IMG/VR virus record: IMGVR_UViG_2541047680_000004
Source: a virus
Taxonomy: Duplodnaviria; Heunggongvirae; Uroviricota; Caudoviricetes
Direction: 5' to 3' (one strand)
Length of the DNA stretch: 64,000 nt
Part shown: positions 1 through 64,000 of the stretch, piece after piece
Position numbering within the stretch: the first letter of the stretch is position 1
Layout: every line of letters begins with the position of its first letter
Notes under the pieces: generated by a model
What the model was told of the DNA's origin: nothing
What the model saw: the letters and a program-made list of their open reading frames with translations, nothing else
The model's database searches: none
Program-made: the position numbers and the translations under genes

Positions 1-263
1 ATGAACCTATTAATGTCACTTACTTTTACATCGGCAATGTGCGGCAAAACATGTATCAAAATACAATGAACAGCGATCTCTGGCCGACGTCTGGTTATCA
101 GCAGAGATAAGCGAGTGAATAACAGGAATGCGTCCGAGAATCTCATGTCATTGCTGACCTGGGAGATCATAACGGCCTGCATTTGAGATGCTCTTTCGAG
201 ATACTCTATCGCCTCTTTTGAGGTGTTCTCCGCAGCGCGTGCTCTGTCAAAGCTATTTTTCAT
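1..263 (-). CDS. hypothetical protein (N-terminal part only; gene runs off the left edge)
   Basis: Minus-strand ATG at 263 followed by open frame to window edge (MKNSFDRARAAENTSKEAIEYLERAS...). Confidence 0.25.
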   Translation of the reverse strand, partial: MKNSFDRARAAENTSKEAIEYLERASQMQAVMISQVSNDMRFSDAFLLFTRLSLLITRRRPEIAVHCILIHVLPHIADVKVSDINRF

Positions 264-473
264 ATGACAATCACCGAGTTACGCCGATGCACTGTATAAG
301 TAAACAGTATATTAGGCATAGATTCTTATAGGATCAAGAGTAAAAGTAACTCATTTTCAGCAATGATTCCATACATAGTAGGTATGGAATCATTTTGACG
401 TTGTTTTTTGAATTTTAAGGGAAATGGGAGTGAGTTTGGTGGGAATAAAAACGGCTCCTGTGAGCCGTTAAAA

Positions 474-719
474 TCAGAGGGTGCTGACGTATGCAGCCAG
501 TTCTGTGTATCCGCCAATCGGCTGGCCTTCGATCAGCACCTGGGGGATAGTCTCTACCGGTTTACCAACAATTTCACTTAGTTTTTCCTTGTCGATACCG
601 GCAGTGGTGATGTCGATGTACTCATAATCACCGTAGCCATGTCCCTTTAGTTGCTTCGCTAGCTCGACCGCACGTTTGCAGTATGAGCAGTTATCTCGTC
701 CGTAGATAGTGATCGTCAT
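474..719 (-). CDS. glutaredoxin-like protein
   Basis: MTITIYGRDNCSYCKRA... with CxxC redox motif and glutaredoxin-like length; track ORF 474..797 trimmed to the internal Met at 719. Confidence 0.65.
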   Translation of the reverse strand: MTITIYGRDNCSYCKRAVELAKQLKGHGYGDYEYIDITTAGIDKEKLSEIVGKPVETIPQVLIEGQPIGGYTELAAYVSTL

Positions 720-893
720 TGTTACCTCATAGAATTGATATGCAACTTTACTCACAAAGAAGATAGGTATGTGCATACTTATCTTTGCAGTCTGCATTAT
801 AAAGCTATTAAAGCCTCGATCAATCTATTAATTAAGGCATTGTTTGGTTAACATTACCCTAATATTTTATAGTTAGTAGAGTGAAATACATAC

Positions 894-2156
894 ATGCCTT
901 TTTTAATTTTCATTATTATACTACTGCTCACCGTGATTTTTTGGGATTGGGTTGTTTTAAATGGTCAAATTGTTGGAACATTGGCTACAGCATTTGCTTT
1001 TATAGCAACAGCATGGAATGCCTACGAAGCGAGAAAAAGTGCAAAAGCAGCTTTTTCAGCCCTTCAATTAACAACAGAATCATTGTTCGAAATGCGAAAG
1101 AGTGCATTTAAACAATGGTTTGATTCCTTATTAAATCAACATGATGAGCTATGTCTTCTTGCAAAACAAATTATCGATAAACGCAAAATTAATTTAAACA
1201 GCGATGAGTTACATAGACTATATTACCCATTGGTAAAACAGCATGAGGTAATACAGTATGTGAAGCATATTATTAATATTTTTGAGTATGTGGATAGTTC
1301 ATTTTATATTGATGGGGAATGTCTAAAGGAAAAAAGAGCGTATGTGTCACAATTAATTTTCAAAATCCCACCTCAGATGAAGTTGATCATTGCTATCTTT
1401 GGATTAAAGATCGATTATTGTGAACATATTAATTCGGGAAAACTGTGTTGTTTATTAAATAAATATGATTTTTTCAATGATGAAATATTTTTTGATGATG
1501 CTTATTCAGATATGCCTTATCTGGATGCATTCATAAACCTTAGATTCAACAAAATATTCAAATCTCGAATGATAAATTATTTTGATAATATCATTAAAAG
1601 TTATTATGTTCCATCGGACGTTAAAAGGGACTGGATGTTTCGAGACCCAAAGCTCGTACCGTCGGTTCTTATGAATTATAAAACTCCTTGTTCTCCTATA
1701 ATTAATGATTACTTTGAGAAGTTGCCTTTACATGTAAGAAACTACTTTGAGGAACTACTTAAAACCGCGAATGATAGAGTTACTCATTTTGACGTTTACA
1801 TCCCACGCCTTATTGGTTGTTCAATCGTGCAACATTACGAAGATGTGCCTTCCGAAAAAAACAGGTTAAATGACAGGAATGATGTAATAGCTATGGCTGA
1901 AGATTACATCGAGAAAAGAAAATCTAATCAACTAGATTACATACTTGAAGATATATACTTCAAGAGTGACGAAGATATAATCCCAGGCCACCATTTGATT
2001 GTGGCATTTGATGACTATGAATTTAAATTATCACTCATTAAGATAAATGAGAATAAAGATAGCGATAATCTTTTAAATCGAATTTATACTGAATCCAGTA
2101 GCATGGTTAAAGAATATAAGCGCGAAATATTAAAACTGGGCGACTATGTAAAGTAA
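894..2156 (+). CDS. hypothetical membrane protein (two N-terminal TM helices plus about 360-aa soluble domain), low-GC orphan
   Basis: 420-aa ORF, strongly AT-rich relative to surroundings, opposite strand to neighbours, own terminator downstream; N-terminus FLIFIIILLLTVIFWDWVV / IVGTLATAFAFIATAW hydrophobic. Confidence 0.6.
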   Translation: MPFLIFIIILLLTVIFWDWVVLNGQIVGTLATAFAFIATAWNAYEARKSAKAAFSALQLTTESLFEMRKSAFKQWFDSLLNQHDELCLLAKQIIDKRKINLNSDELHRLYYPLVKQHEVIQYVKHIINIFEYVDSSFYIDGECLKEKRAYVSQLIFKIPPQMKLIIAIFGLKIDYCEHINSGKLCCLLNKYDFFNDEIFFDDAYSDMPYLDAFINLRFNKIFKSRMINYFDNIIKSYYVPSDVKRDWMFRDPKLVPSVLMNYKTPCSPIINDYFEKLPLHVRNYFEELLKTANDRVTHFDVYIPRLIGCSIVQHYEDVPSEKNRLNDRNDVIAMAEDYIEKRKSNQLDYILEDIYFKSDEDIIPGHHLIVAFDDYEFKLSLIKINENKDSDNLLNRIYTESSSMVKEYKREILKLGDYVK

Positions 2157-2176
2157 ATTGCACTGTTCAACAAAAA

Positions 2177-2201
2177 AGGGGCCGAAGCCCCTTTGAATTT
2201 T
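2177..2201 (+). terminator. rho-independent terminator
   Basis: aggggccgaagcccct hairpin followed by T-rich tract immediately after the 894..2156 stop. Confidence 0.55.
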
Positions 2202-2348
2202 GCGCTGAAAAAAGTGTTGCTAGGATGTTAGCAAGCTATGGTTAAGAACGTCTGCCGTAATTATCTATCACAGCGTTGAGCGGTCTGGTTTATGTTAGCG
2301 GAGTCTTAATCGAGTTGATTAAAAGGCCAAACCGCTCAACGCTGTGTC

Positions 2349-2435
2349 TGGCGGAGAGTAATGGAATCGAACCATCATCGTTTGCACAATGGGACGGTTT
2401 TCAAGACCGCTTGAGCACCATGCTCCCTACTCTCC
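2349..2435 (-). tRNA. tRNA-Ser (anticodon UGA), class II
   Basis: Hand-folded: acceptor GGAGAGT/ACTCTCC, anticodon loop CTTGAAA, long variable arm, T-loop GGTTCGATTCC, discriminator G + encoded CCA; 87 nt. Confidence 0.75.
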
Positions 2436-2755
2436 AGCTATTGTGATGGTCGGTGCTGAACTCCGACACAGGGTTGTAGCAAGCCCCGCAAAGCGCGCAC
2501 TACTGTAGTTGCGGCACATCAGCCTGTGCATTCATCACAATGGTAAGATCACTACCTTTCGACCAGTCATTGTGCACATGAACGACGATTAACCGTAATG
2601 ATATTATCGTTGTGTTGTGAAGCCAGATGCTTATCTTCTGGTTGCTTCAAAGAGCTGCACTTCCTCACAACGGTAAGAGCACTGGTCTGACTCTATCGAT
2701 TTACGGCCTTGTGGGTCAGTATCGCCGATTCGCCCAATGCTCTTACCTGTTGTGT

Positions 2756-2831
2756 TGGTGCCGGTTAACGGACTTGAACCGCTGGCCATTCGCTTACAAA
2801 ACGACTGCTCTACCAACTGAGCTAAACCGGC
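2756..2831 (-). tRNA. tRNA-Thr (anticodon UGU)
   Basis: Acceptor GCCGGTT/AACCGGC, D-arm GCTCAGTTGGTAGAGC, anticodon loop TTTGTAA, T-loop GGTTCAAGTCC, encoded CCA; one mismatch at base of anticodon stem. Confidence 0.75.
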
Positions 2832-2835
2832 AATT

Positions 2836-2922
2836 TGGTGGGGAGTGATGGAGTCGAACCACCCGAGTCGCCATGACAGTAGATTTACAGTCTACACCGC
2901 TACCTCTACGGACTAACTCCCC
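2836..2922 (-). tRNA. tRNA-Tyr (anticodon GUA), class II
   Basis: Acceptor GGGGAGT/ACTCCCC, anticodon stem GTAGA/TCTAC with loop CTGTAAA, long variable arm, T-loop GGTTCGACTCC, encoded CCA; sequence differs from the E. coli host tRNA-Tyr. Confidence 0.8.
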
Positions 2923-2927
2923 TAAAT

Positions 2928-3002
2928 TGGCGATGGTGGGTGGATTCGAACCACCGACCAGTTGGTTAACAGCCAACTGCTCTACCGCTGAGCTACACCA
3001 TC
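2928..3002 (-). tRNA. tRNA-Asn (anticodon GUU)
   Basis: Perfect cloverleaf: acceptor GATGGTG/CACCATC, D-arm GCTCAGCGGTAGAGC, anticodon stem GTTGG/CCAAC with loop CTGTTAA, T-arm GGTGGTTCGAATCCACC, encoded CCA; differs from host tRNA-Asn. Confidence 0.85.
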
Positions 3003-3780
3003 AATTCAGCACTGCCAGTATTTATTACTCAACAGTGCCAATCGCGACGGTTTAGTTTCTGCCAGGAAACGCACCGCTACTTGCACTTTTCGTTAGTGCC
3101 AGACGCTTTCGACTTCGCTCAATAGTAGAAGGCAAAATCTTTAAGTAGATGATGTTTCTGAGGACAGCACCTACTTTGTAATTTATACAATGTGATGTAT
3201 GGAATCATTTGTTGTGAAAACAGGCACCAATGGCAACAGTGGTTAAACCTACACAACAATCCCGTCTTCACAACGTTGAGGCCACTACTCCGATTGAATG
3301 TTTGCCCAACATGTTACATATCAACGCTCGCCGGTATCTCTGTGAATAGAACCTTAGAATTGATAAAAATGTAATGGCCTCAACGTTGTGTGCTGGCTAA
3401 CCATACCAGCCGGGCTACGTCGCCGCTTTTTAACCCAGTATAAACGACATAATTGAACAAAATGACGTAACAGGATGGGCGGTCAGTGGCTAAGAATCCG
3501 GGAGTCATATGGAGTTGAAAATATACCAACCGCCCATTCTGTTACTTCATCGGAGGGAACATGAATGTTCCCTCCTGCGTTCTGCAATCACACTCGCTCA
3601 GTGTGTCCCATTTCGGTAACGAGGCTGGAAACTGACCTCGCTGGTGTTTGGCTTATTAGGCTACTGCCAGATAGACTTCTTCGTTTGCACTTGTATTTAA
3701 GTTCAAACAGTCGCGTCTCAACGAAAACAAAGTCATCTTATACACAAAAGATAAGTAAGTAAATACTTATCATTGTATTT

Positions 3781-4071
3781 TTATTCGGTTGTGACTTTTT
3801 TGATCAAGGCCACTCTACGACTAGGTGTTCTTGTGATGGTGGCAGTGAATCGTTTCGCCTGGATAGTAATGGTTTCGTTCTCCTTAAGTTGCCCGTAGCG
3901 AGTTTCCACCAGGGTGCCAAGACGCCACAGACCATCATCGATACGTTTATGACTAGCAAATTTAATCAGCAACAGTTTTACGACTAACTGACCTACGTAA
4001 AAGGCGAATGCGACTCCGGCCGCTAAGAAATAGGTGGCCAACCACCAGTCCCAAGAAGTTAAATTGCTCAT
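3781..4071 (-). CDS. hypothetical small membrane protein
   Basis: 96-aa ORF with N-terminal hydrophobic helix (WLATYFLAAGVAFAFYVGQLVV). Confidence 0.4.
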   Translation of the reverse strand: MSNLTSWDWWLATYFLAAGVAFAFYVGQLVVKLLLIKFASHKRIDDGLWRLGTLVETRYGQLKENETITIQAKRFTATITRTPSRRVALIKKVTTE

Positions 4072-4216
4072 TTTCTAACCTTTGTTTCATGAACTACCCG
4101 ATACACACGCTTTCCGATACACAGTGTTTTGGTTTTAAGTTCCTGCTTAATTAAATCACGACAGATGCCGAAGCCGATAAGGAAGCCACCCATAAAAGCT
4201 AATGAGATGTATGGAA

Positions 4217-4432
4217 TCATTTTAACACTCCTGATTCTACTAATTGCTGTAGCAATACTTTCCCTTTATCAGTTAACTGGTAGTTGGCCGAACACTTCGT
4301 TTCAGAAACGTTTGCAACCAACCCTAACCGCTCTAACTTAGCTCGCGTTTTAGGCTTCCAGTACTCAGGGAACTCCGGCCACTTACTGATTTCATGAAGC
4401 GTTTCCTTCTCCCGTTTACTTAATACGATCAT
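4217..4432 (-). CDS. hypothetical small protein
   Basis: 71-aa ORF in phage early-type region. Confidence 0.3.
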   Translation of the reverse strand: MIVLSKREKETLHEISKWPEFPEYWKPKTRAKLERLGLVANVSETKCSANYQLTDKGKVLLQQLVESGVLK

Positions 4433-4591
4433 CCTTAATCTCCTTCACGGTGTTGGTTATTTCTACAATGCGATAAATGCGACCTCGTCTTTCTATAACA
4501 CCGTTTTTAATGTAGTCATTAATGCAACTGGACATCACCACAATACCGATGAAAAAACCAACTGCTAAAAATGCAATCATCCAGCCGAGCA

Positions 4592-5914
4592 TCATTCTTT
4601 ATCTCCGATTCGATCTTCTGTATCGCGTAAGCAACGCGGCCATTTCAGTCGTGGGTGGCGTAAGCTGCCATCCGGCGTTTTCTCGTGACAATGAACCTCG
4701 ACAATACGACCACGGTACTTCTCTTTGTTGTTCCAGATCTCGTCCAGATATTTATGCTTAATGCCGCTCGCACGAACAATCACACCGTTTTCAAGGCGAA
4801 TAACAATTTTTCCAAGCGTGTTGGCAAAACCAGAGTCCGGGTCGCCCGGCTCAAAGTCGATAATTTCACCATCTTCTGAATCTTCGTCTTTTAACTTCCA
4901 CCAGCTGCGGGTACGTTTAAACTCGTAAACAGAGTTCGGATCTTTGCCCATCTCCCCTTCTTCGTTATCGTCCAGGCGTTTCATGAAGCGTTCGATGAAA
5001 TCTTCGTGGCTATGGATGATATAGAACGGATGCAGGTGAATGTCTTGTGCGTAGCCTTCACTGCGATCGTTTTTAAACAACGCCACCAGCATAGCCAGGC
5101 GCTCTTTCAGCTTCATACCTGTCTTTGCATACTCTTTGGATTTAGCCTGTGCCCGCCATTCCGGTAGGAAGAAGTCGAAAACATGATAAATAGCGCCAAT
5201 TGCCTGCACGTTCTTTTTGCGCAATGCAGATACGGACTGGTTAAATGAACCGGCTGTTCCTTCACCATCGAAGAAGATGTGTTTGTGGCCTGAAAGTTTG
5301 CCTAATTCGAGCATTGCTGGCTTTAGGTGATCGAGAGACGTGATTGGATTACCAGTACGAGAAAGGAAGTTAACCTCTTCCTCGTCAACAATAACCTCGC
5401 AAATTACTCGCAAACCATCGAGCTTAAGACTGCCAATCATCGGCCATTTTGCTTTAGGATTTGGCTTGAAGGGGTATTTGTCGCCTTTTTCTTTATACGG
5501 TGACGCCAGCTGCACCTCGAATTTCGGAATGGGATTTTCAAAAACCTTGTTGCATAGGCTAATCCCAACACCTGCTTTCGGGTCTTTTAAGAGGAAACGA
5601 CGGAACACGTCCTGCCCATCGGCGCACATTGACGCCACGATAGACTCAACAGCTGCTATTGCTGCGTTCCCCGTTAGCTCGCGAGAGGCCAGCTTATTCA
5701 GTATATCAATGGCTTTTTCGTCACTTGGGACGGACTCACTAAGCGGCTCTGCCACTTTGTATTTCTTTACCCCAAAACGGATGAAAGGGTTGAGCATCAA
5801 TGAAACCATGCTTTGTTCAAAGTCATCCATGTTGGCCAATGCCTCTTTTTTTGCATTGGTTCCCATAGCTTTCATTTCGTCCAGCTTATGCTTAAGTGCG
5901 ATCAACTTTTTCAT
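4592..5914 (-). CDS. ATP-dependent DNA ligase
   Basis: Adenylation motif I KxDG(x)R present as SLKLDGLRV; 440 aa, size and layout typical of phage ATP-dependent ligases. Confidence 0.8.
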   Translation of the reverse strand: MKKLIALKHKLDEMKAMGTNAKKEALANMDDFEQSMVSLMLNPFIRFGVKKYKVAEPLSESVPSDEKAIDILNKLASRELTGNAAIAAVESIVASMCADGQDVFRRFLLKDPKAGVGISLCNKVFENPIPKFEVQLASPYKEKGDKYPFKPNPKAKWPMIGSLKLDGLRVICEVIVDEEEVNFLSRTGNPITSLDHLKPAMLELGKLSGHKHIFFDGEGTAGSFNQSVSALRKKNVQAIGAIYHVFDFFLPEWRAQAKSKEYAKTGMKLKERLAMLVALFKNDRSEGYAQDIHLHPFYIIHSHEDFIERFMKRLDDNEEGEMGKDPNSVYEFKRTRSWWKLKDEDSEDGEIIDFEPGDPDSGFANTLGKIVIRLENGVIVRASGIKHKYLDEIWNNKEKYRGRIVEVHCHEKTPDGSLRHPRLKWPRCLRDTEDRIGDKE

Positions 5915-6381
5915 TGTTGTTTTGCCTCCATATGTTGATCGATTTGCTCATGTGTTTCTTTTGTTGTTTCTTCAAGCAACGCCGCATACACGTCAGTGAT
6001 CGCTGTTTGTGATGTGGCGCTCTTCTTAACCATGCTATTAATCGTTACACTGTCACGTTTTCGTTTTATAGTTCTGGCTTGTTTATTCCGTTCTTCAACC
6101 TCCTTAATGAGTGCGGTCATATCTTCAAAATACAGAGATTCTCCTTTACGAATCTCTTCAACCATCATTTTTAACGCCTTGCATTTGCCTGCTTTAATAG
6201 CGGTTGCGCACGACTGGAAAGAAGTTCGAGGAAGACGGTTTTCTTTGAAGGCAAGAATGGTGTGCTGGCAAACGGAATAGCTGCAATATGCCGACTCACC
6301 GTTTATCTTTACTTCCTCACAACGAAGTGAATAACTGTTATTTCCTGAAATAGAAGGGATTTTTGACAAATCAGCTTTCAC
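5911..6381 (-). CDS. hypothetical protein (Cys-rich N-terminus)
   Basis: 156-aa ORF overlapping ligase start (operon arrangement). Confidence 0.45.
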   Translation of the reverse strand: MKADLSKIPSISGNNSYSLRCEEVKINGESAYCSYSVCQHTILAFKENRLPRTSFQSCATAIKAGKCKALKMMVEEIRKGESLYFEDMTALIKEVEERNKQARTIKRKRDSVTINSMVKKSATSQTAITDVYAALLEETTKETHEQIDQHMEAKQQ

Positions 6382-6448
6382 AATTACCGCCAGAAATAAT
6401 CTTGTGCTTACCTATCATTATTTGCGTAAAAAACGACACACAGAGAGC

Positions 6449-7225
6449 TTACCAACTTCCCCAGCTAATCATCTTGCGCTGATCGCTTTCTAAGCGATAA
6501 GGGGCAAGAAGCTCTGTGACATGATTGGTGGCGTATGATTTAGCCTCTTGCTTAATCATCGGTAATTCGTTAGCAATCCTGACCATCTTCCCAGCAAATT
6601 CCGCCATTACGCCATCACAAGCCTTCCCCGCATCAACAACGATATGCACAAGATCCAACTGGCTTTTGCACATATCCCAAAGAGACGCGTATTCACTCTC
6701 TCTGATTACATTTACGGCACTATTAGCCCCTTTATTAATCAAAACTTCCAACAGATTTTTCGGGGTAACGAAATCTGCTTTCAGAGATAATGTCTTTTCA
6801 CCACTTATCGAACGCAAGTACTCTTCGTAGTTATTCTTCATCAAACCGCTGCTGCGCATTGCTAGAACTGCTTCTTGAATGGCCGCTTCAATAGTTTCGT
6901 CGTTTGAAAGACAAAAAACGGTATTTGTGTAGATCACTCTGCCATCAAGCCATGCTCCAACCTGCACTTTAAGACTGAGCGGGTTTTCTTTGCTAATAAA
7001 AACAACTAATGCAGAACGCCGTGCACAAGAAGGTTCGCCCCATACGTGTAACTCAACTTTCAGATAAGGCAACCCTGGTAGCGGGATCTCGTCCATACGA
7101 GCAGCGATATGATTCATTGCTGTATTGACGACCTTTCCAATGATGTCTAGTCGACTGCCCTCGCTGATTTCTAAACCTGTTTTATCAATGATGTCACAGG
7201 CCAATTTCTGAATTTCGTCTTTCAT
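6449..7225 (-). CDS. hypothetical protein
   Basis: 258-aa ORF with upstream conserved intergenic motif. Confidence 0.45.
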   Translation of the reverse strand: MKDEIQKLACDIIDKTGLEISEGSRLDIIGKVVNTAMNHIAARMDEIPLPGLPYLKVELHVWGEPSCARRSALVVFISKENPLSLKVQVGAWLDGRVIYTNTVFCLSNDETIEAAIQEAVLAMRSSGLMKNNYEEYLRSISGEKTLSLKADFVTPKNLLEVLINKGANSAVNVIRESEYASLWDMCKSQLDLVHIVVDAGKACDGVMAEFAGKMVRIANELPMIKQEAKSYATNHVTELLAPYRLESDQRKMISWGSW

Positions 7226-7350
7226 ACCAACTCCTAGCTAACAGATGAAAGTATTCTTACAAAAAACTAAGTATGTATCTACTTATCATTTTAGGCGCAA
7301 TAGTTCCCTATACGAAGATGCCGGGCTTATAGTCTGCCCGGCATTCACCA

Positions 7351-7764
7351 TTAATGAGCTACAGCCTCACTGTTGCACATCTTTCTGTAGACCTGCTTAT
7401 AACGCTGTAAGTCATGAGGATCATTAGGTGCCAACGACTTCGATAGGATTTTGTATACCACCCCTTTCGAAAACATGCCCTTTGGCTTCATTTCGAGTTC
7501 AACAACATATGAGTGATAGCCCACGTATGCACCAAAGCCATTTTTGGCGTTCAATTCTCCGCACACAAAGCCTGTCACACTCCCATCGTCATGATCAGTC
7601 CTGACAAACTTATCTTTCCTAAACATCACCGACGTGGGATCTTTCATATCATCCGCAATTGCTTGTTGGCCCAGAGCAATAGCCTTCTCGTCTGTAGGCT
7701 TACACCCCACTAAAGCAAACAAAGACAATAAAGCTCCTGTTAAAATCAGCTTATTTTTGCTCAT
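7351..7764 (-). CDS. putative lipoprotein
   Basis: Signal peptide with lipobox LSLFALVG-C near N-terminus; 137 aa. Confidence 0.55.
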   Translation of the reverse strand: MSKNKLILTGALLSLFALVGCKPTDEKAIALGQQAIADDMKDPTSVMFRKDKFVRTDHDDGSVTGFVCGELNAKNGFGAYVGYHSYVVELEMKPKGMFSKGVVYKILSKSLAPNDPHDLQRYKQVYRKMCNSEAVAH

Positions 7765-7996
7765 GTTGGCTTCCCTTTATTTATATTTATCGCAGGTATT
7801 AGTTAATCAAAACACGAGCAGTGCCACAATAATTAAATGGCGTACTATTTCTTATGGTTATTAGTTTCCCAGTAACTTTACCGACCATAAACTAAATCAA
7901 CAAAGCTGACATATTAACTAAATTTAAGTACCCTTTTTCGCACACTTGACGCTTGCCGCGTCTAAACTGTTCATCCTATATCAACAGAAAAAAAAC

Positions 7997-9142
7997 ATGA
8001 AATACATAAAATCTTCATCGTTGCTGGCATTAACTTTGCTTTTTAACTCTGGATTCGTTAACGCAGACAATAAACAAACGCTGATAGAAGCCGCTACCGC
8101 AGGGGATACCGCAGCACAAAGTGAGTTAGGTACAAATTATTTTGATGGTGTCAATGGTTTTGATAAGGATGTAGTTGAGGCCAAGAAGTGGATTGATCTA
8201 GCTGCAGAAAAGGGAGATAAAGTAGCATATTATGCACTTGGAGTTATGTACACATTTGGCGAGGGTGTAGATAAAGACCTAAATAAAGCTGTTGAGTACT
8301 ACAAACTTGCGGGGGATGCTCGTGAAGGTAGAGCCTACAACAATCTTGGTGCTATTTATCAAAAGGGGATGCTTGGTAAAGTAGATCATGCACTCGCCAT
8401 TAAATACTTCAAACTAGCCTCTGATGCCGGGTATGTTAAAGCAACTTCAGTTCTTGGGGCGTATTACCAATATGGTAAAGGCGTTAAAAAGAATTATAAA
8501 AAGGCTTTTACTTATTACAAAAAGGCGGCAGACCAAGGCAGTTCAGAAGCTATGATAGGATTAGGAATACTATACGATGATGGGTTAGGCGTTAAACGCA
8601 ATGATGCAGAAGCAGTTAAGTGGTATAAAAAGGCAGCGGAACTTGGAAACGCCGACGCCATAACCAATCTTGGCATTATGTATGAGAATGGGGAAGGTGT
8701 AAAAAAGGACTATAAAAAAGCAGCCGACCTTTATCAGACTGCTTGCGATAAAGGAGAAAAAAGAGGCTGCGATTACATTGCAGAACTGAAAGAAAGCGGC
8801 AAATATCGAGCGCCGGCTTCCAAAGCCAAAACAAAATCCGCCACCCAGCGACTTATTGCTAAATCCATTGATAAGGGCGTTAACGCTACATTTACCTGGC
8901 AGGGTGATGATGCTACCTTCACCGCTAATGATGGCAAAGTTGACTGCACCTTCCTGAAGGATTTTTCAGAGAAAGGAGGCAATCTGGCTACCTCGTTTGT
9001 TTGCACCGATAACGTTCAAATCATCCTGAAGCAATTCAGAGATACCAAGAATGCCTACCTCGCGGTAATGACTGACAACTTCAATACAGAAGTTAAATCA
9101 TTTTCGGTCAATGTGTATGTGACTAATACTGGTTCAAACTAG
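7997..9142 (+). CDS. secreted Sel1-repeat (TPR-like) protein
   Basis: Signal peptide MKYIKSSSLLALTLLFNSGFVNA followed by about 7 Sel1-type repeats (A..YxLGxxYxxGxGVxKDxxKAxxWYKKAA pattern); plus strand among minus-strand phage genes. Confidence 0.65.
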   Translation: MKYIKSSSLLALTLLFNSGFVNADNKQTLIEAATAGDTAAQSELGTNYFDGVNGFDKDVVEAKKWIDLAAEKGDKVAYYALGVMYTFGEGVDKDLNKAVEYYKLAGDAREGRAYNNLGAIYQKGMLGKVDHALAIKYFKLASDAGYVKATSVLGAYYQYGKGVKKNYKKAFTYYKKAADQGSSEAMIGLGILYDDGLGVKRNDAEAVKWYKKAAELGNADAITNLGIMYENGEGVKKDYKKAADLYQTACDKGEKRGCDYIAELKESGKYRAPASKAKTKSATQRLIAKSIDKGVNATFTWQGDDATFTANDGKVDCTFLKDFSEKGGNLATSFVCTDNVQIILKQFRDTKNAYLAVMTDNFNTEVKSFSVNVYVTNTGSN

Positions 9143-10387
9143 TGCTGCAATGCCTTTCACCTTGCTTAAGAGTTCAAGCTGTCGTGAATAAGGTTTTGCG
9201 CAATAGTAGGCTTTGATAATCTGCCCCGGTGTCGCATCGCCGGGGTCGAGTCCTTCCTCGCCCAAACACGCAACTTTGACATTAAGACCAATACTTGTGA
9301 GTCGCCTGGCTGCGGCCATAGTGTTGCGTATAGCTTGCTTTTCACTATCCCACATCATGATCACATTACGTAATCCACGCGCCTTGAGCGTCAGGAACGC
9401 GCCCAGCTGATCTTCTGCATCCTGAGTGGTGTTGCCAGATAGATGCATCCCGAACGTTCCTATTGGTTCCACGTAATCACGTAATGTTTCTTCGTCAAAA
9501 ATAGCTCGTTTAACTCCCATAACATCGAACGCCCCCTCACAGACAACTACAGTCTGTTTGCCAACTGCATTATGGCCGTTGTAGAGAAACTTACCTGAAG
9601 CTGGAAGCTGCATAGGAAAGAGGTAGCGGCGGTCTGCTGTACCGGTAATGTCTCGTCCCTGAAATGTCTTCATTACCCCATCCAGATCGTAAACCGGTAT
9701 CAGTACTCGCATATCGAATATCTGTCCTTTTACCTGATCTGTATACGGATCTACATAAGCGTGCTTGCCTTCGACGCAGTATCGTAGGTCAAAATACTTT
9801 GCCATTTCAGGCGATATGTTTCGTTCAACCAGATAGTCTGGAAGACGGCCATCTATAGGAAGTTCGTAATGACGAGGGAGTGCAAGTGGTCCCTCTAACT
9901 CGACTGTGCTTGTAAGCACTATCTCTTCTTTCTTTGGTGCCCACCCCTGGGAAAGAAGAGCGTTCTGCACATATTCCTCGAACTGTCGTCGTGATTTACC
10001 GCTGTAGTACTTGAGGAAGACCAGCTTATTGAACTGAATCTCTTCGGGATGATCACCAGCGAAGCATTTGCCGACGCCACTGGTCAGATTGAAATATACC
10101 TTCCAGTTGGAGCTGCCGCATACCGGACACTCCTTGATATTCACTTCACGACCGCGAGCACTCACGCCTCCACGTCGATAAACGATACCTTCAGTGTCCA
10201 ACCATTGTTCAAAATCTAATTCGGTAATTAGCTCTTTCAGCTCGCTCACGATAATTCCACTTTTAACAGGCAATATTGTGACCAACCTAAATGTTGATAT
10301 AACATAAAGGCTCATGTGTTTTTCTTTTGTGGTTTGGCAAAAGAAAAGTTGTTTCACCAATGAATCAAGCGTGGAGGTGTTCTCCAC
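9134..10387 (-). CDS. DNA primase (zinc-binding domain + TOPRIM), T7 gp4 primase-like
   Basis: CPVCGSS...C zinc ribbon and TOPRIM-like VVCEGAFD motif; immediately downstream of the helicase gene. Confidence 0.7.
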   Translation of the reverse strand: MENTSTLDSLVKQLFFCQTTKEKHMSLYVISTFRLVTILPVKSGIIVSELKELITELDFEQWLDTEGIVYRRGGVSARGREVNIKECPVCGSSNWKVYFNLTSGVGKCFAGDHPEEIQFNKLVFLKYYSGKSRRQFEEYVQNALLSQGWAPKKEEIVLTSTVELEGPLALPRHYELPIDGRLPDYLVERNISPEMAKYFDLRYCVEGKHAYVDPYTDQVKGQIFDMRVLIPVYDLDGVMKTFQGRDITGTADRRYLFPMQLPASGKFLYNGHNAVGKQTVVVCEGAFDVMGVKRAIFDEETLRDYVEPIGTFGMHLSGNTTQDAEDQLGAFLTLKARGLRNVIMMWDSEKQAIRNTMAAARRLTSIGLNVKVACLGEEGLDPGDATPGQIIKAYYCAKPYSRQLELLSKVKGIAALV

Positions 10388-10396
10388 GCTTATTTT

Positions 10397-11737
10397 TTAG
10401 GTAACGTCTAAGATCCGCTCAATGAAGCGCATTTGTTCGAGGTTTTGTTTAACACGAATGCTGATCCCTCCCTGCTGGTTACGTGAACCAGCAAAGTAGA
10501 GACGAGCCTCTCCTTTCGCTTCTTCTTCTTCGGTTTTGTTGATCGTTATTACCAGGTCAGCAATACGTACTTTTTCGATGTTGTCGGCGGCGTGCATCAT
10601 TGTGGCAACTTCTGACGCGCCACCTTCACGGTTTGTCTGCGATGCCGTGATTCCAGCAACGTTATGTTTGTCATAAAGAGCACGTAAATCGGTGTAGATA
10701 CTACGAATGTTGGCGCGATCATCACGAAGGTCATAACTGGCACGCATCAAATCTGCGTAGTCGACAACAAGCATGTCAGGCACCATGCCATTGGCTTTCA
10801 TACTGTTAAGCATACGGTCCAGATCTGCCGGTGACATACTTCCTGACGGACGCTCAACCACCCACAAACTACCAATCCCCTTCGTGGCTCCCAACTCTGC
10901 CAACTTACGATGAACCTCATCGCGCCGTTCCACCAGCTTGGACATTTCTGTCTCCGACAATCTTGCATCAAAACGGTCGGATAAAATGGTGGTGTGAACC
11001 TCCAGCGAAAGATACAGAACATTGTAGCCAGCAAGCGTTGCATTTATGGAAAATTCACCCATTGCGGTCGATTTACCGGATTTAGCGAACCCCATGAAGA
11101 GCACCATTTCACGCTTCGCCCAGCCTTTTTGGTACAGCAACCTATCGAGCAGAGGGAGTCCAGTTGTAATGCTGTTTGGCACATACTCCTCTGAAGCCTC
11201 ATATTCACGCGCTTTCAATCGCTCACTTGCGGAGGTGTAGTAGTCATAGATTCCGGTCGCTTCGTTCGATCCAATCTGCTGAACCTTGGCCATGATTGCC
11301 ATCGCCCCCTGAAAGTCGCCTTTCTCTTTCAGTTCAGCAGCCTTAATCAGAGCATCATCAAACGCTACACTTTTTGCGAAGGTTGATACCTGGTCAACCA
11401 TGTACGAGGTATCGGACAATTTTTCTGCAAGAATGCGCTTAAACGCAGCAACAACATCGGCGAATAGTTCCTCACGGATAGTCTTATCGCGTTTCGCACG
11501 CTTAAGCATATCCAGAATTGCAGATGAAGAGGGCGCGCTCTTGTACATACGGTAATAGCCCGAAACCATATTAACCAATATGGCATTGGCCGCATTGGCA
11601 AATTGGCTAGGCACAACCAGATCTCCCGCACGAGTAAGAAACTCGTGATCACGACAAAAATATGCCGTCAGTCTGTTCTGGAAATCTTCATCAAACTCTT
11701 CGGACAGCCCGCGTCCTGTATGGCAAAGTTCTGTCAT
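10397..11737 (-). CDS. replicative helicase, DnaB/T7 gp4 helicase-like (RecA fold)
   Basis: Walker A GFAKSGKST, Walker B LVVDYADL; 446 aa. Confidence 0.75.
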   Translation of the reverse strand: MTELCHTGRGLSEEFDEDFQNRLTAYFCRDHEFLTRAGDLVVPSQFANAANAILVNMVSGYYRMYKSAPSSSAILDMLKRAKRDKTIREELFADVVAAFKRILAEKLSDTSYMVDQVSTFAKSVAFDDALIKAAELKEKGDFQGAMAIMAKVQQIGSNEATGIYDYYTSASERLKAREYEASEEYVPNSITTGLPLLDRLLYQKGWAKREMVLFMGFAKSGKSTAMGEFSINATLAGYNVLYLSLEVHTTILSDRFDARLSETEMSKLVERRDEVHRKLAELGATKGIGSLWVVERPSGSMSPADLDRMLNSMKANGMVPDMLVVDYADLMRASYDLRDDRANIRSIYTDLRALYDKHNVAGITASQTNREGGASEVATMMHAADNIEKVRIADLVITINKTEEEEAKGEARLYFAGSRNQQGGISIRVKQNLEQMRFIERILDVT

Positions 11738-11756
11738 GTGCTTTCCTTTGTTTTTT

Positions 11757-11769
11757 AAACAAATTGTTT
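11757..11769. promoter_or_regulatory. palindromic operator-like site AAACA-N3-TGTTT
   Basis: aaacaaattgttt 20 bp upstream of the helicase start; same palindrome recurs at 10 sites. Confidence 0.5.
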
Positions 11770-11780
11770 TCTAGTATTAG

Positions 11781-12530
11781 TTAATTAGATAGGGGATCAA
11801 TAAACCGCCGTGCTTCTTCCAGTTCTTCTGGAAAGTGGGCGGAAATAAGGCGCTCTGGAACGATTTCCATTAGCCAGATAGCGGAGAAAATTGCGCGTAT
11901 GCGCTTGCTGCGAGGGATGGTGCGCAAACGCTCCAGAATCCACTCAAAATAGCTTTCCTGAATCGGGTTGAACTGCATGTCTCCCATATGCTTAAAGCTA
12001 ACAAGAGAGTCATCCAGACGGGTTGTTGCGCGTCTGGCTAATTTCTCTTCGAATATCTCAACCAGCTCTGGCTGCCACAAATGCTGTGGGCGCGGCAGCT
12101 TGTCCCACAGCCGTCGTGCAGCTGCGGAAAGAACGGTGGAGATAAAGTAGTCGTATGAGCAGCAATAGCGGTCAGCAAACTGGCGTGCTTTCCATAGAGA
12201 CGTTTTATTGGCAGTCGACAACTCCTGATAAGGCAGGCGTTTTAACCCGGTGGTGAACGGAGCTGTTTCAAAGTGTTCGCGACCGTGCGTCAGCATGATA
12301 TTTGAGTACTGACGTTTGTATGCCTCCGTAAACAGACAGGTGGCCATAAGAGGATGCATGTCTCGGTAATCAAACCACTTCGTCTCGAAGAGTTCAGCCT
12401 CGTCTTTACAGCGCGACAAACCAATGTTTTCAGCGACCCACTTGTCCATAACAGCGGTATTCCACTCTGTCATGAAGTCGTACTGGTCGTTGTCGATGGT
12501 ATCGAAAAAGATTTGGCTCATGTGGCTCAC
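11781..12530 (-). CDS. hypothetical protein (replication module)
   Basis: 249-aa ORF directly upstream of the helicase in the same operon. Confidence 0.45.
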   Translation of the reverse strand: MSHMSQIFFDTIDNDQYDFMTEWNTAVMDKWVAENIGLSRCKDEAELFETKWFDYRDMHPLMATCLFTEAYKRQYSNIMLTHGREHFETAPFTTGLKRLPYQELSTANKTSLWKARQFADRYCCSYDYFISTVLSAAARRLWDKLPRPQHLWQPELVEIFEEKLARRATTRLDDSLVSFKHMGDMQFNPIQESYFEWILERLRTIPRSKRIRAIFSAIWLMEIVPERLISAHFPEELEEARRFIDPLSN

Positions 12531-12637
12531 CTGGTAGGTAGTTACTTACTTATCACGATGGACGGATGATAGCGACTGGTGTCAGTTTTTGGAAGTGAAA
12601 ACGGAAGGGAGTTGTTCTGGTGGTGTCTTTTAAAAGA

Positions 12638-12683
12638 CCTGCTTCCGTATATATTTAATAAGTTACTTATTATTTATATACAG
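12638..12683. repeat. copy 1 of a 43-bp AT-rich repeat (second copy 45937..45984)
   Basis: cctgcttccgtatatatttaataagttacttattatttatata(c)ag, near-identical in both copies, each about 110 bp upstream of an operon start. Confidence 0.7.
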
Positions 12684-12795
12684 AAACAGGCTCCTAATGG
12701 ATACCAAGAACAACATAATTTGACTCCAACTCCAGATGCTATGTCATTGACAGATTTATCAAGGGAGATCATGTTAGAATTAGTGTTTTAGCCTC

Positions 12796-13869
12796 GTGGA
12801 TATTGTCACCATGCGCATGAATAGACTTCCAGGATATGGCCTTCCCGAACTGGCTTTTTGGCCTCAGCCTAAATATGAACGGAATAAATGGTCGATGTTC
12901 TGTCTGAAACTCCGTAATGATGGAACCCTTGCTTGGTATCGGCGATATGTTGATCGTGGTATGCCAAACCACGCTGTTGATGACGACTACGATAACTATC
13001 CTGAAGCAAGAAAAGCGGCATTAGAGCTGAATAAAAACGTGAGCTTTGACATTGAAAAACTTCCTCTATCTATGTTTCAAAAGAAGTCATTGCGTTTGAA
13101 AGTTGACAAAGCACTCAAAGCCAAATCACGTCTCATGGATGAAGAGTATATAATGCTCAACGAAGCAATTAAGGCACACGCCAACGATCCGCGAGTGACA
13201 TTAAATGAGTTAATAATTAACCCAGATTACGAAACTTTGCGTCAACCCCTTTTTGACGTGCTAAGCGAGATGCCTTACTTACATTTTGTTTTTCTTCCCA
13301 AATTCCAAGTTTCACTTCAACTCGTTGCTCCTAACACTTGGGAATGTTCATATAACAACAAAGCTAAGACAGCGAAGATCTGCTACCAAGAACGCATAGC
13401 CAGAGGTTTTGGTTTATCAGGTGCTGCACATTGGGGAAAAACAAAAGCGACTATTCGCTCAATGCTTCTGCCGCGTGCTAACCGGTTACTGCAACTCGCC
13501 AGCGTAAAAAGAATGCTGGATGAAGCTCTCAGGAATGGGCAAAAGGTACTGGTTGTTGGCAACTTTGTTTTCTGGTTTGAGGACAAAAATCAGGTAGGTT
13601 GGAGTGTTAAAGTTGCTAGCGAAAGCGAAACCACCTCAAGAGGCAATACGCTCTGGAAAGAAGGAACTATCATTTCAAAAAATCACGGTCGAATTGTCGT
13701 GCTGCCGTATACAAAAGAAAACGGTAAACATGTAAAAGGTTATACCAAGAATGCCCCTAACGACGGCAATGCAATTCCTAGACATAAGGATGAGTATGTT
13801 GAGTTGCCCTTTGAAATTTTGGATGGTGACTTGATGTTCAGTCTGTTCGGTGAGCTTAACTACGAATAG
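12796..13869 (+). CDS. hypothetical protein (plus-strand orphan)
   Basis: 357-aa ORF with bidirectional hairpin terminator at 13,880-13,920. Confidence 0.45.
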   Translation: MDIVTMRMNRLPGYGLPELAFWPQPKYERNKWSMFCLKLRNDGTLAWYRRYVDRGMPNHAVDDDYDNYPEARKAALELNKNVSFDIEKLPLSMFQKKSLRLKVDKALKAKSRLMDEEYIMLNEAIKAHANDPRVTLNELIINPDYETLRQPLFDVLSEMPYLHFVFLPKFQVSLQLVAPNTWECSYNNKAKTAKICYQERIARGFGLSGAAHWGKTKATIRSMLLPRANRLLQLASVKRMLDEALRNGQKVLVVGNFVFWFEDKNQVGWSVKVASESETTSRGNTLWKEGTIISKNHGRIVVLPYTKENGKHVKGYTKNAPNDGNAIPRHKDEYVELPFEILDGDLMFSLFGELNYE

Positions 13870-13929
13870 CTTTCATAGAACGAAATATTTCTAAGGCTGT
13901 CCAATGCAGACCAGCCTTAGAGATTTATA

Positions 13930-14289
13930 TCAACCTTTCTTCATTAACTCGCGTTTAATTTCATCGGTACGCATCGTGACATCGGCAGCAGTGATCGCCT
14001 CGTTCAGCTTCACGATGTCCTCGATTTCCTGCGGTGTCTTCTCCGCAAGATGGAAAATAGCAGCACGAATCACATCAGAGCGGGTGAATTTCTCGAAGCG
14101 AGGGATGAACTTCATCATCTCCAGCAGTTCGAAGTATTCGTCTTCCAGTGACATTGTGCGGCTTTTAATTTTCTCTTTGCCACGAGTCGGGCGTCCCTGT
14201 GGTCTGACTGGTTGGCGCAAAGGAGTTGTGTTCTTAGCCGGTGCATCAGGCTCTTTGCGCTTTGCTAGGTCACCCATTTTCATGGACAT
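13930..14289 (-). CDS. putative ribbon-helix-helix centromere-binding protein (ParG-like)
   Basis: Small protein translationally coupled to parA; predicted beta-strand/helix/helix segment SRTMSLEDEYFELLEMM...RSDVIRAAIFHLAEK. Confidence 0.4.
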   Translation of the reverse strand: MSMKMGDLAKRKEPDAPAKNTTPLRQPVRPQGRPTRGKEKIKSRTMSLEDEYFELLEMMKFIPRFEKFTRSDVIRAAIFHLAEKTPQEIEDIVKLNEAITAADVTMRTDEIKRELMKKG

Positions 14290-14957
14290 TATTCTTCTTC
14301 CTCCAGACTCAACAGATAATCTACAAATTCTTCAAACTCGGCTTCCGCCTTTTTGTCGCGCTCGCTACCGGTCATTTCAAAGATAGAACGACCAGACTCT
14401 TCCGCATCATCATAGACGTTGCGGTTATATAGATTGACTGGCGCAGACTCGATGCCAAACGTCTCAACAATCTCTTTAGCCGCCAGAATGCGAGACACTT
14501 GTGATGGCAAAGCCGGGCACTGGTTCATGACCGCGCGGACCTTCACTTTATCGTTTACATTACGAACATTGTCGATAATAGGATCGATGTCACGCAGAGA
14601 TTTCAAATCACGACGCTTAGGACGAAGCGGGATAATGATAACGTCGGCCATCAGCATCGCTTGTCGCTGAATTTCGGAGTCAAAGCCACCAGCATCTACC
14701 ACTACATACTCAGCTCTACCCTGAAGCGATTTTAGGTGCTTAATGATGTCATCCTGAACGTATGCAAAAGGAATCAGCTCAAGGTCTTCGTTCTGTCGAC
14801 GGTCTTCACACCAGCTCGTTGTCGTGCGCTGAATATCTATATCGGTGATATAAACCTTCTTCTTCTTTTTGACTTTCAGGCAAACGGCAATTTGCTGGGC
14901 TACGGTGGATTTGCCTGGCCCGCCCTTTGTGCCGCCAACCACAAAGATCTTGGTCAT
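14289..14957 (-). CDS. parA: ParA-family partition ATPase (short, type Ib-like)
   Basis: Deviant Walker A GGTKGGPGKST, Walker B-like VVVDAGG; 222 aa. Confidence 0.75.
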   Translation of the reverse strand: MTKIFVVGGTKGGPGKSTVAQQIAVCLKVKKKKKVYITDIDIQRTTTSWCEDRRQNEDLELIPFAYVQDDIIKHLKSLQGRAEYVVVDAGGFDSEIQRQAMLMADVIIIPLRPKRRDLKSLRDIDPIIDNVRNVNDKVKVRAVMNQCPALPSQVSRILAAKEIVETFGIESAPVNLYNRNVYDDAEESGRSIFEMTGSERDKKAEAEFEEFVDYLLSLEEEE

Positions 14958-14992
14958 TGGAGAGTTCCCTTTGCGTATATAATTATCGTCTG

Positions 14993-15005
14993 AAACAACT
15001 TGTTT
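14993..15005. promoter_or_regulatory. palindromic operator-like site AAACA-N3-TGTTT upstream of parA
   Basis: aaacaacttgttt 36 bp upstream of parA start. Confidence 0.5.
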
Positions 15006-15105
15006 TCTTATATGTGATATAGCCTAAATGCCTACGGCTGTGGTGTAAAGGTTTAATGATAGGTACATAGGTGGGCTTAATAACAAAAAACCCGCCGTAG
15101 CGGGT

Positions 15106-15879
15106 TTATTGATTCATAGATCGTTTACTCAGAATGTTCACTATATGAGTACAAGCACCTGGGGTGAGATTGATTTTATTAGTCCCCCACTCTTCACGTC
15201 TTCGCATCTGGCCTCCGTCAGACTTACCGATATCCCACGGAATAAAACCACTTACGCCACAGGCATCCTCACCCAATTCCTCTATAAAATTTTCGTTCTT
15301 CGTATCGTAAATTTCGACCAGTCCATGTTTGCGCATACTCACAGCCCAAAGAGTTGCGCCTTTTATCGTCTGTAACGTATCGCAAACCAAGTACTGATAC
15401 TTATCTACGAGATAAAGGTAAGCAAAACTTGCGATGCCTAATCCCATATAATCAGCATGAGTAAAAACCCCTCTAATCTGCTTGGCGCTGACTTTTACTC
15501 CAGATTTATCCTTGATTGGAAACTCGCAGTAGGCCACGCGGAAGACTGTTTGGACTGGCTGCCCCACATGCAACTTGTAGGATTCAATTTCTGCTCCTAT
15601 CTCAAGAGGTGTGTAACCAGCACGTTTGAGTCGCTTAACTTCCTGCTCTTGGTAATCAGGATCACATGACTCAAGACACTCGCCAACAATACAGCGTTCA
15701 TAGGCCGAATCAACAAGCTCGTATTCGGTAAATCGAATTAGATCGAAACCTCGGGAGATAAAATAGAACTCACCGAGAGCGATAATTCTCGTCGCTCTCG
15801 GCATTTCAGACAAGACCTTGCTGTAGTCTTCTATTTCAGGGATTAATCTGTTCGCCTGACCAATTAGAGATGGTGCCAT
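15106..15879 (-). CDS. hypothetical protein
   Basis: 257-aa ORF followed by bidirectional terminator (cccgccgtagcggg). Confidence 0.4.
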   Translation of the reverse strand: MAPSLIGQANRLIPEIEDYSKVLSEMPRATRIIALGEFYFISRGFDLIRFTEYELVDSAYERCIVGECLESCDPDYQEQEVKRLKRAGYTPLEIGAEIESYKLHVGQPVQTVFRVAYCEFPIKDKSGVKVSAKQIRGVFTHADYMGLGIASFAYLYLVDKYQYLVCDTLQTIKGATLWAVSMRKHGLVEIYDTKNENFIEELGEDACGVSGFIPWDIGKSDGGQMRRREEWGTNKINLTPGACTHIVNILSKRSMNQ

Positions 15880-16283
15880 GAAGTATTCTGTGCCGTTGAT
15901 GGTTCCATATCATCGATTTTACAGAATTTCTTCATAAAAGACTCTACAACTTGTTTGATTCGTGAAGAAATATCACGATCTAAACACTTCAAGTCAGGAT
16001 ATTGTTCAGCAACATCTAAAACAAAAGAGGTTCGTTTACCGTTAGCGACAACCTCGGCCAACGGTTTAACCAGTGACGTAGAATTAGAGACCTTTTCGGC
16101 ACGCGCCACATCGCTCTTAAAAGTGACGATGAAGTGCTGGCGGTTAGCTGATTCACGGCACAACATACGTCGCACTTCTACTGCGTCTTCACTGTTGTGA
16201 ATACGCATAGGAAAGCTGTCGATAACCGCAGTATTGGTGCGGATCGTCTGCATAGAACGCGTATTGTCATGATAATTTAGCAT
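15864..16283 (-). CDS. hypothetical protein
   Basis: 139-aa ORF. Confidence 0.4.
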   Translation of the reverse strand: MLNYHDNTRSMQTIRTNTAVIDSFPMRIHNSEDAVEVRRMLCRESANRQHFIVTFKSDVARAEKVSNSTSLVKPLAEVVANGKRTSFVLDVAEQYPDLKCLDRDISSRIKQVVESFMKKFCKIDDMEPSTAQNTSWHHL

Positions 16284-16492
16284 ATATCCACCTTAGCCGT
16301 TAACACAAGTGTCATTGCGGCACCCCTCTCGGGGTTGAAGGCTACGAGAATGCGTAGCCTGTATGTGCCCACTTACGTGGATGCCTAATAAATCTACATC
16401 AAATTACTAAATGATTCAACATGAGCTTGAGTGAACAGGCGTGTATATGAGTGAAGATGCCATCTTTAGGATAAAAGGTAAACTGAGATCAA

Positions 16493-16717
16493 TCATCGAC
16501 TCAGTTCAGGTGCCCCCCACTCACACAGCCTTTCACCTATCGTATTGTGGATAAGCAACTGTCGCTCCGTTTCCTCAGTCATAAAATCCTCTCTACTCAC
16601 ATAGATAGGATTTGCAGCATCGCAGAATAGCACGCCTGGAGCCTGCGTCTTAATCACGCACCCATTTATCAAACAGCTCGCGATGAACACCAGAGGCATC
16701 TTTTTGCCGCACTTCAT
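16493..16717 (-). CDS. o-spanin lipoprotein (Rz1-like), starting inside Rz in another frame
   Basis: MKCGKKMPLVFIAS-C lipobox; ORF begins within the Rz-like gene and extends past its stop. Confidence 0.45.
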   Translation of the reverse strand: MKCGKKMPLVFIASCLINGCVIKTQAPGVLFCDAANPIYVSREDFMTEETERQLLIHNTIGERLCEWGAPELSR

Positions 16718-16901
16718 TAACCGTTTCATTTTTGACATCCACTGTGCTTTGAAGTCGTTTTCTGTCTTCCTGTTTTGCCTTCTCTTCCATTGCTCGTCGC
16801 GCCGCATTCCCGCCCATCGTGTAAGCGCCGACCAGAACGAAAAGAACGGCAGCCAGCGTAATCAAAGCAACTTTTAGCTTTGTCATCAGGCTGCCTAGCA
16901 T
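16650..16901 (-). CDS. i-spanin (Rz-like)
   Basis: N-terminal TM helix then charged coiled-coil region; adjacent to endolysin. Confidence 0.55.
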   Translation of the reverse strand: MLGSLMTKLKVALITLAAVLFVLVGAYTMGGNAARRAMEEKAKQEDRKRLQSTVDVKNETVNEVRQKDASGVHRELFDKWVRD

Positions 16902-16902
16902 A

Positions 16903-17622
16903 TTAGACCATCCCTTTCTGGTGTTTTCTTACCTGCGACCAGGCAATGAATCCTGCCACAACAATAGTGGCAATACCGAAGATGATGCGTACTGTATCCC
17001 CGCTAGAGATATGACCTTGTGCTTTATCCATAGCAGCGGAAACCTGTGGCATAACATCGGCCAGCTGTGCCAGACCAATACCTGCTGTAACAGTTGCGCC
17101 TGCGGTTTCTTTAGTTACAGGAACAGCCTTCACGGTTTTCACCGGCTTAACGACGCCAGCTCGACGCAGACCTTCCTCAATAACTTCTGCCGCATACCAG
17201 GTGTTCAGCGTTTTTAGCGGACCTCGCCCATTCTCATGGCGAATGATTGCCTCAACCAAAGGTCGAAGGATGTCGTAATCATGCAGATCGATGATCATGT
17301 CTGCGGTTACACCAACGGCTTTAGACACCTCATTAATGTAGGCGTCAGTGTTGTTTTCATTCGGCGGTGCCCAACGTTCAATAACTTCACGAATGGTATC
17401 GATACTTGAGCCGTCTTTTGCGCGACGTTTGTCGTGGTAGGTAATTAGAGTCACCGCCAGCGCACGAATCCCCCAAACAGGGTCTTTAAACGTGCAAAAG
17501 CGCGGTTCGTCTGGATTCGCAACCAGACCTTGCCACGGTGATCCTTTATCAAGATTACCGGGGTTATTATTACGAATGCCTCTCGGAGTCTTCATCCTTG
17601 ATCTCCTGTTATTGCAGTCCAT
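16903..17622 (-). CDS. putative endolysin with C-terminal hydrophobic segment
   Basis: Position between holin-like and spanin genes; GIRNNNPGN motif region; C-terminal IIFGIATIVVAGFIAW helix. Confidence 0.45.
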   Translation of the reverse strand: MDCNNRRSRMKTPRGIRNNNPGNLDKGSPWQGLVANPDEPRFCTFKDPVWGIRALAVTLITYHDKRRAKDGSSIDTIREVIERWAPPNENNTDAYINEVSKAVGVTADMIIDLHDYDILRPLVEAIIRHENGRGPLKTLNTWYAAEVIEEGLRRAGVVKPVKTVKAVPVTKETAGATVTAGIGLAQLADVMPQVSAAMDKAQGHISSGDTVRIIFGIATIVVAGFIAWSQVRKHQKGMV

Positions 17623-17944
17623 TTTTTACGCCATACGCGGCTAACCCCAAAAGCAGTGCAGTAATAATGAACGACGTTATTTTAGAAACAATGCCGCCAA
17701 AGAACCCACTGGAGATGGAATCTAACCGGTTAAGGAGTTTGTCCAGATTGGAGTGTTGAATACTATGTTGCGCCGGGGTCATATCACCAAAGTAGGTTTT
17801 CAGCTGATCATTGACCTCTTGGCCAATTTCTTCACGTAGCTCTTTACCTAATTTACCAACAACCTCCCGAGCAACGATCGCGGCAATACGCTCAACTTGC
17901 TCTGTTGTAACGCCCGCCATCTCGTTCGACATATTTTCCTCCAT
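17609..17944 (-). CDS. putative holin / lysis membrane protein
   Basis: 111-aa protein with C-terminal TM helix (ITSFIITALLLGLAAYGV) immediately upstream of endolysin. Confidence 0.4.
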   Translation of the reverse strand: MEENMSNEMAGVTTEQVERIAAIVAREVVGKLGKELREEIGQEVNDQLKTYFGDMTPAQHSIQHSNLDKLLNRLDSISSGFFGGIVSKITSFIITALLLGLAAYGVKNGLQ

Positions 17945-18013
17945 GAAAAGTCAAATCGGGATGGCGGATTTATATCACATTTCACCCTTTTGTTGTAGGT
18001 GTGTGCTTACCTA

Positions 18014-18244
18014 TCATTCAGCATTGCAACGGACTGATGAGAAAGCACCTACTCCAACCCATCGCCAGTTATAGATGCTACCCGCTTTGTATAAGGTATA
18101 GTCGTTCACTTTTTTAACAGCATATATGGGTATGACTGTCTCCTGTCCACCAATGATAGCCTCACCATAACATATAGGTGTCGGCAATTTCTGGCAGCCA
18201 GTAAGAGAGAGAACAACAGCTATTGTTAGAAATAATCTTTTCAT
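18014..18244 (-). CDS. small lipoprotein, Cor/Llp-like superinfection-exclusion candidate
   Basis: 76 aa, lipobox LSLTG-C, located between the tail fiber genes and the lysis cassette as cor/llp are in T1/phi80/T5-type phages. Confidence 0.5.
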   Translation of the reverse strand: MKRLFLTIAVVLSLTGCQKLPTPICYGEAIIGGQETVIPIYAVKKVNDYTLYKAGSIYNWRWVGVGAFSSVRCNAE

Positions 18245-18254
18245 CGTTTACTCA

Positions 18255-18863
18255 TCAGTTATACAGATTTCTATTTATTACCGGTACTCTGCCATTTACA
18301 CTAAAACTATGGCCGCCATTAAGTTGGTTTACGAATATAGAGCTAACAGTATTTCCATATGCCGCATATCCATAAACCATTGTCATGGCCCCGCCCGGTA
18401 CTGGAACCGCGAACACATTTGCATATGTTGGGATTATCGCTGGCGGGTAATCAAAAACATGCCCTCCAGAACTGTTCCACTCCGTATTATTAAGAAAGGT
18501 AAATGAAAGTGGGATATTTGCCGTATTATAGATCTCCTCTCCTCGCGCATTGAAAAAACTCATGCCCCAAGTTTCTTTTTTGGCTATACCTTTCGAAAAT
18601 ACGTATATCGTGGCACTAGAGTCGCTACCCTGACCTCCGAAACTGTAAATCACCTGGTTGTTACGCACTATTCTGTTGGCTATTAATGAAACAGCTTTCG
18701 AATAGGCAACAAAAATCATCGGTGAACGATCTGGAGATATTTGGGTGTTAAACTCTGTCCCGCCGGACAAAGAAACAACCTGCTTTCTCTGAAAAACGAT
18801 AGGAGACAAAGAAGGAGACATCCAGACCTTCCCGTCAGATCGATATATCTTGCTTCCGTACAT
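18255..18863 (-). CDS. hypothetical tail-fiber-associated protein
   Basis: 202-aa ORF, start overlaps stop of the upstream gene (TAATG). Confidence 0.4.
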   Translation of the reverse strand: MYGSKIYRSDGKVWMSPSLSPIVFQRKQVVSLSGGTEFNTQISPDRSPMIFVAYSKAVSLIANRIVRNNQVIYSFGGQGSDSSATIYVFSKGIAKKETWGMSFFNARGEEIYNTANIPLSFTFLNNTEWNSSGGHVFDYPPAIIPTYANVFAVPVPGGAMTMVYGYAAYGNTVSSIFVNQLNGGHSFSVNGRVPVINRNLYN

Positions 18864-19117
18864 TATTTTTGAAAAACCAATATGTTTAAATTACCACTAG
18901 CTCCAGACCACGAAATGGTATTTCCAGAAACCGTAAGACTTGTGTATTTTCCATTGGTTACGTCCATTATGTAATAGTCGATTCCCAATCCCGCCTCAAC
19001 CTCATATGTTCTACTTCCTGAACCAGAGGGAGTAAAATAATCGAGGTAATAAACAGGGGCCAACGCATCGACCATCTCCTGTCTTGATGGCGACCAAACC
19101 TGTGCACCATAGCTCAT
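18863..19117 (-). CDS. hypothetical protein (tail-fiber-associated)
   Basis: 84-aa ORF directly downstream of the long tail fiber gene. Confidence 0.4.
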   Translation of the reverse strand: MSYGAQVWSPSRQEMVDALAPVYYLDYFTPSGSGSRTYEVEAGLGIDYYIMDVTNGKYTSLTVSGNTISWSGASGNLNILVFQK

Positions 19118-19177
19118 AAATATATCCTTATACTTTTAAGCAGGGGCTGGTTTAGTTCCAGCCCCGATTGAAGTTGT

Positions 19178-22100
19178 TTATTCTTTAGGTGAATTTAACT
19201 TCGTTTCAAGCTCCTCAACCCTTTTGGTCAATTGCTGAATATGATGAATGAGTGGTACAACCAAACGCTCATACATCACTCCTTCAGCGACCATACCATT
19301 TGAGGAAATATCTCCTGGAGAATCATTATTTGTTGGTTCACGCCAATGGACATATTGCGGGGCAATCTCACCAACCTCTTCAGCAATAAGGCCGTAATAC
19401 CCCCAATCCTTTCGGTCACCTCGACAAATTGAACGATACCAAACAGGTCTTAATGACAAAAGTTCATCAGCATATCGATCTTGTAATGTTTCAATATCCT
19501 TTTTATAGCGCCTTGAAGATGTTGAACGCCAAACTGTATTGATACCTGGGTTTGGATCAATGTACATATTGGCACCGCTAGTAGTTGTGCCAATATCCCA
19601 TATAGCAAACCCTCCACTACCGCCTGATTTGACAACCAGTGTTTCAGCAATAATATCCAGGTTGCCACTATAGCCTGTCAGTGATGATCTGCTTGCATAG
19701 GAACTTAGAAGGTTTGTTACCTCTGTTTTCGTATAAGCATTAAGGTTAGCCGCAGTCAAAGTAATATCGGCAGAGCCATCAAACGCCACACCAGCAATTT
19801 TCCTTGCTGTCTGCAATTTTGTGGCTGTTGCGGCATTACCAGTAGTATTCTGATTACCGGTTGTATTCACACCAGGGATTGAATCCTTAGCGGTATATAC
19901 CTGCGCCCACGCTGACCATGCCGCATCAGTGGTATCTCTTCTGGAGCGAATGAAAACCGGCGCATGTGCACCGCTCGTACCACTCCAGCCAATAAGCAAC
20001 TCGCCCTCACCAGCAGCACTCGCACCTTTCATGTGCAATACGTTGCCATACGTGGTCGGGTAGCTATTGTTGTACGCCTCGTACATTTGAATGCCAGCAG
20101 TACCTTGAGTAGAACCGCTTAAAGCCGTAACTCGACCACGAGAAACCAATGTATTAATATTGATATCACCTGAACCATCAAACTTAACACCATTGATGTT
20201 TCTCGCTGTTTGCAACTTCGTAGCTGTTGAAGCATTGCCATTCAAGCTACCATTTACGCCACCAGTAACATTTAGTCCATTACCAATAGACACAACACCG
20301 CTGCTATTATTAATTATAATCGGTCGCAAACTGTTCCATGAACCTAACGTATCTCCTGATGCTGTTAGCATGAAATATGTGCTGCCGCCGTCATTACGGA
20401 TAAAGAACCCGTAGTTACCGTAAGCAATGCGGAAACCATTTGCATATTTTGAAACGATCTCACCAGAAGACGTCAACCCTCCAGATAATGTGCCACCTGA
20501 AAGCGGTAATGCTCCTACATCAGAAGCTGTTGGTTTGTTTCTAGTGTTATAAGAACGACGCCAGCCTGGCGCATAATCACTCCCATTGTACACATAAATA
20601 AATTCCGCATTATTAACACCACCATGACCTGATGTTGTTGCCGTTGTAACACGAATAGTGTAGTGGCTTGTTGCCTTATTACTAAACACCTCAATCACGG
20701 AACCAGATAGATCGATCCTACCGCAACCAGTGTCGTCTATATAATTATTGTTGGCGTAAGTCCATGAGCACCGTGCGATCCAATGTTTGTTTGTAAATGC
20801 CCCCTGATTGTTTAGCCAAGTTATAAATTGAGCAGTCGTAAATGCCGTTCCGTTACCACTATTTAACCATCCAGCGGCAGCGGTTGGTGCGTTTATATCA
20901 GCCGGCTGAGGCATAAATCCAGTCGTGTAAACCTGCTCCCAACCACTTTCAAAACCATAGCCATCTCTTGAGGAACGGTAGAACAGACCACCATTTTTAT
21001 AGTGAGCTTTAATTTGAAGCGTACGGCAACTACCTACACCGGTATAAAAGTTGGCAAGAATATAACTGGCGCCTGTTCTAGTTACATTGTAAGCACCAGA
21101 TTCAGCATTCCACGGCACGCCACCATCAGCATCCGCATATGACCCTGTTGCCCTTCTTGCGAAAGCGGCAACATGCGCAGCGGTTAAAGTGATATCAGTA
21201 GAACCATCAAATGGAACACCGGATATTTTTCTTGCAGTCTGAAGTTTTGTAGCAGTTGCAGCATTACCAGTGGTGTTCTGATTACCCGTAGTGTTTACAC
21301 CTGGAAGGTTGATATTTGCAGAACCGTCGAAACCAACTCCACCGATAGATCTTGCCGTCTGCAATTTCGTTGCTGTACTTGCATTACCATTTAATGTTCC
21401 GGTGATCCCACCAGTAACAGACAACGGACCTGAAACTGTTCCTCCGGTTGTTGGCAGTGCTCCAATATCTAACGGCGTCGGTTTCTGATGTGTGCTATAC
21501 ATCGTATAAACAACACCATCGGTAACGCTGGAAGGCTTACTCGCTGAATATGTTGGCGATGTATAAACAGAAACTGACGCATTTGCAGTACAATCCCAAT
21601 GGATATTTACACTCGTCGCATAATTGCCAATTTCAACGTAAATATCATATGTATCGCCGGATGTGTTGATCCAGGCGAAATTCGTTAATCCGACAGCTGT
21701 ACGCTTCCACAAAGCACCTGTAATCCCTTTGGGGTTTCCATTGCCTGCTCGTAGAACCAGTTCTGAAATGCCTGCCTGATGTGGGGAGCCGACGTTGTAA
21801 CCAGCGCCACCAATCAATGCGATGTAAACGATGGAACTCGCTTGTGGCATTGTAACAGTAGCCAGTTTGAACCACCCGGCCCCGCCAGAGAAAGACATCG
21901 TTATTGAATTTAAAGTACCAATATCTTTCGGCGTTAATGTGATATCCGCAGTCAGTGCTTTCCCGTTAATTTTTCGGTTAGATGGCACCCTGCTGTTCGC
22001 ATTGTCATTGACTACTTTAACTGCTTTTGGCGTTGCGGCCAGCGATTCACTGGTGCTGTCGACAGCACTGCTAAGTTTCACAACACCTTTAGTTGTAAGG

Positions 22101-23476
22101 CTTGCGTCTTCCATCGCAACTGCACCGGCAATCTCTTCAGCACGATCAGCAGCAGCTTCCGCACGGGTCGCAGCGGATTCAGCAGCAGTTTTGCTCTGAG
22201 ATGCTGCCGTCGCACTGCCTGCCGCCTCTGTTGCTTTCGTGGATGCCGTCGTGGCGCTGCCCTTCGCTGCTGACGCCTGTCTGGTCGCCTCATCTTTTGA
22301 AGCAGACGCAGATGATGCCGATGACGCTGCCGAACTGGCGGACGATGCGGCTGCCGTTTTTGAGGATTCTGCACGGGTTTCCGACGCTTTCGCGTTCGTT
22401 TCGGATGTCTTCGCTGCGGAAGCAGACCTCGCTGCTGCGCTGGCCTGTTCAGTGGCTTCGCCAGCCTTCGTTGTGGCTGTTGAAGCAGATGATGCGGCAC
22501 TTTCTGCCGATTTTCCGGCGGCGGTGGCACTGGCTGAGGCCTGCCCGGCACTTGTTGACGCGGCACTGGCAGACGACGCAGCCGCTGTTTTTGAGCCTGC
22601 CGCAGCCGAGGCGCTCTGTCCCGCTGCCGTTTCAGAAGACCTGGCGTTCGTCTCGGACGTTTTTGCCGCCTTCGCGGAATTTCCTGCCGCCGTTGCCGAG
22701 GAAGCGGCATTACTGGCGCTCGAGGCTGCGCTCGTTTCTGATGATTTCGCTGCCTCTTTTGAGGCCGCCGCATCCCGGGCTGAGGTGGCAGCTTCTGACG
22801 CCTTCGTGGTCGCGGTGGATGCAGAAGTGGCTGCAGATTTTTGTGACGCTGCAGCATTCGTTTCAGACGTTTTCGCGGCACCGGCACTGGTGGCCGCCGC
22901 GCTTTTTGAGGACTCTGCAGCGGATGCACTTTGAGACGCTTGAGAGGCTTTTTCTCCAGCGGTATTGGCGCTTTCTGCTGCTGCGGCAGCACTGGCCGCC
23001 GCCTCACGAGCTTTGTCGCCAGCAGCATCAATCGCGTCAGTGTTATTTTTATACCACTCAACGTTTTCGTTGTGCTCGTTGACGATCTGCATTAGCGGCT
23101 TAACGGTCACTTCTGTACCGTCTTCACGCTCGATTGTCACCTCATCCAGAGCAGTCAACCAACTGCGCATGGACTTGGAATCAGCCGACATACGCGACAT
23201 TAGTGCTGTAAAGCGCGCGCTAAACTGTGTTAAGTCGCCTTCATAGGTCGTAATGATTCGGCACGGAACTTCAGACTGAGTTTCGCCGGTATAGGGTTCT
23301 GAGAGAACAATGTTCGTATCACTGGTTACGCGCTTGATCTCATACAGCTTATTGTCGGGGCCAATGACGATCATCCCCGGCAACACACCATTAGCTGTTA
23401 CGTTCCAGGCTGTCCCTGCCCCAACCAGAGTATTGCTGCCCTGTGTAAATGTGATAGTACCTTCCCTGTACCACAT
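19178..23476 (-). CDS. long (side / L-shaped) tail fiber with C-terminal S74 intramolecular chaperone domain
   Basis: 1432 aa; Ala/Ser-rich stalk; four GNAATATKLQTAR-type fibre repeats; C-terminal auto-processing chaperone-like segment. Confidence 0.8.
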   Translation of the reverse strand: MWYREGTITFTQGSNTLVGAGTAWNVTANGVLPGMIVIGPDNKLYEIKRVTSDTNIVLSEPYTGETQSEVPCRIITTYEGDLTQFSARFTALMSRMSADSKSMRSWLTALDEVTIEREDGTEVTVKPLMQIVNEHNENVEWYKNNTDAIDAAGDKAREAAASAAAAAESANTAGEKASQASQSASAAESSKSAAATSAGAAKTSETNAAASQKSAATSASTATTKASEAATSARDAAASKEAAKSSETSAASSASNAASSATAAGNSAKAAKTSETNARSSETAAGQSASAAAGSKTAAASSASAASTSAGQASASATAAGKSAESAASSASTATTKAGEATEQASAAARSASAAKTSETNAKASETRAESSKTAAASSASSAASSASSASASKDEATRQASAAKGSATTASTKATEAAGSATAASQSKTAAESAATRAEAAADRAEEIAGAVAMEDASLTTKGVVKLSSAVDSTSESLAATPKAVKVVNDNANSRVPSNRKINGKALTADITLTPKDIGTLNSITMSFSGGAGWFKLATVTMPQASSIVYIALIGGAGYNVGSPHQAGISELVLRAGNGNPKGITGALWKRTAVGLTNFAWINTSGDTYDIYVEIGNYATSVNIHWDCTANASVSVYTSPTYSASKPSSVTDGVVYTMYSTHQKPTPLDIGALPTTGGTVSGPLSVTGGITGTLNGNASTATKLQTARSIGGVGFDGSANINLPGVNTTGNQNTTGNAATATKLQTARKISGVPFDGSTDITLTAAHVAAFARRATGSYADADGGVPWNAESGAYNVTRTGASYILANFYTGVGSCRTLQIKAHYKNGGLFYRSSRDGYGFESGWEQVYTTGFMPQPADINAPTAAAGWLNSGNGTAFTTAQFITWLNNQGAFTNKHWIARCSWTYANNNYIDDTGCGRIDLSGSVIEVFSNKATSHYTIRVTTATTSGHGGVNNAEFIYVYNGSDYAPGWRRSYNTRNKPTASDVGALPLSGGTLSGGLTSSGEIVSKYANGFRIAYGNYGFFIRNDGGSTYFMLTASGDTLGSWNSLRPIIINNSSGVVSIGNGLNVTGGVNGSLNGNASTATKLQTARNINGVKFDGSGDININTLVSRGRVTALSGSTQGTAGIQMYEAYNNSYPTTYGNVLHMKGASAAGEGELLIGWSGTSGAHAPVFIRSRRDTTDAAWSAWAQVYTAKDSIPGVNTTGNQNTTGNAATATKLQTARKIAGVAFDGSADITLTAANLNAYTKTEVTNLLSSYASRSSLTGYSGNLDIIAETLVVKSGGSGGFAIWDIGTTTSGANMYIDPNPGINTVWRSTSSRRYKKDIETLQDRYADELLSLRPVWYRSICRGDRKDWGYYGLIAEEVGEIAPQYVHWREPTNNDSPGDISSNGMVAEGVMYERLVVPLIHHIQQLTKRVEELETKLNSPKE

Positions 23477-23567
23477 GTTGAATATGCTCCTTGATTTGGT
23501 GGGCTATCCTTGCCCCCATTAAGTGTGTACCTACTTATTTTTACCGATATAAATATTTTTTTCTACA

Positions 23568-26500
23568 TTACAGAAGGCCAATTCTTACTCGTAGGACGTT
23601 GTTATCGTCATAAACGTCAATCCGCTGACCATTTATGACCAGTCGCCCATTACCCCCGCTATTACCGTTGATCTCAAGCGTTCCATTTTTGCCGAACCGC
23701 CATCCAGATCTACCGCTAACAAAATTGGTAGATTGCAGATCGCCTACTTTTGCATTGGTGATTGTGCCATCCTTGATATACGCACCATTCATATAGGCGA
23801 TACTGTTTTCGATAACAAATGGCGTGGTGATCTTCCCGTTAACAGAGTTGACCAAACCAAACCTGTCAGCCTGCACCAAAAACTGAGAAAGGCCAGTGGT
23901 GTCGATACCAAGCGCAATACCAGCAACATACTTCTGCCCTCCGCTCGTTGAAGTTTCCATTTTCAACGTCCACGCGGTTGACACTTTTTTGTTGGTATCA
24001 GCAATAGCTGTTGCCTGCTGTTGAATTGTCGCGGTATTTCCATCCACCTCTGCTTTCAGAGTATCGATTCGCCCACTCAGAGCATTATCTGCCTGCGTTC
24101 TCGCTGTCGTTTCAGTTGTTACCGCCGCGGAAATGTTGGCTGCCGTTTGAGACTCTAAGTTTGTGATTTGAGTCGCCAATGCAGCATCTTGCTCTGTACG
24201 CGTTTTCGTTTCGGTTGCTACAGCCGCTTTAATATCCTCTTTGTATTGAGAGGTCAGCTTGGTGATCTGAGACGACAACGCCGAGTCAGCATCAGTTCGA
24301 GCCTGCGTTTCAACTGCAACGGCCGCACTAATATCTTTCGCTGTCTGTGCTTTTAAACTTGAAACCTCTTTTGTTAAAGCGGTATCACCATCAGCACGAG
24401 CCGTTGTTTCTCTGGCAAGAGATGCCTCGAGATCATTAGCTTTTGCTGTAAGAGACGAAATCTGAGTGGACAATGCACTATCGGCATCAGTCCTTGCCTT
24501 TGTCTCTACAGCAACCGCTGCGGCAATATCAGTTCCGGTTTGTGCTCGCAGGCTGTTAATTTCTCGTGAGAGCGCCTGGTCAGCACTTGCTCTGGCCTCC
24601 TGCTCCTGAGTGATGGCAGCGGATATATCACCGTCAACCTTTGACTGAAGCTGGTTTATTAGTTTGGCTAACGCAGAGTCCCCGCTTGCTCGGGCCTCCT
24701 GCTCACTACGTATTGCAGCAGAAATATCATCATCAACCTTTGCCTGAAGTTGGGTGATCTGGCTTGCCAGAGCCGAATCTTCCGTTGCTCGGGCTTCTTG
24801 CTCTTCCTTAATAGCTGCGACGATATCGTTGCTTACTTTCGACTCAAGCTGAGTGATCTGTGTCGTCAGAGCTTCATCGGCAGATGTGCGAGCCTCCTGC
24901 TCTGTACTAATCGCCGCGCTGATATCTCCTTCAAACTTAGATTGCAGCTGAGTGACACGCTTTGCCAACGCTTCATCGCCATCGGCACGAGCGGTGGACT
25001 CTTCCAGAATACTGGCCTTAATGTCTTCGCCAATTTCTACGCGAATTTCCTCAACCTTCGTGGCCATTGCAGACATATCATCAGCAAAGGTTTTCTGTGT
25101 TGTTGCGATCTTCGCGTTATTGACCATCTGCTTGTGCTGGTCTTCATCTTGACGAAGAGCCAGGTCAATATTTGTTTTGGCTAACGCCTCAATGTTCGTA
25201 GTCAGTTCTGCACTGGCACGATCGACCTCTGCAACCGTCTTTTTCATTTCTTCAACGGCAGCGGAGCTTTCCTCTACCGTTGACTGCAACACTTCCAGTT
25301 GTTTAGCGTTTGCAGCATCGCCTTCAACACGAGCCTCGCTTTCCTTAGCAATAAGAGCCGCCGCTTCATCTCTTGCAGCCTTTATTGCCTCGACTGTATT
25401 AGCGAGAGCTTTATCGTGTTCAGATACGGTGTTTTCGATTTCAACAATTGCAGCATCAGTGGCATCAATTTTTTCAAACGCTTCATTGACCTTGTCGATC
25501 GTTGCCGAAACCTCACCTTTAAGCTCGGTTTGTGCGTTCTCCAAAGCATCGCTACGCTCGTTGAATTTTATTTCAAAACCCGCGAGGTTATCGCTGAACT
25601 GCTTATCTAATTCAGCTATATCTTCCTTAACGTCGTTTACCGACCCCTCCAAAGATTCGACGCTCTGGTTGATATGCTCATTTAACTCGTCAACTGCTTC
25701 TTGAGAGGCTTTGCTGTTGATGTCCTCAAGCAGAGCCTGACCAAGCTCGGAAGATGTAATTTTGCCAGCCAGGAACGACAGTACATCGCGAGTTGTCGCC
25801 TCTGTACCCAAGTTTGAGTTCGGAGGGCTTAACATACCTCGCTTGTTCGATGCTCGAACCCAGTAATACCACGTTTCGCTATCCCCAAGACCAGCATGTG
25901 TAAAGGTGGTGCTTGCAGACTCTGCGATCAGTTTCGCCGTATCCAGATTGTTGGTCTGGGATGCGTAAACATTAATGTGATCAAGGTCTACCGAATCTGG
26001 ATTAACCCAATTCAGTATCACATTACGATAGTCTCCAACGGCCGTTAATGACGTTGGGGCATCCGGCGGTGTCATTGTGCCCAACACCTGATAAACGGTA
26101 CTGATAATCTCTGTTTTTTTACCGTTGAATGAAACCGCATACAGTTGGAAGTCGTAGCGTCCATTCTCCGCGACATTAACGATTTCGTATTGCTCTTCGG
26201 TTACACGCGCCGATTGCCAGTTCGATACATTGTTTTCATCAGAACGTCGCCAACTGATCCAATACTCTGGAGATTTTCCTTCCCATGTTGCAGTCAGTTT
26301 TACTGACAGGTTGCCCGGGCTTGAGAGATAAGTCCCTTCAGTGATTTGCAGATTAGATGGCTTGGAGTAAGTTGGGTCCAATACCGTCGTATTCTGCGGG
26401 ATCAGCGTTGCACCATTGTCGATTGCCTCATATTTAGACGGATTGTTCTCAACAGCGGTGATGTCAAAGCTACCCGGCGTTTCCCCCTGCGCGATGTTAA

Positions 26501-28298
26501 CGATGCGAACGCGCATAGGTTCGAGATCTGGTTCTGTAATTGTCCAGACACCGTTCAAAACAGGCGTTTCCGCTGACGACAGGGCTTTTGAAAACGTAAC
26601 CTTTGTTATGTTTTCGCCAGTTTCAAGAACATCGCGTTCAACGATTTTGCCTTCCTGATTCAATATCCGAATAAAGCTGCCGCTTTTAGCTAACGACACA
26701 GGCGCATCGAGAGTGATGCTGTTTTTGGTAAACTCCACAATTCGACCGGAGTTACGTTTACCTGCACGATATTTGTTCTGAATCAGAACGGTTTCACCGG
26801 GCATCAGAAATGAGGCGTCTAAGCCGGCAGTAAATGTAATTACATCCGACTCCATTCTGGCGGTATACAAAAGCCACAAACCAACTCGGTGAGCCTGGCC
26901 TCGGCTTGTACATCCAAATGCTACGACTTCTGTTTTACGCTCACCATAACGGCGCATTGCGTCCTGATCTTCAACGTACTCGATGTTTTGCTTATAACCG
27001 TCCTCCTTGTTGTTGTAGGTTACGAGCGCAACGGATGGGCGATCTTTACGCGCAGAACCTTTATAGGTAAACAGTCCATCTTTGACGTTGGAGTTGGTAA
27101 ACATCATTACCGGATCTGATGGGCTATCCTGCATGATGTTAACCATGCCACCAGCCCAAAACACCATGCCGCGGAATGCACCGGCAATATCCTGAATTAA
27201 TCGGTATGCGTCTTGTCGACTGGTGATCTGCGTATTGATTGCAAAGCGTTTCTCTTTACCCCCAAAGCCATCATCGACCTCTTCGTCACAATATCGACCA
27301 ATCTGGTAGAGCTGGCCGAGGTCAATCATGGATTCCGACACAAATTGCCCAAGACCATACCGAGTATTGGTAAGCAAATCGTAGAGAATCCACGCAGGGT
27401 TTGAAGAAGACAACAGCTTAAAAGTACCGTCCCATACGCCGACATAAGTATTGGTGTATTCGTTGTAGTTTGACGGTACTCGGATTTTGATACCGCGCAC
27501 CAAATACGAACGGGAAGGCATTGTGCTACCAAACTGCTCTGAATTGACCTTCAAGCCAACAAGAGCAGAGTTAGGGTAGTTCATTGGCGTGTCGACAATC
27601 TCACCGATGGAATCAACCCATGTGTCGTTGTAGAGGTACTGGCTACTATTATCATCTGTAAGACGAATCACCCTAACCTTGTATGCACGACCAGGCTTAG
27701 GCAGTTTCAGCTCATAGCTACGGTAATACACGCCGGTTTTCTTTGCCGTTAGCGTGATATCAACGCTTTTCTCACCTTCTGCCACTACATCAGAAAATGT
27801 TGCGTCTGCGTTGGCGATCTGGAATTTGTACTTCACCGTAGTGCCATTTGTATCGCCAGAGCTTTTATCAACGCTACGTAAAGAGGGGAATTTCATGATG
27901 ACACGAACGCGATCAGCTTCATCGTTATCGATTGAAACCGTAACGTCGTGTGTTTTTTTAAGCTGAATATTTACGGACTTAGGCGTTTCGACAAAATCAA
28001 AACCAGCCATTGGCGTCTGATCTTGTGAGCCGTCACGAAAATCCCATGTAATACCGCTGAAGTTGGAAGAGCCATCTTCATTCAAGATCGGTAAATCGTC
28101 GATGAAGATCGACTTTGCGCCATTTACCAGGCCACCGATAACCCCCTCGCCAAGAAGGTCGAGGATGGCTGCCATAGCACGAGAATTGACAGTATCATCA
28201 GCTTCAACCGGGGTACGGCTGGAGCTTTTACTTTTCTTGCCACCAGCACCGGCAATAAGAAGCGGTAATTTTTTCTTCTTGAACTGTTCCATGTCCAA
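23568..28298 (-). CDS. central tail fiber / host specificity protein (lambda J-like) with expanded coiled-coil repeat insert
   Basis: 1576 aa; blocks matching lambda J (PNSALVGLKVNSEQFGS, FGCTSRGQAHRVGLWL, C-terminal VAGIALGID...FLV region); about 14 tandem 28-aa repeats. Confidence 0.85.
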   Translation of the reverse strand: MDMEQFKKKKLPLLIAGAGGKKSKSSSRTPVEADDTVNSRAMAAILDLLGEGVIGGLVNGAKSIFIDDLPILNEDGSSNFSGITWDFRDGSQDQTPMAGFDFVETPKSVNIQLKKTHDVTVSIDNDEADRVRVIMKFPSLRSVDKSSGDTNGTTVKYKFQIANADATFSDVVAEGEKSVDITLTAKKTGVYYRSYELKLPKPGRAYKVRVIRLTDDNSSQYLYNDTWVDSIGEIVDTPMNYPNSALVGLKVNSEQFGSTMPSRSYLVRGIKIRVPSNYNEYTNTYVGVWDGTFKLLSSSNPAWILYDLLTNTRYGLGQFVSESMIDLGQLYQIGRYCDEEVDDGFGGKEKRFAINTQITSRQDAYRLIQDIAGAFRGMVFWAGGMVNIMQDSPSDPVMMFTNSNVKDGLFTYKGSARKDRPSVALVTYNNKEDGYKQNIEYVEDQDAMRRYGERKTEVVAFGCTSRGQAHRVGLWLLYTARMESDVITFTAGLDASFLMPGETVLIQNKYRAGKRNSGRIVEFTKNSITLDAPVSLAKSGSFIRILNQEGKIVERDVLETGENITKVTFSKALSSAETPVLNGVWTITEPDLEPMRVRIVNIAQGETPGSFDITAVENNPSKYEAIDNGATLIPQNTTVLDPTYSKPSNLQITEGTYLSSPGNLSVKLTATWEGKSPEYWISWRRSDENNVSNWQSARVTEEQYEIVNVAENGRYDFQLYAVSFNGKKTEIISTVYQVLGTMTPPDAPTSLTAVGDYRNVILNWVNPDSVDLDHINVYASQTNNLDTAKLIAESASTTFTHAGLGDSETWYYWVRASNKRGMLSPPNSNLGTEATTRDVLSFLAGKITSSELGQALLEDINSKASQEAVDELNEHINQSVESLEGSVNDVKEDIAELDKQFSDNLAGFEIKFNERSDALENAQTELKGEVSATIDKVNEAFEKIDATDAAIVEIENTVSEHDKALANTVEAIKAARDEAAALIAKESEARVEGDAANAKQLEVLQSTVEESSAAVEEMKKTVAEVDRASAELTTNIEALAKTNIDLALRQDEDQHKQMVNNAKIATTQKTFADDMSAMATKVEEIRVEIGEDIKASILEESTARADGDEALAKRVTQLQSKFEGDISAAISTEQEARTSADEALTTQITQLESKVSNDIVAAIKEEQEARATEDSALASQITQLQAKVDDDISAAIRSEQEARASGDSALAKLINQLQSKVDGDISAAITQEQEARASADQALSREINSLRAQTGTDIAAAVAVETKARTDADSALSTQISSLTAKANDLEASLARETTARADGDTALTKEVSSLKAQTAKDISAAVAVETQARTDADSALSSQITKLTSQYKEDIKAAVATETKTRTEQDAALATQITNLESQTAANISAAVTTETTARTQADNALSGRIDTLKAEVDGNTATIQQQATAIADTNKKVSTAWTLKMETSTSGGQKYVAGIALGIDTTGLSQFLVQADRFGLVNSVNGKITTPFVIENSIAYMNGAYIKDGTITNAKVGDLQSTNFVSGRSGWRFGKNGTLEINGNSGGNGRLVINGQRIDVYDDNNVLRVRIGLL

Positions 28299-28309
28299 AA
28301 AATCCTTGA

Positions 28310-28900
28310 TTACATAAGCTGGTCGATGGTGATAGAAGAACTCACGACCTGTGAGCCAACTAAAATTTCCTCGCCATAGATAAGCTGTACAGGGTTCCCC
28401 TGGTTTGTTGTGTTTTGAGGTCCATCAAAGTAATAAGAGTTCGAGTTATCCGCCTGCCTCACACTTTCGTTAGTGGCTTGCGGAGATATGATTTGCGCTA
28501 TACCGCCCATCATCAGTGACAAACCGAGAGGCGCAAGAGCGGGCACCCATATCGAGGCAACCATTAATACTGCTCCAACAACCGTCTGAAACCATCCAAA
28601 AGCAGATCCACCACTTCCTCGCGGAACAGGGGTAATGCGGATTTTTGCAATATTGTCAGACTGCCCCATCATCTGATATTCACTCTCGTCCACAGACCAC
28701 TTGTGGCCCTGTTTATTGGTGATCTGGATGTGGTATCTGTCATAGGTTTTGATATTGCGCTTCATCCATGCTTTAAACCCAGGCTTGTTGGCCTCAATTA
28801 AATCCAGAGCCTGTTTTGTATTACGCACCTTTAGATGCCAGTGGCGGCCAAAATGTTTGGCCATAGGGCCGCCAAGCTGCACATGAACTAACTCAGACAC
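28310..28900 (-). CDS. tail assembly protein I-like
   Basis: 196 aa, hydrophobic central segment, lambda I-like position between K and J. Confidence 0.75.
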   Translation of the reverse strand: MSELVHVQLGGPMAKHFGRHWHLKVRNTKQALDLIEANKPGFKAWMKRNIKTYDRYHIQITNKQGHKWSVDESEYQMMGQSDNIAKIRITPVPRGSGGSAFGWFQTVVGAVLMVASIWVPALAPLGLSLMMGGIAQIISPQATNESVRQADNSNSYYFDGPQNTTNQGNPVQLIYGEEILVGSQVVSSSITIDQLM

Positions 28901-29712
28901 GTCTCATCTCCCTTGAGCAAGTCTCTGTGACGCAAGTGATGCGTCGTATGTTTCTGATACATCCCGCCGTAATAAGCACGACAACTAAGGCGGTCGATCT
29001 GGTGATGAAGAATCATTCCATCGCCGATATAAACCGCACAGTGGTCAGGCATTTTTCCGTATTGGATAAAGAAGACGTCCCCACGTTGAGGTTCTGTTCC
29101 GGGCGCAAGCCGTACCAATCCTTCGTTTCGGTAGTTCTGATCGAGAATGTCGTTATCGCCGGTGTACCACGATGGAATATGCAGGTGTGCGTTCGGGTTT
29201 AGTTCGACGTTAAACTCACGCTTCAAATAGTCCCGACACAACATCCAGCAATCAAATACGCCAAATACATACGGTCTGCCCAGGTATGGCATTTCGAAAC
29301 CATCAGGTGTGATCACATTCATCTCGCTAAAATGGAAAGGGGCATCTCCCTCAACATTCTTGCGAATAGCCAGAATCATCCACGGAACTTCCGTCGCTTC
29401 GCAGCCTGCACGATCGGCATAAGATGCTTCTGCTGATTCATCAGTATGTGAATGCCAGATTGCGATAACATCACCCGCATCCTCTGCCGCCATAATGTCG
29501 TCAACGTGCATTACAAAAGTGTTCTGCGGGTTCTCCGAAACATTCCGCGCTTCCATAAAGCGATATTTGTCGCCATTAGTTCTAACCAGAAAGCCACACG
29601 CTTCATTAGGGTAGCGATTTATGGCGCAGAGATAGATTTGCTGCATAACGTCAGAGCCAAGCTCAGGGATTGCTTTATTACCCATACCGCGTAGCTCCAA
29701 TAAATCCGCCAA
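28888..29712 (-). CDS. minor tail protein K-like (MPN/JAMM + NlpC/P60)
   Basis: HSHTDE metal-binding motif and Cys/His NlpC-P60-type segment (DCWML...H); lambda K position. Confidence 0.8.
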   Translation of the reverse strand: MADLLELRGMGNKAIPELGSDVMQQIYLCAINRYPNEACGFLVRTNGDKYRFMEARNVSENPQNTFVMHVDDIMAAEDAGDVIAIWHSHTDESAEASYADRAGCEATEVPWMILAIRKNVEGDAPFHFSEMNVITPDGFEMPYLGRPYVFGVFDCWMLCRDYLKREFNVELNPNAHLHIPSWYTGDNDILDQNYRNEGLVRLAPGTEPQRGDVFFIQYGKMPDHCAVYIGDGMILHHQIDRLSCRAYYGGMYQKHTTHHLRHRDLLKGDETCLS

Positions 29713-30409
29713 AATGGATCACACCGTCGGCAAAATAATTCCGACGCGCATTACAGGCGTCATAACGTTTTGTGCAGTAATCCGCACCAGACATAGACGT
29801 CTGCTGGTTATTTTTGTCGAAATATGGACCGGTATAGCCGCATTCTGGCCCTCGGTATTTCCACGGGCAGGTGTTTTTAATGATCTGACGATACGGCAGT
29901 TGCACCCCCATCAAATCGAACACACTGGACAATTCAAACTCGACAACCTGATGAGTTTCGAGAGTTTTCTGTTCGATAAACCACATTTCATCCGGGAAAT
30001 GTTGGTTTGGATCTGCTGTTGGGTTGCCGTCTTTAAAATTAACGGCATCGAGGAAGCGAGCCAGCGTCATCTTGCGAATAATGCGGCAGCCAACAAGATC
30101 GTCGTTCGCCTGAACTTCCGCAGAGACGGTTCCGGCAAAGTTCGATACCTGAATTTTTGGACGTGGCAACGTTCCCTGGCCAGTTTTGTCAAAGCCTGAT
30201 GCTTTGATTGGCCACGGCTCGTATGTCACTCCTTGCCAGACGACCGGTTGCATCAGTTCGTTTGTTCCGGCGTGGAAGAATAGCTTCCCCCCTGAAGTTG
30301 TGTTCGACATATCCAGTACGAACAACTCAATGAGTGCAGAGGGAGATAAGCTCTGAATATCAGCTTTAATTCCCATTGTTTCATCCTTGAAATAAGTAGG
30401 CGCTAACAT
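29678..30409 (-). CDS. minor tail protein L-like
   Basis: 243 aa with C-terminal Cys cluster (CPWKYRGPECGYTGPY...C..C), lambda L position. Confidence 0.8.
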   Translation of the reverse strand: MLAPTYFKDETMGIKADIQSLSPSALIELFVLDMSNTTSGGKLFFHAGTNELMQPVVWQGVTYEPWPIKASGFDKTGQGTLPRPKIQVSNFAGTVSAEVQANDDLVGCRIIRKMTLARFLDAVNFKDGNPTADPNQHFPDEMWFIEQKTLETHQVVEFELSSVFDLMGVQLPYRQIIKNTCPWKYRGPECGYTGPYFDKNNQQTSMSGADYCTKRYDACNARRNYFADGVIHFGGFIGATRYG

Positions 30410-30458
30410 CCTGTCAGCGCCACAATGATAGTAAATTAGTACTTACTTATCCAGATAC

Positions 30459-30794
30459 TTAAGCCTCAAATACTTGTCTGAATGTAGCAGTTAAGACACA
30501 GTACCCCTGATATCGCTTGACCGTATGACTGTCACATACAACTACAATCTGCTTGCCTCTTGGATTAACCCAATAGAACGATTCAACACCTGATCGCTCA
30601 GTCAGGAAGTCATCGATTGCATTAATTTCGTTGTATGATCTGGTAAAGGTTAACGACCATTCTTCTTTAATACGATTAAGACCTTGAGCCTGTCGCTGCT
30701 CGTAGTCATCACCAAAATTAAGTACCGTTACATTCGGTTTTACGCTCTTTTCAGATTCGTAATCTGGATACCAATTAAACGTTTGTCTTTCCAT
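30459..30794 (-). CDS. minor tail protein M-like
   Basis: 111 aa, immediately downstream of tape measure gene as in lambda. Confidence 0.7.
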   Translation of the reverse strand: MERQTFNWYPDYESEKSVKPNVTVLNFGDDYEQRQAQGLNRIKEEWSLTFTRSYNEINAIDDFLTERSGVESFYWVNPRGKQIVVVCDSHTVKRYQGYCVLTATFRQVFEA

Positions 30795-30836
30795 CTCACA
30801 TCCTTGTGAGACTGCCCCGGTCGGGGCAGTCGATAG

Positions 30837-33800
30837 TTAGTTACGTTGAGTGTTTGGGTTGAGTGATCCGCCAGGGCGTTTCTCTTGAGCGATAGTCTCA
30901 AGCGCGATTGCTTTCATCCGTTGAGCGGCATTGTTCCATATGCTTTCTGTATCGCCGGATTCTGTCGTGCTACCGTCACTATGGACGTTGATCTCAATTG
31001 ATACAGGAGAAAGAACATTTCCGCCTCCACTCATACCATCGGTACTGAGCGTTACAGGGATTGTTCGGCCATCAGGCAATGGAACATACGCCTCATTCAT
31101 AGAACCTTCCCCAAACAACGCTAATTGAGGCGAGTTAGCAATACCGCCTTTCTGGTATGCCCCGAGCGGGATCACGCCGTCTTTTCCGAATATTCCTCCA
31201 TTTGCAAACTTCGGGATTGCAGGAATGCCTTTAGTTCCGTCAGCCACACTGCTGGTTGCGGTTTTAGCAGAGCTTGATGTCACGCTGTCGAAACCACCGC
31301 CAGCCCAAGCTGAAACAAGACCAGATGCAACCGTTGCTCCAAAACTCAACCACTTATTACCAGAGCCGGAAGCATTAGCTCCAAGCATTGCAAACGCGGC
31401 AGACAGCGCGCCGGTAACAGAGCTGAGGTTCTGCATCGAGAAGATGGAGTCCTTCACGGCTTTTGTCTCGGCATCTTTGGCTTCAGTGCTATCAAATAGC
31501 CCTGATACCCAGCTACCAATCGCATTTGTTGCAGTGCCAATTGCGCTGGTGGTCTGCTGTGTTGTTTGCCCCAATCCAGTTACCGAACTGGACGTCTCCT
31601 TCGTGGCTTCTCCTACCGACTTGTCGCCGTTAACAGTGTTGCCCATTCGTACCCCTTGATTGGCAACGGCGGAAGCAACCCCGGTCAGCAAATTACCACT
31701 CTGTGAACTACCAGCTGCGGTGGTTCCCATCCCCAACATGTTCATTAGAGGCAGCGTGATTTGCGACTTCACGACCATATTGGTGATATCTTTCAAAATG
31801 GACTGAGATAGGCTGGAGAAGCTCATCTTCCCGTTAATAACGAAATCAGTCAGGACATCAGTTAAGCCACTAAACAAATCAGTCCAGGTGCTTTCGATCT
31901 GCTCTGCCAAGTTTTCGTATTCCAGTGCCAACTTCTGCGTCGCAGTCCCCGTCTCTTTAATAAGCGCGGTATTGCCAGCAGCAATCAGTTGATTGATTTT
32001 CTTTGTATAAAGCGCCACAACTTTAGGATCAGACGCCTTATCACGAAGTTCTATCAACGCTTTGAGATTGCGGTTGTAGGTGTCTTCGAAATCAGCAACT
32101 TTCTCTTCGCGAGACGGCGTATAGCCAGCACTAATAATGGAATCCGCCTCCGGTGCCCAAGTGGAGATCATCTGCTCAACATTGCGGCGATTAAACATCT
32201 CGCGATATTCAGGTGTCGCATTTTTGAGGTCTTCAAGACGTTTTTTCGCCTTGTCGATCATCTCTTGAGTGATGAACTCGTTAGGAACCGCATTAGCCAA
32301 ATCTGTCAGCGATTTCGTTGTATCGCGAAGAGACTGATCAAACGATACCGTAGCCTTAGAGCTTTCACCCATTTGCCCCATAAGCTGATCGGCTTTGTCC
32401 AGAGCCTTCTGGTATCCGGCTGCCAGTTTCTGTTGCGCTGCCTGTTCCTTCTTGGCCGCACGCTGCGAGGCGTTAGCTGATCGTTGGGCTGCTTTCTCGG
32501 CAGCTGCTGCATCCTGTTCACGAGCTTTAGTTAGTGCAGCAATGGCTGCGGCACGCTCTTCATCGCTCATTTTCTCCAGAGAGCTGGCGCTGGATGCTTT
32601 CTGCAAATTAAGCTGCGTCTTGAGTTGTTTAGGCCCAATAATCGGCTTACCTTCGAAGTCCATCATCGGAGTGCCGTCAGGCAAAGTACGCTGATAAGTC
32701 GCAGAATCCATCTGGTTTCGCATATATTGCGCCAACGCCTTCTGAGCAGCTTTATCAGTTGTACCTAACCCAAGAACAGTCCCCTGGTTTGACATTACGC
32801 CCTTACCAGTTTTGGCCGCGTTATCTCTCTCGAACTCTGCCTGAGTAAGTTCCTGAGCAACGGCTTCCAAATGCTCCTGATAACCACGAATACTGCCTTG
32901 CAGTTTCTGGATTTGCTCGGTATTGCCATCCTTTTTGGCTTTTTCAAGCTGATCATTAAGAGTCGCGATTTGCTTCTCGGTCGCATTCTTACGAGAAGAA
33001 AGTGAATCAACCAGTTTTTGCGCAGGCTCCAGATAGCTTTTGTTTACCGTTTCACGTAACGGTGCCAATAGCTTGTTCTTTTCGTCATCTGAAAGTGAAC
33101 CGTCATCATTGATTTTCTGAATCTTATCCAGAGCCTCCTGCCGGGCTTTCACGAATGTTGCCGCGAAAATCTGGTTTTCCTCTCGAATTTTCTCAATCTG
33201 AGATTCGGCAGCCTCTTTAGCCAAACGCTTTGCTACAGCGCCGTCACCAAGAGCTATCGTGCCGGTTATCTTTTGATACTCTTCCTGATTTTTTTTCAGG
33301 CGTGCTTCGATGTCAGCCTTCGACTCTTTGTGAGTAATAACACCGGCAGAGTTAGATACGTAATTAACGCCCTCACCATTTTTTAATGCTCGTTGATCAG
33401 CGAGAATCTGCTTTTCGAGCTTTTCTGCGCGATCGGCCATCTGTGCTCGTTTGGCCGCTGTCATCGCCTCTGGTATTTTCCTAATCTCGTCAACGACCTT
33501 TGAAGTTTCGCTGCGGAGCATGGTCATGTACGTGATTAGGCCAGCAACAGCTACAGTGGCAACTGTAAATGCTGCCCCTATAGGGTTTGCTGCAATGAAC
33601 GCCGTTAATCCCGCAAAAGCGCCTTTAAGCCCCGTAATCGCCCCACGGATGGCGAAAATAAGAGAGGGGATCGGAGCCAGCCCCATACGTGCCGCACGAT
33701 TGAATCGAGTTACTGCTGTAGCACCGAGATTAAATGGAGTCTGTATGGCGGTCGCCATCGTGGCAAAGGTGCTAACCATCTGGCTCCCAGCGCCAACTAC

Positions 33801-35411
33801 CCCCATGATCCCTGCTCGCATCAGTTTGAACGCAACCATCGCGGCCACGACCTTACCGAGATTAATTACCAGCTCTTGGTTCTTTGCTAACCATTGAGCA
33901 AGCTGACGCAACCCATCGATTGCCGTTGTTAACCCCGAACCTAAAGAATTGGCAAACGAAATCCCTTCGGCGCTATTCATGATTGAAGCCAGTTCTTTCA
34001 TCCCCTTCGATAGAGAATCCAGATATCCGGCCTGACCAACCCGATCAGCAAATAACGTGAATGACGTCTGAAGTTGCGCCAGCGCACCTGTGTAGGTTTG
34101 CATCATGTCTTTCGCTGCGTTCTCATTCTCCGCACGCAGACCAACAAACATCAGAGACAACGCCTGTTTTGCCTCAACCGTACCGCTGGCAACGGCTTTA
34201 GTCAGTTCCCCCATAGTGATGCCTGCGGCGTCTGCCATTGCCTGCATCGCGTTAGGAACGGCTTCACCTAATTGCTGACGTAGCTCTTCCATTGACACAA
34301 CGCCCTTACCGGACATCTGCTGAACGGCCACAGCCGCACGTTTCAACAGCTCACTATCACCACCAAAACGAGCAACGGAGTCCACCAGCGCCTTCAGAGA
34401 ACCATCGGTTGGATCTAAGCCAGCAGAACGAAACTTCACGAAGGAGTCTGTTAACGCCTGCATCGCGAACGGCGCATTTTGAGCCATGTCTACGATGTAC
34501 TTCATATCATCAGCGGCAGCCTGGCCCGGGTTGGACTTCTCCTTATTCAACCCTCGAAGCATCACCCGCATACGTTCCATTTCGGCCGCAGCTTCAACAA
34601 TAGGCTTCTGCCACCCAAACATGATGTCAGTAACCGTTCTGGCTGCATCTCCGATCTCGCCAAGCAGGAAAATGTTGCCACGAAGGCCAGAGAACATACC
34701 TCCTTCGTTACTTTTACCGCTATGGCCAGAAGCGCCGCTACGCCGCCCGCTACCACCATCGCCACTTCCAGATGTACGAACGCGTACCGGCTTGCTAATC
34801 AGTTGCTGACGTCCGATAACTTCGTCCATCTGCTCACGAACCTTTTTCAGTCCCTCGGCAGCCTGACTCGTTGTGACACCCCAATTACTGAGTCGCTTCG
34901 TCGTGGTATTAAGGCGCGTATTCATGCCACTCACGGACGCAGAGGCTTCTTTGACCTCCGTACCAAAGCGGCTTGCGCTTTTGCTTGCATAGGTCGCCCA
35001 ATCAGAGAAATCATTTAGCTCTGATTGCACTTTACGTAATGACGCGGTGAGTTTATCTACTGAAGAAGTTGTCGTATCGACGCGCTCAATCAGGGCTTTA
35101 AGACCAGAATTGAGGCTGGTGATGTTGCCACGCATTTTACGCGTAGCATCTGAAGCAAGCTCAAAACCGGCAGCTACATCCTGTAGTTTATCTGCAGTAG
35201 AATCGAGCTTGCTTTCCAGAACGCCAATGATACGGGCGACCGAACCCAAAGAGCGTTCAAAGGTTTGGATTTTTTGAGCAGGCTTTGTTACCTGCTCACC
35301 AAATCGAGTAAGCAGTTTCCCCGCACGATCGATTGACGCTGTAAACTGTTTGTCTTCCAGCGACAGGATAAACTCTACGTTTTGTGACATTCCCTTGTCA
35401 TCCTCTGCCAA
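30837..35411 (-). CDS. tail tape measure protein
   Basis: 1524 aa, extensive coiled-coil/helical repeats, hydrophobic central segments, Gly-rich C-terminus; located between G/T chaperones and M. Confidence 0.85.
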   Translation of the reverse strand: MAEDDKGMSQNVEFILSLEDKQFTASIDRAGKLLTRFGEQVTKPAQKIQTFERSLGSVARIIGVLESKLDSTADKLQDVAAGFELASDATRKMRGNITSLNSGLKALIERVDTTTSSVDKLTASLRKVQSELNDFSDWATYASKSASRFGTEVKEASASVSGMNTRLNTTTKRLSNWGVTTSQAAEGLKKVREQMDEVIGRQQLISKPVRVRTSGSGDGGSGRRSGASGHSGKSNEGGMFSGLRGNIFLLGEIGDAARTVTDIMFGWQKPIVEAAAEMERMRVMLRGLNKEKSNPGQAAADDMKYIVDMAQNAPFAMQALTDSFVKFRSAGLDPTDGSLKALVDSVARFGGDSELLKRAAVAVQQMSGKGVVSMEELRQQLGEAVPNAMQAMADAAGITMGELTKAVASGTVEAKQALSLMFVGLRAENENAAKDMMQTYTGALAQLQTSFTLFADRVGQAGYLDSLSKGMKELASIMNSAEGISFANSLGSGLTTAIDGLRQLAQWLAKNQELVINLGKVVAAMVAFKLMRAGIMGVVGAGSQMVSTFATMATAIQTPFNLGATAVTRFNRAARMGLAPIPSLIFAIRGAITGLKGAFAGLTAFIAANPIGAAFTVATVAVAGLITYMTMLRSETSKVVDEIRKIPEAMTAAKRAQMADRAEKLEKQILADQRALKNGEGVNYVSNSAGVITHKESKADIEARLKKNQEEYQKITGTIALGDGAVAKRLAKEAAESQIEKIREENQIFAATFVKARQEALDKIQKINDDGSLSDDEKNKLLAPLRETVNKSYLEPAQKLVDSLSSRKNATEKQIATLNDQLEKAKKDGNTEQIQKLQGSIRGYQEHLEAVAQELTQAEFERDNAAKTGKGVMSNQGTVLGLGTTDKAAQKALAQYMRNQMDSATYQRTLPDGTPMMDFEGKPIIGPKQLKTQLNLQKASSASSLEKMSDEERAAAIAALTKAREQDAAAAEKAAQRSANASQRAAKKEQAAQQKLAAGYQKALDKADQLMGQMGESSKATVSFDQSLRDTTKSLTDLANAVPNEFITQEMIDKAKKRLEDLKNATPEYREMFNRRNVEQMISTWAPEADSIISAGYTPSREEKVADFEDTYNRNLKALIELRDKASDPKVVALYTKKINQLIAAGNTALIKETGTATQKLALEYENLAEQIESTWTDLFSGLTDVLTDFVINGKMSFSSLSQSILKDITNMVVKSQITLPLMNMLGMGTTAAGSSQSGNLLTGVASAVANQGVRMGNTVNGDKSVGEATKETSSSVTGLGQTTQQTTSAIGTATNAIGSWVSGLFDSTEAKDAETKAVKDSIFSMQNLSSVTGALSAAFAMLGANASGSGNKWLSFGATVASGLVSAWAGGGFDSVTSSSAKTATSSVADGTKGIPAIPKFANGGIFGKDGVIPLGAYQKGGIANSPQLALFGEGSMNEAYVPLPDGRTIPVTLSTDGMSGGGNVLSPVSIEINVHSDGSTTESGDTESIWNNAAQRMKAIALETIAQEKRPGGSLNPNTQRN

Positions 35412-35667
35412 ATATTTGCATCAGTTGCTCTTTGGCGTCAGGGTCTGCCTTATCCTGGCTTGGATCGTAGACTTTATCTGTTACGACTGGTCTTCCAATC
35501 CTGAGTTGCAAACCCTCCATGAACGCCTTCACAGCCTCGCCATCCGCCTGGGACGCACGAGCGACTTGTAAGTTGCGGACATCCTCTTCCGCACGCAGAC
35601 GGTCTATATTGCGACTGAGCATCCAGAACATCGTGAGAGGAACGTTCAGTAGCTCTAATGGCGACAC
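35398..35667 (-). CDS. tail assembly chaperone T-like segment (expressed as G-T fusion by -1 frameshift)
   Basis: Frame is open upstream to 35,784 overlapping the 3' end of the G-like gene in the -1 frame; track ORF starts at GTG. Confidence 0.5.
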   Translation of the reverse strand: MSPLELLNVPLTMFWMLSRNIDRLRAEEDVRNLQVARASQADGEAVKAFMEGLQLRIGRPVVTDKVYDPSQDKADPDAKEQLMQIFGRG

Positions 35668-35747
35668 GGCGTAGTGAGCAACTACACGACTGAAATAGAA
35701 TCCGAGATCTATTGAGACGGTCCTTGTCCCGGATTCATCGCGGGAAA

Positions 35748-36065
35748 TTACTTTGCCCCTTCGCCAGCCGCTTTTTCGTTTTCTTCATCAATCACTTCCA
35801 TAGCGAAGGTGAAGATCTGCTGGAGTTGCGGAACAGTCAGTTTTTCAAGAACTTCGTCAGGTACTGAAGGGATAACCTTACGAACCAGATCTGCATAAGC
35901 TGTCACTTGCTCAACAGGAGACATGTTCATGAGATCTTTACCTTCCATCTGCTTGATGGAAACGAACAGACCTACCGTCATTTCAACGATGGGATATTCC
36001 TGACCGCCAAATTTGATGCTTTTCTTCGGAGGCAGAATGGAATCGAGATCGAGTAATTTGGTCAT
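35748..36065 (-). CDS. tail assembly chaperone G-like
   Basis: 105 aa acidic protein between major tail and tape measure genes with overlapping -1 frame ORF. Confidence 0.6.
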   Translation of the reverse strand: MTKLLDLDSILPPKKSIKFGGQEYPIVEMTVGLFVSIKQMEGKDLMNMSPVEQVTAYADLVRKVIPSVPDEVLEKLTVPQLQQIFTFAMEVIDEENEKAAGEGAK

Positions 36066-36120
36066 TGGTTAAAATCCTTTTAAAAGAGAGGCCCATCCTG
36101 AGCCTCTGCTTAATTACTGA

Positions 36121-36903
36121 TTAATCTGCGGGGTTAATCGTTACTGACTTAGTTGCCTTCTTACCACCGCTATTGCTGGTGAAGGAGATATTTGTAGAAC
36201 CCTGCGCCACACCACGTACCAGACCCGTTTGATCTACCGTGGCCTTTTCCTGGTCTTCGGATTCCCAAACACCGGTTTTGTCTGCGGCATCAGCTGGAGT
36301 GATTTCGGCTGTCAGTTGCACAGTTTCTCCAGCTTTTACGGTTGGAGATTCCGGTGAGATCGACACAGTTTTTACCGGTTTAGGACCGCTCATTTTGCCC
36401 AGAACGCCTTCATCATCCGGGTATGCGCTGAACTGAACAGAGAACACACGAACATCATCAGACTGGTAGGTCATAGTGAAGTTGCCCGCGGTTGCCGCTT
36501 TCGGGATGGTCAACACATAGTCGGTGGTGTCCTGCGGAGTCAGAACCAGCTCCTTCGCCACATCAATCAGGTTAACGCCCTGTGCAGATGTGATCGTGAC
36601 AGAGTTGTCATCTTCGCTCAGAGTAGAACCAGGCATCAGGTCAACCATGTTTTGGAGTACAGACTCAGCCAGAGGCGCGGTGATGGTAATGTTGCGCCCC
36701 TGAACTAATTCGGAAATTACGGTCTGCCCCAACTGATCGACGGTGACTTTCAGCGTTTCAGTGGCTACTTCAACCTGAACACCACCTTTGGTGTAACCCA
36801 AATCCACACCACCAAACGACACCTTACAGGCACCAAGTTTGATGTTTTTTACATGGGTATTAGACATTGATGGAAAACTCCTTTTTCCGTTAATTCTACG
36901 CAT
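36121..36903 (-). CDS. major tail protein (V-like) with C-terminal Ig-like (Big_2) domain
   Basis: 260 aa; C-terminal segment VSISPESPTVKAGETVQLTAEITPADAADKTGVWESEDQEKATVDQTGLVRGVAQGS typical of Big_2. Confidence 0.75.
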   Translation of the reverse strand: MRRINGKRSFPSMSNTHVKNIKLGACKVSFGGVDLGYTKGGVQVEVATETLKVTVDQLGQTVISELVQGRNITITAPLAESVLQNMVDLMPGSTLSEDDNSVTITSAQGVNLIDVAKELVLTPQDTTDYVLTIPKAATAGNFTMTYQSDDVRVFSVQFSAYPDDEGVLGKMSGPKPVKTVSISPESPTVKAGETVQLTAEITPADAADKTGVWESEDQEKATVDQTGLVRGVAQGSTNISFTSNSGGKKATKSVTINPAD

Positions 36904-36941
36904 TCATTGCGCTAATAGTAAGTATATACTTACTAATTGAG

Positions 36942-37298
36942 TTAATTCAATAAATAGCCAGCAAATTCAACAGGAATGCCTGCTTCTATTAATGCCCCAT
37001 CATTTTTGGGATAAATGATTGGCATCGCCATCGGTCGTACAAGTCGAAAATAAACACCACCAGATTCCGTTTCCTCTACTGGAAACATCTCAATGATTTT
37101 ATTGGCTTTCTCAACCGTCGTAGTAATTGACGAACCACGCACAATGATTGTGAATGATTCGAGATAAAAGCCCTGTAGCTCATGATCGATGCTGATACCG
37201 GTATTTGGGTTAATAAGCAGGACGCCAGATTTCACATTGGCAGGCAAGTAGTGACAGAAAATGTCAGTCCCGACCGTGCCAATCTTTGCCTTCTGCAT
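36942..37298 (-). CDS. tail terminator/completion protein (U-like), start trimmed
   Basis: Position upstream of major tail gene; track ORF 36942..37448 overlaps the upstream gene, internal Met at 37298 used. Confidence 0.4.
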   Translation of the reverse strand: MQKAKIGTVGTDIFCHYLPANVKSGVLLINPNTGISIDHELQGFYLESFTIIVRGSSITTTVEKANKIIEMFPVEETESGGVYFRLVRPMAMPIIYPKNDGALIEAGIPVEFAGYLLN

Positions 37299-37326
37299 CA
37301 AACTTGCAAACGCTTCAATAAACACA

Positions 37327-37800
37327 TTAACCTCTCGTAAATCCGGCTTTTCTGGCAGCCTCAAGAATCGCTTCTGAGAACTGCTTCTCGCTAATTTCCA
37401 CCGCTCTTTCCAGAAAGTGTGGCCCAACACGGGGTTTAACACCGGCAATTGGTGGGTTTGTCACGTTCTTCATTCGAGAAAGATAACCGAGTCGGTATTT
37501 ACCCAGCTCCATGTACTTAGCATAGTCACCTACTTCTACGCCCGGATGCCCCTGACGTGGTTTTGCTCCAGACACAGAAAGCTCAATACGCAGCCCTGAA
37601 TAACCTTCTTTAATCACCCTGGCAAAGATGGCTGTCTCCAGAGATCCGGTTTCCAGCGGGGCCATTGCACGGCTGAGACGCTCAACCAAACGCGCCAGCT
37701 TTTCCATGTCCCGAATAAGATATCGCTTAAATGCTTTCTGGCTGTTGTTGAGTCGATTCCCCGCACGTTTGAACTGATGCGCATCGTATTTCAGACCCAT
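37327..37800 (-). CDS. head-tail joining / tail component protein
   Basis: 157-aa ORF in connector region. Confidence 0.45.
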   Translation of the reverse strand: MGLKYDAHQFKRAGNRLNNSQKAFKRYLIRDMEKLARLVERLSRAMAPLETGSLETAIFARVIKEGYSGLRIELSVSGAKPRQGHPGVEVGDYAKYMELGKYRLGYLSRMKNVTNPPIAGVKPRVGPHFLERAVEISEKQFSEAILEAARKAGFTRG

Positions 37801-38135
37801 ATATTCGCCCCTACTTCAAGATGCCCAGGTCTTCCTCGTAGCCCCCAGCGGCGATGAACACTGGACACCTTTAATTTTTGACCTTCAAGGATCAGTACAT
37901 CATCAAGTTGTACAGCCGCTTCCAAAGGGACAACTAACACAGCATCAAACAGCTCCAGACTCGCCTTACCACGACTACCAGAGCTATCAGCACGAACTGA
38001 CGATTTCTCATTACTCTGTTCGAACTTAACCACGCCGACATTCGTCTTCCTGACGAATTGTAATTGCGCCTCACCGTAAACGTTCTTTGCGCCAAAGCGG
38101 TAGATCGCAATTTCTGTTTGCCATGAAATATTCAT
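37791..38135 (-). CDS. head-tail connector protein (start trimmed)
   Basis: Connector-region ORF; internal Met chosen to avoid overlap with upstream gene. Confidence 0.35.
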   Translation of the reverse strand: MNISWQTEIAIYRFGAKNVYGEAQLQFVRKTNVGVVKFEQSNEKSSVRADSSGSRGKASLELFDAVLVVPLEAAVQLDDVLILEGQKLKVSSVHRRWGLRGRPGHLEVGANIWV

Positions 38136-38214
38136 GCTCTCTCCCTGTTGTTGTCGGTCGCTCTCATTACTGGCCAAAAACCCTTTAGACCAAAAGTAAA
38201 TAATGCGACTGGCG

Positions 38215-39048
38215 TTACGCACGGCGAACAATCATACGGTTGTTGATGTAACTGACCAGCAAGCGCCAGGTACTACGAGCCACATGCACGTTTGCAGCTT
38301 TACCGGTACGGTACATGTTGGTTGTTTCACCGATGGACTCTGACAAAATGCCATCCTCTCGTGCTGCGGCTACATCATTGCCATTTGCGATCTCACACGC
38401 TTCGTTGACAACGGCAAGCATCAACGCTTCTTTGAAGTAGTCAGGGAACTCTTCAAACTTCTCCTGCGTCATCTTTTCCCAATCGACTAAATCATGCCGG
38501 TACGCTCCATCTGCTCCCCACGGAATATCATACACATTCAGCATATTTTGAGGGCGATCGTATCGGTCAAAGTCGATACGTAGAATTTTGCGGATTGAGA
38601 ACGGTAAAGTTTTAATTCGTCTGGTAGCCTCAATGAGACGCTTGCGCATTAAGCCTTCACCATCCGACAGCAAAGTGTCCCCATTCAGCATATCGATCGC
38701 CTGCATTTGAGCATCAGCGACAGTTGCAAACGACTGTTCTGGTATCGACAGTTCAAAACTATTCAGCAGAACATACATTTGCCGCTCTTCATGCGTCAGA
38801 CCCGATGCAACAGCCTTCACAATGACGTACCGCAGATCTCGCTCTTTCTCAGAGAGCTGGTTATATTCAGCCGACACGACGACCGGAATCGACATTTGAC
38901 CGCTGGTAATTTCTAGCGGCTCGCCATCAACGAGAATAGCCCCGGTGCTGTCCTTTACTGTGTAGGTGGCAGATTCGATATCCAGCACGTTGAAGGCAAA
39001 TGAAAGAGAAACAGCTTCACCGCTACGATACGAGTCGATCTGCGCCAT
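38215..39048 (-). CDS. hypothetical structural protein
   Basis: 277-aa ORF between capsid and tail modules. Confidence 0.4.
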   Translation of the reverse strand: MAQIDSYRSGEAVSLSFAFNVLDIESATYTVKDSTGAILVDGEPLEITSGQMSIPVVVSAEYNQLSEKERDLRYVIVKAVASGLTHEERQMYVLLNSFELSIPEQSFATVADAQMQAIDMLNGDTLLSDGEGLMRKRLIEATRRIKTLPFSIRKILRIDFDRYDRPQNMLNVYDIPWGADGAYRHDLVDWEKMTQEKFEEFPDYFKEALMLAVVNEACEIANGNDVAAAREDGILSESIGETTNMYRTGKAANVHVARSTWRLLVSYINNRMIVRRA

Positions 39049-39482
39049 TACTCACCGCCTTGTGCTTTCAGGATGCCGTCAATCATTTCGACAATTCCTT
39101 TCGCTTTGACACCAACCTGATTACCAATAACTCGTAGACCGGCAATACCTTCGTTGTCTGCAATTGACTCCAGCTCTTCTCGTGTGAAAGTCTGGATCTG
39201 TTTGGCCGGTTCATCTGGTGTCCCACGTTTCATTGGCACAATGTCAGGCGCTGCTGGCTCGGTAATCAGGTCTGCTGTCAATTCACCACGATCACTGTAT
39301 GCGGCAGACGGAGAAACATTTTTGCCCTCTACTGTTGACGCTCGCATTGAAGCACAAATCCTCTGCTGATCGATAAAAGGCAACTCCGCTACGGATACCC
39401 CGTTCTCGAACTGAACGCCACACAGCATTCCCGAATAACCGGAAAATTGCGGTTCTAATAAAACAATTTTTGCTGGTTTCAT
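39048..39482 (-). CDS. hypothetical structural protein
   Basis: 144-aa ORF translationally coupled to the downstream gene. Confidence 0.4.
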   Translation of the reverse strand: MKPAKIVLLEPQFSGYSGMLCGVQFENGVSVAELPFIDQQRICASMRASTVEGKNVSPSAAYSDRGELTADLITEPAAPDIVPMKRGTPDEPAKQIQTFTREELESIADNEGIAGLRVIGNQVGVKAKGIVEMIDGILKAQGGE

Positions 39483-39526
39483 AACGCTTTCTCTCTACAT
39501 GGGCGGCTTTCGCCGCCCAATATTGA

Positions 39527-40447
39527 TTATTCCTGTGCAGCAGTGACTTCTACGGTCGCTGTCGCTTTGTGGCTACCATCTTGGGTAGTAACCTCGATTG
39601 TGGCAGTACCAGCCGCAACGCCAGTTACAACACCGGTTTCGCTATCCACCGTTGCAAACTCGGTATTTTTGGATTCCCAAGTAACGGTTTTATTTGTTGC
39701 TCCTGCCGGCTCGACATTTGCGGACAGCTGAACAGTTTTGTTTGCCTCAACGGTTGTGCTATTTGGGTCGATTTCGACGCCGGTAACAGCCACAACAGGC
39801 GCAGTTACTTCCACCGTTGCAGTTGCCTTTTTGCTGCCATCTTGGGAAACGATCTCAATCGTCGCAGTGCCAACTTCTACACCAGTAACGTTCCCGCTCT
39901 GGTCTACCGTTGCCTTATCTTCATTTTTGGAAGACCAGGTAACAGCCTTATTCGTCGCATTTGACGGCTGAACATTCGCTTTCAGACTGACTGATTTCCC
40001 TTTCTCAACAGACGTTGATTCTGGCGTTACCGTTACGGATTGAACGGCTACCGGATTTACGGTGACTTCCACTGAAGCGGAAAGCTGGGTTTCCTGATCA
40101 GTTGCAGTAATTTTTACTTTGCCTGGTGCTACGCCAGTTACTAATCCAGTGCCGTTAACGGTTGCAATTTGGTCATTTGCTGACTTCCAGGTGAATGAAC
40201 TGGCACTCTTACCCATACTAATACCTGCACTAAGTTGAACAGTTTTCCCAACCAAAACTGACGGTGAAGCCGGGGTTATGTTTACGGATTGGGAGAGGGG
40301 AACCGCCTGCAAACAAGCAGATAGCTGACTTTGTTGCCGCTCGGTTAAAGGTTCATCGGAGATAGAATTGGTAAATCCGGCACGGCACATATGCCCCGTA
40401 AAATCCGAAAATGCCTCTTCCGTAATCTTCATCTTTTGTTCTGGCAT
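39527..40447 (-). CDS. Ig-like (three Big_2 domains) protein, putative head decoration
   Basis: Three repeats of ..TV.P.S.TV..GKTVQLSA.V.P..ATNK.VTW.S.N...ATVD..G.VTGV..G.ATI.. directly downstream of major capsid gene. Confidence 0.6.
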   Translation of the reverse strand: MPEQKMKITEEAFSDFTGHMCRAGFTNSISDEPLTERQQSQLSACLQAVPLSQSVNITPASPSVLVGKTVQLSAGISMGKSASSFTWKSANDQIATVNGTGLVTGVAPGKVKITATDQETQLSASVEVTVNPVAVQSVTVTPESTSVEKGKSVSLKANVQPSNATNKAVTWSSKNEDKATVDQSGNVTGVEVGTATIEIVSQDGSKKATATVEVTAPVVAVTGVEIDPNSTTVEANKTVQLSANVEPAGATNKTVTWESKNTEFATVDSETGVVTGVAAGTATIEVTTQDGSHKATATVEVTAAQE

Positions 40448-40520
40448 TTCTCGCTCCTACAAAAAGGGTGGGCGTATAGCCCACCCTTTAACATAGATAA
40501 CTACTTATCTACTACACTGA

Positions 40521-41396
40521 TTAAATTTTTACATTGGTCAGTGCAGCGATAGCCTTATCATGCTTATTCGCCAGAGAGCAGTACCACTTCACACGGGTAC
40601 GTACTGCGTCTTTGTTCTGTACAGTACCAATGTTTTCAACAACGATACCTGCGTTATCGCCGCCATACAGACCAGTAACGCCGTTCTCTTCTGACAGATG
40701 CAGGCAGTAGATGCTTGCTTTGCCAGCATCGGTCGGGATGAAGTCGTTGATGATGAACGGAACGCCGTTATGACACAGCATCGGACGACCAAAGTTCTCC
40801 ATCATGATTTCAGACGGACCTACGTTTACTGTACGCAGCAGCGCACGATAAGCACGCAGGTGCTCTGAACGCATCATGATGCAGTCAGCACCAAGATCTT
40901 TCACCGCATCGACCAGTTCGTCGAACATAGAGAAAGTCATAGATGCACCGGCGATATCGATCTTCTGATCTGCGTGCATCAGGCGTGGAATGCCGTCAAA
41001 CGCCTTGTTGTTGGAGCTGGAGTCACCCAAAATCAGGTTGCGACGGAACGCACGAGCCAGACCTTTAACTTTCTGACGAACCTGAATAGCCAACTGGTTG
41101 TTGGTGTCGGCCATAGTGGTCGCCAGGAATTTATCAACGTCTACGTCACCAGCCAGAATACGCAGTTTCGCAACGCATTCTTCGAAGGTTGCTGCACCTT
41201 CAGGGATGGTGTCGTTAACGTCGATGAAGGTAGCTTCACTCAGCGTTTTTTCACGGTTGTACAGATATGCCTTTGAATTAATTTTCATAAAAGGCAGGAT
41301 GGCAAACAGGTCATCGCGATCGATGATAGTTTCGATCACACCCTGTTCAAGTTCGTTGTTAGACAGCTTTTCAGCTTCTTCACGCAGTAATGGCAT
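40521..41396 (-). CDS. major capsid protein
   Basis: 291-aa ORF between scaffold and decoration genes; strong terminator hairpin after stop. Confidence 0.7.
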   Translation of the reverse strand: MPLLREEAEKLSNNELEQGVIETIIDRDDLFAILPFMKINSKAYLYNREKTLSEATFIDVNDTIPEGAATFEECVAKLRILAGDVDVDKFLATTMADTNNQLAIQVRQKVKGLARAFRRNLILGDSSSNNKAFDGIPRLMHADQKIDIAGASMTFSMFDELVDAVKDLGADCIMMRSEHLRAYRALLRTVNVGPSEIMMENFGRPMLCHNGVPFIINDFIPTDAGKASIYCLHLSEENGVTGLYGGDNAGIVVENIGTVQNKDAVRTRVKWYCSLANKHDKAIAALTNVKI

Positions 41397-41421
41397 CTAT
41401 CAATTCCCTTTGATTTAGATG

Positions 41422-42309
41422 TTACTTAAGTCCAATTTTCCCCAGACCGGAGGCCAACTTATCCATAGTCGACTTGTTCTTCGGTTGGGATATTGTGTAG
41501 GTCGATTTGGAATGTGAGCCTACACCCTGCTTGGCTTCGCTACGCATCAATGCGTCAGCTTCCGGATCTGCCCGCACAATGCGTTCAATCGCGGATTCAA
41601 ACGGCAACGGCTTACCTTCACCGTCAACCAGAACAGCTCGTTCTTTGTGACCTGCCGGTTTGTCATAACCCACTACGCTACCGTCTTCACCCACTTCAAA
41701 ATGAGAACCGTAGATCACGCGGGCTTTTGCCGGGGTCATCAGAACTTTGTCACGTAGGAAGAGAGAGTTACTGAAGGAAGCGCCCACGGTCATCTCGACT
41801 AATTGAGATTTCAGTGATGCGTTTTCACTTTCCAGTGCTGCATAACGTTCGTCACGCTGTGCCAGCTCTGCCTGGTGTGCTTCGATCATCTGTTTTTTAA
41901 CAGCATCGAACTCACCACGACGCTCCAGTTCAGCTTGCTCCGCCTCACGACGTGCGTTTTCTGCGGCCTGTTCAGCTTCTAAAAGCTGGCGAGCACGAGC
42001 CGGATCGATATCACCGTACTGAGCAAGCTGATCGGCCAATGTGCGCTCTTTCTCTTTGCGCTTCATGTTCTCCTTCAGCAGTTCAGCACCAGCTTTCTTG
42101 GTTTTACGAAGTTCGGCCAGTAACTCTTCCTGAGTCATGCCAGCGTATTCGTCATCGCCCTTCGGCTGCTCTTTTTGTTCACCCTGTTTGTCAGGATCTT
42201 GTGTACTCTGCTCATTATCAGCAGCTACACCGCCAGCGCCTCCACGCTCATGCGCTTCAGCGACATCCATCAGACCACGACGGGCCAAAAGCATTTGCCA
42301 CAGATTCAT
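41422..42309 (-). CDS. scaffolding protein
   Basis: 295 aa, highly charged helical/coiled-coil (EAEQAAENARREAEQAELERR), between portal and capsid. Confidence 0.6.
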   Translation of the reverse strand: MNLWQMLLARRGLMDVAEAHERGGAGGVAADNEQSTQDPDKQGEQKEQPKGDDEYAGMTQEELLAELRKTKKAGAELLKENMKRKEKERTLADQLAQYGDIDPARARQLLEAEQAAENARREAEQAELERRGEFDAVKKQMIEAHQAELAQRDERYAALESENASLKSQLVEMTVGASFSNSLFLRDKVLMTPAKARVIYGSHFEVGEDGSVVGYDKPAGHKERAVLVDGEGKPLPFESAIERIVRADPEADALMRSEAKQGVGSHSKSTYTISQPKNKSTMDKLASGLGKIGLK

Positions 42310-42330
42310 AAAAATTCCTTTTGTTACTTA

Positions 42331-43905
42331 TCACTCGTTCTCTTGAGTAGATGAGTCCCCATTCCCTCGGGGTTGATCTTGCCCTCTTTCTTGGGCTGCA
42401 CCACGATCATAAGTAAGTGCTGACTTATTTTCAAGGGTATTTAGATCATTTTTTGGAGGAAAATTCAAGAGATCTTTATCAAATTCCTTTTTCATCGCCT
42501 CAGTAATGTTCGGGAAAATCTTCTCAATAAGCATTTCCATCTGGTGACGACGTACAGAGTCCGGTGCCTGAAGTAATGACAGTTTCTCGGCAACAGAAAA
42601 TTCATCAGTAAGGCCACGAATATCGAAACTTTCTGGATACGCAATTAAAGAGTGGTCTTCGTCCAGATCTACCCCCATCCATTTCGCAACCAGTAGCATG
42701 ATTTGGCGTTCAGCCCTTTCCAGACGCTCTGCTTTTGTGACAAGCAAGCTATTTACACGCTGGAAGTCATACATTTTTGCGGCACCAGATGAGTTATCGA
42801 TTCCCTGTGCGTTGTCCTGCTTCGTTCGCTCACCAGCTACACCAACTGAATGGTAGATTTCGTTAATCACCGTCTTAATCGTAGTGATGATCATCTGAGC
42901 TTGTTTCGGGTCTGGTGACAGATAAAACGGCTGGTTTCCACCTTCAGAATCGTAGGTGAAGACTCGCTTTGTGCCCATTTCAAGCACTTTAGTGTGGTTT
43001 TCATCACCAGGTAAAAGCGACTGTACTGGTATAGCCAACTGGCTAAATGTCTGATCCTGAATAATGGCATCAAGGTTTGACAGATAGTTTGCAACCGCAC
43101 GATCAAGATAAGCGATATCATCGATCAACGATGGGCTGAAATACGGTGATTCACTTTCTCCAATACAATCAACAGGAAACACAGGAACTACGCTGAGATT
43201 ATGCTCACCGCTATCCTCTAAAATAACTTTTGCCTGACGGCGACCTGCTCCACCAGCGCCCTTCTTCACTTCCTCACGGAACAGATACCACTCGTTTTGT
43301 GTCCACAGACGATAACGTTGGTATTCCTGACCTGTAGAAGTAAAAGGATCTGCGTCATCGCGAGCGACTTCCACAATTAACGCCCATAACATATTCCCGT
43401 CGTCGTCCCATGCCACATCCAGCATTTGCTGAGGTGAAATCCAGTAGGCGTAGGCGCGAGCATCTTTCTTTTTCTCGTCAGCTACTGACTCAACATCACC
43501 ACTCATCGTGCTATCGACAACAACCCATATGCGACCGTAAATAGACGACTGCAAATCAATAGCGGCCATAAATGAGTCAATAGAGGCATTCTGGCGAGTC
43601 GCACGTTTCCAGAAATTGCGGATCTGCTCTGGTGCCTCTTCGATATTTCTATGAATGTCTTCTTTAAAGAGATATTTGTTGATGAGGTTTACCACCTCAC
43701 GAGTGTGGTTGAAGCGATAAGCACGTTCAACTCGCTCCTTAAACTCCTGATCTCCCTCTTTAAAGTAACGAAAGATATTGTCTGTAAACCAACCACGCCC
43801 GCCAGCGTAAGTGCTGGCGAGGAAGTCCCAATGTTCTTTTTTCTTTTCGTATTCCGGGTGGCGTCGCGCCACCAGATCCTTAATTTGTTTGTCGTTCAAT
43901 TCCAT
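42331..43905 (-). CDS. portal protein
   Basis: 524 aa directly downstream of terminase large subunit. Confidence 0.65.
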   Translation of the reverse strand: MELNDKQIKDLVARRHPEYEKKKEHWDFLASTYAGGRGWFTDNIFRYFKEGDQEFKERVERAYRFNHTREVVNLINKYLFKEDIHRNIEEAPEQIRNFWKRATRQNASIDSFMAAIDLQSSIYGRIWVVVDSTMSGDVESVADEKKKDARAYAYWISPQQMLDVAWDDDGNMLWALIVEVARDDADPFTSTGQEYQRYRLWTQNEWYLFREEVKKGAGGAGRRQAKVILEDSGEHNLSVVPVFPVDCIGESESPYFSPSLIDDIAYLDRAVANYLSNLDAIIQDQTFSQLAIPVQSLLPGDENHTKVLEMGTKRVFTYDSEGGNQPFYLSPDPKQAQMIITTIKTVINEIYHSVGVAGERTKQDNAQGIDNSSGAAKMYDFQRVNSLLVTKAERLERAERQIMLLVAKWMGVDLDEDHSLIAYPESFDIRGLTDEFSVAEKLSLLQAPDSVRRHQMEMLIEKIFPNITEAMKKEFDKDLLNFPPKNDLNTLENKSALTYDRGAAQERGQDQPRGNGDSSTQENE

Positions 43906-43931
43906 TTGAATAACCTTAGATAATTACTTAC

Positions 43932-45188
43932 CTATCGAGAACCACCAAGAATAACACGGTTTTTGACTGGATACCTACGATGTACTGGATAGCCCAATGC
44001 GTCTGCACTATGCTCAATGCCACCTGTCTTATCCATATCTCGTGTTCCAGGCTTGTAGATGACTTTTTCCAGTGAATCAATCAAATGCTTGCACTTCGGA
44101 TCGATATACAGCCGGATATCTCCAGATGCGGTCATCAGCATTCGGTTAACAGCATTAACACGATCCGCAATTGGCGGGTGCTTTTTCGAATAATCGACAC
44201 GTAAGAATCCCTTCTCTTTGAATATGTCGACGTCAGACTCCCCGCGAGCATGTTGGCGATAAGCACCTGCCGGATCTGGAAATATCGTTATCTGTGATTT
44301 CCAGCGCCAGAAGCGTCTCTCAAGCTCATCACAAACCTCTGCCGTGTTAGAGGAAAAGAGCACCAATTCATCAATTGCCCATAGCTCACCATTTGGCTGA
44401 GGTTGCAAAATTACGGAAGACATCGGGTCAATGTTGAAGTCCTGCCCTACCCATATAGGTAACCGAGGGTTGAACTGAAGCGGTTTTACATGCACGTTAC
44501 GATCGAACGGGTAGTAAACGCGCCCGGACATGTTCTCAAAGCTGGCCAGGTACTCCTGAGCGAACGATTTGGGGTCCATATCGTTCTTAGCAGCTTCAAT
44601 TTCCGCCGTAGGTACAAACGGAGAATCGGCAGTTACAAACTGCCAGCTCTTCCACTGTCCCTTTCTTTGCAGCTCTACGTTCTGGCCTATAGTCCACAGT
44701 TTGTGAAATTCCGAGAAGCCTTTTGGCGTACCAATGATCAGTGCACCGCCGCGTGTCGATGAAAGAGTAGGTCGTAACACCTTGTACCAAGTGTCAGCCT
44801 TCATATCCTGAAATTCATCAAGCACTACAAAATGCAACGCTACGCCGCGCAGAGTGTCAGGCTTATCAGCACCTTTGAGGGCGATCTCCGAACCGTTCTT
44901 CAACACGATTGTCATCGTGGTGTCGTTCTTTTTCCTAACCCACTTACGAGGCAGAACTTCCTGTAGATCGTCCCACAAAATCTGGCGAGCCATCTGGTAA
45001 GTAGGAGCGACATACCAGACCCTTTGCTTTTTTTCCTTTGCCGCCGCACGAATAATAGTGGAGATCGACAACCGGGATTTTCCCCAGCGTCGACCAGCAC
45101 AAACAACTTTAAATCGATGCGGAGACTGGAAGACTTTCATCTGTCCAGAATGCAGTTGCACAAGACTGAGCGAGGACGGGATTGCCAT
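43932..45188 (-). CDS. terminase large subunit
   Basis: N-terminal Walker A (CAGRRWGKSR), Walker B-like VVLDEF, C-terminal nuclease-type acidic residues. Confidence 0.8.
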   Translation of the reverse strand: MAIPSSLSLVQLHSGQMKVFQSPHRFKVVCAGRRWGKSRLSISTIIRAAAKEKKQRVWYVAPTYQMARQILWDDLQEVLPRKWVRKKNDTTMTIVLKNGSEIALKGADKPDTLRGVALHFVVLDEFQDMKADTWYKVLRPTLSSTRGGALIIGTPKGFSEFHKLWTIGQNVELQRKGQWKSWQFVTADSPFVPTAEIEAAKNDMDPKSFAQEYLASFENMSGRVYYPFDRNVHVKPLQFNPRLPIWVGQDFNIDPMSSVILQPQPNGELWAIDELVLFSSNTAEVCDELERRFWRWKSQITIFPDPAGAYRQHARGESDVDIFKEKGFLRVDYSKKHPPIADRVNAVNRMLMTASGDIRLYIDPKCKHLIDSLEKVIYKPGTRDMDKTGGIEHSADALGYPVHRRYPVKNRVILGGSR

Positions 45189-45820
45189 TATTCGTCCTCC
45201 CCTTCACTTCCATCATCTGTCGCATCAAATTCGCTTAGAGCTTCTTCTTCCAACGTCTCAAGCAATTCGTCATCGATGATTTCAGGCTCGTCGTCTTCCT
45301 GACGTAATTTCGCCACCTGGGAAGGCGTAAGCTCACCAAATACCAGATTCGGAATTTCTTCCTCGTCATTTTCCGCATGATCCATGCCCAATGCTTTGGA
45401 CGAAACTTCAAAGCATTTTGCAAGGGTATTACTGGCTCTCTGTAAGCTCTTGAGAGAATCCTCAATCGCCCCTAAAGGCTTACCCTCACGTTTGGCCGTA
45501 GTGACTTCGACCATCACCATCTGCCCCAACGCATACGCCCAGCCGTCATAACGTGTACGACGTTCTTCTATCTTTTCCGCACGGGCTTTAGCGCGAAGCT
45601 CTGCGTCAGATTTAAGAGACTCACGAACCATCTTCCCAACAGAGTCCGCGCCTTTCTCTAATCCTCGCTTTTTGAAATGTCTGGAGAGTGTTTCACGACG
45701 AATGCCGTACTCTTCCTCCAGCTTTGAGAGTGTATATTCGCCTGACGTCCATTTGGCTTCAGCTTCGGCCCACTCCGCTGGTGTCAGGCGAGTTTTTACC
45801 TCGTCTTTTTCGACCGTCAT
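45188..45820 (-). CDS. terminase small subunit
   Basis: 210 aa with N-terminal HTH-like segment (TLSKLEEEYGIRRETLSRHF) and acidic C-terminus; stop overlaps TerL start. Confidence 0.6.
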   Translation of the reverse strand: MTVEKDEVKTRLTPAEWAEAEAKWTSGEYTLSKLEEEYGIRRETLSRHFKKRGLEKGADSVGKMVRESLKSDAELRAKARAEKIEERRTRYDGWAYALGQMVMVEVTTAKREGKPLGAIEDSLKSLQRASNTLAKCFEVSSKALGMDHAENDEEEIPNLVFGELTPSQVAKLRQEDDEPEIIDDELLETLEEEALSEFDATDDGSEGEDE

Positions 45821-45860
45821 AGATCCCTCTAAAACACACAGAGCGCGTCCATGCGCTCTA

Positions 45861-45898
45861 AAACAACTTGTTTACTGCATCTGCTAACCAACTTGTTT
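45861..45898. promoter_or_regulatory. two tandem AAACA-N3-TGTTT operator-like palindromes upstream of terminase operon
   Basis: aaacaacttgttt (45861-45873) and aaccaacttgttt (45886-45898), 40-80 bp upstream of TerS start. Confidence 0.5.
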
Positions 45899-45936
45899 TC
45901 TGGGGTGTTTAATTAGGTCTGGCATGTCTTACGAAG

Positions 45937-45984
45937 CCTGCTTCCGTATATATTTAATAAGTTACTTATTATTTATATATACAG
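45937..45984. repeat. copy 2 of the 43-bp AT-rich repeat
   Basis: Near-identical to 12638..12683. Confidence 0.7.
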
Positions 45985-46015
45985 ATGCAGGTCTTTAAAT
46001 AAGCTCCCAGACCGA

Positions 46016-46282
46016 TTACATCACCAGTAACTTCGCTTTGGCTCGACCTAAAGTGGTTAACCCAAGAGTTCGGCGGTGATAGCGATTGTCACTGCGTTGG
46101 CGCGTATGCCCTTTCTCCACCAGCCCCTTTTTTATCAGAGCGCGAATTGAGAACTGGATACTTTGCTTGGTTGTCTTGTACGGCAAAACTTCAAGCAATT
46201 CGTCCAGGTCAAGTAGATGACCTCGCTCATAACCGAGATTGAGCGTTTTGATGATGTCCTTTTGTTTATCGGTTAACGTCAT
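46016..46282 (-). CDS. small winged-helix-like protein
   Basis: 88 aa, basic C-terminus; helix-turn-helix-like segment. Confidence 0.35.
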   Translation of the reverse strand: MTLTDKQKDIIKTLNLGYERGHLLDLDELLEVLPYKTTKQSIQFSIRALIKKGLVEKGHTRQRSDNRYHRRTLGLTTLGRAKAKLLVM

Positions 46283-46291
46283 GGCAAATCC

Positions 46292-47182
46292 TTATGCCGG
46301 TAAAGCAATTTCTAACGGTTTATCCAAAGGTTGTTTGTCGAATGCCAGCAGTGGCAGCGTGTCAGGCAGTCGACGGCCAAAGTCAGGGTTTCGGTACACA
46401 CCATACAACGGAGACGTAAAGCTCAGGTTGTGAATGTCCTTGAGCAGCTTCACAATGCTGGCCTCGTCCACCAGACTGTCGGCAATGTCCTGAATCGTCG
46501 TGCCACGATTCCGCCCAGCTTTTGCCAGGGAACTGTTCTTGTGGTAGTCCGCCACCAGATCACGCAGTGCACGGCGACGACGAGACTCGCTCATTGCGAA
46601 CAATTCTTTGACGATCGCCTCGTTATCACCCGGGTCGGAACGGAAATGGCGCTGGAATACACGCAGTGCACTTTCATAGCTCTTCGGTCGCTCAGGGCGG
46701 ATGAACTTAAACCCTGCTTTCATGGCGAAGGGATTGTATTTGCTCATCGAGGACTGGATCTCAATGATTGGCCGGTCATGCATCCTGCTAACCAGGTTAA
46801 TCATTCGATAAGAGACGCCTACGCCACGATACTGAGTATCCACAACTGAGCGACTGATCACCGCAAAGTTGTTATTCACGTACCGACCCCAGTACTGGTT
46901 AGCCACGGTGGTATTAGTGGTTGGTTTCAACTTAGGAAACATGCGGTGGCGAGGTGCCAGCAGTAGTTTCGGGTAAGCCATAACCACGACGCCCACCAGA
47001 CGGTCATCAAGTTCGCAGCGATAGTAAGTTGGCGCGAAAGGTTTGCCGTCTGTTTTGTAGTGAAGCGACTTAAGAGCGTGCCAGTCCTCTACAGTTCCCT
47101 TTGTGACAGTCATTCGCTCCAGAAAGTCCAGATGACGCGGAAACTCTTCAGGGCGGTAGCGTTTAATGATGATGTCCGTCAT
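46292..47182 (-). CDS. GNAT-fold acetyltransferase-like protein
   Basis: CoA-binding-type motif VVDTQYRGVGVSYRMINLV (R-G-x-G-x-S) in a 296-aa protein. Confidence 0.4.
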   Translation of the reverse strand: MTDIIIKRYRPEEFPRHLDFLERMTVTKGTVEDWHALKSLHYKTDGKPFAPTYYRCELDDRLVGVVVMAYPKLLLAPRHRMFPKLKPTTNTTVANQYWGRYVNNNFAVISRSVVDTQYRGVGVSYRMINLVSRMHDRPIIEIQSSMSKYNPFAMKAGFKFIRPERPKSYESALRVFQRHFRSDPGDNEAIVKELFAMSESRRRRALRDLVADYHKNSSLAKAGRNRGTTIQDIADSLVDEASIVKLLKDIHNLSFTSPLYGVYRNPDFGRRLPDTLPLLAFDKQPLDKPLEIALPA

Positions 47183-47844
47183 AAATGAACCTCATCATGA
47201 CTACCATTGTGATATTCCACCTTCACGCGTTCTTTGTAGTGCTTGGTGATCTGCATATCCGGGCGCAGCGCGTTCTTCAGGTCTTCGTGAGTCGTCGCCA
47301 CCATTACCGTCGCACCAACCTTTCGAGCGGCACGCTGGAGGTTAGATGCCACAACCTGAGCGGTTACACGGTCTAGAACAGCACCGAACTCGTCAGCAGC
47401 CCACACTTTAGCGCCTGACTCAATCAGTTTGGCAATCTTGAGACGATATTTCTGACCGTCTGACATTTCAGAAGGCTTGCGAACAAACAGATATGCATCG
47501 TTCAGACCAGCCATAGATAACAACCCAAGCGCATCGCTGGTCGTTTTGCCCAACTGATCGATGACGTTAACCTCATTATCGAAGGTAAAATCATCGATGG
47601 AGGCTACAGACAGCCCTTCATCCTTCATCTGTCGTTGCAACTCGCGCAGCACAACGGATTTGCCGGAACCGGATTGGCCGGTGATGTACACCACATCGCC
47701 CTGCTTCACTTCCAGCTCCAGATTGTCGTAAAGCGTCCACTCTTTTTCGTCCAGGCCAAGCCCGAACGACTCAGCGATTTCCAACGTGCGCGTGGTTTTA
47801 TTTACGCGTGTCTGAAACGATACGTTGATGATGTATTTGCTCAT
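47179..47844 (-). CDS. stand-alone ABC-type ATPase (nucleotide-binding domain only)
   Basis: Walker A GQSGSGKS, signature-like MSDGQKYR, Walker B VWAADEF, H-loop TTHED. Confidence 0.65.
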   Translation of the reverse strand: MSKYIINVSFQTRVNKTTRTLEIAESFGLGLDEKEWTLYDNLELEVKQGDVVYITGQSGSGKSVVLRELQRQMKDEGLSVASIDDFTFDNEVNVIDQLGKTTSDALGLLSMAGLNDAYLFVRKPSEMSDGQKYRLKIAKLIESGAKVWAADEFGAVLDRVTAQVVASNLQRAARKVGATVMVATTHEDLKNALRPDMQITKHYKERVKVEYHNGSHDEVHL

Positions 47845-48542
47845 ACAGCCATCTCCCCGGAAGAGATCTTCTCCGCATATGCCACAAATGCGTCTACCCC
47901 GCTTTCTCCCGTCATTTCTTCCATGTGGGCAAGCAAATCACCAACAACAATGGCAGAGCCAGCAGGAAGCGTTTTAAAGCCCAATACGTCGACAACACGT
48001 ACTTCTTCCGCTGCAACTTCACGACTGATCTCGGTGTGTTCATCCTTCTGTCGTTTAGTTTCTTCGCCAAGATCGATAACTAGCGAGTCGGTGTCCATTT
48101 CTTCTGTCATGCTGCCAACGAGAACATTCAACTCACGCTCTTCAAAGCCGAAAACCTCGATATCGTCCAGAACAAGCGACTCAAGCTCTTTCTGTAGCTT
48201 AATTGCATCGTAATCAATGCTGGCAAGTCGGTTATCTTCAAGGCGCTTCGCACGAACCTCGTCATCACTGAGATCATCGCGAACAATAACCGGTACGCGC
48301 TCAAGTCCAGCAAAAATTGCAGCCTCACGGCGGCCGTGGCCAGTAATAATTACGTCGTTCTTATCGACCGTAATTGGCTGGTCAAATCCGCGCTTTTTAA
48401 TGGCTGCGGCTAGATCTCGGATCTGCTGTTCATCATGCTTTTTGGCATTCATCTCATAGGGAATAAGATCTGCCGGGTCGCGATATACGATTTCAAACTT
48501 TTTGGTCATTACATACGCTCCTTGTAGTAGTCGACCAGCCAC
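47841..48542 (-). CDS. ParB N-terminal domain (ParB/Srx-like) protein
   Basis: ITGHGRREAA motif resembling the ParB GxxRxxA box. Confidence 0.6.
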   Translation of the reverse strand: MAGRLLQGAYVMTKKFEIVYRDPADLIPYEMNAKKHDEQQIRDLAAAIKKRGFDQPITVDKNDVIITGHGRREAAIFAGLERVPVIVRDDLSDDEVRAKRLEDNRLASIDYDAIKLQKELESLVLDDIEVFGFEERELNVLVGSMTEEMDTDSLVIDLGEETKRQKDEHTEISREVAAEEVRVVDVLGFKTLPAGSAIVVGDLLAHMEEMTGESGVDAFVAYAEKISSGEMAV

Positions 48543-49207
48543 ACCAGAGCCTCACCAGCGTTCTCCATTTCATTACCGGTGTTAATAGCCTGCTCTTTGA
48601 TGATGTTTTTTATGGTTTCTGCAACACGATCTGACGCATCGAAAGTTACTTTGAAGCGCATGGTCTGATGTTCCGCCCCCACACGTTCGGTTTTCTCTCG
48701 TTTGTCGGTATCGACAGGCTCATCACTACCACGAGACAACGCCTCCAGTGCTTCAAGGTCGATTGCCGCCTCTTTTGCTAAAACCATCGAGATTTCGTCG
48801 TCATACGGGGCGATTTCAGACAGTTGATAGTCAAGTTCTGACTGAATTTCTTCAATGAAGCGTTGCAATGCGATTTGGTCGTCTTCACCGTATCGCTCGT
48901 TGTCCACCAGTGACATCTGTTTAGCTACGACATCGCTAATTTTGCCCACAGAAAGCACTGGAACCGTTGAAATTCCTTGCTCAATAGCGGCACGCCAGCG
49001 ATGTTCGCCGCCGAGGATTTCAAAAAATCCATCTTCAAGTTCACGAGCCAAAATTGGCTTAAAAAAGCCCAATTTTTCGATAGAACCTTTCAGTTTTTCA
49101 AAATTCTGCGCACCAACCGAATTGGTGTTCCAGGTATTCGGGCGAAGGTTGGCAACATCAACCTGCAAAATCGTGATTTTTACATCCATTTTATTGCTAC
49201 AATCCAC
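48509..49207 (-). CDS. ParB N-terminal domain (ParB/Srx-like) protein
   Basis: ILGGEHRWRAA motif resembling the ParB GxxRxxA box. Confidence 0.6.
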   Translation of the reverse strand: MDCSNKMDVKITILQVDVANLRPNTWNTNSVGAQNFEKLKGSIEKLGFFKPILARELEDGFFEILGGEHRWRAAIEQGISTVPVLSVGKISDVVAKQMSLVDNERYGEDDQIALQRFIEEIQSELDYQLSEIAPYDDEISMVLAKEAAIDLEALEALSRGSDEPVDTDKREKTERVGAEHQTMRFKVTFDASDRVAETIKNIIKEQAINTGNEMENAGEALVWLVDYYKERM

Positions 49208-49271
49208 TAAGTAATCACTTACTTATTATAATAGCCAAATAACATACAAAAGGCACTAAGGAAAGAGGTTT

Positions 49272-50831
49272 ATGACTGTTCGGATTGTATCTAACGCAGT
49301 TAATGCGCTTATTTCTGGCGCAGATGACAAGGTAAAGCAACTGGTGCAACAGATGTTGAGCTACGAAGTCGAGACTGGCGACTGGAAGGGCACAAGCACA
49401 ATGTTCAACTGGAGTAAAAACTCGTTCCCTGCAGGCTTTGCCAAGCCTGTAGCGGCGAACTTGAACAAGGCGGGCATCAAATGTGTTCATATCCGCAAAG
49501 ACAAAGCCCCGGCGCTTGGAAAACCAAATCCGGCGGTTAACCCATTCCCATACAATCCTGATTATGCGTATCAGGATCAGACTGTGGAAACACTGGTTCG
49601 AGAGGGAATGATGATTGCGCAGATCGCTACTGGTGGCGGGAAATCTAACGTTGCCTGCAAAGCAGCTGCACGTATCGGTCGAATGACATTATTTTTAACA
49701 ACCCGCTCTGTTCTGATGTTTCAAATGGCCGAAAACTTCCAGAGATCCATCGACTACCGCGCCGAAAATGGCGAACCGTGGTTAAAAGACCAAAAGGTTG
49801 GAGTCATTGGCTCGGGTGAGTTCCAGGTATCACGACATATCAACGTCGCTACAGTTCAAACTCTTGCAAGTTTCCTCGAAGAACCACCACGCGATGCAAC
49901 ACCAGATAAGAAAAGCTACCACCTCAAACGTCGGGAGTTGGTGAAACGCTTCCTTTCAAGTGTCTCTCTTCTTATTCTGGAAGAGGCGCATGAGTCTTCA
50001 GGCTCAAATTTCTATGACATCGCCAGATTATGTGTGAACGCAGACTATCGTCTGGCGCTTACAGCCACGCCGTTCATGAAGGATTCGACGGAAGCCAACA
50101 TGCGCCTGATGGCGGTGGCCGGGCGAATTGAAATTAAAGTCACAGAAAAGTACCTGATTGATCGAGGCATTCTGGCAAAGCCGTACTTCCTTTATCATAA
50201 AGTTGCCTACAAGCCAGACGAGGCCAGAATCAAGGCCGAACTTGCCAACAAACACCTCAATTTTAGAGTTGGTATGAGCACCGCCTACCAAAAGGCTTAT
50301 CAGTTGGGGATCGTGTATAATTTGGGACGTAACGAGGCCATTGTTCGCGAAGCATTGCTCTATAAGCAACATTCTCTCAATTGTATGACTCTGGTTCGTC
50401 TTAAACGCCACGGGCAAATCCTGATGGAAATGATGAAAGAGTCCGGCCTTAGAGTTGACTTCATCTATGGGGAATCTAACCAGGCGACAAGGCAAGCAAA
50501 GCTGAACAGTTTAGCGTCTGGAGAAATAGATGTTTTAATAGGCTCGACTATTCTGGATGTCGGTGTTGATGTGCCAAGCGTTGGTGCGGTCATTCTTGCT
50601 GGTGGTGGGAAAGCAGAAGTTGAAATGAGGCAGCGTGTCGGTCGTGGCTTACGAGCAAAAAAAAATCAGGCAAACGTGTGTTTTATCACTGATTTCATTG
50701 ACATTAGCAACAAATACCTGTTGTCTCACTCTTATGAGCGAAAACACATCATCGACACCACACCTGGCTTTGCAGAAGGTGTATTGCCTATTGATGGAGC
50801 ATTCGATTTTGGAGTTCTGAAACGAGATTAG
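49272..50831 (+). CDS. superfamily 2 DEAH-box helicase
   Basis: Motif I ATGGGKS, motif II LILEEAHE, motif III TATP, motif VI QRVGRGLR. Confidence 0.8.
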   Translation: MTVRIVSNAVNALISGADDKVKQLVQQMLSYEVETGDWKGTSTMFNWSKNSFPAGFAKPVAANLNKAGIKCVHIRKDKAPALGKPNPAVNPFPYNPDYAYQDQTVETLVREGMMIAQIATGGGKSNVACKAAARIGRMTLFLTTRSVLMFQMAENFQRSIDYRAENGEPWLKDQKVGVIGSGEFQVSRHINVATVQTLASFLEEPPRDATPDKKSYHLKRRELVKRFLSSVSLLILEEAHESSGSNFYDIARLCVNADYRLALTATPFMKDSTEANMRLMAVAGRIEIKVTEKYLIDRGILAKPYFLYHKVAYKPDEARIKAELANKHLNFRVGMSTAYQKAYQLGIVYNLGRNEAIVREALLYKQHSLNCMTLVRLKRHGQILMEMMKESGLRVDFIYGESNQATRQAKLNSLASGEIDVLIGSTILDVGVDVPSVGAVILAGGGKAEVEMRQRVGRGLRAKKNQANVCFITDFIDISNKYLLSHSYERKHIIDTTPGFAEGVLPIDGAFDFGVLKRD

Positions 50832-50833
50832 TT

Positions 50834-51112
50834 ATGAGTGAAAAGAAAACAACTTACTGTCAGGTAGCATTGTCTGATAAGGCCAATGACAAACTTGGAA
50901 AGTTTCAAGTGAAACTAAAAGAAAAAAATATCAAAATGTCTAAGGCTGAAGTCATAAATACCATTCTGGAACAATTGACAATGGCCGACTTTGACAAGGT
51001 TATATCTTCTGTCGGGGCTTCCGCTAAGACTCGTGAGAAAATCATGCGTATCTATGAGAACTCTAATATGACAAAGGAAGATCTCGAAACGCTATTAAGC
51101 AGATTAAAATAA
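50834..51112 (+). CDS. small ribbon-helix-helix-like protein
   Basis: 92 aa; beta-strand/helix/helix pattern TYCQVALSDKANDKLGKF...SKAEVINTILEQL. Confidence 0.35.
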   Translation: MSEKKTTYCQVALSDKANDKLGKFQVKLKEKNIKMSKAEVINTILEQLTMADFDKVISSVGASAKTREKIMRIYENSNMTKEDLETLLSRLK

Positions 51113-51180
51113 TCACGCTATCAATTAGGGAGACAAAGATGAAGTCTCCCATACTGTTCACTTTCTGTTCTAAAACTATC

Positions 51181-51603
51181 ATGAAATACTCGCTTCTCCC
51201 TCTACTAACGTTACCAGTGTTGATGCTTACCGCGTGCCAATCACGCCCAATATCAATCCATGACGCCAAACCAGCACCGCAGGCCAAAGTGTTCAAGTAT
51301 CAAAGCGCAGCGCCAGCTACGTTGGTGGTAATGAGAGACACAGGTTTTGTAGGAGCTGGATGTGATGCTTCCATTTTCATCAACGGCGAAACTGTCGCAA
51401 AACTGGCTACAGGCGAAAAAGCGACTTTCCATTTAAATGCCGGAGAATTAATTGTGGGTGCATCTCTTGAAGGTGCAGGTTTATGTGCTCTAAACCCCGC
51501 TCGTCAAGAGCGAGAAACGACTCTGAAGAATGGAGACACAAAAGCGTTCAGGGTGTTCACCAGCAATTCTGGTGACATCGACATTCTGCCAACAACTCTG
51601 TGA
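51181..51603 (+). CDS. lipoprotein
   Basis: Signal peptide MKYSLLPLLTLPVLMLTA-C lipobox. Confidence 0.55.
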   Translation: MKYSLLPLLTLPVLMLTACQSRPISIHDAKPAPQAKVFKYQSAAPATLVVMRDTGFVGAGCDASIFINGETVAKLATGEKATFHLNAGELIVGASLEGAGLCALNPARQERETTLKNGDTKAFRVFTSNSGDIDILPTTL

Positions 51604-51607
51604 TGAC

Positions 51608-52132
51608 ATGACAACCAAAGATATTACCTACGGTATCCAAGCTGAACTCTGGCCGCGAGATTACACTAACGTTGAAAAACTACTGATGTTCTGGCGCAGA
51701 GAACAAATTCCTGTAAGGGTCACTCTCGAAGATGGCCAGGCGTTTTGCATGTACGTTTATGGCCTCATGCCATCTCGTAACAAAGTTGACCTTTGCCCAG
51801 CCCCTTTTGACAAAGAAAATCGTATAAGGCTCCCACTTGAACGCATTAGTACAATTGAATCAGGTGTGGTTGACAGTATCGCTCACGATTTCAAAGGTCG
51901 ACTAACAGTTCACCCTGATTATGTCGATAATCGGCCATCACGCCGCGATTTTTTTGCAATTTGCAACCAAGCCTACAAAGCAAACAAATCTATAAGGGTG
52001 TACATGGCGGATGGCCGTGAAATTGAGGGGGTGTCAGCAGGCGCAGATGCTTGTCAGGTTACACTACGTGTCGAGAACGGTAGAAAAATAGTTGTTTTGT
52101 TCGATTGGGTTGAACGAATTTTGCCTTTTTGA
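51608..52132 (+). CDS. hypothetical protein
   Basis: 175-aa ORF (internal Met with reasonable spacing after lipoprotein stop). Confidence 0.45.
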   Translation: MTTKDITYGIQAELWPRDYTNVEKLLMFWRREQIPVRVTLEDGQAFCMYVYGLMPSRNKVDLCPAPFDKENRIRLPLERISTIESGVVDSIAHDFKGRLTVHPDYVDNRPSRRDFFAICNQAYKANKSIRVYMADGREIEGVSAGADACQVTLRVENGRKIVVLFDWVERILPF

Positions 52133-52135
52133 GTT

Positions 52136-52444
52136 ATGAAATCGATATTGTTACCACCATTATTTTTACTTTGCTCAGTTGCGGCAAATGCAATGGACTA
52201 TAAGCCTGTCATTCAGTCGCTGATGAATGACGTGTGCTCAACGTCTCAGAATGTATCAGTTTGCATGTATCAATTTTCGGCAGCCGTAAAAGCAGGAAAA
52301 GCGATAGGTGAGAATGTGGAACTGTGTAAGAAAGTGGCAAATGAAGAACGGGCAATGTTGGATTGCGAATCTAGCGAGTCATCGGCACAGTTCGTTGATG
52401 CGCTATTTGACACCAATCGTAAGGCTGTAGAGTCTGTTCAATAA
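52136..52444 (+). CDS. small secreted Cys-containing protein
   Basis: Signal peptide MKSILLPPLFLLCSVAANA; four Cys in mature part. Confidence 0.5.
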   Translation: MKSILLPPLFLLCSVAANAMDYKPVIQSLMNDVCSTSQNVSVCMYQFSAAVKAGKAIGENVELCKKVANEERAMLDCESSESSAQFVDALFDTNRKAVESVQ

Positions 52445-52458
52445 ATCTATAAGGTTAA

Positions 52459-52486
52459 TAACCGGCTAAGTCCGGTTATTATTTTT
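52459..52486 (+). terminator. rho-independent terminator
   Basis: aaccggctaagtccggtt hairpin followed by T-tract. Confidence 0.55.
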
Positions 52487-52726
52487 CACATCACTTCTTT
52501 ATATCTATAAATCAAATAATCTAAATATATAAGGTCGAAAGCCGGAATCGATTATTTATTTAGGGAACACCTTCGACGATCTCGCTTTTATTTCTAGGAC
52601 TTTCATCCCTGCAAAAAAAACTTAAAAAAACACTTGCAATCTTTTTTCGCGTATCGATAATTGAACTCGTCGAAAGCGAAGACGCTAACGACAATAAATT
52701 TTAAATTTACATAAGGAAAAATTATC

Positions 52727-53377
52727 ATGGCTAACATTATCATTTCTAAAAAGTCCATCATTGAAGCTGCATCTATTGTATCCGACGAGCTGCGCGAAAA
52801 AGCAGATCTGGCAACTCAAACATATAACGAACATTATAAAAATGGTACGCACACTAAAGCAGACAAAGCAAATATGCAAGCTGCGACCACTAAACTTGCT
52901 TACTTCATCAACAACGTCGTAAACGCAGTAGAAGACGAAAAATTATGCTCTGTTTTCTACTATGCGATTAAAGCAAGCAAACAAGCGCCAGAAGTATTTT
53001 TCCGTGATGCAATGACTAATAGTTATTCTCTGGAAAAACTGGTTTATCTGGTTAAATCAATTAAATCTGGTAAATGCGTTTATTCCGTCGCTGATATGTC
53101 TGGATCTCGTGTATTCGCTTTAATCGATATGATTAACGACGAGATCGACACGTTCACTAATGGCGCTGTTTTCGATTTAATGAATGAAGCTAAAAAAGCG
53201 TGTGAAATTAAATTGGACGCTGGCTATACTCAAGCCAACCAGTTGATCAATCTTTGCGAACGTCTTGGACTTGTTGAAAAAGTCAAAGGAGCTGGGAGTG
53301 CGAAAGCTGGTACTCAGCAATATCGCTTTATTAAAAATGATTTCTACAATTATTTAGCTGATGCTTTCAAAGCGTAA
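52727..53377 (+). CDS. hypothetical protein (AT-rich cassette gene 1)
   Basis: 216-aa ORF with AT-rich codon usage, strong RBS-like aaggaaaaa upstream. Confidence 0.5.
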   Translation: MANIIISKKSIIEAASIVSDELREKADLATQTYNEHYKNGTHTKADKANMQAATTKLAYFINNVVNAVEDEKLCSVFYYAIKASKQAPEVFFRDAMTNSYSLEKLVYLVKSIKSGKCVYSVADMSGSRVFALIDMINDEIDTFTNGAVFDLMNEAKKACEIKLDAGYTQANQLINLCERLGLVEKVKGAGSAKAGTQQYRFIKNDFYNYLADAFKA

Positions 53378-53425
53378 TTAATGGAATCAAGCGCCCACTA
53401 TGGGCGCTTTAAAGGAGCTTTAAAG

Positions 53426-53629
53426 ATGGTCAGCTATGACAAGATCCGCGCGGAATATCGCGCAAAGTATCGCGCTTATAAACTGGAATTAATCGATGAT
53501 TTGATCGCGCAACGCGACCAATTAAATTTTACGTTTTCTGATTTGCTTAACAACAAGCGAGATTGCAAGCGTAAACGTGAATACTTACGTTTAAGCGCAT
53601 TAATCGGAAAACTTCAAAATTCTATTTAA
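53426..53629 (+). CDS. hypothetical small protein (AT-rich cassette gene 2)
   Basis: 67 aa; start chosen at Met with aaggag RBS; track ORF 53381..53629 begins inside a hairpin. Confidence 0.4.
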   Translation: MVSYDKIRAEYRAKYRAYKLELIDDLIAQRDQLNFTFSDLLNNKRDCKRKREYLRLSALIGKLQNSI

Positions 53630-53648
53630 TTTTTTAAGGAGCTTAATC

Positions 53649-53879
53649 ATGTTTGTTCTTATCGCTGGCGTTAACGTCCATAATGAATATTATGTTAATC
53701 GCATCGCTGGGATCGCTGGTTACGCTGGGCGCGCAGTCGAGCTTATAGATGAAACGACGCGCAAAATTGACTTATTGAGCGACCAGGAGCGAAAAAAAGC
53801 AGACGTGAACGACGCTGATATATTTTTAATGTTAAAAGCGTTTGTAGAAATGGGATTTGAAATCAGTCTACATAAATAA
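53649..53879 (+). CDS. hypothetical small protein (AT-rich cassette gene 3)
   Basis: 76-aa ORF followed by terminator. Confidence 0.4.
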   Translation: MFVLIAGVNVHNEYYVNRIAGIAGYAGRAVELIDETTRKIDLLSDQERKKADVNDADIFLMLKAFVEMGFEISLHK

Positions 53880-53883
53880 AATC

Positions 53884-53908
53884 GAGCGCCCACTATGGGC
53901 GCTTTTTT
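53884..53908 (+). terminator. rho-independent terminator
   Basis: gagcgcccactatgggcgc hairpin + TTTTTT; same hairpin without T-tract at 53,389-53,410. Confidence 0.6.
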
Positions 53909-53930
53909 CGTTTCCAATACTCCCACCAAA

Positions 53931-53956
53931 ACGCGCCAATGATGGCGCGTTTTTTA
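53931..53956 (+). terminator. rho-independent terminator (second in tandem)
   Basis: acgcgccaatgatggcgcgt hairpin + TTTTTT. Confidence 0.55.
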
Positions 53957-54370
53957 TTGTCTTTAACTCACTCCAACAACATAAAAATAAGCGCCAAAAT
54001 AACGCCATAGACGCGCTTTTATATCCTTACCAGTACATACCCATTACTTAACACATTAACGCGCTTAAAACGCGTTATATTGCGCTATAGAGTATGGTTA
54101 ATCATTGGCTTTTAGTCTTGCTTTATGATCCGCGTTTATTTGTCGGCGCGGATCGGCATTTTGTTTTGTTCCGTATCCGCTCGCGTATTATGTGCGCGTG
54201 ATTTTTCACATAATCACACCACTTAATCACGTATGTGATTATGCTACGAAAGAAATCTGGATGTCTCAGGCGACGAAAGTCATCATAATTTTCCCCGCTC
54301 ACCTGTCCGACAACCGCTGGTTGGATTCCACCAGCTTCCCGATGTTTTTTCTACACAAAGGCGAATGCAG

Positions 54371-54450
54371 CCGTTTCCCGAAAAAATCCTGGCCGTTCCC
54401 CGTCGGCTCATGAATACGTTCCTCGCCGTTTCTGAAAATTTCCCTGCGGC
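54371..54450. repeat. iteron cluster A (3-4 direct repeats, consensus CCGTTTCCCGAAA)
   Basis: ccgtttcccgaaaa / ccgttccccgtcgg / ccgtttctgaaaat / ttccctgcgg spaced about 22-33 bp. Confidence 0.6.
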
Positions 54451-54495
54451 AGCTGGTGGCTATAGAGAAAGGGCCGTTTCTGGCCCTCTTCTCAG

Positions 54496-54978
54496 TTACA
54501 CGCCATCAAGGATGTGGATGCGGTTGCTTGCGTATACATTCAGCATAAAGTTAGCGCAAAACAGTTTCCATGTATCAACGCCAGCGGTATACGTAATGTT
54601 TTTGCATTTAATCGCATTGTTGGCGATCCGCATCCCCTGCGATACTGCTTCATCGTCGGAAAATTTGAACGACGATTGAGTTTTAATCCAGACAGAAATC
54701 TGCGTAGCAAACTCAATCAGCTTAGACTGGCAGAATCGCCCGGAGCGTACCGGGAAGACGAACGTTCCGAATCCAGAATTAACCACATATGCTTTCTCAA
54801 ATACCCTCGAGTAACGACGATTGCCAATGATGTCGCGTGCAATAATGCATTTTTCTTGTGCTGACAGTTCTACCGTCTCATTGTCGCGCCATGCACCAAG
54901 TACTCGTTTTTCAATGTCAGAGAACGTTACAGCGATATTGCCATGTGCGGGTGCGTTTACAGTAGCGATAAAATTCAT
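54496..54978 (-). CDS. hypothetical protein (small-gene cassette 1)
   Basis: 160-aa ORF; operator palindrome at 54,999-55,011 upstream. Confidence 0.45.
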   Translation of the reverse strand: MNFIATVNAPAHGNIAVTFSDIEKRVLGAWRDNETVELSAQEKCIIARDIIGNRRYSRVFEKAYVVNSGFGTFVFPVRSGRFCQSKLIEFATQISVWIKTQSSFKFSDDEAVSQGMRIANNAIKCKNITYTAGVDTWKLFCANFMLNVYASNRIHILDGV

Positions 54979-55328
54979 GATTAATTCCTTATCGTAAATA
55001 ACAAATTGTTTTCTTGTTGGTGTTAATTATCGTTGTACGAATAAGGCGTCAAAGTGGAAAGTTGCGGTAGCCGGACGGGAACAGGTGGGTTTGTCGGTTG
55101 CCTGGAGGTAAGAGGTTGGTGTTTTTAGCCTGCGGGAAACAGGATGGTCATTTAAGGCCACCAATGCTGATGGCCTTAATAATTATCGACCGATTACGCT
55201 AAGGATCTTTTCCTCAACTGATTTGTTGTTGCGACTAAACTGCCTTGCGTATCTGATGACAGAAGAGGCGTTTTGCTTTCTGACCATCTCGGCTCTTTCC
55301 TTCAGGCGTTTCTTGAAATCGCCCATAT

Positions 55329-55703
55329 TTACCACCAGGCGCAGAAGGTCAGTCTGTTATTGTGAAAGTCGTGGTTCCTGATCAGGTCTTCCACAAGTTT
55401 TTTCAGCTTATCCACGTCATGCCAGTAACCTTCGTCGTACTCCTGACTGCCGAAGAAAAAACCTTCCCGAGTAGGCAAGTACTCTTCGCAATTGCTTTCG
55501 TTTATGTGCATCAAATGAGCTTTCAGAAGACAAATGTCATTCATCGTTAATTCTAAAAGCTCACAATTTTCGACTTCACCTACGTTGCGCTCCATCCACC
55601 CAACGAGCGCATTGAACTTACGGAAGTAAGCAACCTGCTTTCTGGATGCCTCGTTATTCAGATCGTTTTTAGGCTGTGTCTCGATATAGATATCAAGTCC
55701 CAT
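55329..55703 (-). CDS. hypothetical protein (small-gene cassette 2)
   Basis: ORF with AAGGAA RBS before ATG at 55,703; operator-like palindrome at 55,763-55,775. Confidence 0.4.
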   Translation of the reverse strand: MGLDIYIETQPKNDLNNEASRKQVAYFRKFNALVGWMERNVGEVENCELLELTMNDICLLKAHLMHINESNCEEYLPTREGFFFGSQEYDEGYWHDVDKLKKLVEDLIRNHDFHNNRLTFCAWW

Positions 55704-55820
55704 GATGGTTTCCTTATTAAGTTGCTTCAGTGAAATCATTTTCACAAATCAGATAAGGCAGAAAACAAATTGTTATCGGGCATAATAAAATGGCGCGGTT
55801 TACGCGCCATTTAAAGAGGA

Positions 55821-56216
55821 TTAAGCGAATACGCTTTCAGGGATTAAGGTGTCGGCAGGAATGCCAGAGGTAATGCGCAGACCGTACTGGCCAATCCAGG
55901 TGGTGCTGGTGTTCAGGCTGGAGGCGAATACGGTGTTAACCATATTCATCATGGTTTCAAACACCTCTTCATCAACCTGGCGGAAGTAGTTCTCGATTTT
56001 CAGCAGCAGCGGGTCAGTTGCATCGAGAATGGACTGGTATTGAGTCGCGTACTCGCCGTCGGAGGCATCACCTTTACGCACGATCGTACTGGCCTGTACT
56101 TCGGCACCAGTTTCGGTGTTGTACGTAACAACGGTGATTTTTGCCACATTCTTACCTTCGGCGGTTTCAGAGGCATAGTAAACATCAACTGTCAGTTTTT
56201 CGCGTTTAACGGTCAT
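55821..56216 (-). CDS. hypothetical protein (small-gene cassette 3)
   Basis: ORF with GGAGAG RBS before ATG at 56,216. Confidence 0.45.
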   Translation of the reverse strand: MTVKREKLTVDVYYASETAEGKNVAKITVVTYNTETGAEVQASTIVRKGDASDGEYATQYQSILDATDPLLLKIENYFRQVDEEVFETMMNMVNTVFASSLNTSTTWIGQYGLRITSGIPADTLIPESVFA

Positions 56217-56342
56217 TTCACTCTCCGTAGTGTATTGGTTATTTTTATATTCTATGATCGTAAGTATGTACTTACAATACAAAAAAGCCCCGTAAGGATG
56301 GCGGGGCTGTCGTACTGTCGACTAATTACCACTTGCACATTA

Positions 56343-56654
56343 TCAGGCTATTGCCATCACTGATGCTCTCTGAATTTCTTGCTGGGCCACGCGGTTAACT
56401 TCCATCAAGGCCAGTTCGAGCTGATGTTCCGGCCACATTCTTTGAAACGCCATCCAGCCTTTTCCACGCTGGCGACGAACATTCATTACATAACGAGTAA
56501 AGGTGTTTTTATCGAAAGACACCGCTGTTTCACGGAACAGACGAATAGAGGTTCCATTGGCAACGATGTCCAGCAAAGTTAATTGAGCAACCAGCGCAGG
56601 CTTCTCTTTTCTCTTCTGGTCTTTGTCCAGACCAAGAACCAATGATTTTTTCAT
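56343..56654 (-). CDS. hypothetical protein, possible DNA-binding regulator (small-gene cassette 4)
   Basis: ATG at 56,654 lies 12 bp downstream of palindrome 56,666-56,678; terminator hairpin after stop. Confidence 0.45.
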   Translation of the reverse strand: MKKSLVLGLDKDQKRKEKPALVAQLTLLDIVANGTSIRLFRETAVSFDKNTFTRYVMNVRRQRGKGWMAFQRMWPEHQLELALMEVNRVAQQEIQRASVMAIA

Positions 56655-56665
56655 CACAACTCCGT

Positions 56666-56678
56666 AAACAACTTGTTT
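56666..56678. promoter_or_regulatory. palindromic operator-like site AAACA-N3-TGTTT
   Basis: aaacaacttgttt immediately upstream of gene start 56,654. Confidence 0.5.
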
Positions 56679-56808
56679 TCTCAATGGCGTAAATAATACC
56701 AGTAAGAAAACGGCTACAAAGCATAATGATCAGGTGTATGAGCGATATGCAGGTTCTTCCCTGCGGCTACAGATGAAGTTAAGCCAGCATTGCTGGCTTT
56801 GGTTGGGT

Positions 56809-57138
56809 TTACTCGAATACTTCAAGAAACTCCTGAACGTCCCAATGCTGGACGAGGTGAAGATAGACCTTAGAAATCACGTCATTTTCGCTATCGCATG
56901 TGAAGTAGTACTTCTGGCTGCGGTTGTATGTGTCCACACAAAATTCGCTCATATCCATAAAGTCAGCATCTTCACCCATGTCGCAAATCATCAAAGCAGG
57001 TGCATCATCACGAGTCATCAGCTCCAGCACCCATCTTGAATTAATCAGAGTGGAAGACCAACCTTCCAGCTCATAGAACTGGTCAAACTCTTTTTGAGTT
57101 AATTTCTTGATTTGGTTGATGTCGATATTTGCAAACAT
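56809..57138 (-). CDS. small acidic protein (small-gene cassette 5)
   Basis: 109 aa with about 22 Asp/Glu; ATG at 57,138 is 13 bp downstream of palindrome 57,151-57,163. Confidence 0.45.
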   Translation of the reverse strand: MFANIDINQIKKLTQKEFDQFYELEGWSSTLINSRWVLELMTRDDAPALMICDMGEDADFMDMSEFCVDTYNRSQKYYFTCDSENDVISKVYLHLVQHWDVQEFLEVFE

Positions 57139-57150
57139 AAAGCAATCCTT

Positions 57151-57163
57151 AAACAACATGTTT
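57151..57163. promoter_or_regulatory. palindromic operator-like site AAACA-N3-TGTTT
   Basis: aaacaacatgttt. Confidence 0.5.
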
Positions 57164-57499
57164 TCTTGATGGTGTTATTATCGCAATAACGCACAGGCGA
57201 AAAAGGATTTTATTCCGGTGAATATGGTTTTGGCAGTGAGTTTTCAGGTTCAGTACCGAGTATACTTTTTACATTATTCTGATTTAGTGGCCGAAGGTGG
57301 CTGGTGGGCAGAATAATCCTCTCCCCGAAAACCTACTGAAATCGATTGTGACCCGTTGGCTGTCTGGCACAATTACGCTGTAGCTGGGCATTCAGAGGGA
57401 ATCCAGCGGTAAGCAAGTCCGCCTACGTGAGCGCCTCTCTTCTTCCCGCACATTACAGGTGGGTAGCCGCAACTCTCCCTCTCGCTATACCGGTACGCC

Positions 57500-57635
57500 G
57501 CCGTTCCTGAACCGGCATCGAGCCTTTTCCCGAAATCCACACAGGCAACTCGACCGTTTCCCTGAAAACCTCCAGCCGTTCCCCGAAGGCAACCCAGCCT
57601 TTTCTGTAGCGGGATGCAACCTTTTCCCTGTATGG
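57500..57635. repeat. iteron cluster B (6 direct repeats, about 22-bp period, consensus CCGTTTCCCGAAA)
   Basis: gccgttcctgaacc, gccttttcccgaaa, accgtttccctgaaaa, gccgttccccgaagg, gccttttctgtagc, accttttccctgta at about 57,501, 57,524, 57,555, 57,576, 57,598, 57,621. Confidence 0.65.
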
Positions 57636-57749
57636 ACCGAAGGCTGACCGTAGGGGTTTTACGGGGGATAAAATCAGGAGTTGAATAAATACGAAAAAGG
57701 AGGCGACACCCCTCCTTCCCTCCCCACTTATACATACCTGGCTTCTTCG

Positions 57750-58600
57750 CTATACATGTTGTGTTTTCTTCGTGTTTTATCTGTCTCAACCTCTCTATAG
57801 GCGTTAATGCTCACTCCTTCCAGAACCTTCTATACGGCGACTATTTCTGTTGGTGAATTGGGTGTGTTGTTCTCTCTGTCGGTGTATGTGGTTTCGTTCG
57901 TTTTGCGGTGGTTCTTCTATGGGGTGTTCTCGTCGTTTTGGTGATTGTTCTTCTCCGTGTATGGAGTAATGGCAGGTGGGCGATTCCTTTCGTTATTGTG
58001 TTTGAGTTGTTTGTCTGGAGTGTGTGAAAGGCTTTTGTAGTTATTCGTGTATTGGGTAATGGCGTTTCCCGTGATTGTTATGTTTCGTGTCTTTTGGGAT
58101 TGAGAGAAACCTTGCGGTTACAGGCTTCGTTGGGGTTTCAGTGATTCTGGTGTTTCTTCGCTGTTTGGGTAATGGCGTGTCGTGGGTATCGCGCGTATGA
58201 ATGTTTTCGGATTGCCTGTGAAAGTTAGGTTGGTTGTCCGGTAGCCTGGGGAGAAGAGGTGGGTCTTTTCGGTAGCCTGCCATAAAGAGGTTGGTTGTTT
58301 TGGGTAATGGTATATGTGTTATTTAGTTGTTTTGTTATGCCTGAAAATAAGTTGTTTATATGGTTGTGTAACGCAACGGGAGCGATTTTGAGCGTGTGTT
58401 TTTGTTGGTAGTGTGTTGAGTCGTCTGTGGTGAAAATTGGACGCTGTGGCGCTATCTGCTGCGTAGAATTACGGGTATAAGAAGTGATGTGTGATAACGT
58501 CAATTTTTTAGACCAAATCGGGAGAAAGCGTTGATGTTTCGTTGATCTGTTATTTAGTTGTTTTCTTATTGGTATAAACAACCATAACCTATTGATATTT
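57750..58600. repeat. GT-skewed non-coding tract with short dispersed repeats
   Basis: Plus strand almost devoid of C-runs, rich in G/T; repeated tgggtaatgg (x4), gttatttagttgtttt (x2), ggtagcctg...agaggttgg (also at 55,060-55,130). Confidence 0.55.
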
Positions 58601-58700
58601 AATGATGTGATTGCTGGTATGGGAGGGGAGTAGTGGCGATCAACGGGTTCTTATAGAAAAGAATCAAATTGTGACCGCCATTATCAATAAGTTGCAACCG

Positions 58701-59306
58701 TTAGTTGTTCAGATAAACATTTGGAACACGGACGTAGAACTTACTGTTACCGGTAAGTTCCAGAGTAATGTTAATGTCATTACCATTGTCTAGTGTAGCC
58801 GTCGCTCTATAGAACTTATCAGTTACCTTTTCGTCAATATTAACCTTGATGCATTTCGCCGCAGTAGAACCATTATGCTCTTTCAGAATAGTTGTCACGA
58901 CAGGACATGCGGCTTCCTCAATGACGCCATCTTCCTGTTTCGGTATTACAATGAAGAATACGTAAGCCAGCAAGGTAACGACTATAATAAATGGCAGTCT
59001 ACTGCTCTTTGTTATAGTCGCACGCTTCCATAGGTAGATTGGCATGAAAACTATTCCCCATAAAATAGCAGGTGGCTCATAGCCGGATTCCGAAATCGCC
59101 ATTCTGTCAGCCACTAATAATCCGATGGCAGCTAAACTTCCAATTAATACAGCATAATTTGCATACTCTTCGTTCGGAATGCCGAAGCAAATTGGAATAA
59201 AAGCTAAAATCCACGCATAAGTGTTATTCAAAGGTTTTTTTTGTTGGTTATTGGTTTCCATCACATCCATCTCATCACTTAAATTACTTGTATATATTAT
59301 CAACAT
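58701..59306 (-). CDS. hypothetical integral membrane protein
   Basis: About 4 predicted TM helices then soluble C-terminal domain; 201 aa. Confidence 0.45.
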   Translation of the reverse strand: MLIIYTSNLSDEMDVMETNNQQKKPLNNTYAWILAFIPICFGIPNEEYANYAVLIGSLAAIGLLVADRMAISESGYEPPAILWGIVFMPIYLWKRATITKSSRLPFIIVVTLLAYVFFIVIPKQEDGVIEEAACPVVTTILKEHNGSTAAKCIKVNIDEKVTDKFYRATATLDNGNDINITLELTGNSKFYVRVPNVYLNN

Positions 59307-59382
59307 TTAACAAACATAACCTAAACACACAGCAGATATAGCATTACAAACTCATTGTGAAAACCATTATCATAGGAAACGA

Positions 59383-59568
59383 TTAGATGAGATGGTCTAA
59401 TTCATCATCTATCATGGCTTTGACGCTGGAGTCATTCACTCCATATTTATTTATGAGCTGTTTCAGCTCTGGCGAAAACTGAAGGTAGATATCGTGAGCG
59501 TTTTTCACTGTAGGTTCAACGCCACGCATTTCAAGCGCCTTTAGTAGATATGAGTCTTCTTTAAGCAT
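59383..59568 (-). CDS. hypothetical small protein
   Basis: 61-aa ORF. Confidence 0.3.
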   Translation of the reverse strand: MLKEDSYLLKALEMRGVEPTVKNAHDIYLQFSPELKQLINKYGVNDSSVKAMIDDELDHLI

Positions 59569-59604
59569 AAATTCTCCGTTATCTAGTATGAAGCGATTGC
59601 CGGA

Positions 59605-59904
59605 TTACCATTGCCAGCACTCAAGCCCTTCAACGACCGGTGCGCCACAATCAAAATGTACAGAGTCAAAGCCTACATCAAGTACTTTCTGAATGTTCGC
59701 AATCGCGCCCTCGGATATACCATATCGACGCAACTCATCTATCCAGTCATCGTCCTGTAACCCGGCGTGGACAATGCAACCGTACTCAATTTGTGAAACC
59801 CAATCCAGCTCATTGCTTGCGATCATGAATCGGCGAGCATCTTCCTCTGATGTATGAGATGAGCTGATCAATGCCACCTGGTAGGCTTGGGTAATGTTCA
59901 ACAT
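59605..59904 (-). CDS. hypothetical protein
   Basis: ORF with ATG at 59,904 located 14 bp downstream of operator palindrome 59,918-59,930. Confidence 0.4.
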   Translation of the reverse strand: MLNITQAYQVALISSSHTSEEDARRFMIASNELDWVSQIEYGCIVHAGLQDDDWIDELRRYGISEGAIANIQKVLDVGFDSVHFDCGAPVVEGLECWQW

Positions 59905-59917
59905 TTCAACCACTCCA

Positions 59918-59981
59918 AAACAAGTTGTTTTCTTATGTGGTTTATTATCTCCATCAACAAAAGGCAGAAAACATATTGTTT
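59918..59981. promoter_or_regulatory. two AAACA-N3-TGTTT operator-like palindromes at the right edge of the element
   Basis: aaacaagttgttt (59,918-59,930) and aaacatattgttt (59,969-59,981). Confidence 0.5.
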
Positions 59982-60015
59982 TAGGTACTGTGTAAATCAG
60001 AAGGGATTGTGTCTA

Positions 60016-60045
60016 TATGAAAATGCCCGGCGTGTTGCCGGGCAT
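60016..60045 (-). terminator. rho-independent terminator of metG
   Basis: atgcccggcgtgttgccgggcat hairpin followed by T-tract on the minus strand, about 20 bp past the metG stop. Confidence 0.6.
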
Positions 60046-60065
60046 TGCGAAGAGAGGTTGTTTAA

Positions 60066-62099
60066 TTACTTAACCTGGTGGCCAGGTTTAGCACCAGCAT
60101 CCGGGCTTAACAGGAAGATATCTTTCCCGCCGGGGCCAGCAGCCATCACCATGCCTTCAGAGATACCGAAGCGCATTTTACGCGGAGCCAGGTTAGCCAC
60201 CATAATTGTGTGACGACCAATCAGTGCCTGTGGGTCTGGATAAGCAGAACGGATGCCTGAGAAGACATTACGCTTTTCACCACCGAGATCCAGCGTCAGG
60301 CGCAGCAGCTTGTCAGAACCTTCAACAAACTCTGCGTTTTCAATCAGCGCCACGCGCAGGTCAACTTTAGCGAAGTCGTCAAAGGTGATGGTTTCCTGAA
60401 TCGGGTCGTCTGCCAGTGGGCCAGTTACCGGTGCGGCTGTGGCTTTCACTTCTTCTTTGGATGCTTCCACCAGTGCTTCCACCTGTTTCATATCGATACG
60501 GTTATACAATGCCTTGAACGGATTCACTTTATGGCCCAGCAGCGGTTGCTGGATACCATCCCAGGTCAGTTCTGTATTCAGGAATGCTTCTGCACGTTCA
60601 GTCAGTTTCGGCAGTACCGGTTTCAAGTAAGTCATCAGCACGCGGAACAGGTTAATGCCCATAGAGCAAATCGCCTGCAGATCGGCATCGCGTCCTTCCT
60701 GCTTCGCCACCACCCACGGAGCCTGTTCATCAACATAGCGGTTAGCCAGGTCAGCCAGTGCCATGATTTCACGGATAGCTTTACCAAATTCGCGGCTTTC
60801 CCATGCTTCGCCAATCACTTCAGCGGCATCAGTAAAGGTTTTGTACAGTTGCGGGTCAGCCAGTTCGCTTGCCAGCACGCCGTCAAAACGCTTGTTGATA
60901 AAGCCTGCATTACGGGAGGCCAGGTTAACCACTTTGTTCACGATATCGGCATTCACGCGCTGAACGAAATCCTCCAGGTTGAGATCGATATCATCAATGC
61001 GCGAAGAGAGTTTCGCAGTGTAGTAGTAACGCAGGCTGTCGGCGTCAAAATGATTCAGCCAGGTGCTGGCTTTAATAAAGGTACCGCGAGACTTAGACAT
61101 CTTCGCGCCGTTCACCGTCACATAGCCATGAACAAACAGGTTGGTCGGCTTGCGGAAGTTGCTGCCTTCCAGCATTGCTGGCCAGAACAGACTGTGGAAG
61201 TAAACAATATCTTTACCGATGAAGTGGTACAGCTCGGCGGTGGAGTCTTTCTTCCAGTATTCATCGAAGCTTACGCTGTCGCCGCGCTTGTCGCACAGAT
61301 TCTTGAAAGAACCCATATAGCCAATCGGCGCATCTAGCCAGACGTAGAAATATTTACCCGGCGCGTTCGGAATTTCAAAACCGAAATACGGCGCGTCGCG
61401 GGAGATATCCCACTGTTGCAGGCCAGATTCAAACCACTCCTGCATTTTATTTGCCACCTGCTCCTGCAACGCACCGCTGCGGGTCCATGCCTGCAACATT
61501 TCGCTGAAAGAGGGCAGATCAAAGAAGAAGTGTTCAGAATCACGCATTACCGGCGTAGCGCCAGAAACCACCGATTTCGGCTCGATCAATTCAGTCGGGC
61601 TGTAGGTCGCGCCGCAGACTTCGCAGTTATCGCCGTATTGATCCGGGGATTTACATTTCGGGCAGGTGCCTTTCACAAAACGATCCGGCAGGAACATGCC
61701 TTTTTCCGGGTCGTACAACTGAGAGATAGTGCGATTTTTAATAAAACCGTTCTCTTTCAGGCGAGTATAGATAAGCTCAGACAACTGACGGTTCTCTTCG
61801 CTGTGCGTCGAGTGATAGTTGTCATAGCTGATGTTAAAGCCTGCGAAATCAGTCTGGTGTTCCTGACTCATTTCGCCAATCATCTGCTCCGGTGTGATAC
61901 CAAGTTGCTGTGCTTTCAGCATGATCGGCGTACCGTGGGCATCGTCGGCACAGATGAAATTAACCTCGTGGCCGCGCATTCGCTGGTAACGAACCCAGAC
62001 ATCAGCCTGGATGTGCTCCAGCATATGGCCGAGGTGGATTGAGCCGTTAGCGTACGGCAGCGCGCACGTCACCAGAATTTTCTTCGCGACTTGGGTCAT
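60066..62099 (-). CDS. metG: methionyl-tRNA synthetase
   Basis: 677-aa product beginning [26 protein letters not shown] (HIGH motif) with KMSKS motif, matching enterobacterial MetG as recalled from memory; track ORF 60066..62228 has a spurious N-terminal extension. Confidence 0.95.
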
Positions 62100-62256
62100 A
62101 GTAGGCATTACTTCTTTGTAGTGAAAAGGGGCTTGATAGTAACAAAATGGCCTTATGTCTGCCATGTGATAACAGCATTTCTCATAAATGATTAAATGTC
62201 GCAGCTGGAGTACACTACAAGGCGACAATTGCGCAAATTAAAATAAAGGAGACGGG

Positions 62257-63357
62257 ATGAGCGAGTCCAAATCGCCGGATGCCCTGAGAGCAATGGTAGC
62301 CGGTACGCTGGCTAATTTTCAGCACCCAACCCTGAAACACAACCTGACTACGCTTAAAGCGTTACACCATGTTGCGTTGATGGATGACACACTGCATGTC
62401 GAACTAATCATGCCTTTCGTGTGGAATAAGCCTTTTGAAGACCTGAAAGAGCAATGTAGTGGTGATCTGCTCCGTATCACTGGCGCAAAGGCTATTGACT
62501 GGAAGCTGTCGTACAACATTGCCACGCTTAAGCGCGTCAAAAACCAACCAGGCATTAATGGTGTTAAGAATATTATCGCCGTAAGCTCAGGCAAGGGCGG
62601 TGTAGGCAAATCGTCCACAGCAGTAAACTTGGCACTGGCTTTGGCTGCTGAAGGTGCGAAAGTTGGTATTTTGGATGCCGATATCTATGGTCCATCAATT
62701 CCAACCATGCTGGGCGCGGAAAACCAACGTCCAACCTCACCGGACGGTACTCACATGGCACCTATCATGTCTCATGGCCTGGCAACCAACTCTATTGGTT
62801 ATCTGGTCACCGACGACAATGCAATGGTGTGGCGTGGACCGATGGCCAGCAAGGCGCTGATGCAGATGTTGCAGGAAACACTGTGGCCTGATCTGGACTA
62901 TCTCGTTCTCGATATGCCGCCGGGCACTGGTGATATTCAATTGACGCTGGCGCAGAACATTCCTGTAACTGGTGCGGTTGTGGTAACTACGCCGCAAGAC
63001 ATCGCGCTGATCGATGCGAAGAAAGGCATTGTGATGTTCGAAAAAGTCGAAGTGCCGGTACTAGGTATCGTCGAAAACATGAGTGTGCATATTTGCAGTA
63101 ACTGCGGTCATCACGAGCCAATTTTTGGCACCGGTGGCGCACAGAAACTGGCCGAGAAATACAACACGCAGTTGTTAGGCCAAATGCCACTTCATATCTC
63201 TCTTCGTGAAGATCTGGATAACGGAACACCAACCGTTATTAGTCGTCCAGATAGCGAATTTACGGCTATTTATCGTGACCTCGCAGATCGCGTTGCTGCC
63301 CAAATGTATTGGCAAGGTGAAGTAATACCTGGCGAAATCGCATTCCGCGCAGTGTGA
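62257..63357 (+). CDS. apbC: Fe-S cluster carrier ATPase Mrp/ApbC
   Basis: Product ...SPDALRAMVAGTLANFQHPTLKHNLTTLKALHHV... with P-loop SGKGGVGKSS and CxxC (CSNCGHH); divergent from metG as in E. coli. Confidence 0.9.
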   Translation: MSESKSPDALRAMVAGTLANFQHPTLKHNLTTLKALHHVALMDDTLHVELIMPFVWNKPFEDLKEQCSGDLLRITGAKAIDWKLSYNIATLKRVKNQPGINGVKNIIAVSSGKGGVGKSSTAVNLALALAAEGAKVGILDADIYGPSIPTMLGAENQRPTSPDGTHMAPIMSHGLATNSIGYLVTDDNAMVWRGPMASKALMQMLQETLWPDLDYLVLDMPPGTGDIQLTLAQNIPVTGAVVVTTPQDIALIDAKKGIVMFEKVEVPVLGIVENMSVHICSNCGHHEPIFGTGGAQKLAEKYNTQLLGQMPLHISLREDLDNGTPTVISRPDSEFTAIYRDLADRVAAQMYWQGEVIPGEIAFRAV

Positions 63358-63394
63358 TAAAAAGGTGGTGCAATGCACCACCTAAACAGTTCTC

Positions 63395-63784
63395 CTACAT
63401 CACAGGACAATCATCAAACTCGCCACTTCTTGCGTCGTTGATAATGTGAGTGATCACACCAAACACGGCATTGCTGCCCGTGCATCCATCATCATCCTTT
63501 GGCAATGCTTCCTTCTTACCAGTTCTTAAATCCTCCAGATGCTGACGTGGATACTTCCGGTATCTTTTTACGCGATATTCCCCATCCAGAGCACATACAA
63601 GAAGAGATCCATCAACAGGAGTCAGTGAGGAATCGACCACCAGCAATGCACCCTGCAATATTCCCTCACGATGATGACTATCAGCCGCCCTCATGAAGTA
63701 GGTCGCTGAAGGATGTCTAATTATCTGCTGATCAAGAGAAATACGGCTCTCAGCATAATCCGCCGCAGGAGAAGGGAAGCCCAT
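63395..63784 (-). CDS. UmuD-prime-like S24 peptidase-family protein (natively lacks the N-terminal arm)
   Basis: Begins MGFPSPAADYAE, matching UmuD from Gly25 onward (GFPSPAADY...HPSATYF); in-frame stop 4 codons upstream of ATG. Confidence 0.7.
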   Translation of the reverse strand: MGFPSPAADYAESRISLDQQIIRHPSATYFMRAADSHHREGILQGALLVVDSSLTPVDGSLLVCALDGEYRVKRYRKYPRQHLEDLRTGKKEALPKDDDGCTGSNAVFGVITHIINDARSGEFDDCPVM

Positions 63785-63802
63785 AATACTCGCCTCTTAA
63801 TG

Positions 63803-63818
63803 CTGTATATGCATACAG
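63803..63818. promoter_or_regulatory. LexA (SOS) box
   Basis: CTGTATATGCATACAG = CTGT-N8-ACAG, 19 bp upstream of the UmuD-prime-like start. Confidence 0.75.
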
Positions 63819-64000
63819 TATATGTTGAAGCTATATATTTTTGAACTCTATCTCTTAAAAAAGATGTTAATAAGATGCTAACTATTGAAAGGCATAAATA
63901 TATACAATTCCAACAAACGTTATTTTTAACAAATTTTTACTTCCCATTGACTTTCCCAGACTCCTTGTCTGAACTAATGTCCGCGGAAACCACTTTTTCC

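Follow-up and report, generated by a model that had tools for sequence, protein, structure and literature searches.

A candidate hairpin-bounded slot for small optional genes behind a predicted promoter in an SSU5-type phage-plasmid

The window, the whole 64,000-nucleotide stretch of viral DNA that was analysed, is a phage-plasmid of the SSU5/pHCM2/pMT1 type, and plasmids of the pECOH89 type are 99.8-99.9% identical to it. The locus described here holds a unit of three genes, a predicted promoter and a series of hairpins, with the following features.

52456-52481, plus strand: terminator-like hairpin with a T-tract (10-bp stem followed by TTTTT; -12.6 kcal/mol, z -3.5)
52613-52631, plus strand: A/T-rich UP-like tract adjoining the predicted promoter
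52634-52661, plus strand: predicted sigma-70-type promoter from a promoter scan (TTGCAA at 52634-52639, 16-nt spacer, GATAAT at 52656-52661)
52669-52692, plus strand: 5'-UTR stem-loop GTCG-AA-AGCG-AAGA-CGCT-AA-CGAC (-9.8 kcal/mol, z -3.9)
52727-53377, plus strand: gene 1, the constant gene of the unit, 216 aa (PHROG 1513, function unknown)
53389-53409, plus strand: HP1, internal core hairpin (-15.1 kcal/mol) with a T-run of only 3 and the tail TTTAAAGGAG
53426-53629, plus strand: gene 2, optional, 67 aa, basic (pI 9.7), family F0 (PHROG 6145)
53636-53641, plus strand: gene 3 Shine-Dalgarno box, part of the repeated joint TTTTTTAAGGAGCTTAATCATG (from junction sequences and 25-nt identity profiles)
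53649-53879, plus strand: gene 3, optional, 76 aa, acidic (pI 5.2), family F1 (PHROG 1585, function unknown)
53884-53910, plus strand: HP2, terminal core hairpin (53884-53904; -15.5 kcal/mol, z -4.4) followed by T6-CG
53928-53959, plus strand: HP3, hairpin (53928-53953) with the 11-bp stem ACGCGCCA...TGGCGCGT (-16.7 kcal/mol, z -4.9) and a T-tract
54369-54449, plus strand: conserved non-coding motifs AGCCGTTTCCCGAAAA (54369-54384) and GCCGTTTCTGAAAATTTCCCTGCGG (54425-54449), which share the intergenic region with the unit
54465-54493, minus strand: terminator of a convergent 160-aa gene (54496-54978, minus strand), from a terminator scan (-17.7 kcal/mol, z -3.6)

The three open reading frames of the original prediction were verified at their coordinates, and all three are annotated as hypothetical proteins in pECOH89. 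The dN/dS ratio is 0.09 for gene 1, 0.06-0.07 for gene 2 and 0.12-0.44 for gene 3, and this range of 0.06-0.44 indicates that they are real genes; for gene 1, the pairing of the window with Cyrano was mis-framed and discarded. A total of 812 plasmid records, drawn from at least six enterobacterial genera, contain the unit, as do 12 phage records, including those of SSU5 and Cyrano. Its carriers include pMT of Yersinia pestis and pHCM2 of S. Typhi, and about 4% of the complete genomes of E. coli have it. Elements of the SSU5-type family can bear resistance genes, as pECOH89 does with CTX-M-15 (PMC3999498). The phage-plasmid of a 2026 preprint on heteroresistance is a different, unrelated element of 49 kb and was set aside. 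Phage-plasmids of the present type are common in clinical Enterobacterales and most of their genes are without known function; the locus offers a well-defined handle on their biology and does not overturn its current understanding.

The block had been described as AT-rich, which is borne out by a GC content of 0.376 in 52450-53910 versus 0.462 across the 64-kb window (0.33-0.40 in 300-nt windows within the block and about 0.45-0.50 in the flanks). It is also flanked by terminators as proposed, by the hairpin at 52456-52481 upstream and by HP2 and HP3, with their T-tracts, downstream. The further claim that the cassette is compositionally foreign is not supported, in view of the 812 plasmid records and the host-optimal codons of gene 1. 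Gene 1 ranks third-lowest in GC among the 59 open reading frames of the window, but its frequency of optimal codons (Fop), calculated with a list of E. coli optimal codons, is 0.63 and sixth-highest among the 59, despite a GC3 of 0.34. This is close to several of the highest values, the top one being 0.74 for a capsid-like reading frame at 40521-41396. The combination of low GC and high Fop suggests adaptation to high expression in the host rather than recent import. A recently acquired island or moron, expressed from the prophage to the benefit of the host, would fit the low GC of the block and its possession of a promoter and terminators of its own, but gene 1 spans the diversity of the family in at least five genera, with identities down to 49%. 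Moreover, a lysogen of Cyrano does not transcribe the unit, which does not appear in the list of morons of that study. Scored as a moron, the unit has the promoter and the terminators and lacks variable presence (of gene 1) and transcription from the prophage; such an origin is considered highly improbable.

The hairpin at 52456-52481 retains the core CCGGCTAAGTCCGG among relatives and is predicted to end the preceding operon, and so to insulate the cassette at its 5' side. The promoter and the transcription start upstream of gene 1 are predictions, drawn from a motif arrangement that recurs among relatives. An A/T tract followed by TTGxxx, a spacer of 16 or 17 nt and xATAAT is found in the distinct upstream sequences of all lineages examined, and the arrangement can be traced down to 49% identity of gene 1. 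The 5'-UTR stem-loop begins 1-4 nt from the predicted start. In 20 distinct alignable sequences, the share of paired cells is 92.5%, compared with 12-41% when controls are slid along the alignment; 16 of the sequences have A-U as the outer pair and 4 have G-C. In diverged lineages a different hairpin occupies the same position. The Shine-Dalgarno sequence of gene 1 is strong. Stem-loops at the 5' terminus can stabilise a message and hairpins at its 3' side can act as barriers to decay, as in the ompA 5' UTR and in upstream cistrons stabilised by REP sequences. The locus resembles these systems in that one hairpin lies a few nucleotides from the predicted 5' end, with another, stable one directly behind the presumably highly expressed first cistron, and their position and conservation suggest an mRNA-stabilising role here.

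Gene 1 has no match in Pfam, NCBIfam or PADLOC, and a sequence-profile search of the PDB with its alignment retrieved nothing. An exhaustive HMM search of 1.84 billion protein representatives returned a family of only 23 cluster representatives and no distant annotated relatives. The gene occurs across the diversity of the SSU5-type family but has no counterpart in protein space beyond it. In the AlphaFold2 model of its product (pLDDT 82), the N-terminal part is helical and the C-terminal domain resembles a winged helix. Structure matches were to winged-helix proteins only, none of them significant over the whole protein, and they include the palindrome-binding winged-helix dimers RTP, PadR/LmrR and TubR. 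The most conserved segment is the predicted recognition helix, YTQANQLI, which shows no change in 19 sequences whose identity falls as low as 54%. The product of gene 1 is probably an abundant winged-helix nucleic-acid-binding protein.

The same hairpin does occur twice as originally described, as HP1 without a T-tract and as HP2 with T6. The 19-mer AGCGCCCACTATGGGCGCT has exact copies at 53390-53408 and at 53885-53903 and no others in the 64 kb, and it lies within a repeat that reaches 34 nt at 88% identity; 0.02 matches are expected by chance, and 0 of 100 shuffles gave at least 4. HP1 abuts the Shine-Dalgarno box of gene 2, AAGGAG at 53412-53417. HP2 and HP3 fit the anatomy of intrinsic terminators, a G+C-rich stem-loop followed by a T-tract. 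HP2 is the predicted main terminator of the operon, and in a scan of both strands it is terminator-like on the minus strand as well; HP3, which lies 44 nt after HP2 and has a related stem, would be a second, back-up terminator. Between 52000 and 55200 there are 10 terminator-like sites versus 3.5 +/- 1.9 in shuffles. The stem family GCGCC(C)A...T(G)GGCGC is represented in the window by HP1, HP2 and HP3 only, and the stems of the remaining seven terminator-like hairpins are unrelated to it. At least three more GCGC-stemmed hairpins had been reported after HP2. HP3 is one of them, but the sites near 53,985 and 54,055 are no better than chance: the first (53,985-54,015) folds at -6.2 kcal/mol with a z of -1.6, and 15 of 200 shuffles fold as well; the second (54,055-54,085) has a z of -0.4 and is equalled by 71 of 200. 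Of the further inverted repeats proposed up to 54,250, two, at 54126-54155 (z -3.8) and at 54209-54243 (z -4.0), hold up as structures in the window and in its close relative Cyrano, but are not conserved in more distant relatives. A search of Rfam over 52300-54700 with permissive E-values, which takes in the region 53,880-54,350 put forward for such a check, brought no family to its gathering threshold; the best match was Hrs1 (29.4 vs 56.4 bits), and the sub-threshold matches resemble generic double terminators.

About 100 loci were compared, with the position of the hairpin recorded in 97 and the content of the slot in 99. In nearly all of the 97, the hairpin lies 6-13 nt past the stop codon of gene 1. 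Where no small gene follows, it carries a full T-tract. Where one does follow, the T-tract is shortened and merges into the Shine-Dalgarno box (hairpin-TTT(T)AAGGAGCTTAATC-ATG), and the 3' end of each slot gene has its own copy of the hairpin with a T-tract. In distinct sequences, the T-run has a median of 6 in terminal copies (n=37) and a median of 1, with a maximum of 4, in internal copies (n=25). The original description of these elements as attenuator-like or RNA-processing-like thus holds as far as comparative anatomy goes, and the comparison supports the internal hairpin as a putative leaky terminator. HP1 is like an attenuating intercistronic terminator in having the same stem with a shortened T-run, and HP2 and HP3 are like ordinary intrinsic terminators in their G+C-rich stems of 8-11 bp, loops of 3-4 nt, T-tracts and location at the end of an operon that faces a convergent gene.

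Ordinary terminators drift by compensatory change, whereas here an invariant stem is re-used at every cassette boundary although synonymous sites are saturated. Exact stems are present in 52 of 56 distinct sequences that were retrieved without reference to the hairpin, and the stems remain 100% identical even next to a 60-nt stretch of gene 1 with an identity of 44%. A string of 31 nt that spans the GCGCCCA stem, the T-tract and CGTTTCCA is unchanged in a locus with a 50%-identical gene 1, and genes 1 and 2 have a dS of 1.0-1.2 between the window and SSU5. No other sequence in the locus is as conserved as the hairpin. In HP3, the stem changes across distant lineages and the loop flips (ATGA/TCAT, TTGT/ACAA). 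Given that the stems of HP1 and HP2 are invariant at a dS of about 1 while HP3 drifts, there appears to be constraint beyond terminator function. The outcome that would have spoken for standard terminators, hairpins that lack conservation beside proteins with ordinary phage functions, was not observed, in that the stems are conserved and the proteins match nothing. Copies of the core hairpin in IMG/VR contigs cluster at this locus: of 104 stretches with the exact 17-mer, 94 match a cassette gene. The 10 others are unrelated contexts, mostly of high GC, and their count is about the chance level, so they were taken as chance occurrences.

One source of such constraint could be a protein. The palindrome GCGCCCA-N3-TGGGCGC may, besides or in place of its role as a terminator, be a specific binding site, as DNA or as an RNA hairpin, for a dimeric protein found throughout the family, most simply the product of gene 1. 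Binding would then govern whether transcription terminates or reads through, how stable the message is, or a DNA transaction at this site. Identical stems at a dS of about 1 around a free and invertible 3-nt centre would suit two half-sites with an uncontacted spacer, and HP3, a terminator in the same place, does alter its stem between lineages. The hairpin always abuts gene 1, in which the recognition helix is the most conserved segment and whose structural matches include dimers that bind palindromes, and some lineages have, in place of HP3, two or three canonical copies of the hairpin at a spacing of 44-49 nt with no open reading frame between them. However, every copy has the anatomy of an intrinsic terminator in the right place and orientation, and the promoter region, read directly from the sequence, contains no copy of a half-site. 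In two loci (L008 and L009) the stems of HP1 are altered and the recognition helix of gene 1 is unchanged. Change could also be slowed by homogenisation among multiple copies, or by selection that removes single mismatches from so short a stem. A dedicated binding site is regarded as rather unlikely.

The two small genes are the variable part of the unit. Among the 99 loci, the slot holds F0 in 38, F1 in 22, F0 followed by F1 in 18 and two copies of F1 in 2, and in 19 none was detected, a class that may hold small genes missed by the Shine-Dalgarno filter, such as a 64-aa gene in L008. F0 is thus found in 56 loci, 38 of them without F1, and F1 in 42 (alone in 22, with F0 in 18 and duplicated in 2). 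The duplicates, L097 and L046, read hairpin-F1-hairpin-F1-hairpin, and SSU5 and pHCM2 have one slot gene each. The product of gene 2 is probably a simple helical hairpin, and its homologues are mostly on contigs of phage-plasmid size. The label of PHROG 6145, 'MIT family metal ion transporter', was rejected, as it is without Pfam support and implausible for a soluble, basic 67-mer. Gene 3 contains a 9-nt repeat, (IAG)n, at 53703-53729 and has length variants of 70, 73, 76 and 79 aa; its AlphaFold2 model was unusable (pLDDT 54).

Breakpoints were profiled between the window and three other loci, L039, L007 and L097. Compared with L039, both sides are 96-100% identical, and identity is 32-72% exactly from the Shine-Dalgarno box of gene 3 to HP2. 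The comparison with L007 gives a clean indel of gene 2, of about 225 nt. The joint at the Shine-Dalgarno box of gene 3 is therefore the left breakpoint of the replacement of the gene 3 allele and the right end of the indel of gene 2. In one locus pair involving Klebsiella, gene 3 has a dS of 0.15, compared with 0.96 at gene 1 and 2.26 at the convergent gene, which indicates that gene 3 has apparently been exchanged recently between backbones. The small genes are gained, lost and swapped within a slot bounded by joints of hairpin and Shine-Dalgarno box; indels, replacements of alleles and duplications in both families have their breaks exactly there, and the breakpoints point to crossover at the 17-19-nt hairpin. 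Each of the 3-4-nt loops of HP1, HP2 and HP3 is found in either orientation (CTA/TAG, ATGA/TCAT, TTGT/ACAA), and this holds also among elements whose gene 1 is more than 99% identical. In this they are like the minute loop inversions at hairpins known from chloroplast examples, and to our knowledge loop inversion has no prior description in the terminators of phage-plasmids. Template-switch mutagenesis at quasipalindromes in E. coli (PMC7202029) offers a comparison for these flips, and loop orientation could serve as a simple marker of template-switch events in natural populations.

Arrays of promoterless small genes, each with a palindrome at its 3' end and placed behind one fixed promoter, are also a feature of integrons. 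The formal resemblance is strong, and the hairpins might be the sites of a dedicated site-specific recombinase that captures cassettes, 0-2 of them behind one strong promoter; the exchange between diverged backbones would suit such a mini-integron-like system. In contrast to attC sites, which are imperfect palindromes of 57-141 nt with extrahelical bases, R''/L''/L'/R' boxes and a GTTRRRY core, the hairpin is a far shorter, perfect palindrome of 17-21 nt with a 3-nt loop and no such core. An integron has its integrase next to the array, but the annotation of pECOH89 shows no recombinase gene in the 6 kb to each side. Only two cassette families occur. The left breakpoints are located not only in the hairpin but also in the Shine-Dalgarno box, as would suit exchange driven by homology. 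These hairpins do not feature in a paper on integron sites in phages. A system of this kind is judged very unlikely.

A closer likeness is to the promoter-early stem-loops (PeSLs) of T4-type phages (Arbiol et al. 2010, PMC2839356; Comeau et al. 2014, PMC4122927). In both cases, short conserved motifs that include a terminator stem-loop flank small, non-essential genes of unknown function, and the motifs lie at the boundaries of insertions, deletions and replacements between close relatives, consistent with recombination between motifs. PeSLs combine the terminator with a strong early sigma-70 promoter, whereas the joint here is a stem-loop with a Shine-Dalgarno box only; the hairpin and the ATG are only about 17 nt apart, which leaves no room for a promoter in the joint. 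The slot genes would instead rely on read-through from the one predicted promoter upstream of gene 1. PeSLs are also found in many copies across hyperplastic regions, and the hairpin in one to four copies at a single locus, of a siphovirus-type phage-plasmid rather than a T4-type phage. The locus may be a second case, outside the T4-type phages, of regulatory stem-loop motifs that act as joints for modular shuffling. In a more far-reaching version, the hairpin would be more than a terminator, a sequence-specific element that all SSU5-type phage-plasmids retain unaltered for recognition of its two half-sites by a conserved factor, most simply the winged-helix protein encoded next to it, and the joint would define a previously undescribed cassette system that is free of an integrase. 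This is an outside prospect, but if true, small genes would move between the backbones of phage-plasmids via template switching or short-homology exchange.

A toxin-antitoxin-like pair was originally proposed for genes 2 and 3, as an addiction or defence module. The two are small, adjacent, one basic and the other acidic, and lie on a plasmid-like replicon, and genuine pairs (KacT, RelE, HicAB) are found elsewhere in the same element family, in Cyrano. However, their separate occurrence largely refutes this reading, as both genes are present in only 18 of the 99 loci, F0 is alone in 38 and F1 in 22, and SSU5 and pHCM2 carry only one of them. Searches of Pfam, NCBIfam and PADLOC gave neither gene an above-threshold match to a model for toxins, antitoxins or defence, and both are without a promoter of their own, behind a putative leaky terminator. 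Expression data are from the lysogenic state of one relative, Cyrano, which is 92% identical and without gene 2. In the lysogen in LB, CYRAN_113 and CYRAN_112 are at the detection floor, and in macrophages at 6 h they reach 5.5-5.7 and 4.4-4.9 (log2), respectively, with gene 1 above the slot gene (PMC9928086 S1 Table). The genuine toxin-antitoxin genes of Cyrano, unlike this silent homologue, are expressed 6- to 60-fold over background (PMC9928086). A toxin-antitoxin function thus has next to no probability, and the operon is apparently repressed in lysogeny. The literature yielded no transcriptome of the lytic cycle for any SSU5-type element.

The favoured explanation, held to be reasonably probable, is a self-contained, high-output operon that is off in lysogeny and has a hairpin-bounded slot for optional genes at its end. 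Infection or induction would turn its expression on. The message of gene 1 would be stabilised by its 5' stem-loop together with the 3' hairpin, and the internal hairpin would be a leaky terminator, a barrier to decay or both, such that the product of gene 1 would outnumber those of the slot genes. At the end of the operon, HP2 and HP3 would halt strong transcription ahead of the convergent gene. The joints of hairpin and Shine-Dalgarno box would be crossover points for short-homology or template-switch events, which would explain both the exchange of cassettes and the frequent flips of the loops. A hairpin followed by a Shine-Dalgarno box would also be a compact natural design to set the ratio of expression between cistrons.

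The motifs AGCCGTTTCCCGAAAA and GCCGTTTCTGAAAATTTCCCTGCGG, in the intergenic region downstream of the unit, are essentially invariant in 12 lineages, even where the neighbouring 160-aa protein is only about 30% identical. Direct repeats of the GCCGTTTC type lie at 54392 and 54473, and they led a replication origin or partition site in this non-coding region to be considered. The terminator of the convergent gene, at 54465-54493, marks the right-hand limit of the intergenic region.

The flagged region shares 99.8-99.9% identity with the E. coli plasmid pECOH89 and its relatives; for the phages SSU5, Cyrano, PhiR41_1 and CMS-2020a, the figure is 83-97%. It was found in 240 of 5,426 complete E. 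coli genomes, plasmid-borne every time, and a more sensitive search returned 812 plasmid records that carry it, from Klebsiella, Escherichia, Enterobacter, Yersinia (pMT), Salmonella (pHCM2), Citrobacter and Cronobacter. Given these identities and the plasmid occurrence, the window is a phage-plasmid of the SSU5/pHCM2/pMT1 type. The three open reading frames lie as originally predicted, and each is annotated as 'hypothetical protein'. About 200 related loci were gathered by DNA similarity, exact protein look-up, hairpin search and similarity to the gene 1 protein, the last of which is unbiased with respect to the hairpin. The features of the locus in the window are as follows.

51530-52132 (+), gene for a FljA-family protein
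52136-52444 (+), 102-aa open reading frame
52456-52481, upstream terminator
52613-52631, A/T-rich tract
52634-52661, predicted promoter
52669-52692, 5' stem-loop
52727-53377 (+), gene 1, 216 aa
53389-53409, HP1, internal hairpin
53426-53629 (+), gene 2, 67 aa, family F0
53649-53879 (+), gene 3, 76 aa, family F1
53884-53904, HP2, terminal copy of the hairpin
53928-53953, HP3, second terminator with a related stem
54496-54978 (-), convergent gene, 160 aa

The block is AT-rich, with a GC fraction of 0.33-0.40 versus about 0.45-0.50 in the flanks, or 0.376 versus 0.462 for the whole window. The duplicated hairpin, AGCGCCCACTATGGGCGCT, occurs within the 64 kb only at 53390-53408 and 53885-53903, where chance would give 0.02 matches. 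HP1, HP2 and HP3 fold far better than shuffled sequence (z of -2.9, -4.4 and -4.9), and the upstream terminator and that of the convergent gene also fold far better than shuffles. Terminator-like sites number 10 versus 3.5 +/- 1.9 in shuffles, about a 3-fold excess. Two further hairpins, claimed at about 53,985-54,015 and about 54,055-54,085, dissolve under the same comparison, as shuffled sequence folds indistinguishably; the inverted repeats at 54126-54155 and 54209-54243 are real in the window but are lost in more distant relatives. In an Rfam scan, no family reached threshold. The hairpin family has three members in the window, beside seven other terminator-like hairpins with unrelated stems. 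It is specific to the gene 1-3 locus: among 104 IMG/VR stretches that contain the exact 17-mer, one or more cassette genes are matched in 94, and the remaining 10, with no match to any of these genes, are unrelated sequence and mostly high in GC.

The anatomy of the unit recurs among relatives, and the T-tract depends on position. Of the 97 loci in which the 3' end of gene 1 is complete, nearly all have the hairpin 6-13 nt past the gene 1 stop. Where no gene follows, its tail is TTTTT(C)GTTTC; ahead of a small gene, it takes the form TTTAAAGGAG, (A)GTTTTAAGGA, TTTTAAGGAT or similar, such that the T-tract is shortened and forms the start of the Shine-Dalgarno box. The small gene in turn is closed by a hairpin copy of its own, with TTTTTCGTTT after it. 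Among distinct sequences, the median length of the unbroken T-run behind the stem is 6 at terminal hairpins (n=37) and 1 at internal ones (n=25, maximum 4).

The stems are invariant and the loops labile. Exact GCGCCCA/TGGGCGC stems are present in 52 of the 56 distinct sequences that were retrieved without reference to the hairpin, and a 53rd (locus L174) has identical stems with a 4-nt loop; loci L008 and L009 have a different hairpin at the HP1 position. The stems are 100% identical even where identity over the neighbouring 60 nt of gene 1 is only 44%, and they are identical between the window and SSU5 although synonymous sites are saturated (dS 1.0-1.2). The 3-nt loop varies, with CTA in 37 cases, TAG, its exact inversion, in 8, and six further variants. 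Both orientations are found at both positions among elements with gene 1 more than 99% identical; therefore, loop inversion is fast relative to point substitution. The HP3 loop also flips (ATGA/TCAT, TTGT/ACAA). The most interesting rival explanation is that a specific factor, possibly the adjacent putative winged-helix protein encoded by gene 1, binds the HP1/HP2 stems. It draws on the fact that these stems never change while the HP3 stem differs between distant lineages, but it is considered improbable. Candidate targets of the gene 1 protein would be the 17-bp palindrome as duplex DNA, the RNA hairpin or the GCCGTTTCCCGAAAA motif.

A similar layout, with a hairpin and then a Shine-Dalgarno box, is present in another phage, given the arrangement in two unrelated IMG/VR contigs of GC 0.51 (L026, 2120-2230; L102, 500-610). 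There, a sister hairpin (CTGCCCATAGTGGGCAG) and a TATAAT box precede the hairpin GCGCCCATAGTGGGCGC, and ATTTTAGGAG-N7-ATG comes after it.

The slot 3' of gene 1 holds only two families of small genes, F0 (gene 2-like, 63-67 aa) and F1 (gene 3-like, 70-79 aa), and these are independent of each other. Across 99 loci, the slot contains F0 alone in 38, F1 alone in 22, F0-F1 in 18 and F1-F1 in 2, with none detected in 19, a class that may hold a few genes missed by the Shine-Dalgarno filter. Only F0 is present in SSU5 and only F1 in Y. pestis pMT, pHCM2 and Cyrano; the window has both. Breakpoints fall at the joints. Versus locus L039, both flanks of the window are 96-100% identical, while identity drops to 32-72% over precisely the stretch that runs from the Shine-Dalgarno box of gene 3 to HP2; versus Cyrano, gene 2 is a clean indel of about 225 nt. 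Loci L097 and L046 read hairpin-F1-hairpin-F1-hairpin, with the composite joint GCGCCCACTATGGGCGC-TTT(T/A)AAGGAGCTTAATCATG repeated. Compared with a Klebsiella element, the window has a dS of 0.15 in gene 3, as opposed to 0.96 in gene 1 and 2.26 in the convergent gene, and therefore the cassette has recently moved between diverged backbones. Within gene 3, a 9-nt tandem repeat, ATCGCTGGG (53703-53729), encodes (Ile-Ala-Gly)n, and its copy number varies among relatives to give proteins of 70, 73, 76 and 79 aa.

The predicted promoter is of the sigma-70 type (TTGCAA, 16 nt, GATAAT), and it is present, with the A/T-rich tract 5' of it, in the lineages examined. The poly-A runs in that tract vary in length among relatives with gene 1 more than 99% identical, and such differences could tune promoter strength. 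A 5' stem-loop lies 1-4 nt from the predicted start in every lineage. Across the alignable group, 92.5% of it is paired, versus 12-41% in slid controls, and its outer pair covaries (A-U in 16, G-C in 4); diverged clades have a different hairpin at this position.

Expression was assessed from the sole dataset found, RNA-seq of E. coli LF82 carrying Cyrano (PMC9928086). The homologues of gene 1 (CYRAN_113) and F1 (CYRAN_112) are at the detection floor in LB, with log2(FPKM+5) of 2.32-2.78, where 2.32 is zero, and still low in culture medium; in macrophages at 6 h they reach only 5.5-5.7 and 4.4-4.9, respectively (PMC9928086). The genuine toxin-antitoxin genes and the repressor of Cyrano are 6- to 60-fold over background (PMC9928086). 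The cassette is therefore silent in this one lysogen, and such silence behind a strong, constitutive-looking predicted promoter implies repression. It also sets aside a moron. The small genes had been proposed as a toxin-antitoxin-like pair, a reading that is rejected by their independence and by the silence of the Cyrano homologues beside real toxin-antitoxin genes that are expressed.

In 72 of 76 loci, the neighbour directly 5' of the cassette, in the same orientation, is a gene that encodes a full-length FljA-family protein ('repressor of phase-1 flagellin', PF03614, E = 2.5e-84); the C-terminus of this protein also gives a weak Hfq-like match. The FljA family acts on an mRNA 5' UTR. As a lead rather than a finding, this protein could regulate the cassette or act on host flagellin. 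In the Cyrano lysogen its gene is expressed, in contrast to the silent cassette (PMC9928086). The 102-aa reading frame between it and the cassette has a signal-peptide-like N-terminus. In related loci, the spacing from the FljA-like gene to gene 1 falls into two classes, 297-334 nt and 597-645 nt, consistent with presence or absence of a reading frame of this type.

In the proposed working of the locus, infection or induction would fire the strong promoter to give a message guarded by its 5'-terminal stem-loop, and gene 1 would be translated efficiently. HP1 would halt part of transcription and/or shield the gene 1 segment from 3' decay, such that the slot genes would be made at a lower level, translated from the Shine-Dalgarno boxes directly after the hairpin. 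HP2 and HP3 would end remaining transcription ahead of the convergent gene. The hairpin/Shine-Dalgarno joints may be the short-homology or template-switch points at which cassettes are gained, lost and exchanged, with the loop flip a similar event inside a single hairpin. This model leaves the constancy of the HP1/HP2 stems, as opposed to the change in HP3, without explanation.

The closest described system is the promoter-early stem-loop (PeSL) of T4-type phages, in which conserved promoter-plus-terminator motifs around small ORFs mediate modular shuffling (PMC2839356, PMC4122927). The gene 1-3 locus is alike in its stem-loop, its small ORFs and its breakpoint behaviour. However, it has neither a promoter in the joint nor genome-wide dispersal, and therefore it is not a PeSL. 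An integron array is similar in form, but the hairpin is not of the attC type, and no recombinase is annotated within 6 kb on either side in pECOH89. The locus is filed as terminator-based joints for modular shuffling with a predicted internal leaky terminator, an orderly and testable finding.

The original prediction of a compositionally foreign cassette gave way under codon analysis. Among 59 ORFs, gene 1 ranks third from the bottom in GC and second from the bottom in GC3, yet sixth from the top in Fop, the fraction of E. coli optimal codons (0.63, using a general optimal-codon list). This is close to several top-Fop ORFs of the window, the highest being 40521-41396 (0.74), which has weak capsid-like Pfam matches. 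Low GC with high Fop indicates that the AT-richness reflects a preference for A/U-ending optimal codons together with A/T-rich regulatory DNA rather than a foreign origin. The gene that is atypical in composition is instead a 420-aa ORF at 894-2156 (+), with GC 0.32, GC3 0.29 and Fop 0.34, lowest in the window, and no Pfam match.

Several other features lie nearby or in relatives. Direct repeats of GCCGTTTC(C/T) lie at 54370, 54392, 54425 and 54473 (window 54369-54483), and AGCCGTTTCCCGAAAA and TTTCCCTGCGG are essentially invariant across 12 lineages, even with the neighbouring 160-aa protein only about 30% identical. The repeats and motifs of 54369-54483 look like iterons or protein-binding sites. 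In locus L045, about 200-250 nt past the gene 1 stop, GCGTTTTAGC occurs three times in tandem in the downstream non-coding DNA, against one or two copies in relatives. Immediately before the region, two ParB N-terminal-domain proteins and an ABC-type ATPase (47179-49189, -) are encoded divergently from a DEAD/UvsW-like helicase, and the module is kept beside the cassette in most relatives. At 60066-63357, the window carries copies of two host housekeeping genes, metG (methionyl-tRNA synthetase) and apbC/mrp, beside a HumD/S24-type gene. About 190 E. coli plasmids have this arrangement, and identity to the chromosomal copies is 90-95%.

Follow-up and report, generated by a model that had tools for sequence, protein, structure and literature searches.

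Two phased direct-repeat arrays frame a plastic gene island in SSU5/pHCM2-type phage-plasmids

Two repeat arrays and their surroundings

The window, a 64,000-nucleotide stretch of viral DNA analysed here as a whole, contains two clusters of short direct repeats, array A (positions 54371 to 54434) and array B (positions 57501 to 57628), which lie 3.1 kb apart. Five small orphan genes on the minus strand (54496 to 57138) occupy the intervening island and encode proteins of 160 (54496–54978), 136 (55329–55739), 131 (55821–56216), 103 (56343–56654) and 109 (56809–57138) amino acids (aa); the RefSeq annotation gives an identical set. A −10-like element and a AAGAAAACAAnTTGTT motif are present upstream of four of the five genes. 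A gene for a FljA/Hfq-like RNA-binding protein lies 2 kb away. On the + strand, a gene at positions 52727 to 53377 encodes a 216-aa protein of the WP_021512331.1 family, comprising an N-terminal helical domain and a C-terminal winged helix, and array A follows this gene by approximately 500–1000 bp in all lineages. The window is 98.7% identical to pECOH89 and represents an SSU5/pHCM2-type phage-plasmid; the arrays belong to the phage-plasmids of the SSU5/pHCM2/pMT1 type. Phage-plasmids of the SSU5/pHCM2/pMT1/pKPHS1 type are abundant in clinical Escherichia, Klebsiella, Enterobacter, Salmonella Typhi and Yersinia pestis, and disseminate ESBL and other resistance genes. The locus is present in roughly 800 PLSDB records, and no report on these repeats was found in the searchable literature.

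Both arrays are built on a 9-bp core with the consensus (G)CC[G/T]TT[T/C]CC, which is on the + strand throughout. Array A has cores at 54371 (CCGTTTCCC), 54393 (CCGTTCCCC) and 54426 (CCGTTTCTG) and a degenerate core at 54415 (ACGTTCCTC), and their position and spacing are kept in five genera; an additional CCGTTTCTG core (CCGTTTCT) lies at 54474, within the loop of a nearby terminator hairpin. Array B has six cores, at 57501, 57523, 57554, 57576, 57598 and 57620. The core-to-core steps are 22 and 33 bp in array A, and 22, 31, 22, 22 and 22 bp in array B. Across the window, core matches are near the number expected by chance (17 versus 14.5), yet they are clustered: the densest cluster holds 6 same-strand cores in 150 bp, whereas none of 300 dinucleotide-preserving shuffles puts more than 3 into such a span. 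With the stricter pattern CCKTTYCCYG, 5 matches are found where 0.77 are expected, and four of the five fall inside the two arrays. A preliminary description of this DNA had reported clusters of 3–4 and 6 copies, in the same orientation and with a period of about 22 bp, bracketing five small minus-strand orphan genes, and both observations are borne out by the spacing, the comparison with shuffles and the annotation.

Array A is embedded in a conserved non-coding block (54337 to 54489) that has no annotated feature, contains a Chi octamer (54452–54459) and shows 74–79% identity in Salmonella, Klebsiella, Enterobacter, Citrobacter, Cronobacter and Yersinia. The block also includes a minus-strand hairpin (54471 to 54488) that, by sequence reading (AGGGCC-N6-GGCCCT followed by TTTCTCT), resembles an intrinsic terminator and ends the 160-aa gene. 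To the right of array B is a near-invariant block (57655 to 57735; TTACGGGGGAT..CTTGAAT..ACG..GCGA..CCCCTCC..CTTATA) with a mean column identity of 0.88, which contains a terminator-like hairpin of its own (57694–57720, minus strand) and is still recognizable in the most divergent relatives. Beyond it extends a conserved non-coding G+T-rich tract (57740 to 58600), which carries four copies of TGTWTKGGGTAATGG and is skewed on the iteron strand (GC about +0.4, AT about −0.4). Neither a conserved open reading frame nor, on either strand, excess RNA folding was found in this tract. The G-rich non-template skew covers 0.6–0.85 kb to the right of array B in every lineage, including the relative whose winged-helix protein is just 33% identical (locus L236).

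A second repeat family, AGCC[T/G]G-N6-A[A/C]AGG[T/A][G/T]GG, occurs on the + strand to the right of each array. Its left set (55069 to 55147; AGCCGG/AGCCTG-N6-ACAGGTGGG type) comprises 2–3 units just upstream of the promoter of the 160-aa gene, and its right set (58243 to 58294), within the G+T-rich tract, comprises two units 31 bp apart. Matches in the window are confined to 55069, 55127, 58243 and 58274 (4 matches versus 0.075 in shuffles), and both sets are conserved in E. coli, Salmonella/SSU5, Klebsiella, Enterobacter and Yersinia. The preliminary description had correctly noted the family about 700 bp to the right of each cluster. The duplicated composite control region proposed on that basis survives as a recurrence of short motifs and not as a larger duplicated segment, because local alignment of the two regions yields short motifs only.

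Conservation of the bracket architecture

Conservation in related elements had been put forward as a test of the repeats, and they are conserved: both arrays are found at the same place, on the same strand and with the same core in Escherichia, Salmonella (SSU5 itself), Klebsiella and Enterobacter, and both recur in the distant locus L236. Spacers and copy number drift among relatives. In array B, column identity is 0.86 for the cores versus 0.73 for the spacers (p=4e-6), and natural variants carry 3–6 copies with the register always kept; in divergent relatives, the array spacing shifts only by approximately whole helical turns. The conserved portion of each repeat unit is about 9 bp only, and the AT-rich relative L235 is the only one with a diverged core motif. 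This pattern of fixed cores and free spacers is that of protein sites, and the arrays are genuine, phased, same-orientation and binding-site-like.

The genes between the arrays are far less constant, their number ranging from 4 to 11 and their content varying between relatives. Locus L236 shares no island genes with the window and still has both arrays. Its first array consists of at least nine CCGTTTCC/CCCTTTCC cores directly 3′ of the winged-helix gene; its second array, 4.6 kb from the first and past 11 unrelated small genes, has about ten cores and is followed by the same near-invariant block, G+T-rich tract and second repeat family. Reduced forms also occur: in a Serratia-like relative, array B is down to two copies beside an adjoining block that is still conserved, and Yersinia pMT1 retains array A but has neither array B nor the distal portion of the island. 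Judging from these comparisons, the bracket architecture of two arrays around an island is ancient.

A candidate binding protein and a proposed mechanism

No Rep domain was found in the open reading frames flanking the arrays. The preliminary description, which had seen no Rep-sized initiator gene, regarded the binding protein as unknown; a specific candidate can now be put forward, the conserved 216-aa winged-helix protein whose gene neighbours array A. It is 83–87% identical across genera, compared with about 70% for the neighbouring 160-aa protein, and its family comprises only 23 clusters among 1.84 billion representatives. The gene and array A have matching distributions in PLSDB (810 records, 62 of them Yersinia, versus 766 records, 55 of them Yersinia). 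Their adjacency outlasts massive gene loss in pMT1 and in a 52-kb deletion plasmid, and at locus L233 the gene is inverted and still adjoins the array. Co-variation between the recognition helix and the core could not be shown, because the core barely changes. The adjacency may reflect mere linkage, and other DNA-binding candidates are a 119-aa ParA partner, two ParB_N proteins, the TerS-like protein and host factors. In RNA sequencing of LF82 grown in LB, expression of the winged-helix gene (CYRAN_113) is no higher than the detection floor, and that of the island genes is low to moderate (PMC9928086, S1 table).

We tentatively propose, with a probability of about 0.4, that both arrays are cognate sites of one backbone protein, most likely the winged-helix protein, and together constitute a bipartite cis element that operates in the induced state and loops out or insulates the island. 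We infer the identity of the binder, the looping and the timing, and the looping between the arrays is purely conjectural. One recognition unit would bind each 9-bp core. Since the spacings approximate two or three helical turns, all sites lie on one face of the DNA, and the binder may fill each array cooperatively. The long N-terminal helical domain could then bridge the proteins at the two arrays, so that the ~3.1-kb island, with its small, separately promoted genes, would be looped out. Each array lies just downstream of a minus-strand terminator-like hairpin and would thus be shielded from incoming transcription. As uninduced lysogens do not express the candidate binder, the element probably acts after induction or infection, and its likely role would be in switching or insulating the island and its flanks rather than in plasmid maintenance.

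The proposed arrangement is reminiscent of CI-mediated looping between lambda OL and OR, in which two clusters of at least three phased sites (about two helical turns) lie 2–3 kb apart around a small block of genes and are bridged over a long range by an oligomerizing DNA-binding protein, a property that is only proposed here. However, the lambda operators are palindromes over promoters and are bound by the lysogenic repressor, whereas the present cores are asymmetric direct repeats away from recognizable promoters and the candidate winged-helix protein is silent in the lysogen. Indeed, no promoter-like site overlapping array A or B was recognized: the island promoter closest to array B is ~330 bp away, and the one closest to array A ~600 bp away. 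This distance counts against the proposed mechanism, as does the reduction of array B to two copies in the Serratia-like relative, where the adjoining block is conserved.

Replication, partition, packaging and RNA-level alternatives

The main rival is a role in lytic replication, which we consider possible, if doubtful. Under this explanation, the arrays would serve an origin-binding protein of the lytic cycle as origin or enhancer sites, bipartite like P4 ori/crr or SPP1 oriL/oriR, where one short iteron likewise recurs in two clusters several kilobases apart with genes between (3.1 kb here and 4.6 kb in L236). The phasing of the repeats, the hairpins shielding them from transcription and the silence of the candidate binder in the lysogen are all consistent with such a role. 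So are the location of the binder gene in the + strand block of a DEAD/UvsW-like helicase gene, the helicase, primase, Pol III alpha, ligase and RNase HI that the element encodes, and the strong G-rich skew to the right of array B. In a sharper version, array B would position an activator upstream of a rightward transcript, which would enter the G-rich tract and form a persistent R-loop, which the RNase HI of the element would cut to a primer, as at ColE1 or T4 oriF/oriG. Against this, no DnaA box within 1 mismatch and no AT-rich unwinding element were found beside either array (62% AT next to array B; GC-rich in L236), the array region is GATC-poor, the + strand of the near-invariant block has no convincing sigma-70 promoter, and one lineage manages with just two copies in array B. 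Moreover, the proteins that bind the P4 and SPP1 iterons are the alpha primase-helicase and G38P, respectively, whereas the candidate binder consists of a helical domain and a winged helix only, with no helicase or primase domain. It is unlikely that the locus is an undescribed second, lytic-phase replication element, in which the orphan winged-helix protein on phased CCGTTTCC arrays would promote transcription into the G-skewed tract (0.6–0.85 kb), the resulting stable R-loop would yield an RNase HI-processed primer, the UvsW-like helicase would be the off-switch, and the distant array would serve as a cis enhancer with the plastic island between. A lambda-type origin, in which an O-some forms on inverted-repeat iterons inside the initiator gene next to an AT-rich region, was rejected, as the cores are asymmetric and intergenic and have no AT-rich flank.

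It is improbable that the arrays are a partition centromere, bound by the winged-helix protein in the manner of TubR or AspA, or by the 119-aa partner of the type Ib ParA, and segregating the plasmid prophage. Two direct-repeat clusters are typical of the parC, parH and tubC centromeres. The likeness to direct-repeat centromeres (tubC/TubR, pNOB8 AspA, parH/ParG and R1 parC/ParR) extends to the winged-helix fold and to the position of the array directly downstream of a small DNA-binding-protein gene, as also at sopC and parS, and no repeat array lies close to the ParA/119-aa pair itself. Unlike in those systems, no ParA, ParM or TubZ motor gene is found in the + strand block of the winged-helix gene, the DEAD-box helicase being the sole enzyme there, and the binder gene is unexpressed in lysogens grown in LB, the state in which a partition protein has to be active. 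The ParA (222 aa) is encoded 38 kb away and is missing from all Yersinia pMT1 records, which retain array A and the winged-helix gene and lack array B; for the same reason, and contrary to the suggestion of the preliminary description, the parA gene elsewhere in the element does not support a plasmid locus here.

Repeats bound by TerS and marking the start of headful packaging are a distinctly unlikely explanation. The pac sites of SPP1 and P1 are phased short repeats in two groups, resembling the present arrays, and a lytic-phase function would fit both the silent lysogen and the dispensability of array B in pMT1, a non-phage plasmid. However, pac sites are usually located within or next to the terS gene, whereas the arrays are 8.5–12 kb from the TerS-like (45188–45820) and TerL (43932–45188) genes; their two groups are 3.1 kb apart and not within ~200 bp, and array A is kept in pMT1 despite the loss of array B and of the distal island there.

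An RNA-level element, with the transcribed repeats acting either as a protein sponge (GGA/GGGAAA on the minus strand) or as a C-rich Rho-loading site (+ strand), is very unlikely. The minus strand does read as repeated (C)AGGGAAA/GGGGAAC motifs, C exceeds G on the + strand of array B, and the FljA/Hfq-like protein is encoded close by. Nevertheless, the arrays gave no conserved RNA structure (alifold −7.8 and −15.4 kcal/mol over 266 columns), no unusually stable structure on either strand (single-sequence z-scores −1.6 to +0.6) and no Rfam covariance-model match. On the minus strand they lie downstream of the terminator-like hairpins, read counts across array B in lysogens are near the floor, and the strict 9-bp core and helical phasing are better suited to DNA recognition.

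The plasmid-type replication or copy-control locus favoured by the preliminary description, with the arrays as origin or incompatibility iterons for a Rep initiator, is largely refuted, as the element has such a locus elsewhere. The arrays do resemble incC/incA of P1 and the iterons of other Rep-dependent origins (P1 oriR, F ori2, RK2 oriV and R6K) in being tandem direct repeats in helical phase on one strand (22, 31 and 33 bp steps, compared with repeats of 17–22 bp) in two clusters. However, a RepB-family initiator gene lies outside the window, at positions 101–1315 of the pECOH89 record. At least 15 copies of a different, unrelated iteron, GTATGCTGTCAGCGGT, are distributed over the two flanks of that gene in the manner of P1 incC/incA, and the window contains none of them. 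The only turn in cumulative GC skew is at repA, and in IncpKPHS1 relatives the RepA iterons have been reported 48–218 bp downstream of repA (PMC6735626). The arrays, by contrast, have no Rep gene, DnaA boxes or AT-rich region beside them, and the stably maintained Y. pestis pMT1 replicates without array B. The other possibility raised at the outset, a novel regulatory array, remains live.

Collectively, the two arrays, the orphan winged-helix protein, the near-invariant block and the strand-asymmetric tract form a module that is ancient and linked to the backbone and frames the most plastic island of the element. If the arrays are simple operators, the gain would be modest. The module may nonetheless provide a handle for locating the switch or origin of the SSU5-type family, for understanding why accessory genes pile up in the island, and for designing curing or incompatibility tools.

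Sequence and conservation of the two repeat arrays

The 4.6-kb stretch around the repeats shares 98.7% identity with plasmid pECOH89 (NC_023916.1) and 97% with the phage-plasmid Cyrano/pLF82, and its kinship to Salmonella phage SSU5, Klebsiella pKPHS1-type plasmids and Yersinia pestis pMT1 is weak but clear. Position 54000 of the window corresponds to pECOH89 position 73636, so the window spans about 19.6–83.6 kb of a 112-kb element and the replication gene lies outside it.

Using the pattern CC[G/T]TT[T/C]C[C/T] and direct reading of the sequence, we located the cores of array A at 54371, 54393 and 54426 (+ strand; spacings of 22 and 33 bp), with a degenerate copy at 54415 (+) and an extra copy at 54474 (+) in the loop of a nearby hairpin. 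The cores of array B lie at 57501, 57523, 57554, 57576, 57598 and 57620 (+ strand; spacings of 22, 31, 22, 22 and 22 bp). The total of 17 cores in the window is about the chance level (14.5 expected); six fall on one strand within 150 bp, as compared with at most three in 300 dinucleotide-preserving shuffles. The stricter pattern CCKTTYCCYG has five matches against 0.77 expected, four of them inside the arrays. The cores, spacings and shuffle test thus bear out the preliminary description of same-orientation repeats with a period of about 22 bp in two clusters, and the five small minus-strand genes that it placed between them (the island, 54496–57138) are confirmed. The core scan found no further clusters in the window or the remainder of pECOH89, and a genome-wide scan for three copies of CCGTTTCCC returned many unrelated tandem repeats and nothing informative. 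An unrelated 50-kb viral contig (L034, IMGVR_UViG_3300046714_000194) carries five to six copies of ACCGTTTCCC at 1540–1670, including an inverted pair, which could be a coincidence or a second user of the motif.

Both non-coding array regions are present in about 770–840 PLSDB plasmids, with no annotation beneath them. Alignments revealed that the place, strand and spacing of the arrays are kept in a divergent E. coli plasmid, a Salmonella pHCM2-like plasmid, SSU5 and Klebsiella, and in Y. pestis pMT1 for array A only. The preliminary description had named loss of the repeats in related elements as evidence against a functional array; the opposite was found, as the arrays are kept across genera. 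The 74 distinct units compared, drawn from 12 relatives, have their information concentrated in about 9 bp, (G)CC[G/T]TT[T/C]C[C/T](C), with the remaining positions nearly unconstrained. The column identity in a 22-sequence alignment of array B is 0.86 in the cores and 0.73 in the spacers (p = 4e-6). The copy number of array B ranges from three to six among natural variants with the register always held, as expected from unequal exchange between repeated sites. In the distant relatives L109, L232 and L234, the core is intact and the spacings (for example, 34, 28, 24–26 and 10–12 bp) approximate whole helical turns. A conserved core, free spacers, in-register copies and helical-turn spacing are together characteristic of protein-binding sites that recur on one face of the helix, and we put the probability that arrays A and B are protein-binding arrays at about 0.85.

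Two further features were set aside. In plasmid CP057419.1, IS100 is inserted about 90 bp to the left of array B, and this position outside the array rules it out as a disruptor. Chi octamers (GCTGGTGG) adjoin both arrays in the E. coli lineage (54452–54459 and 57300–57307; opposite strand, 54328–54335), and the one at array A is retained in E. coli, Salmonella and Klebsiella; as Chi sites are not conserved in all lineages and, at 22 in 112 kb, are no more frequent than usual in the element, we rejected them as a special feature of the arrays.

Surroundings of the arrays

All genes from 62228 down to 54496 lie on the minus strand, and a plus-strand block, which encodes in order a DEAD/UvsW-like helicase, an FljA-like protein and a 216-aa protein among others, converges on them at array A. 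Read in the minus sense, each array comes just after a terminator-like hairpin (54471–54488 for array A and 57694–57720 for array B), and thereby occupies a pocket protected from the prevailing transcription. Four consecutive plus-strand terminator-like hairpins (53884–54198) stand between the end of the plus-strand block and array A, and this stretch varies among genera, in contrast to the array A block.

To the right of array B, an 80-bp block is better conserved than the iterons themselves (identity 0.88), and is followed by a 0.85-kb non-coding tract (57740–58600) with 70% G+T on the plus (iteron) strand. The tract has a GC skew of about +0.4 and an AT skew of about −0.4, is 66–80% conserved among genera, keeps its strand asymmetry even in the 33%-identity relatives, and contains four copies of TGTWTKGGGTAATGG (57958, 58048, 58161 and 58296). 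It has no Rfam match, and its folding energy equals that of shuffled sequence on both strands. A coding-potential check found no conserved open reading frame in 57.2–58.7 kb, where open frames are frequent because of the base composition. The second repeat family reported to the right of each cluster is real and conserved: the pattern AGCC[T/G]G-N6-A[A/C]AGG[T/A][G/T]GG matches the window only at 55069, 55127, 58243 and 58274 (four sites against 0.075 in shuffles), and is kept at both places in most lineages. Of the duplicated composite control region suggested on this basis, the two array regions have only the short motifs in common, with no larger duplication.

At four of the five island genes, a -10-like element is followed by AAGAAAACAAnTTGTT, a motif shared with the helicase, parA, TerS-like and other promoters throughout the element. 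The motif (A/T/C)AGAAAACAAnTTGTT(T), with the palindrome AACAAnTTGTT, occurs on the minus strand of the window at 11758, 14994, 45862, 45887, 55000, 55764, 56667, 57152, 58552, 59919 and 59965, and at more sites in pECOH89. It mostly lies about 8 nt past a -10-like TAAT(T/A)A or GATAAT and 10–25 nt ahead of an SD and ATG, and is found at at least 15 genes of the element, including the helicase, parA, TerS-like, island and nrd genes. It is a candidate global operator or leader, possibly bound by the 119-aa partner of ParA or by the prophage repressor. A promoter/leader motif resembling those of the island genes is present at 58552–58600 (minus), with neither an SD nor an open reading frame behind it. 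An untranslated RNA of about 870 nt, rich in C and A and poor in G, could start there and run to the hairpin at 57694–57720; if made, it would be an ideal Rho substrate.

To the right of the G+T-rich tract, the E. coli lineage of the element carries host-like metG (methionyl-tRNA synthetase) and apbC/mrp (60066–63357) where Klebsiella and other relatives have type I R-M or DUF262 genes, and this lineage-specific swap marks an accessory-gene hot spot. Elsewhere in the window are four clustered tRNA genes (Ser-TGA, Thr-TGT, Tyr-GTA and Asn-GTT; 2349–3002, minus strand) and a 99-bp tandem repeat at 24586–24803 (2.2 copies, 77% match, TRF).

A candidate array-binding protein

The preliminary description left the binder of the repeats unnamed. 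Sequence and structure prediction now point to a specific candidate, the 216-aa protein encoded next to array A (52727–53377, +). It has no Pfam match, and is 83–87% identical between genera, as compared with about 70% for the adjacent 160-aa protein. In its AlphaFold2 model (pLDDT 84), the N-terminal part is long and helical, and the C-terminal part forms a helix-turn-helix with a beta wing. The family is very small: 1.84 billion representative proteins, searched exhaustively with a profile, contained only 23 clusters of it. The winged-helix gene adjoins array A in every lineage, including pMT1 and a 52-kb deletion plasmid, and its distribution in PLSDB mirrors that of array A, Yersinia included. 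In L233, a Serratia-like relative, the gene (7001–7648) alone is inverted relative to the usual gene block and still abuts array A. We consider the odds that this protein binds the arrays to be about even.

The layout persists in far more distant elements. Two relatives whose winged-helix homologues are just 33% identical retain the synteny of two ParB_N genes and an ABC ATPase gene, on one side, and the DEAD helicase through to the winged-helix gene, on the other. In L236 (55% GC), one of the two deepest relatives, at least nine CCGTTTCC/CCCTTTCC cores lie directly 3′ of the winged-helix gene and are followed by 11 small minus-strand genes, none of which is related to the island genes of the window. 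Past these genes, the cores recur about 10 times in a second array, and beyond it lie a CCCTCC..CTTACA block, a tract rich in G+T and the second repeat family in four copies. The corresponding region of the other, AT-rich L235 contains GGGAAAACGTTCCCTTTCC and GGCGTTTTGAA, each present twice, as diverged forms of the motif. The deep-relative layout indicates that the whole architecture is part of the backbone, that it predates the bracketed genes by far and that it moves together with the winged-helix gene.

Other proteins were considered. The 160-aa protein beside array A was rejected as the binder, as its AlphaFold2 model (pLDDT 85) has no DNA-binding-like fold, it has no PDB match, and its gene is missing from a deep relative that retains both arrays. 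The 'repressor-like' gene SSU5_116 was rejected as lineage-specific and absent from the window. PDB sequence searches gave no match for the 216-aa profile, the 119-aa ParA partner, a 249-aa protein or a 103-aa island protein. By sequence, the product of 51608–52129 (+) is an RNA-binding translational-repressor homologue (PF03614, FljA, repressor of phase-1 flagellin, E = 1.5e-84; weak Hfq-like signal), and its gene is kept in most phage-plasmid lineages examined. An operon at 47179–49207 (minus) encodes two tandem ParB_N-domain proteins, a small ABC-type ATPase and two proteins without assignment; it is divergent from the helicase/winged-helix block, adjoins a TerS-like gene and is syntenic down to the deepest relatives.

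According to published RNA-seq of the Cyrano lysogen (PMC9928086, S1 table), expression of the winged-helix gene (CYRAN_113) in LB is at the detection floor, that of the island genes is low to moderate and increases in macrophages, and that of the ORF calls over array B and the G+T-rich tract is close to the floor. Should the winged-helix protein be the binder, the arrays would be empty in the resting lysogen and active after induction or infection.

Readings of array function

The main rival holds that the arrays are an element of lytic replication. In its favour, the gene block of the candidate binder also contains a helicase, a complete set of replication proteins, RNase HI among them, is encoded by the element, and the strong G skew to the right of array B is conserved everywhere; the lack of an unwinding element or recognisable promoter, however, speaks against the canonical form of such an element. 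The arrays fail the defining tests of a lambda origin. Like P4 ori/crr, a class to which they do not belong, they present one iteron in two clusters kilobases apart.

Partition is a weaker reading. The repeat geometry matches tubC/parC centromeres as well as Rep iterons, but the arrays differ from centromeres in that no motor was identified beside the binder gene and the candidate binder is silent in the plasmid state. The window does encode a type Ib ParA (222 aa, 14292–14957) with a 119-aa partner (13933–14957 for the pair, minus), which reads as ribbon-helix-helix by eye only and has no Pfam match; no repeat array lies beside the pair, just the global palindrome in the parA promoter. Because this ParA is missing from all Yersinia records (pMT1 included), which retain array A, a centromere role for that system is weak. 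The packaging reading, also weaker, is opposed by the distance of the arrays from terS, unlike a pac site. An RNA-level role is likewise weaker, as Rfam gave no match at the array locus at gathering or permissive thresholds, RNAalifold, applied to 22 relatives, detected no structure conserved on either strand of the two array regions, and single-sequence folding z-scores of both arrays and the G+T-rich tract were unremarkable.

The plasmid-type replication or copy-control locus originally proposed did not survive. The RepB-family initiator of pECOH89 is at 101–1315, outside the window, with at least 15 copies of its own unrelated iteron, GTATGCTGTCAGCGGT, upstream and downstream of it, in the same layout as P1 incC/incA; this iteron has no match in the window even when three mismatches are allowed. 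In Klebsiella relatives, the RepA iterons are likewise reported to sit 48–218 bp downstream of the repA gene (PMC6735626). Cumulative GC skew runs monotonically with its only turn at repA, and is otherwise uninformative. Unlike a Rep origin, the arrays lack an adjacent Rep gene, a DnaA box (with one mismatch allowed) and an AT-rich stretch (62% AT next to array B); GATC is under-represented near them, and pMT1 is a stable plasmid without array B and the tract to its right. The arrays are very probably not the RepA origin. The first reading recognised the feature correctly and assigned the wrong machinery.

The arrays also fail the defining test of promoter-overlapping operators, and hence belong to none of the Rep origin, lambda origin, centromere, pac or promoter-overlapping operator systems. 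Like lambda OL/OR, they form two phased clusters bracketing a gene block. We propose that the arrays would be the cognate sites of the winged-helix protein, with one recognition unit per core, and that each array may be filled by cooperative binding on one DNA face. The N-terminal helical domain might then bridge arrays A and B and loop out the island, so that the island and its flanks would be switched or insulated at the lysogeny–lysis transition; that looping or insulation is the purpose of the arrays is a tentative suggestion, and less likely than not. No account of these repeats turned up in the searchable literature. In a clinically widespread family of phage-plasmids, the arrays constitute a cis element that is real, ancient and as yet unexplained, and for which there is a plausible cognate protein.

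Follow-up and report, generated by a model that had tools for sequence, protein, structure and literature searches.

In the C1 regulon of P1 one short operator, an asymmetric 17-mer, is repeated round the plasmid prophage, such that scattered lytic units are silenced together. KorA/KorB of IncP plasmids and Omega of pSM19035 use short palindromic or repeated operators at many promoters, by which maintenance and 'transfer' genes are coordinated. Variable single-gene units that carry their own promoter and terminator and are joined at gene boundaries characterize the morons and mosaic modules of lambdoid phages and mycobacteriophages. Anti-defence islands (T7 0.3/Ocr, ArdA/KlcA of plasmid leading regions and the accessory regions known from enterobacteriophages) are clusters of small, often acidic orphans that are expressed early from a variable locus.

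The cassette described here, about 2.7 kb in length, resembles each of these systems in part. It lies within a 64,000-nucleotide stretch of DNA, called the window in the following, which belongs to an SSU5/pHCM2-type phage-plasmid: over positions 54000-58000 it shares 99.1% identity with pECOH89 and 97.4% with phage Cyrano. The element is a circular, SSU5-like plasmid prophage of E. coli of about 110 kb, such that the cassette is not situated near an element end as had been supposed. Phage-plasmids of this type occur commonly in E. coli, Shigella, Salmonella Typhi and Klebsiella and carry ESBL genes, e.g. CTX-M-15; hardly any work exists on their regulation or on their accessory genes.

As in the C1 regulon, one candidate operator recurs at many promoters of lytic units. 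The palindrome AAACAANTTGTTT with at most one mismatch is found 11 times in the window compared to 0.56 expected copies (0 of 100 shuffled sequences reached 11) and 18 times in pECOH89. Unlike the C1 operators it is symmetric, spans 13-19 bp and is found, in addition, before a parA-like gene and the terminase operon. The copy before this ParA-type partition gene may be likened to KorA/KorB and Omega, while the two ParB/Srx-domain genes of the element, unlike those systems, adjoin the terminase genes. The single-gene units share their anatomy and variability with morons. In the lysogen, however, RNA levels stay close to background for four of the six genes, and the lytic-type operator of the element is present in the units. 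Compared to mosaic modules, the recombination joints fall on conserved regulatory spacers, which are able to act as homology anchors. Clustered small, often acidic orphans at a variable locus are likewise typical of anti-defence islands, but no member of a known family was found in the cassette or next to it, and the predicted fold of the acidic protein g5 is neither that of Ocr nor that of ArdA. We favour, with a probability of about 0.55, that the cassette is an accessory region in the lytic programme of an SSU5-type phage-plasmid, silenced by a repressor and shuffled by recombination.

Layout of the cassette

Six small genes, all annotated as 'hypothetical', lie on the minus strand. Five of them, g1 to g5, had been predicted as consecutive genes; the sixth, g2b, had been overlooked.

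54496-54978, minus strand: g1, 160 aa, basic (pI 9.2), phrog_1641
55186-55326, minus strand: g2b, basic 47-aa ORF directly after the g2 stop codon (TAAATATG), coupled to g2
55329-55703, minus strand: g2, 124 aa, acidic (pI 4.9), phrog_7971
55821-56216, minus strand: g3, 131 aa, acidic (pI 4.4), phrog_2473
56343-56654, minus strand: g4, 103 aa, basic (pI 10.5), phrog_5125
56809-57138, minus strand: g5, 109 aa, acidic, phrog_7645

For g2, RefSeq places the start at 55739, which lengthens the gene; the PHROG profile covers residues 13-136 only and a TGtGAAAAT -10 element overlaps that ATG. The small g2b is a homologue of CYRAN_109, which is annotated in phage Cyrano.

Hairpins, expected between several of the genes, were found after every unit, and two of them are canonical intrinsic terminators:

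54465-54493, minus strand: hairpin after g1, GAGAAGAGGGCC-agaaac-GGCCCTTTCTC
55152-55179, minus strand: strong hairpin after g2b, TTAAGGCCA...TGGCCTTAA, without U tract
55787-55811, minus strand: canonical terminator after g3, AATGGCGCG-taaac-CGCGCCATT followed by TTTT
56281-56307, minus strand: canonical terminator after g4, GCCCCG...CGGGGC followed by TTTTTT
56781-56799, minus strand: hairpin after g5, AAGCCAGC-AAT-GCTGGCTT, without U tract

The three hairpins lacking a U tract are strong as well (folding energy of the 3' stretch, -22 to -25 kcal/mol). Between 53.5 and 59.5 kb, 15 terminator-like sites were obtained compared to 5.7 expected. Each unit furthermore possesses its own upstream region, and the palindrome precedes g1, g2, g4 and g5. 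The units look like separate transcription units rather than an operon, in agreement with the original prediction.

Promoters and a candidate operator

The core form of the palindrome is AAACAAnTTGTTT, the extended form (AGA)AAACAAnTTGTTT. Its dyad symmetry is perfect around a free central base. In pECOH89 all copies but one (17) precede a start codon of the minus strand by no more than 66 nt. At no fewer than nine sites the -10 box is found at a fixed distance of 13-14 nt, while the distance to the ATG varies between 12 and 66 nt. In the cassette the following elements were assigned:

54999-55011, minus strand: g1 operator palindrome, one mismatch; the -10 box lies 14 nt upstream, the ATG 21 nt downstream
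55026-55053, minus strand: g1 promoter TTTGAC-16-GATAAT, found as TTGGAC-16-GATAAT in SSU5 and Klebsiella
55763-55775, minus strand: g2 operator palindrome, one mismatch, 6 nt after a TATTAT (55782-55787)
56249-56277, minus strand: g3 promoter TTGTAA-17-TAGAAT, whose spacer holds a perfect second palindrome GTAAGTAcaTACTTAC (56260-56275)
56666-56678, minus strand: g4 operator palindrome, a perfect AAACAAGTTGTTT; the ATG follows after 12 nt
56693-56698, minus strand: g4 -10 box TATTAT, 14 nt upstream of the palindrome core
57151-57163, minus strand: g5 operator palindrome AAACATGTTGTTT, one mismatch; the ATG follows after 13 nt
57177-57182, minus strand: g5 -10 box GATAAT, 13 nt upstream of the palindrome core; module also in SSU5 and Klebsiella

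The g2 copy can alternatively be placed over the -35 region of the extended -10 element TGtGAAAAT (55738-55746). The second palindrome, that of the g3 promoter, is over-represented as well, and the -35 hexamer, the spacing and the -10-like hexamer of this promoter are kept in SSU5, Klebsiella and E. coli variants. The evidence for the promoters is the conserved module and not a generic sigma-70 scan, which gave no enrichment (9 compared to 10.7 expected).

The combined promoter/palindrome module also heads the homologues carried by SSU5, Klebsiella pJN2-26, Enterobacter pCP102 and a metagenomic relative, and the palindrome is conserved in relatives from Salmonella, Klebsiella and Enterobacter. 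Judged by its symmetry, its phasing to the -10 box and its conservation across genera, the palindrome behaves like an operator. It is not a mark of the cassette, since it also heads the helicase, parA-like, nrdB, terminase and further units across the whole element, which makes it a candidate element-wide operator.

A common unit plan can be proposed from these data: a sigma-70-type promoter, a palindromic operator, a short leader, a small ORF and a hairpin. For g1, g4 and g5 the operator begins 13-14 nt after the GATAAT/TATTAT -10 box and would therefore be located at approximately +5 to +22 of the predicted transcript start. In the g2-g2b unit it would overlap the promoter, and in g3 the different palindrome would take its place within the promoter spacer. 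A dimeric DNA-binding protein encoded by the element may occupy the operators in the plasmid state and thereby silence the units. Upon infection or induction they would fire alongside the remaining units under this operator, among them those of helicase, nrdB and terminase. Because the operator also precedes the parA-like gene and the terminase operon, its binder may regulate globally in the manner of KorB or Omega instead of being the master repressor of the lytic programme. The Cyrano homologue of the palindrome-headed parA-like gene (window position 14957) is expressed in lysogeny (count of about 50).

Gene products and their exchange between relatives

The cassette products are orphans and, judged from their sequence variation, under purifying selection, with weak evidence in the case of g2b. 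The best conserved one is g1, with 70% identity to SSU5_117 and a pN/pS (dN/dS) of 0.13-0.18; for g2 and g5 the ratios were 0.12-0.18 and 0.09-0.15, respectively. For g3 and g4 a pN of 0.24-0.29 was found with saturated pS. Searches of Pfam, NCBIfam, PADLOC, PHROGs and the PDB (sequence and fold) provided no known function for the cassette proteins; those encoded at the alternative slots likewise match no family of known function in Pfam, NCBIfam or PADLOC. Sequence and profile searches of g1-g5 against the PDB gave no match below an E value of 0.39. Among the cassette products no signal peptides and no toxin, virulence or resistance domains were detected, and an Rfam scan over 53-61 kb returned nothing relevant. 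The RefSeq label of the Enterobacter homologue of g1, DUF1554, corresponds to a sub-threshold match only (E 0.021). Weak matches of g3 to CARF/Csm6 proteins (Pfam Cas_APE2256, E 0.04; PADLOC Csm6, 0.032; TIGR02619, 0.029) were dropped, because they were limited to 3 near-identical E. coli sequences among the 12 family members.

The gene g4, limited to SSU5-like phage-plasmids, had been taken for a small DNA-binding regulator. Aca-like or Cro-like regulators have a helix-turn-helix, but neither the Pfam search nor the AF2 model of g4 shows one. The model instead predicts four long beta strands (residues 20-32, 35-45, 52-63 and 66-75), a C-terminal helix (76-102) and a basic disordered tail.

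Homologues of g3 occupy late or moron positions in phiKO2 (gp62) and in temperate phages of Klebsiella and Proteus; in other temperate phages they are located downstream of Q or between lysis and terminase genes. Together with the missing operator before g3, these positions run counter to the reading of the cassette as part of the silenced lytic programme.

Exchange of the units is seen among relatives. Among 32 E. coli viral contigs, there are cases in which other alleles take the place of g4/g3 or g3/g2 (75%, 57% and 35% identity) between flanks that are 96-100% identical. The breakpoints at 56660-56700, ~55820, ~56280 and ~55160 correspond to promoter/operator and terminator spacers. Gene order is altered in Enterobacter pCP102, and relatives carry alternative slot genes, most of whose proteins have a pI of 4.2-4.9, similar to g2 and g3. 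In SSU5, Klebsiella and Enterobacter, g1 and g4 form a syntenic core. Conserved promoter/operator and terminator spacers would thus serve as homology anchors by which units are exchanged, reordered, gained and lost.

Function, expression and alternative readings

Within the favoured silenced and shuffled accessory region, the small, soluble, strongly charged products without enzyme signatures would most likely bind macromolecules of the host or of competitors, in takeover, counter-defence or exclusion. This assignment is drawn entirely from their size, their charge and the absence of enzyme motifs. That the cassette acts in anti-defence or host takeover is a reasonable and plausible guess. In a screen with AntiDefenseFinder, elements of the SSU5 group were nearly free of known anti-defence genes, with only Rad present in 16-22% (10.1101/2025.09.12.675607), and any new ones must therefore be among such orphans. 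More tentatively, g5 and perhaps g2, g3, the 93-aa phrog_1845 protein and SSU5_111/112-type proteins could be founders of new counter-defence or takeover families, the cassette then being an anti-defence island of the SSU5 group that diversified by unit exchange via the promoter/operator spacers; we consider this possible, at well below even odds. If no product has such an activity, the region would be an ordinary variable orphan-gene patch of a temperate phage. The locus offers three handles: a candidate for a global operator, by whose phased promoter module the silenced regulon is delimited; a map of the small-gene region and its exchangeable units; and a selection of orphan proteins, real, conserved and structured, as counter-defence or takeover candidates, with g5 in first place.

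A different role is suggested by the repeats that bracket the cassette. Three direct repeats of about 30 nt (CCAnCCTnTT..CAGGCTACCG.AAA) were found upstream of the g1 promoter:

55062-55154, minus strand: three ~30-nt direct repeats

This family recurs at 58235-58301, with a copy number that differs among relatives. Similarly, a GGGAAACGGCTGG-type array with a phase of ~21-22 nt at 57500-57640 has 3-4 further units at 54368-54450. Conserved arrays around the cassette could point g1 and g4 to a role in DNA transactions, at odds with the favoured reading. In that case g1, g4 and perhaps other products would act on the arrays, and the region might serve as an origin, a centromere or a locus for copy control and not in interaction with the host. 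The occurrence of the same repeat families on both sides, a 1.5-kb non-coding stretch with 70% column identity across genera (exceeding that of g3) and the basic character of the syntenic pair g1 and g4 are in agreement with this. However, the RepB/RepA replicon and parA are located outside the cassette, and none of its proteins is Rep- or Par-like. Moreover, relatives swap or lose units freely, and plasmids that are otherwise identical have g4 alleles with a difference of 25%, which would be unusual for an origin binder and its sites. Overall we regard this role as unlikely. A 2026 preprint on phage-plasmid copy number concerns a different family.

The original prediction had likened g5 to DNA-mimic anti-restriction proteins. 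The underlying charge was reproduced: 22 of the 109 residues are Asp or Glu (20.2%), the net charge is -14 and the pI 4.2, which places g5 third in negative charge density among approximately 128 ORFs of pECOH89. An Ocr/ArdA-type mimic within an anti-defence island would also fit the strong purifying selection on g5, the operator at its promoter, due to which g5 is probably expressed early, and the lack of recognisable anti-defence genes in SSU5-group elements. The likeness did not extend to family or fold. No match at E <= 1 was obtained for g5 in Pfam or NCBIfam, which places it outside the known mimic profiles (Ocr, ArdA, gp5.9 and similar), and the PDB sequences gave none below an E value of 0.4. 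Its AF2 model (pLDDT 84.8, pTM 0.80) is a compact alpha+beta domain that resembles neither the elongated helical Ocr dimer nor the three-domain ArdA and has no significant structural neighbour in a PDB fold search. Acidity is, furthermore, common locally (g2, g3 and most alternative slot proteins, pI 4.2-4.9), and searches of Pfam, NCBIfam, PADLOC and PHROGs revealed no recognised anti-defence family among the cassette genes, those of the alternative slots and the neighbouring genes. Homologues of g5 were found in 229 Escherichia/Shigella plasmids, together with rare relatives of 25-36% identity inside the same cassette type; a word-indexed search, an exhaustive search of 1.84 billion representatives and tblastn against phages and plasmids gave none outside SSU5-type cassettes. 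An acidic protein that is like no known DNA mimic, g5 may plausibly have an anti-defence role; a mimic of the Ocr/ArdA type appears doubtful. Nearby, the ORF at 59383-59568 gave a sub-threshold match to T7 gp5.9 over 17 residues (E 0.0057).

Expression data bear on whether the units are morons, i.e. lysogenic-conversion genes expressed from the resident plasmid to the benefit of the host. With its own promoter and terminator per unit between conserved genes, the cassette has classical moron anatomy, and the g3 homologues of other temperate phages are found at the positions given above. In RNA-seq data of LF82/Cyrano, essentially an uninduced lysogen, normalised counts of 12.8, 12.2, 17.0 and 5.7 were reported for g5, g4, g3 and g2, respectively, at a local background of ~9.6 (PMC9928086). 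The corresponding genes CYRAN_105-108 are thus at 0.6-1.8 times background, where morons would be expressed from the repressed prophage. Not fully silent are the homologues of g2b (CYRAN_109, ~6 times background), listed among the Cyrano 'morons' (PMC9928086), and of g1 (CYRAN_111, ~2.7 times). Given also that four unit promoters carry the operator common to lytic genes and that signal peptides, toxins and virulence or resistance domains were not found, we find a moron function for the units improbable, and the silenced accessory region remains our preferred reading.

The palindrome could finally be an RNA-level site in the 5' leader for a translational repressor instead of a DNA operator. FljA represses fliC via the fliC mRNA leader, and a conserved FljA-family gene (51530-52132; PF03614, E 2.5e-84) with an Hfq-like stretch is only 2.4 kb away; in most units the motif, A-rich and then U-rich like Hfq-type sites, is situated downstream of the predicted start site and ahead of the ribosome-binding site. 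We give this little credence, since the dyad is perfect with a free central base, the phasing is to the -10 box and not to the start codon, some copies are located upstream of or over the -35 region, and none of 9 variant sites in the pECOH89 copy list has a compensatory change; an RNA hairpin is ruled out for the cassette copies, which as RNA are unstructured (0 to -0.7 kcal/mol).

For the operator-bound silencing favoured here, candidate binders are the FljA-like protein, a small partner of ParA and a helix-turn-helix protein beside the integrase gene (weak HTH_19, E 8e-4). The latter is expressed in the lysogen; in the LF82/Cyrano data a helix-turn-helix 'putative repressor' reaches a normalised count of 96 (PMC9928086). 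An S24 peptidase is an unlikely binder, being a 129-aa protease domain without a DNA-binding domain; its gene is preceded by a perfect LexA box.

Organization of the cassette and its operator

The 4 kb around the cassette of small genes (54496-57163, minus strand) showed 99.1% identity to the 111.7-kb CTX-M-15 plasmid pECOH89 and 97.4% identity to Escherichia phage Cyrano, the plasmid prophage of E. coli LF82. A total of 716 plasmid records matched this region, and the cassette genes are labelled 'hypothetical protein' in all records. The matching elements are SSU5/pHCM2-type phage-plasmids, which are circular in the cell. One flank of the cassette is a plus-strand gene block adjoining a helicase gene and two ParB/Srx-domain genes; the other is a 1.5-kb non-coding stretch followed by a DUF5983 gene and metG. 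The proposed location near an element end does not hold, the cassette sitting internally between these flanks of a circular element.

The five minus-strand ORFs of the original prediction were present as described. We added a sixth gene, g2b, starting 2 nt past the stop codon of g2; the Cyrano annotation includes it. The start of g2 was re-set, because the PHROG profile covers only the part from the new start and the annotated ATG is overlapped by an extended -10 sequence.

Genes of the cassette (window coordinates)
54496-54978, minus strand: g1, best-conserved cassette gene, 70% identity to SSU5_117
55186-55326, minus strand: g2b, 47 aa
55329-55703, minus strand: g2, 124 aa with the start at 55703
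55821-56216, minus strand: g3
56343-56654, minus strand: g4
56809-57138, minus strand: g5, 109 aa, acidic

The promoter-linked palindrome AAACAANTTGTTT (the operator; 19-bp duplex form AGAAAACAAGTTGTTTTCT) was found 11 times in the window with at most one mismatch, compared to 0.56 expected copies; pECOH89 as a whole has 18. By our own count from gene and motif coordinates, 17 of these 18 copies lie no further than 66 nt in front of a start codon. In the sense orientation, most copies form part of a module that begins with a weak -35 and a GATAAT/TATTAT-type -10, continues with 13-14 nt (consensus AACACCAAnA) and AGA-AAACAAnTTGTTT, and reaches the start codon after a further 12-36 nt. The same module precedes homologous genes in Salmonella phage SSU5, Klebsiella pJN2-26, Enterobacter pCP102 and one metagenomic relative. 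Eight of the 18 copies fall within the 5.5 kb spanning g1 to the DUF5983 gene, the part with the highest density of single-gene units. Among the units headed by the operator are those of a DnaB-like helicase, a parA-like ATPase, a cobT-like gene, nrdB, an HD-domain gene, a DUF4942 gene and a TerB-like gene; two copies each precede the DUF5983 (YeeW-like) gene (59605-59913, minus strand) and the small-terminase/late operon. The underlying observation is correct and beyond chance, and the idea of separately regulated units was largely right, except that the operator is genome-wide and not specific to the cassette.

The operator is phased to the -10 box, not to the start codon, has dyad symmetry about a free central base, lacks compensating changes in nine variant copies and has a negligible folding energy as RNA (0 to -0.7 kcal/mol). 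These four features argue for a putative duplex-DNA site for a dimeric protein. Such a site would lie at about +5 to +22 of the predicted g1, g4 and g5 promoters and over the predicted g2 promoter. On these grounds a site acting in the RNA leader is less likely.

No AAACAANTTGTTT-type operator was found in the region upstream of g3. Its conserved promoter (TTGTAA-17-TAGAAT) holds in the spacer a perfect second palindrome, GTAAGTAnnTACTTAC (56260). With at most 3 mismatches this motif occurs 21 times in the window versus 1.8 expected (e.g. at 3755, 12534, 30431, 36918, 49207 and 56260), and about 25 sites are spread across pECOH89. They are mostly located 10-55 nt before start codons, also inside the structural operon (portal and tail genes). 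The long form, ATAAGTAAGTAnnTACTTACTTAT, would fold as RNA at -11 kcal/mol; the second palindrome may act on DNA as an operator or on RNA as a processing or translation signal.

Every unit has a hairpin on its 3' side. Those after g4 and g3 are canonical intrinsic terminators, while the other three are strong hairpins lacking a U tract. Terminator-like sites in the cassette region numbered 15 compared to 5.7 expected; a generic promoter scan of the region gave no enrichment.

Exchange of units and flanking repeats

Among 32 E. coli viral contigs carrying g5, single units were replaced while their neighbours remained 96-100% identical. Examples are g4 at 75% identity together with g3 at 57%, g3 at 35% where g2 and g2b are missing, and additional genes separating g2b from g1. 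Sliding identity located the breakpoints within the regulatory sequences between the genes.

Breakpoints of unit replacement
about 55160: g2b hairpin and the repeats before g1
about 55820: g3 terminator and g2 operator
about 56280: g4 terminator and g3 promoter
about 56660-56700: g4 promoter/operator

In SSU5 and Klebsiella two different small acidic proteins fill the g5 slot and a 93-aa acidic protein (phrog_1845) fills that of g2, and in Enterobacter the gene order is g4-g5-g3. None of the alternative slot genes has a known function.

The non-coding stretch upstream of g5 (57170-58700) has 70% column identity across the E. coli, Salmonella SSU5 and Klebsiella elements and is not expressed in the LF82 lysogen. 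It may serve as an origin, a centromere or a regulatory array.

Repeats and sites in the non-coding stretch and around g1
57500-57640: GGGAAACGGCTGG array, phased at about 21-22 nt; 3-4 further units at 54368-54450, within the stretch 54000-54480
57694-57720: terminator-like hairpin
57959, 58049, 58162 and 58297: GCCATTACYCMAWAC boxes
58235-58301: 30-nt CCCACCTCTT..CAGGCTACCG repeats; also at 55062-55154
58345: operator copy

The copy number of the 30-nt repeats upstream of the g1 promoter differs between near-identical E. coli elements (L026 5140-5310 versus L023 5748-5888). The array is therefore a non-coding repeat, and not a small ORF that might be called there.

Expression in the lysogen and candidate regulators

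In LF82 transcriptomes from overnight LB cultures (supplementary table, PMC9928086), the Cyrano homologues had normalised counts of 12.8 (g5), 12.2 (g4), 17.0 (g3), 5.7 (g2), 57.9 (g2b) and 25.5 (g1). Compared to a local background of about 9.6, which we derived from the authors' fold values (PMC9928086), four of the six genes (g5, g4, g3 and g2) are essentially off in the lysogen. The same data give counts of 96 for an HTH 'putative repressor' and 148 for an S24 peptidase gene. The g2b homologue stands at about 6 times background with the upstream g2 at background, a contrast that hints at an internal promoter or at an antisense or small RNA over the g2b stretch.

An operator also lies before the parA/MipZ-like ATPase gene (14957-14993, minus strand), whose Cyrano homologue is annotated as ParA partition protein. 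This gene is expressed in lysogeny, such that the operator is not confined to silent lytic genes. As the operator heads the terminase operon as well, the regulator may act globally, like KorB or Omega, and not purely as a lytic repressor. One candidate binder is a small HTH protein adjoining the integrase gene (RS00100/CYRAN_45), which has a weak HTH_19 match and is expressed in lysogeny. Further candidates are the uncharacterised partner of the parA-like ATPase (RS00190), whose own promoter bears the operator, and a FljA-family protein 2.4 kb from the cassette. The latter (200 aa, 51530-52132, plus strand) matches PF03614, 'repressor of phase-1 flagellin', with E 2.5e-84, contains an Hfq-like stretch and is conserved in the SSU5 and Klebsiella elements; it is possibly an RNA-level regulator of the element.

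Cassette proteins and their likely function

The cassette genes are under purifying selection, with pN/pS values of 0.09-0.15 for g5, 0.12-0.18 for g2 and 0.13-0.18 for g1; for g3 and g4 pN was 0.24-0.29 with pS saturated, and g2b carries too few substitutions for judgement. Searches of Pfam, NCBIfam and PADLOC gave none of the six proteins a match of known function. Five belong to function-unknown PHROGs, and g2b had no PHROG match. g3 alone has homologues outside the SSU5 group, namely phiKO2 gp62 and genes in Klebsiella and Proteus temperate phages, where they are placed between lysis or Q genes and terminase genes. Weak matches of g3 to CARF/Csm6 were judged to be chance.

The strong acidity of g5 was confirmed (22 Asp/Glu in 109 residues, net charge -14, pI 4.2), and it ranks third for negative charge among about 128 ORFs of pECOH89. 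It is restricted to Escherichia/Shigella SSU5-type plasmids (229 records at at least 90% identity). When 1.84 billion representatives were searched exhaustively without a profile, only three remote relatives (25-36% identity) emerged, and those with readable context lie in the same kind of cassette. The DNA-mimic fold suggested for g5 was not borne out, and such a role is unlikely; likewise g4, proposed as a DNA-binding regulator, has no HTH.

By its anatomy, regulation logic and population behaviour the cassette reads as an accessory region of a temperate phage that is silenced by a repressor and shuffled by recombination. Its closest analogues are the dispersed C1 operators of the P1 plasmid prophage, the global operators of IncP plasmids, the variable early regions that are often the home of counter-defence genes, and classical morons, from which it differs in that four of its six genes are off in the lysogen. 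Its function is most likely host takeover or counter-defence via small binding proteins, which we hold with modest confidence. A real rival is that the conserved basic g1 and g4 proteins act on the repeat arrays bracketing the cassette. Regarding counter-defence, a published AntiDefenseFinder screen of SSU5-group elements detected a single gene, the anti-retron Rad, which 16-22% of those from Escherichia/Shigella carry, and nothing in those from Salmonella (10.1101/2025.09.12.675607). By that screen the cassette proteins belong to no known anti-defence family, and unrecognised anti-defence genes are likely hidden among such orphans. The main value of the cassette is that it defines an operator regulon and supplies a few orphan proteins that can be tested.

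A 61-aa ORF after the DUF5983 gene (59383-59568, minus strand) matched the RecBCD inhibitor gp5.9 of T7 below threshold over 17 residues (E 0.0057, 17.0 bits versus a cut-off of 24.5), which is probably due to chance. The phage-plasmid also carries a full-length metG (methionyl-tRNA synthetase, about 60-62 kb) and four clustered tRNA genes (2349-3002, minus strand: Ser-tga, Thr-tgt, Tyr-gta and Asn-gtt). Just past the right end of the window (about 83.9 kb in pECOH89), the gene of the 129-aa S24 peptidase is preceded by a perfect LexA box, TACTGTATGCATATACAGTA, which is likely an SOS input to induction; in LF82 expression of this gene is strong and rises further in macrophages (PMC9928086).
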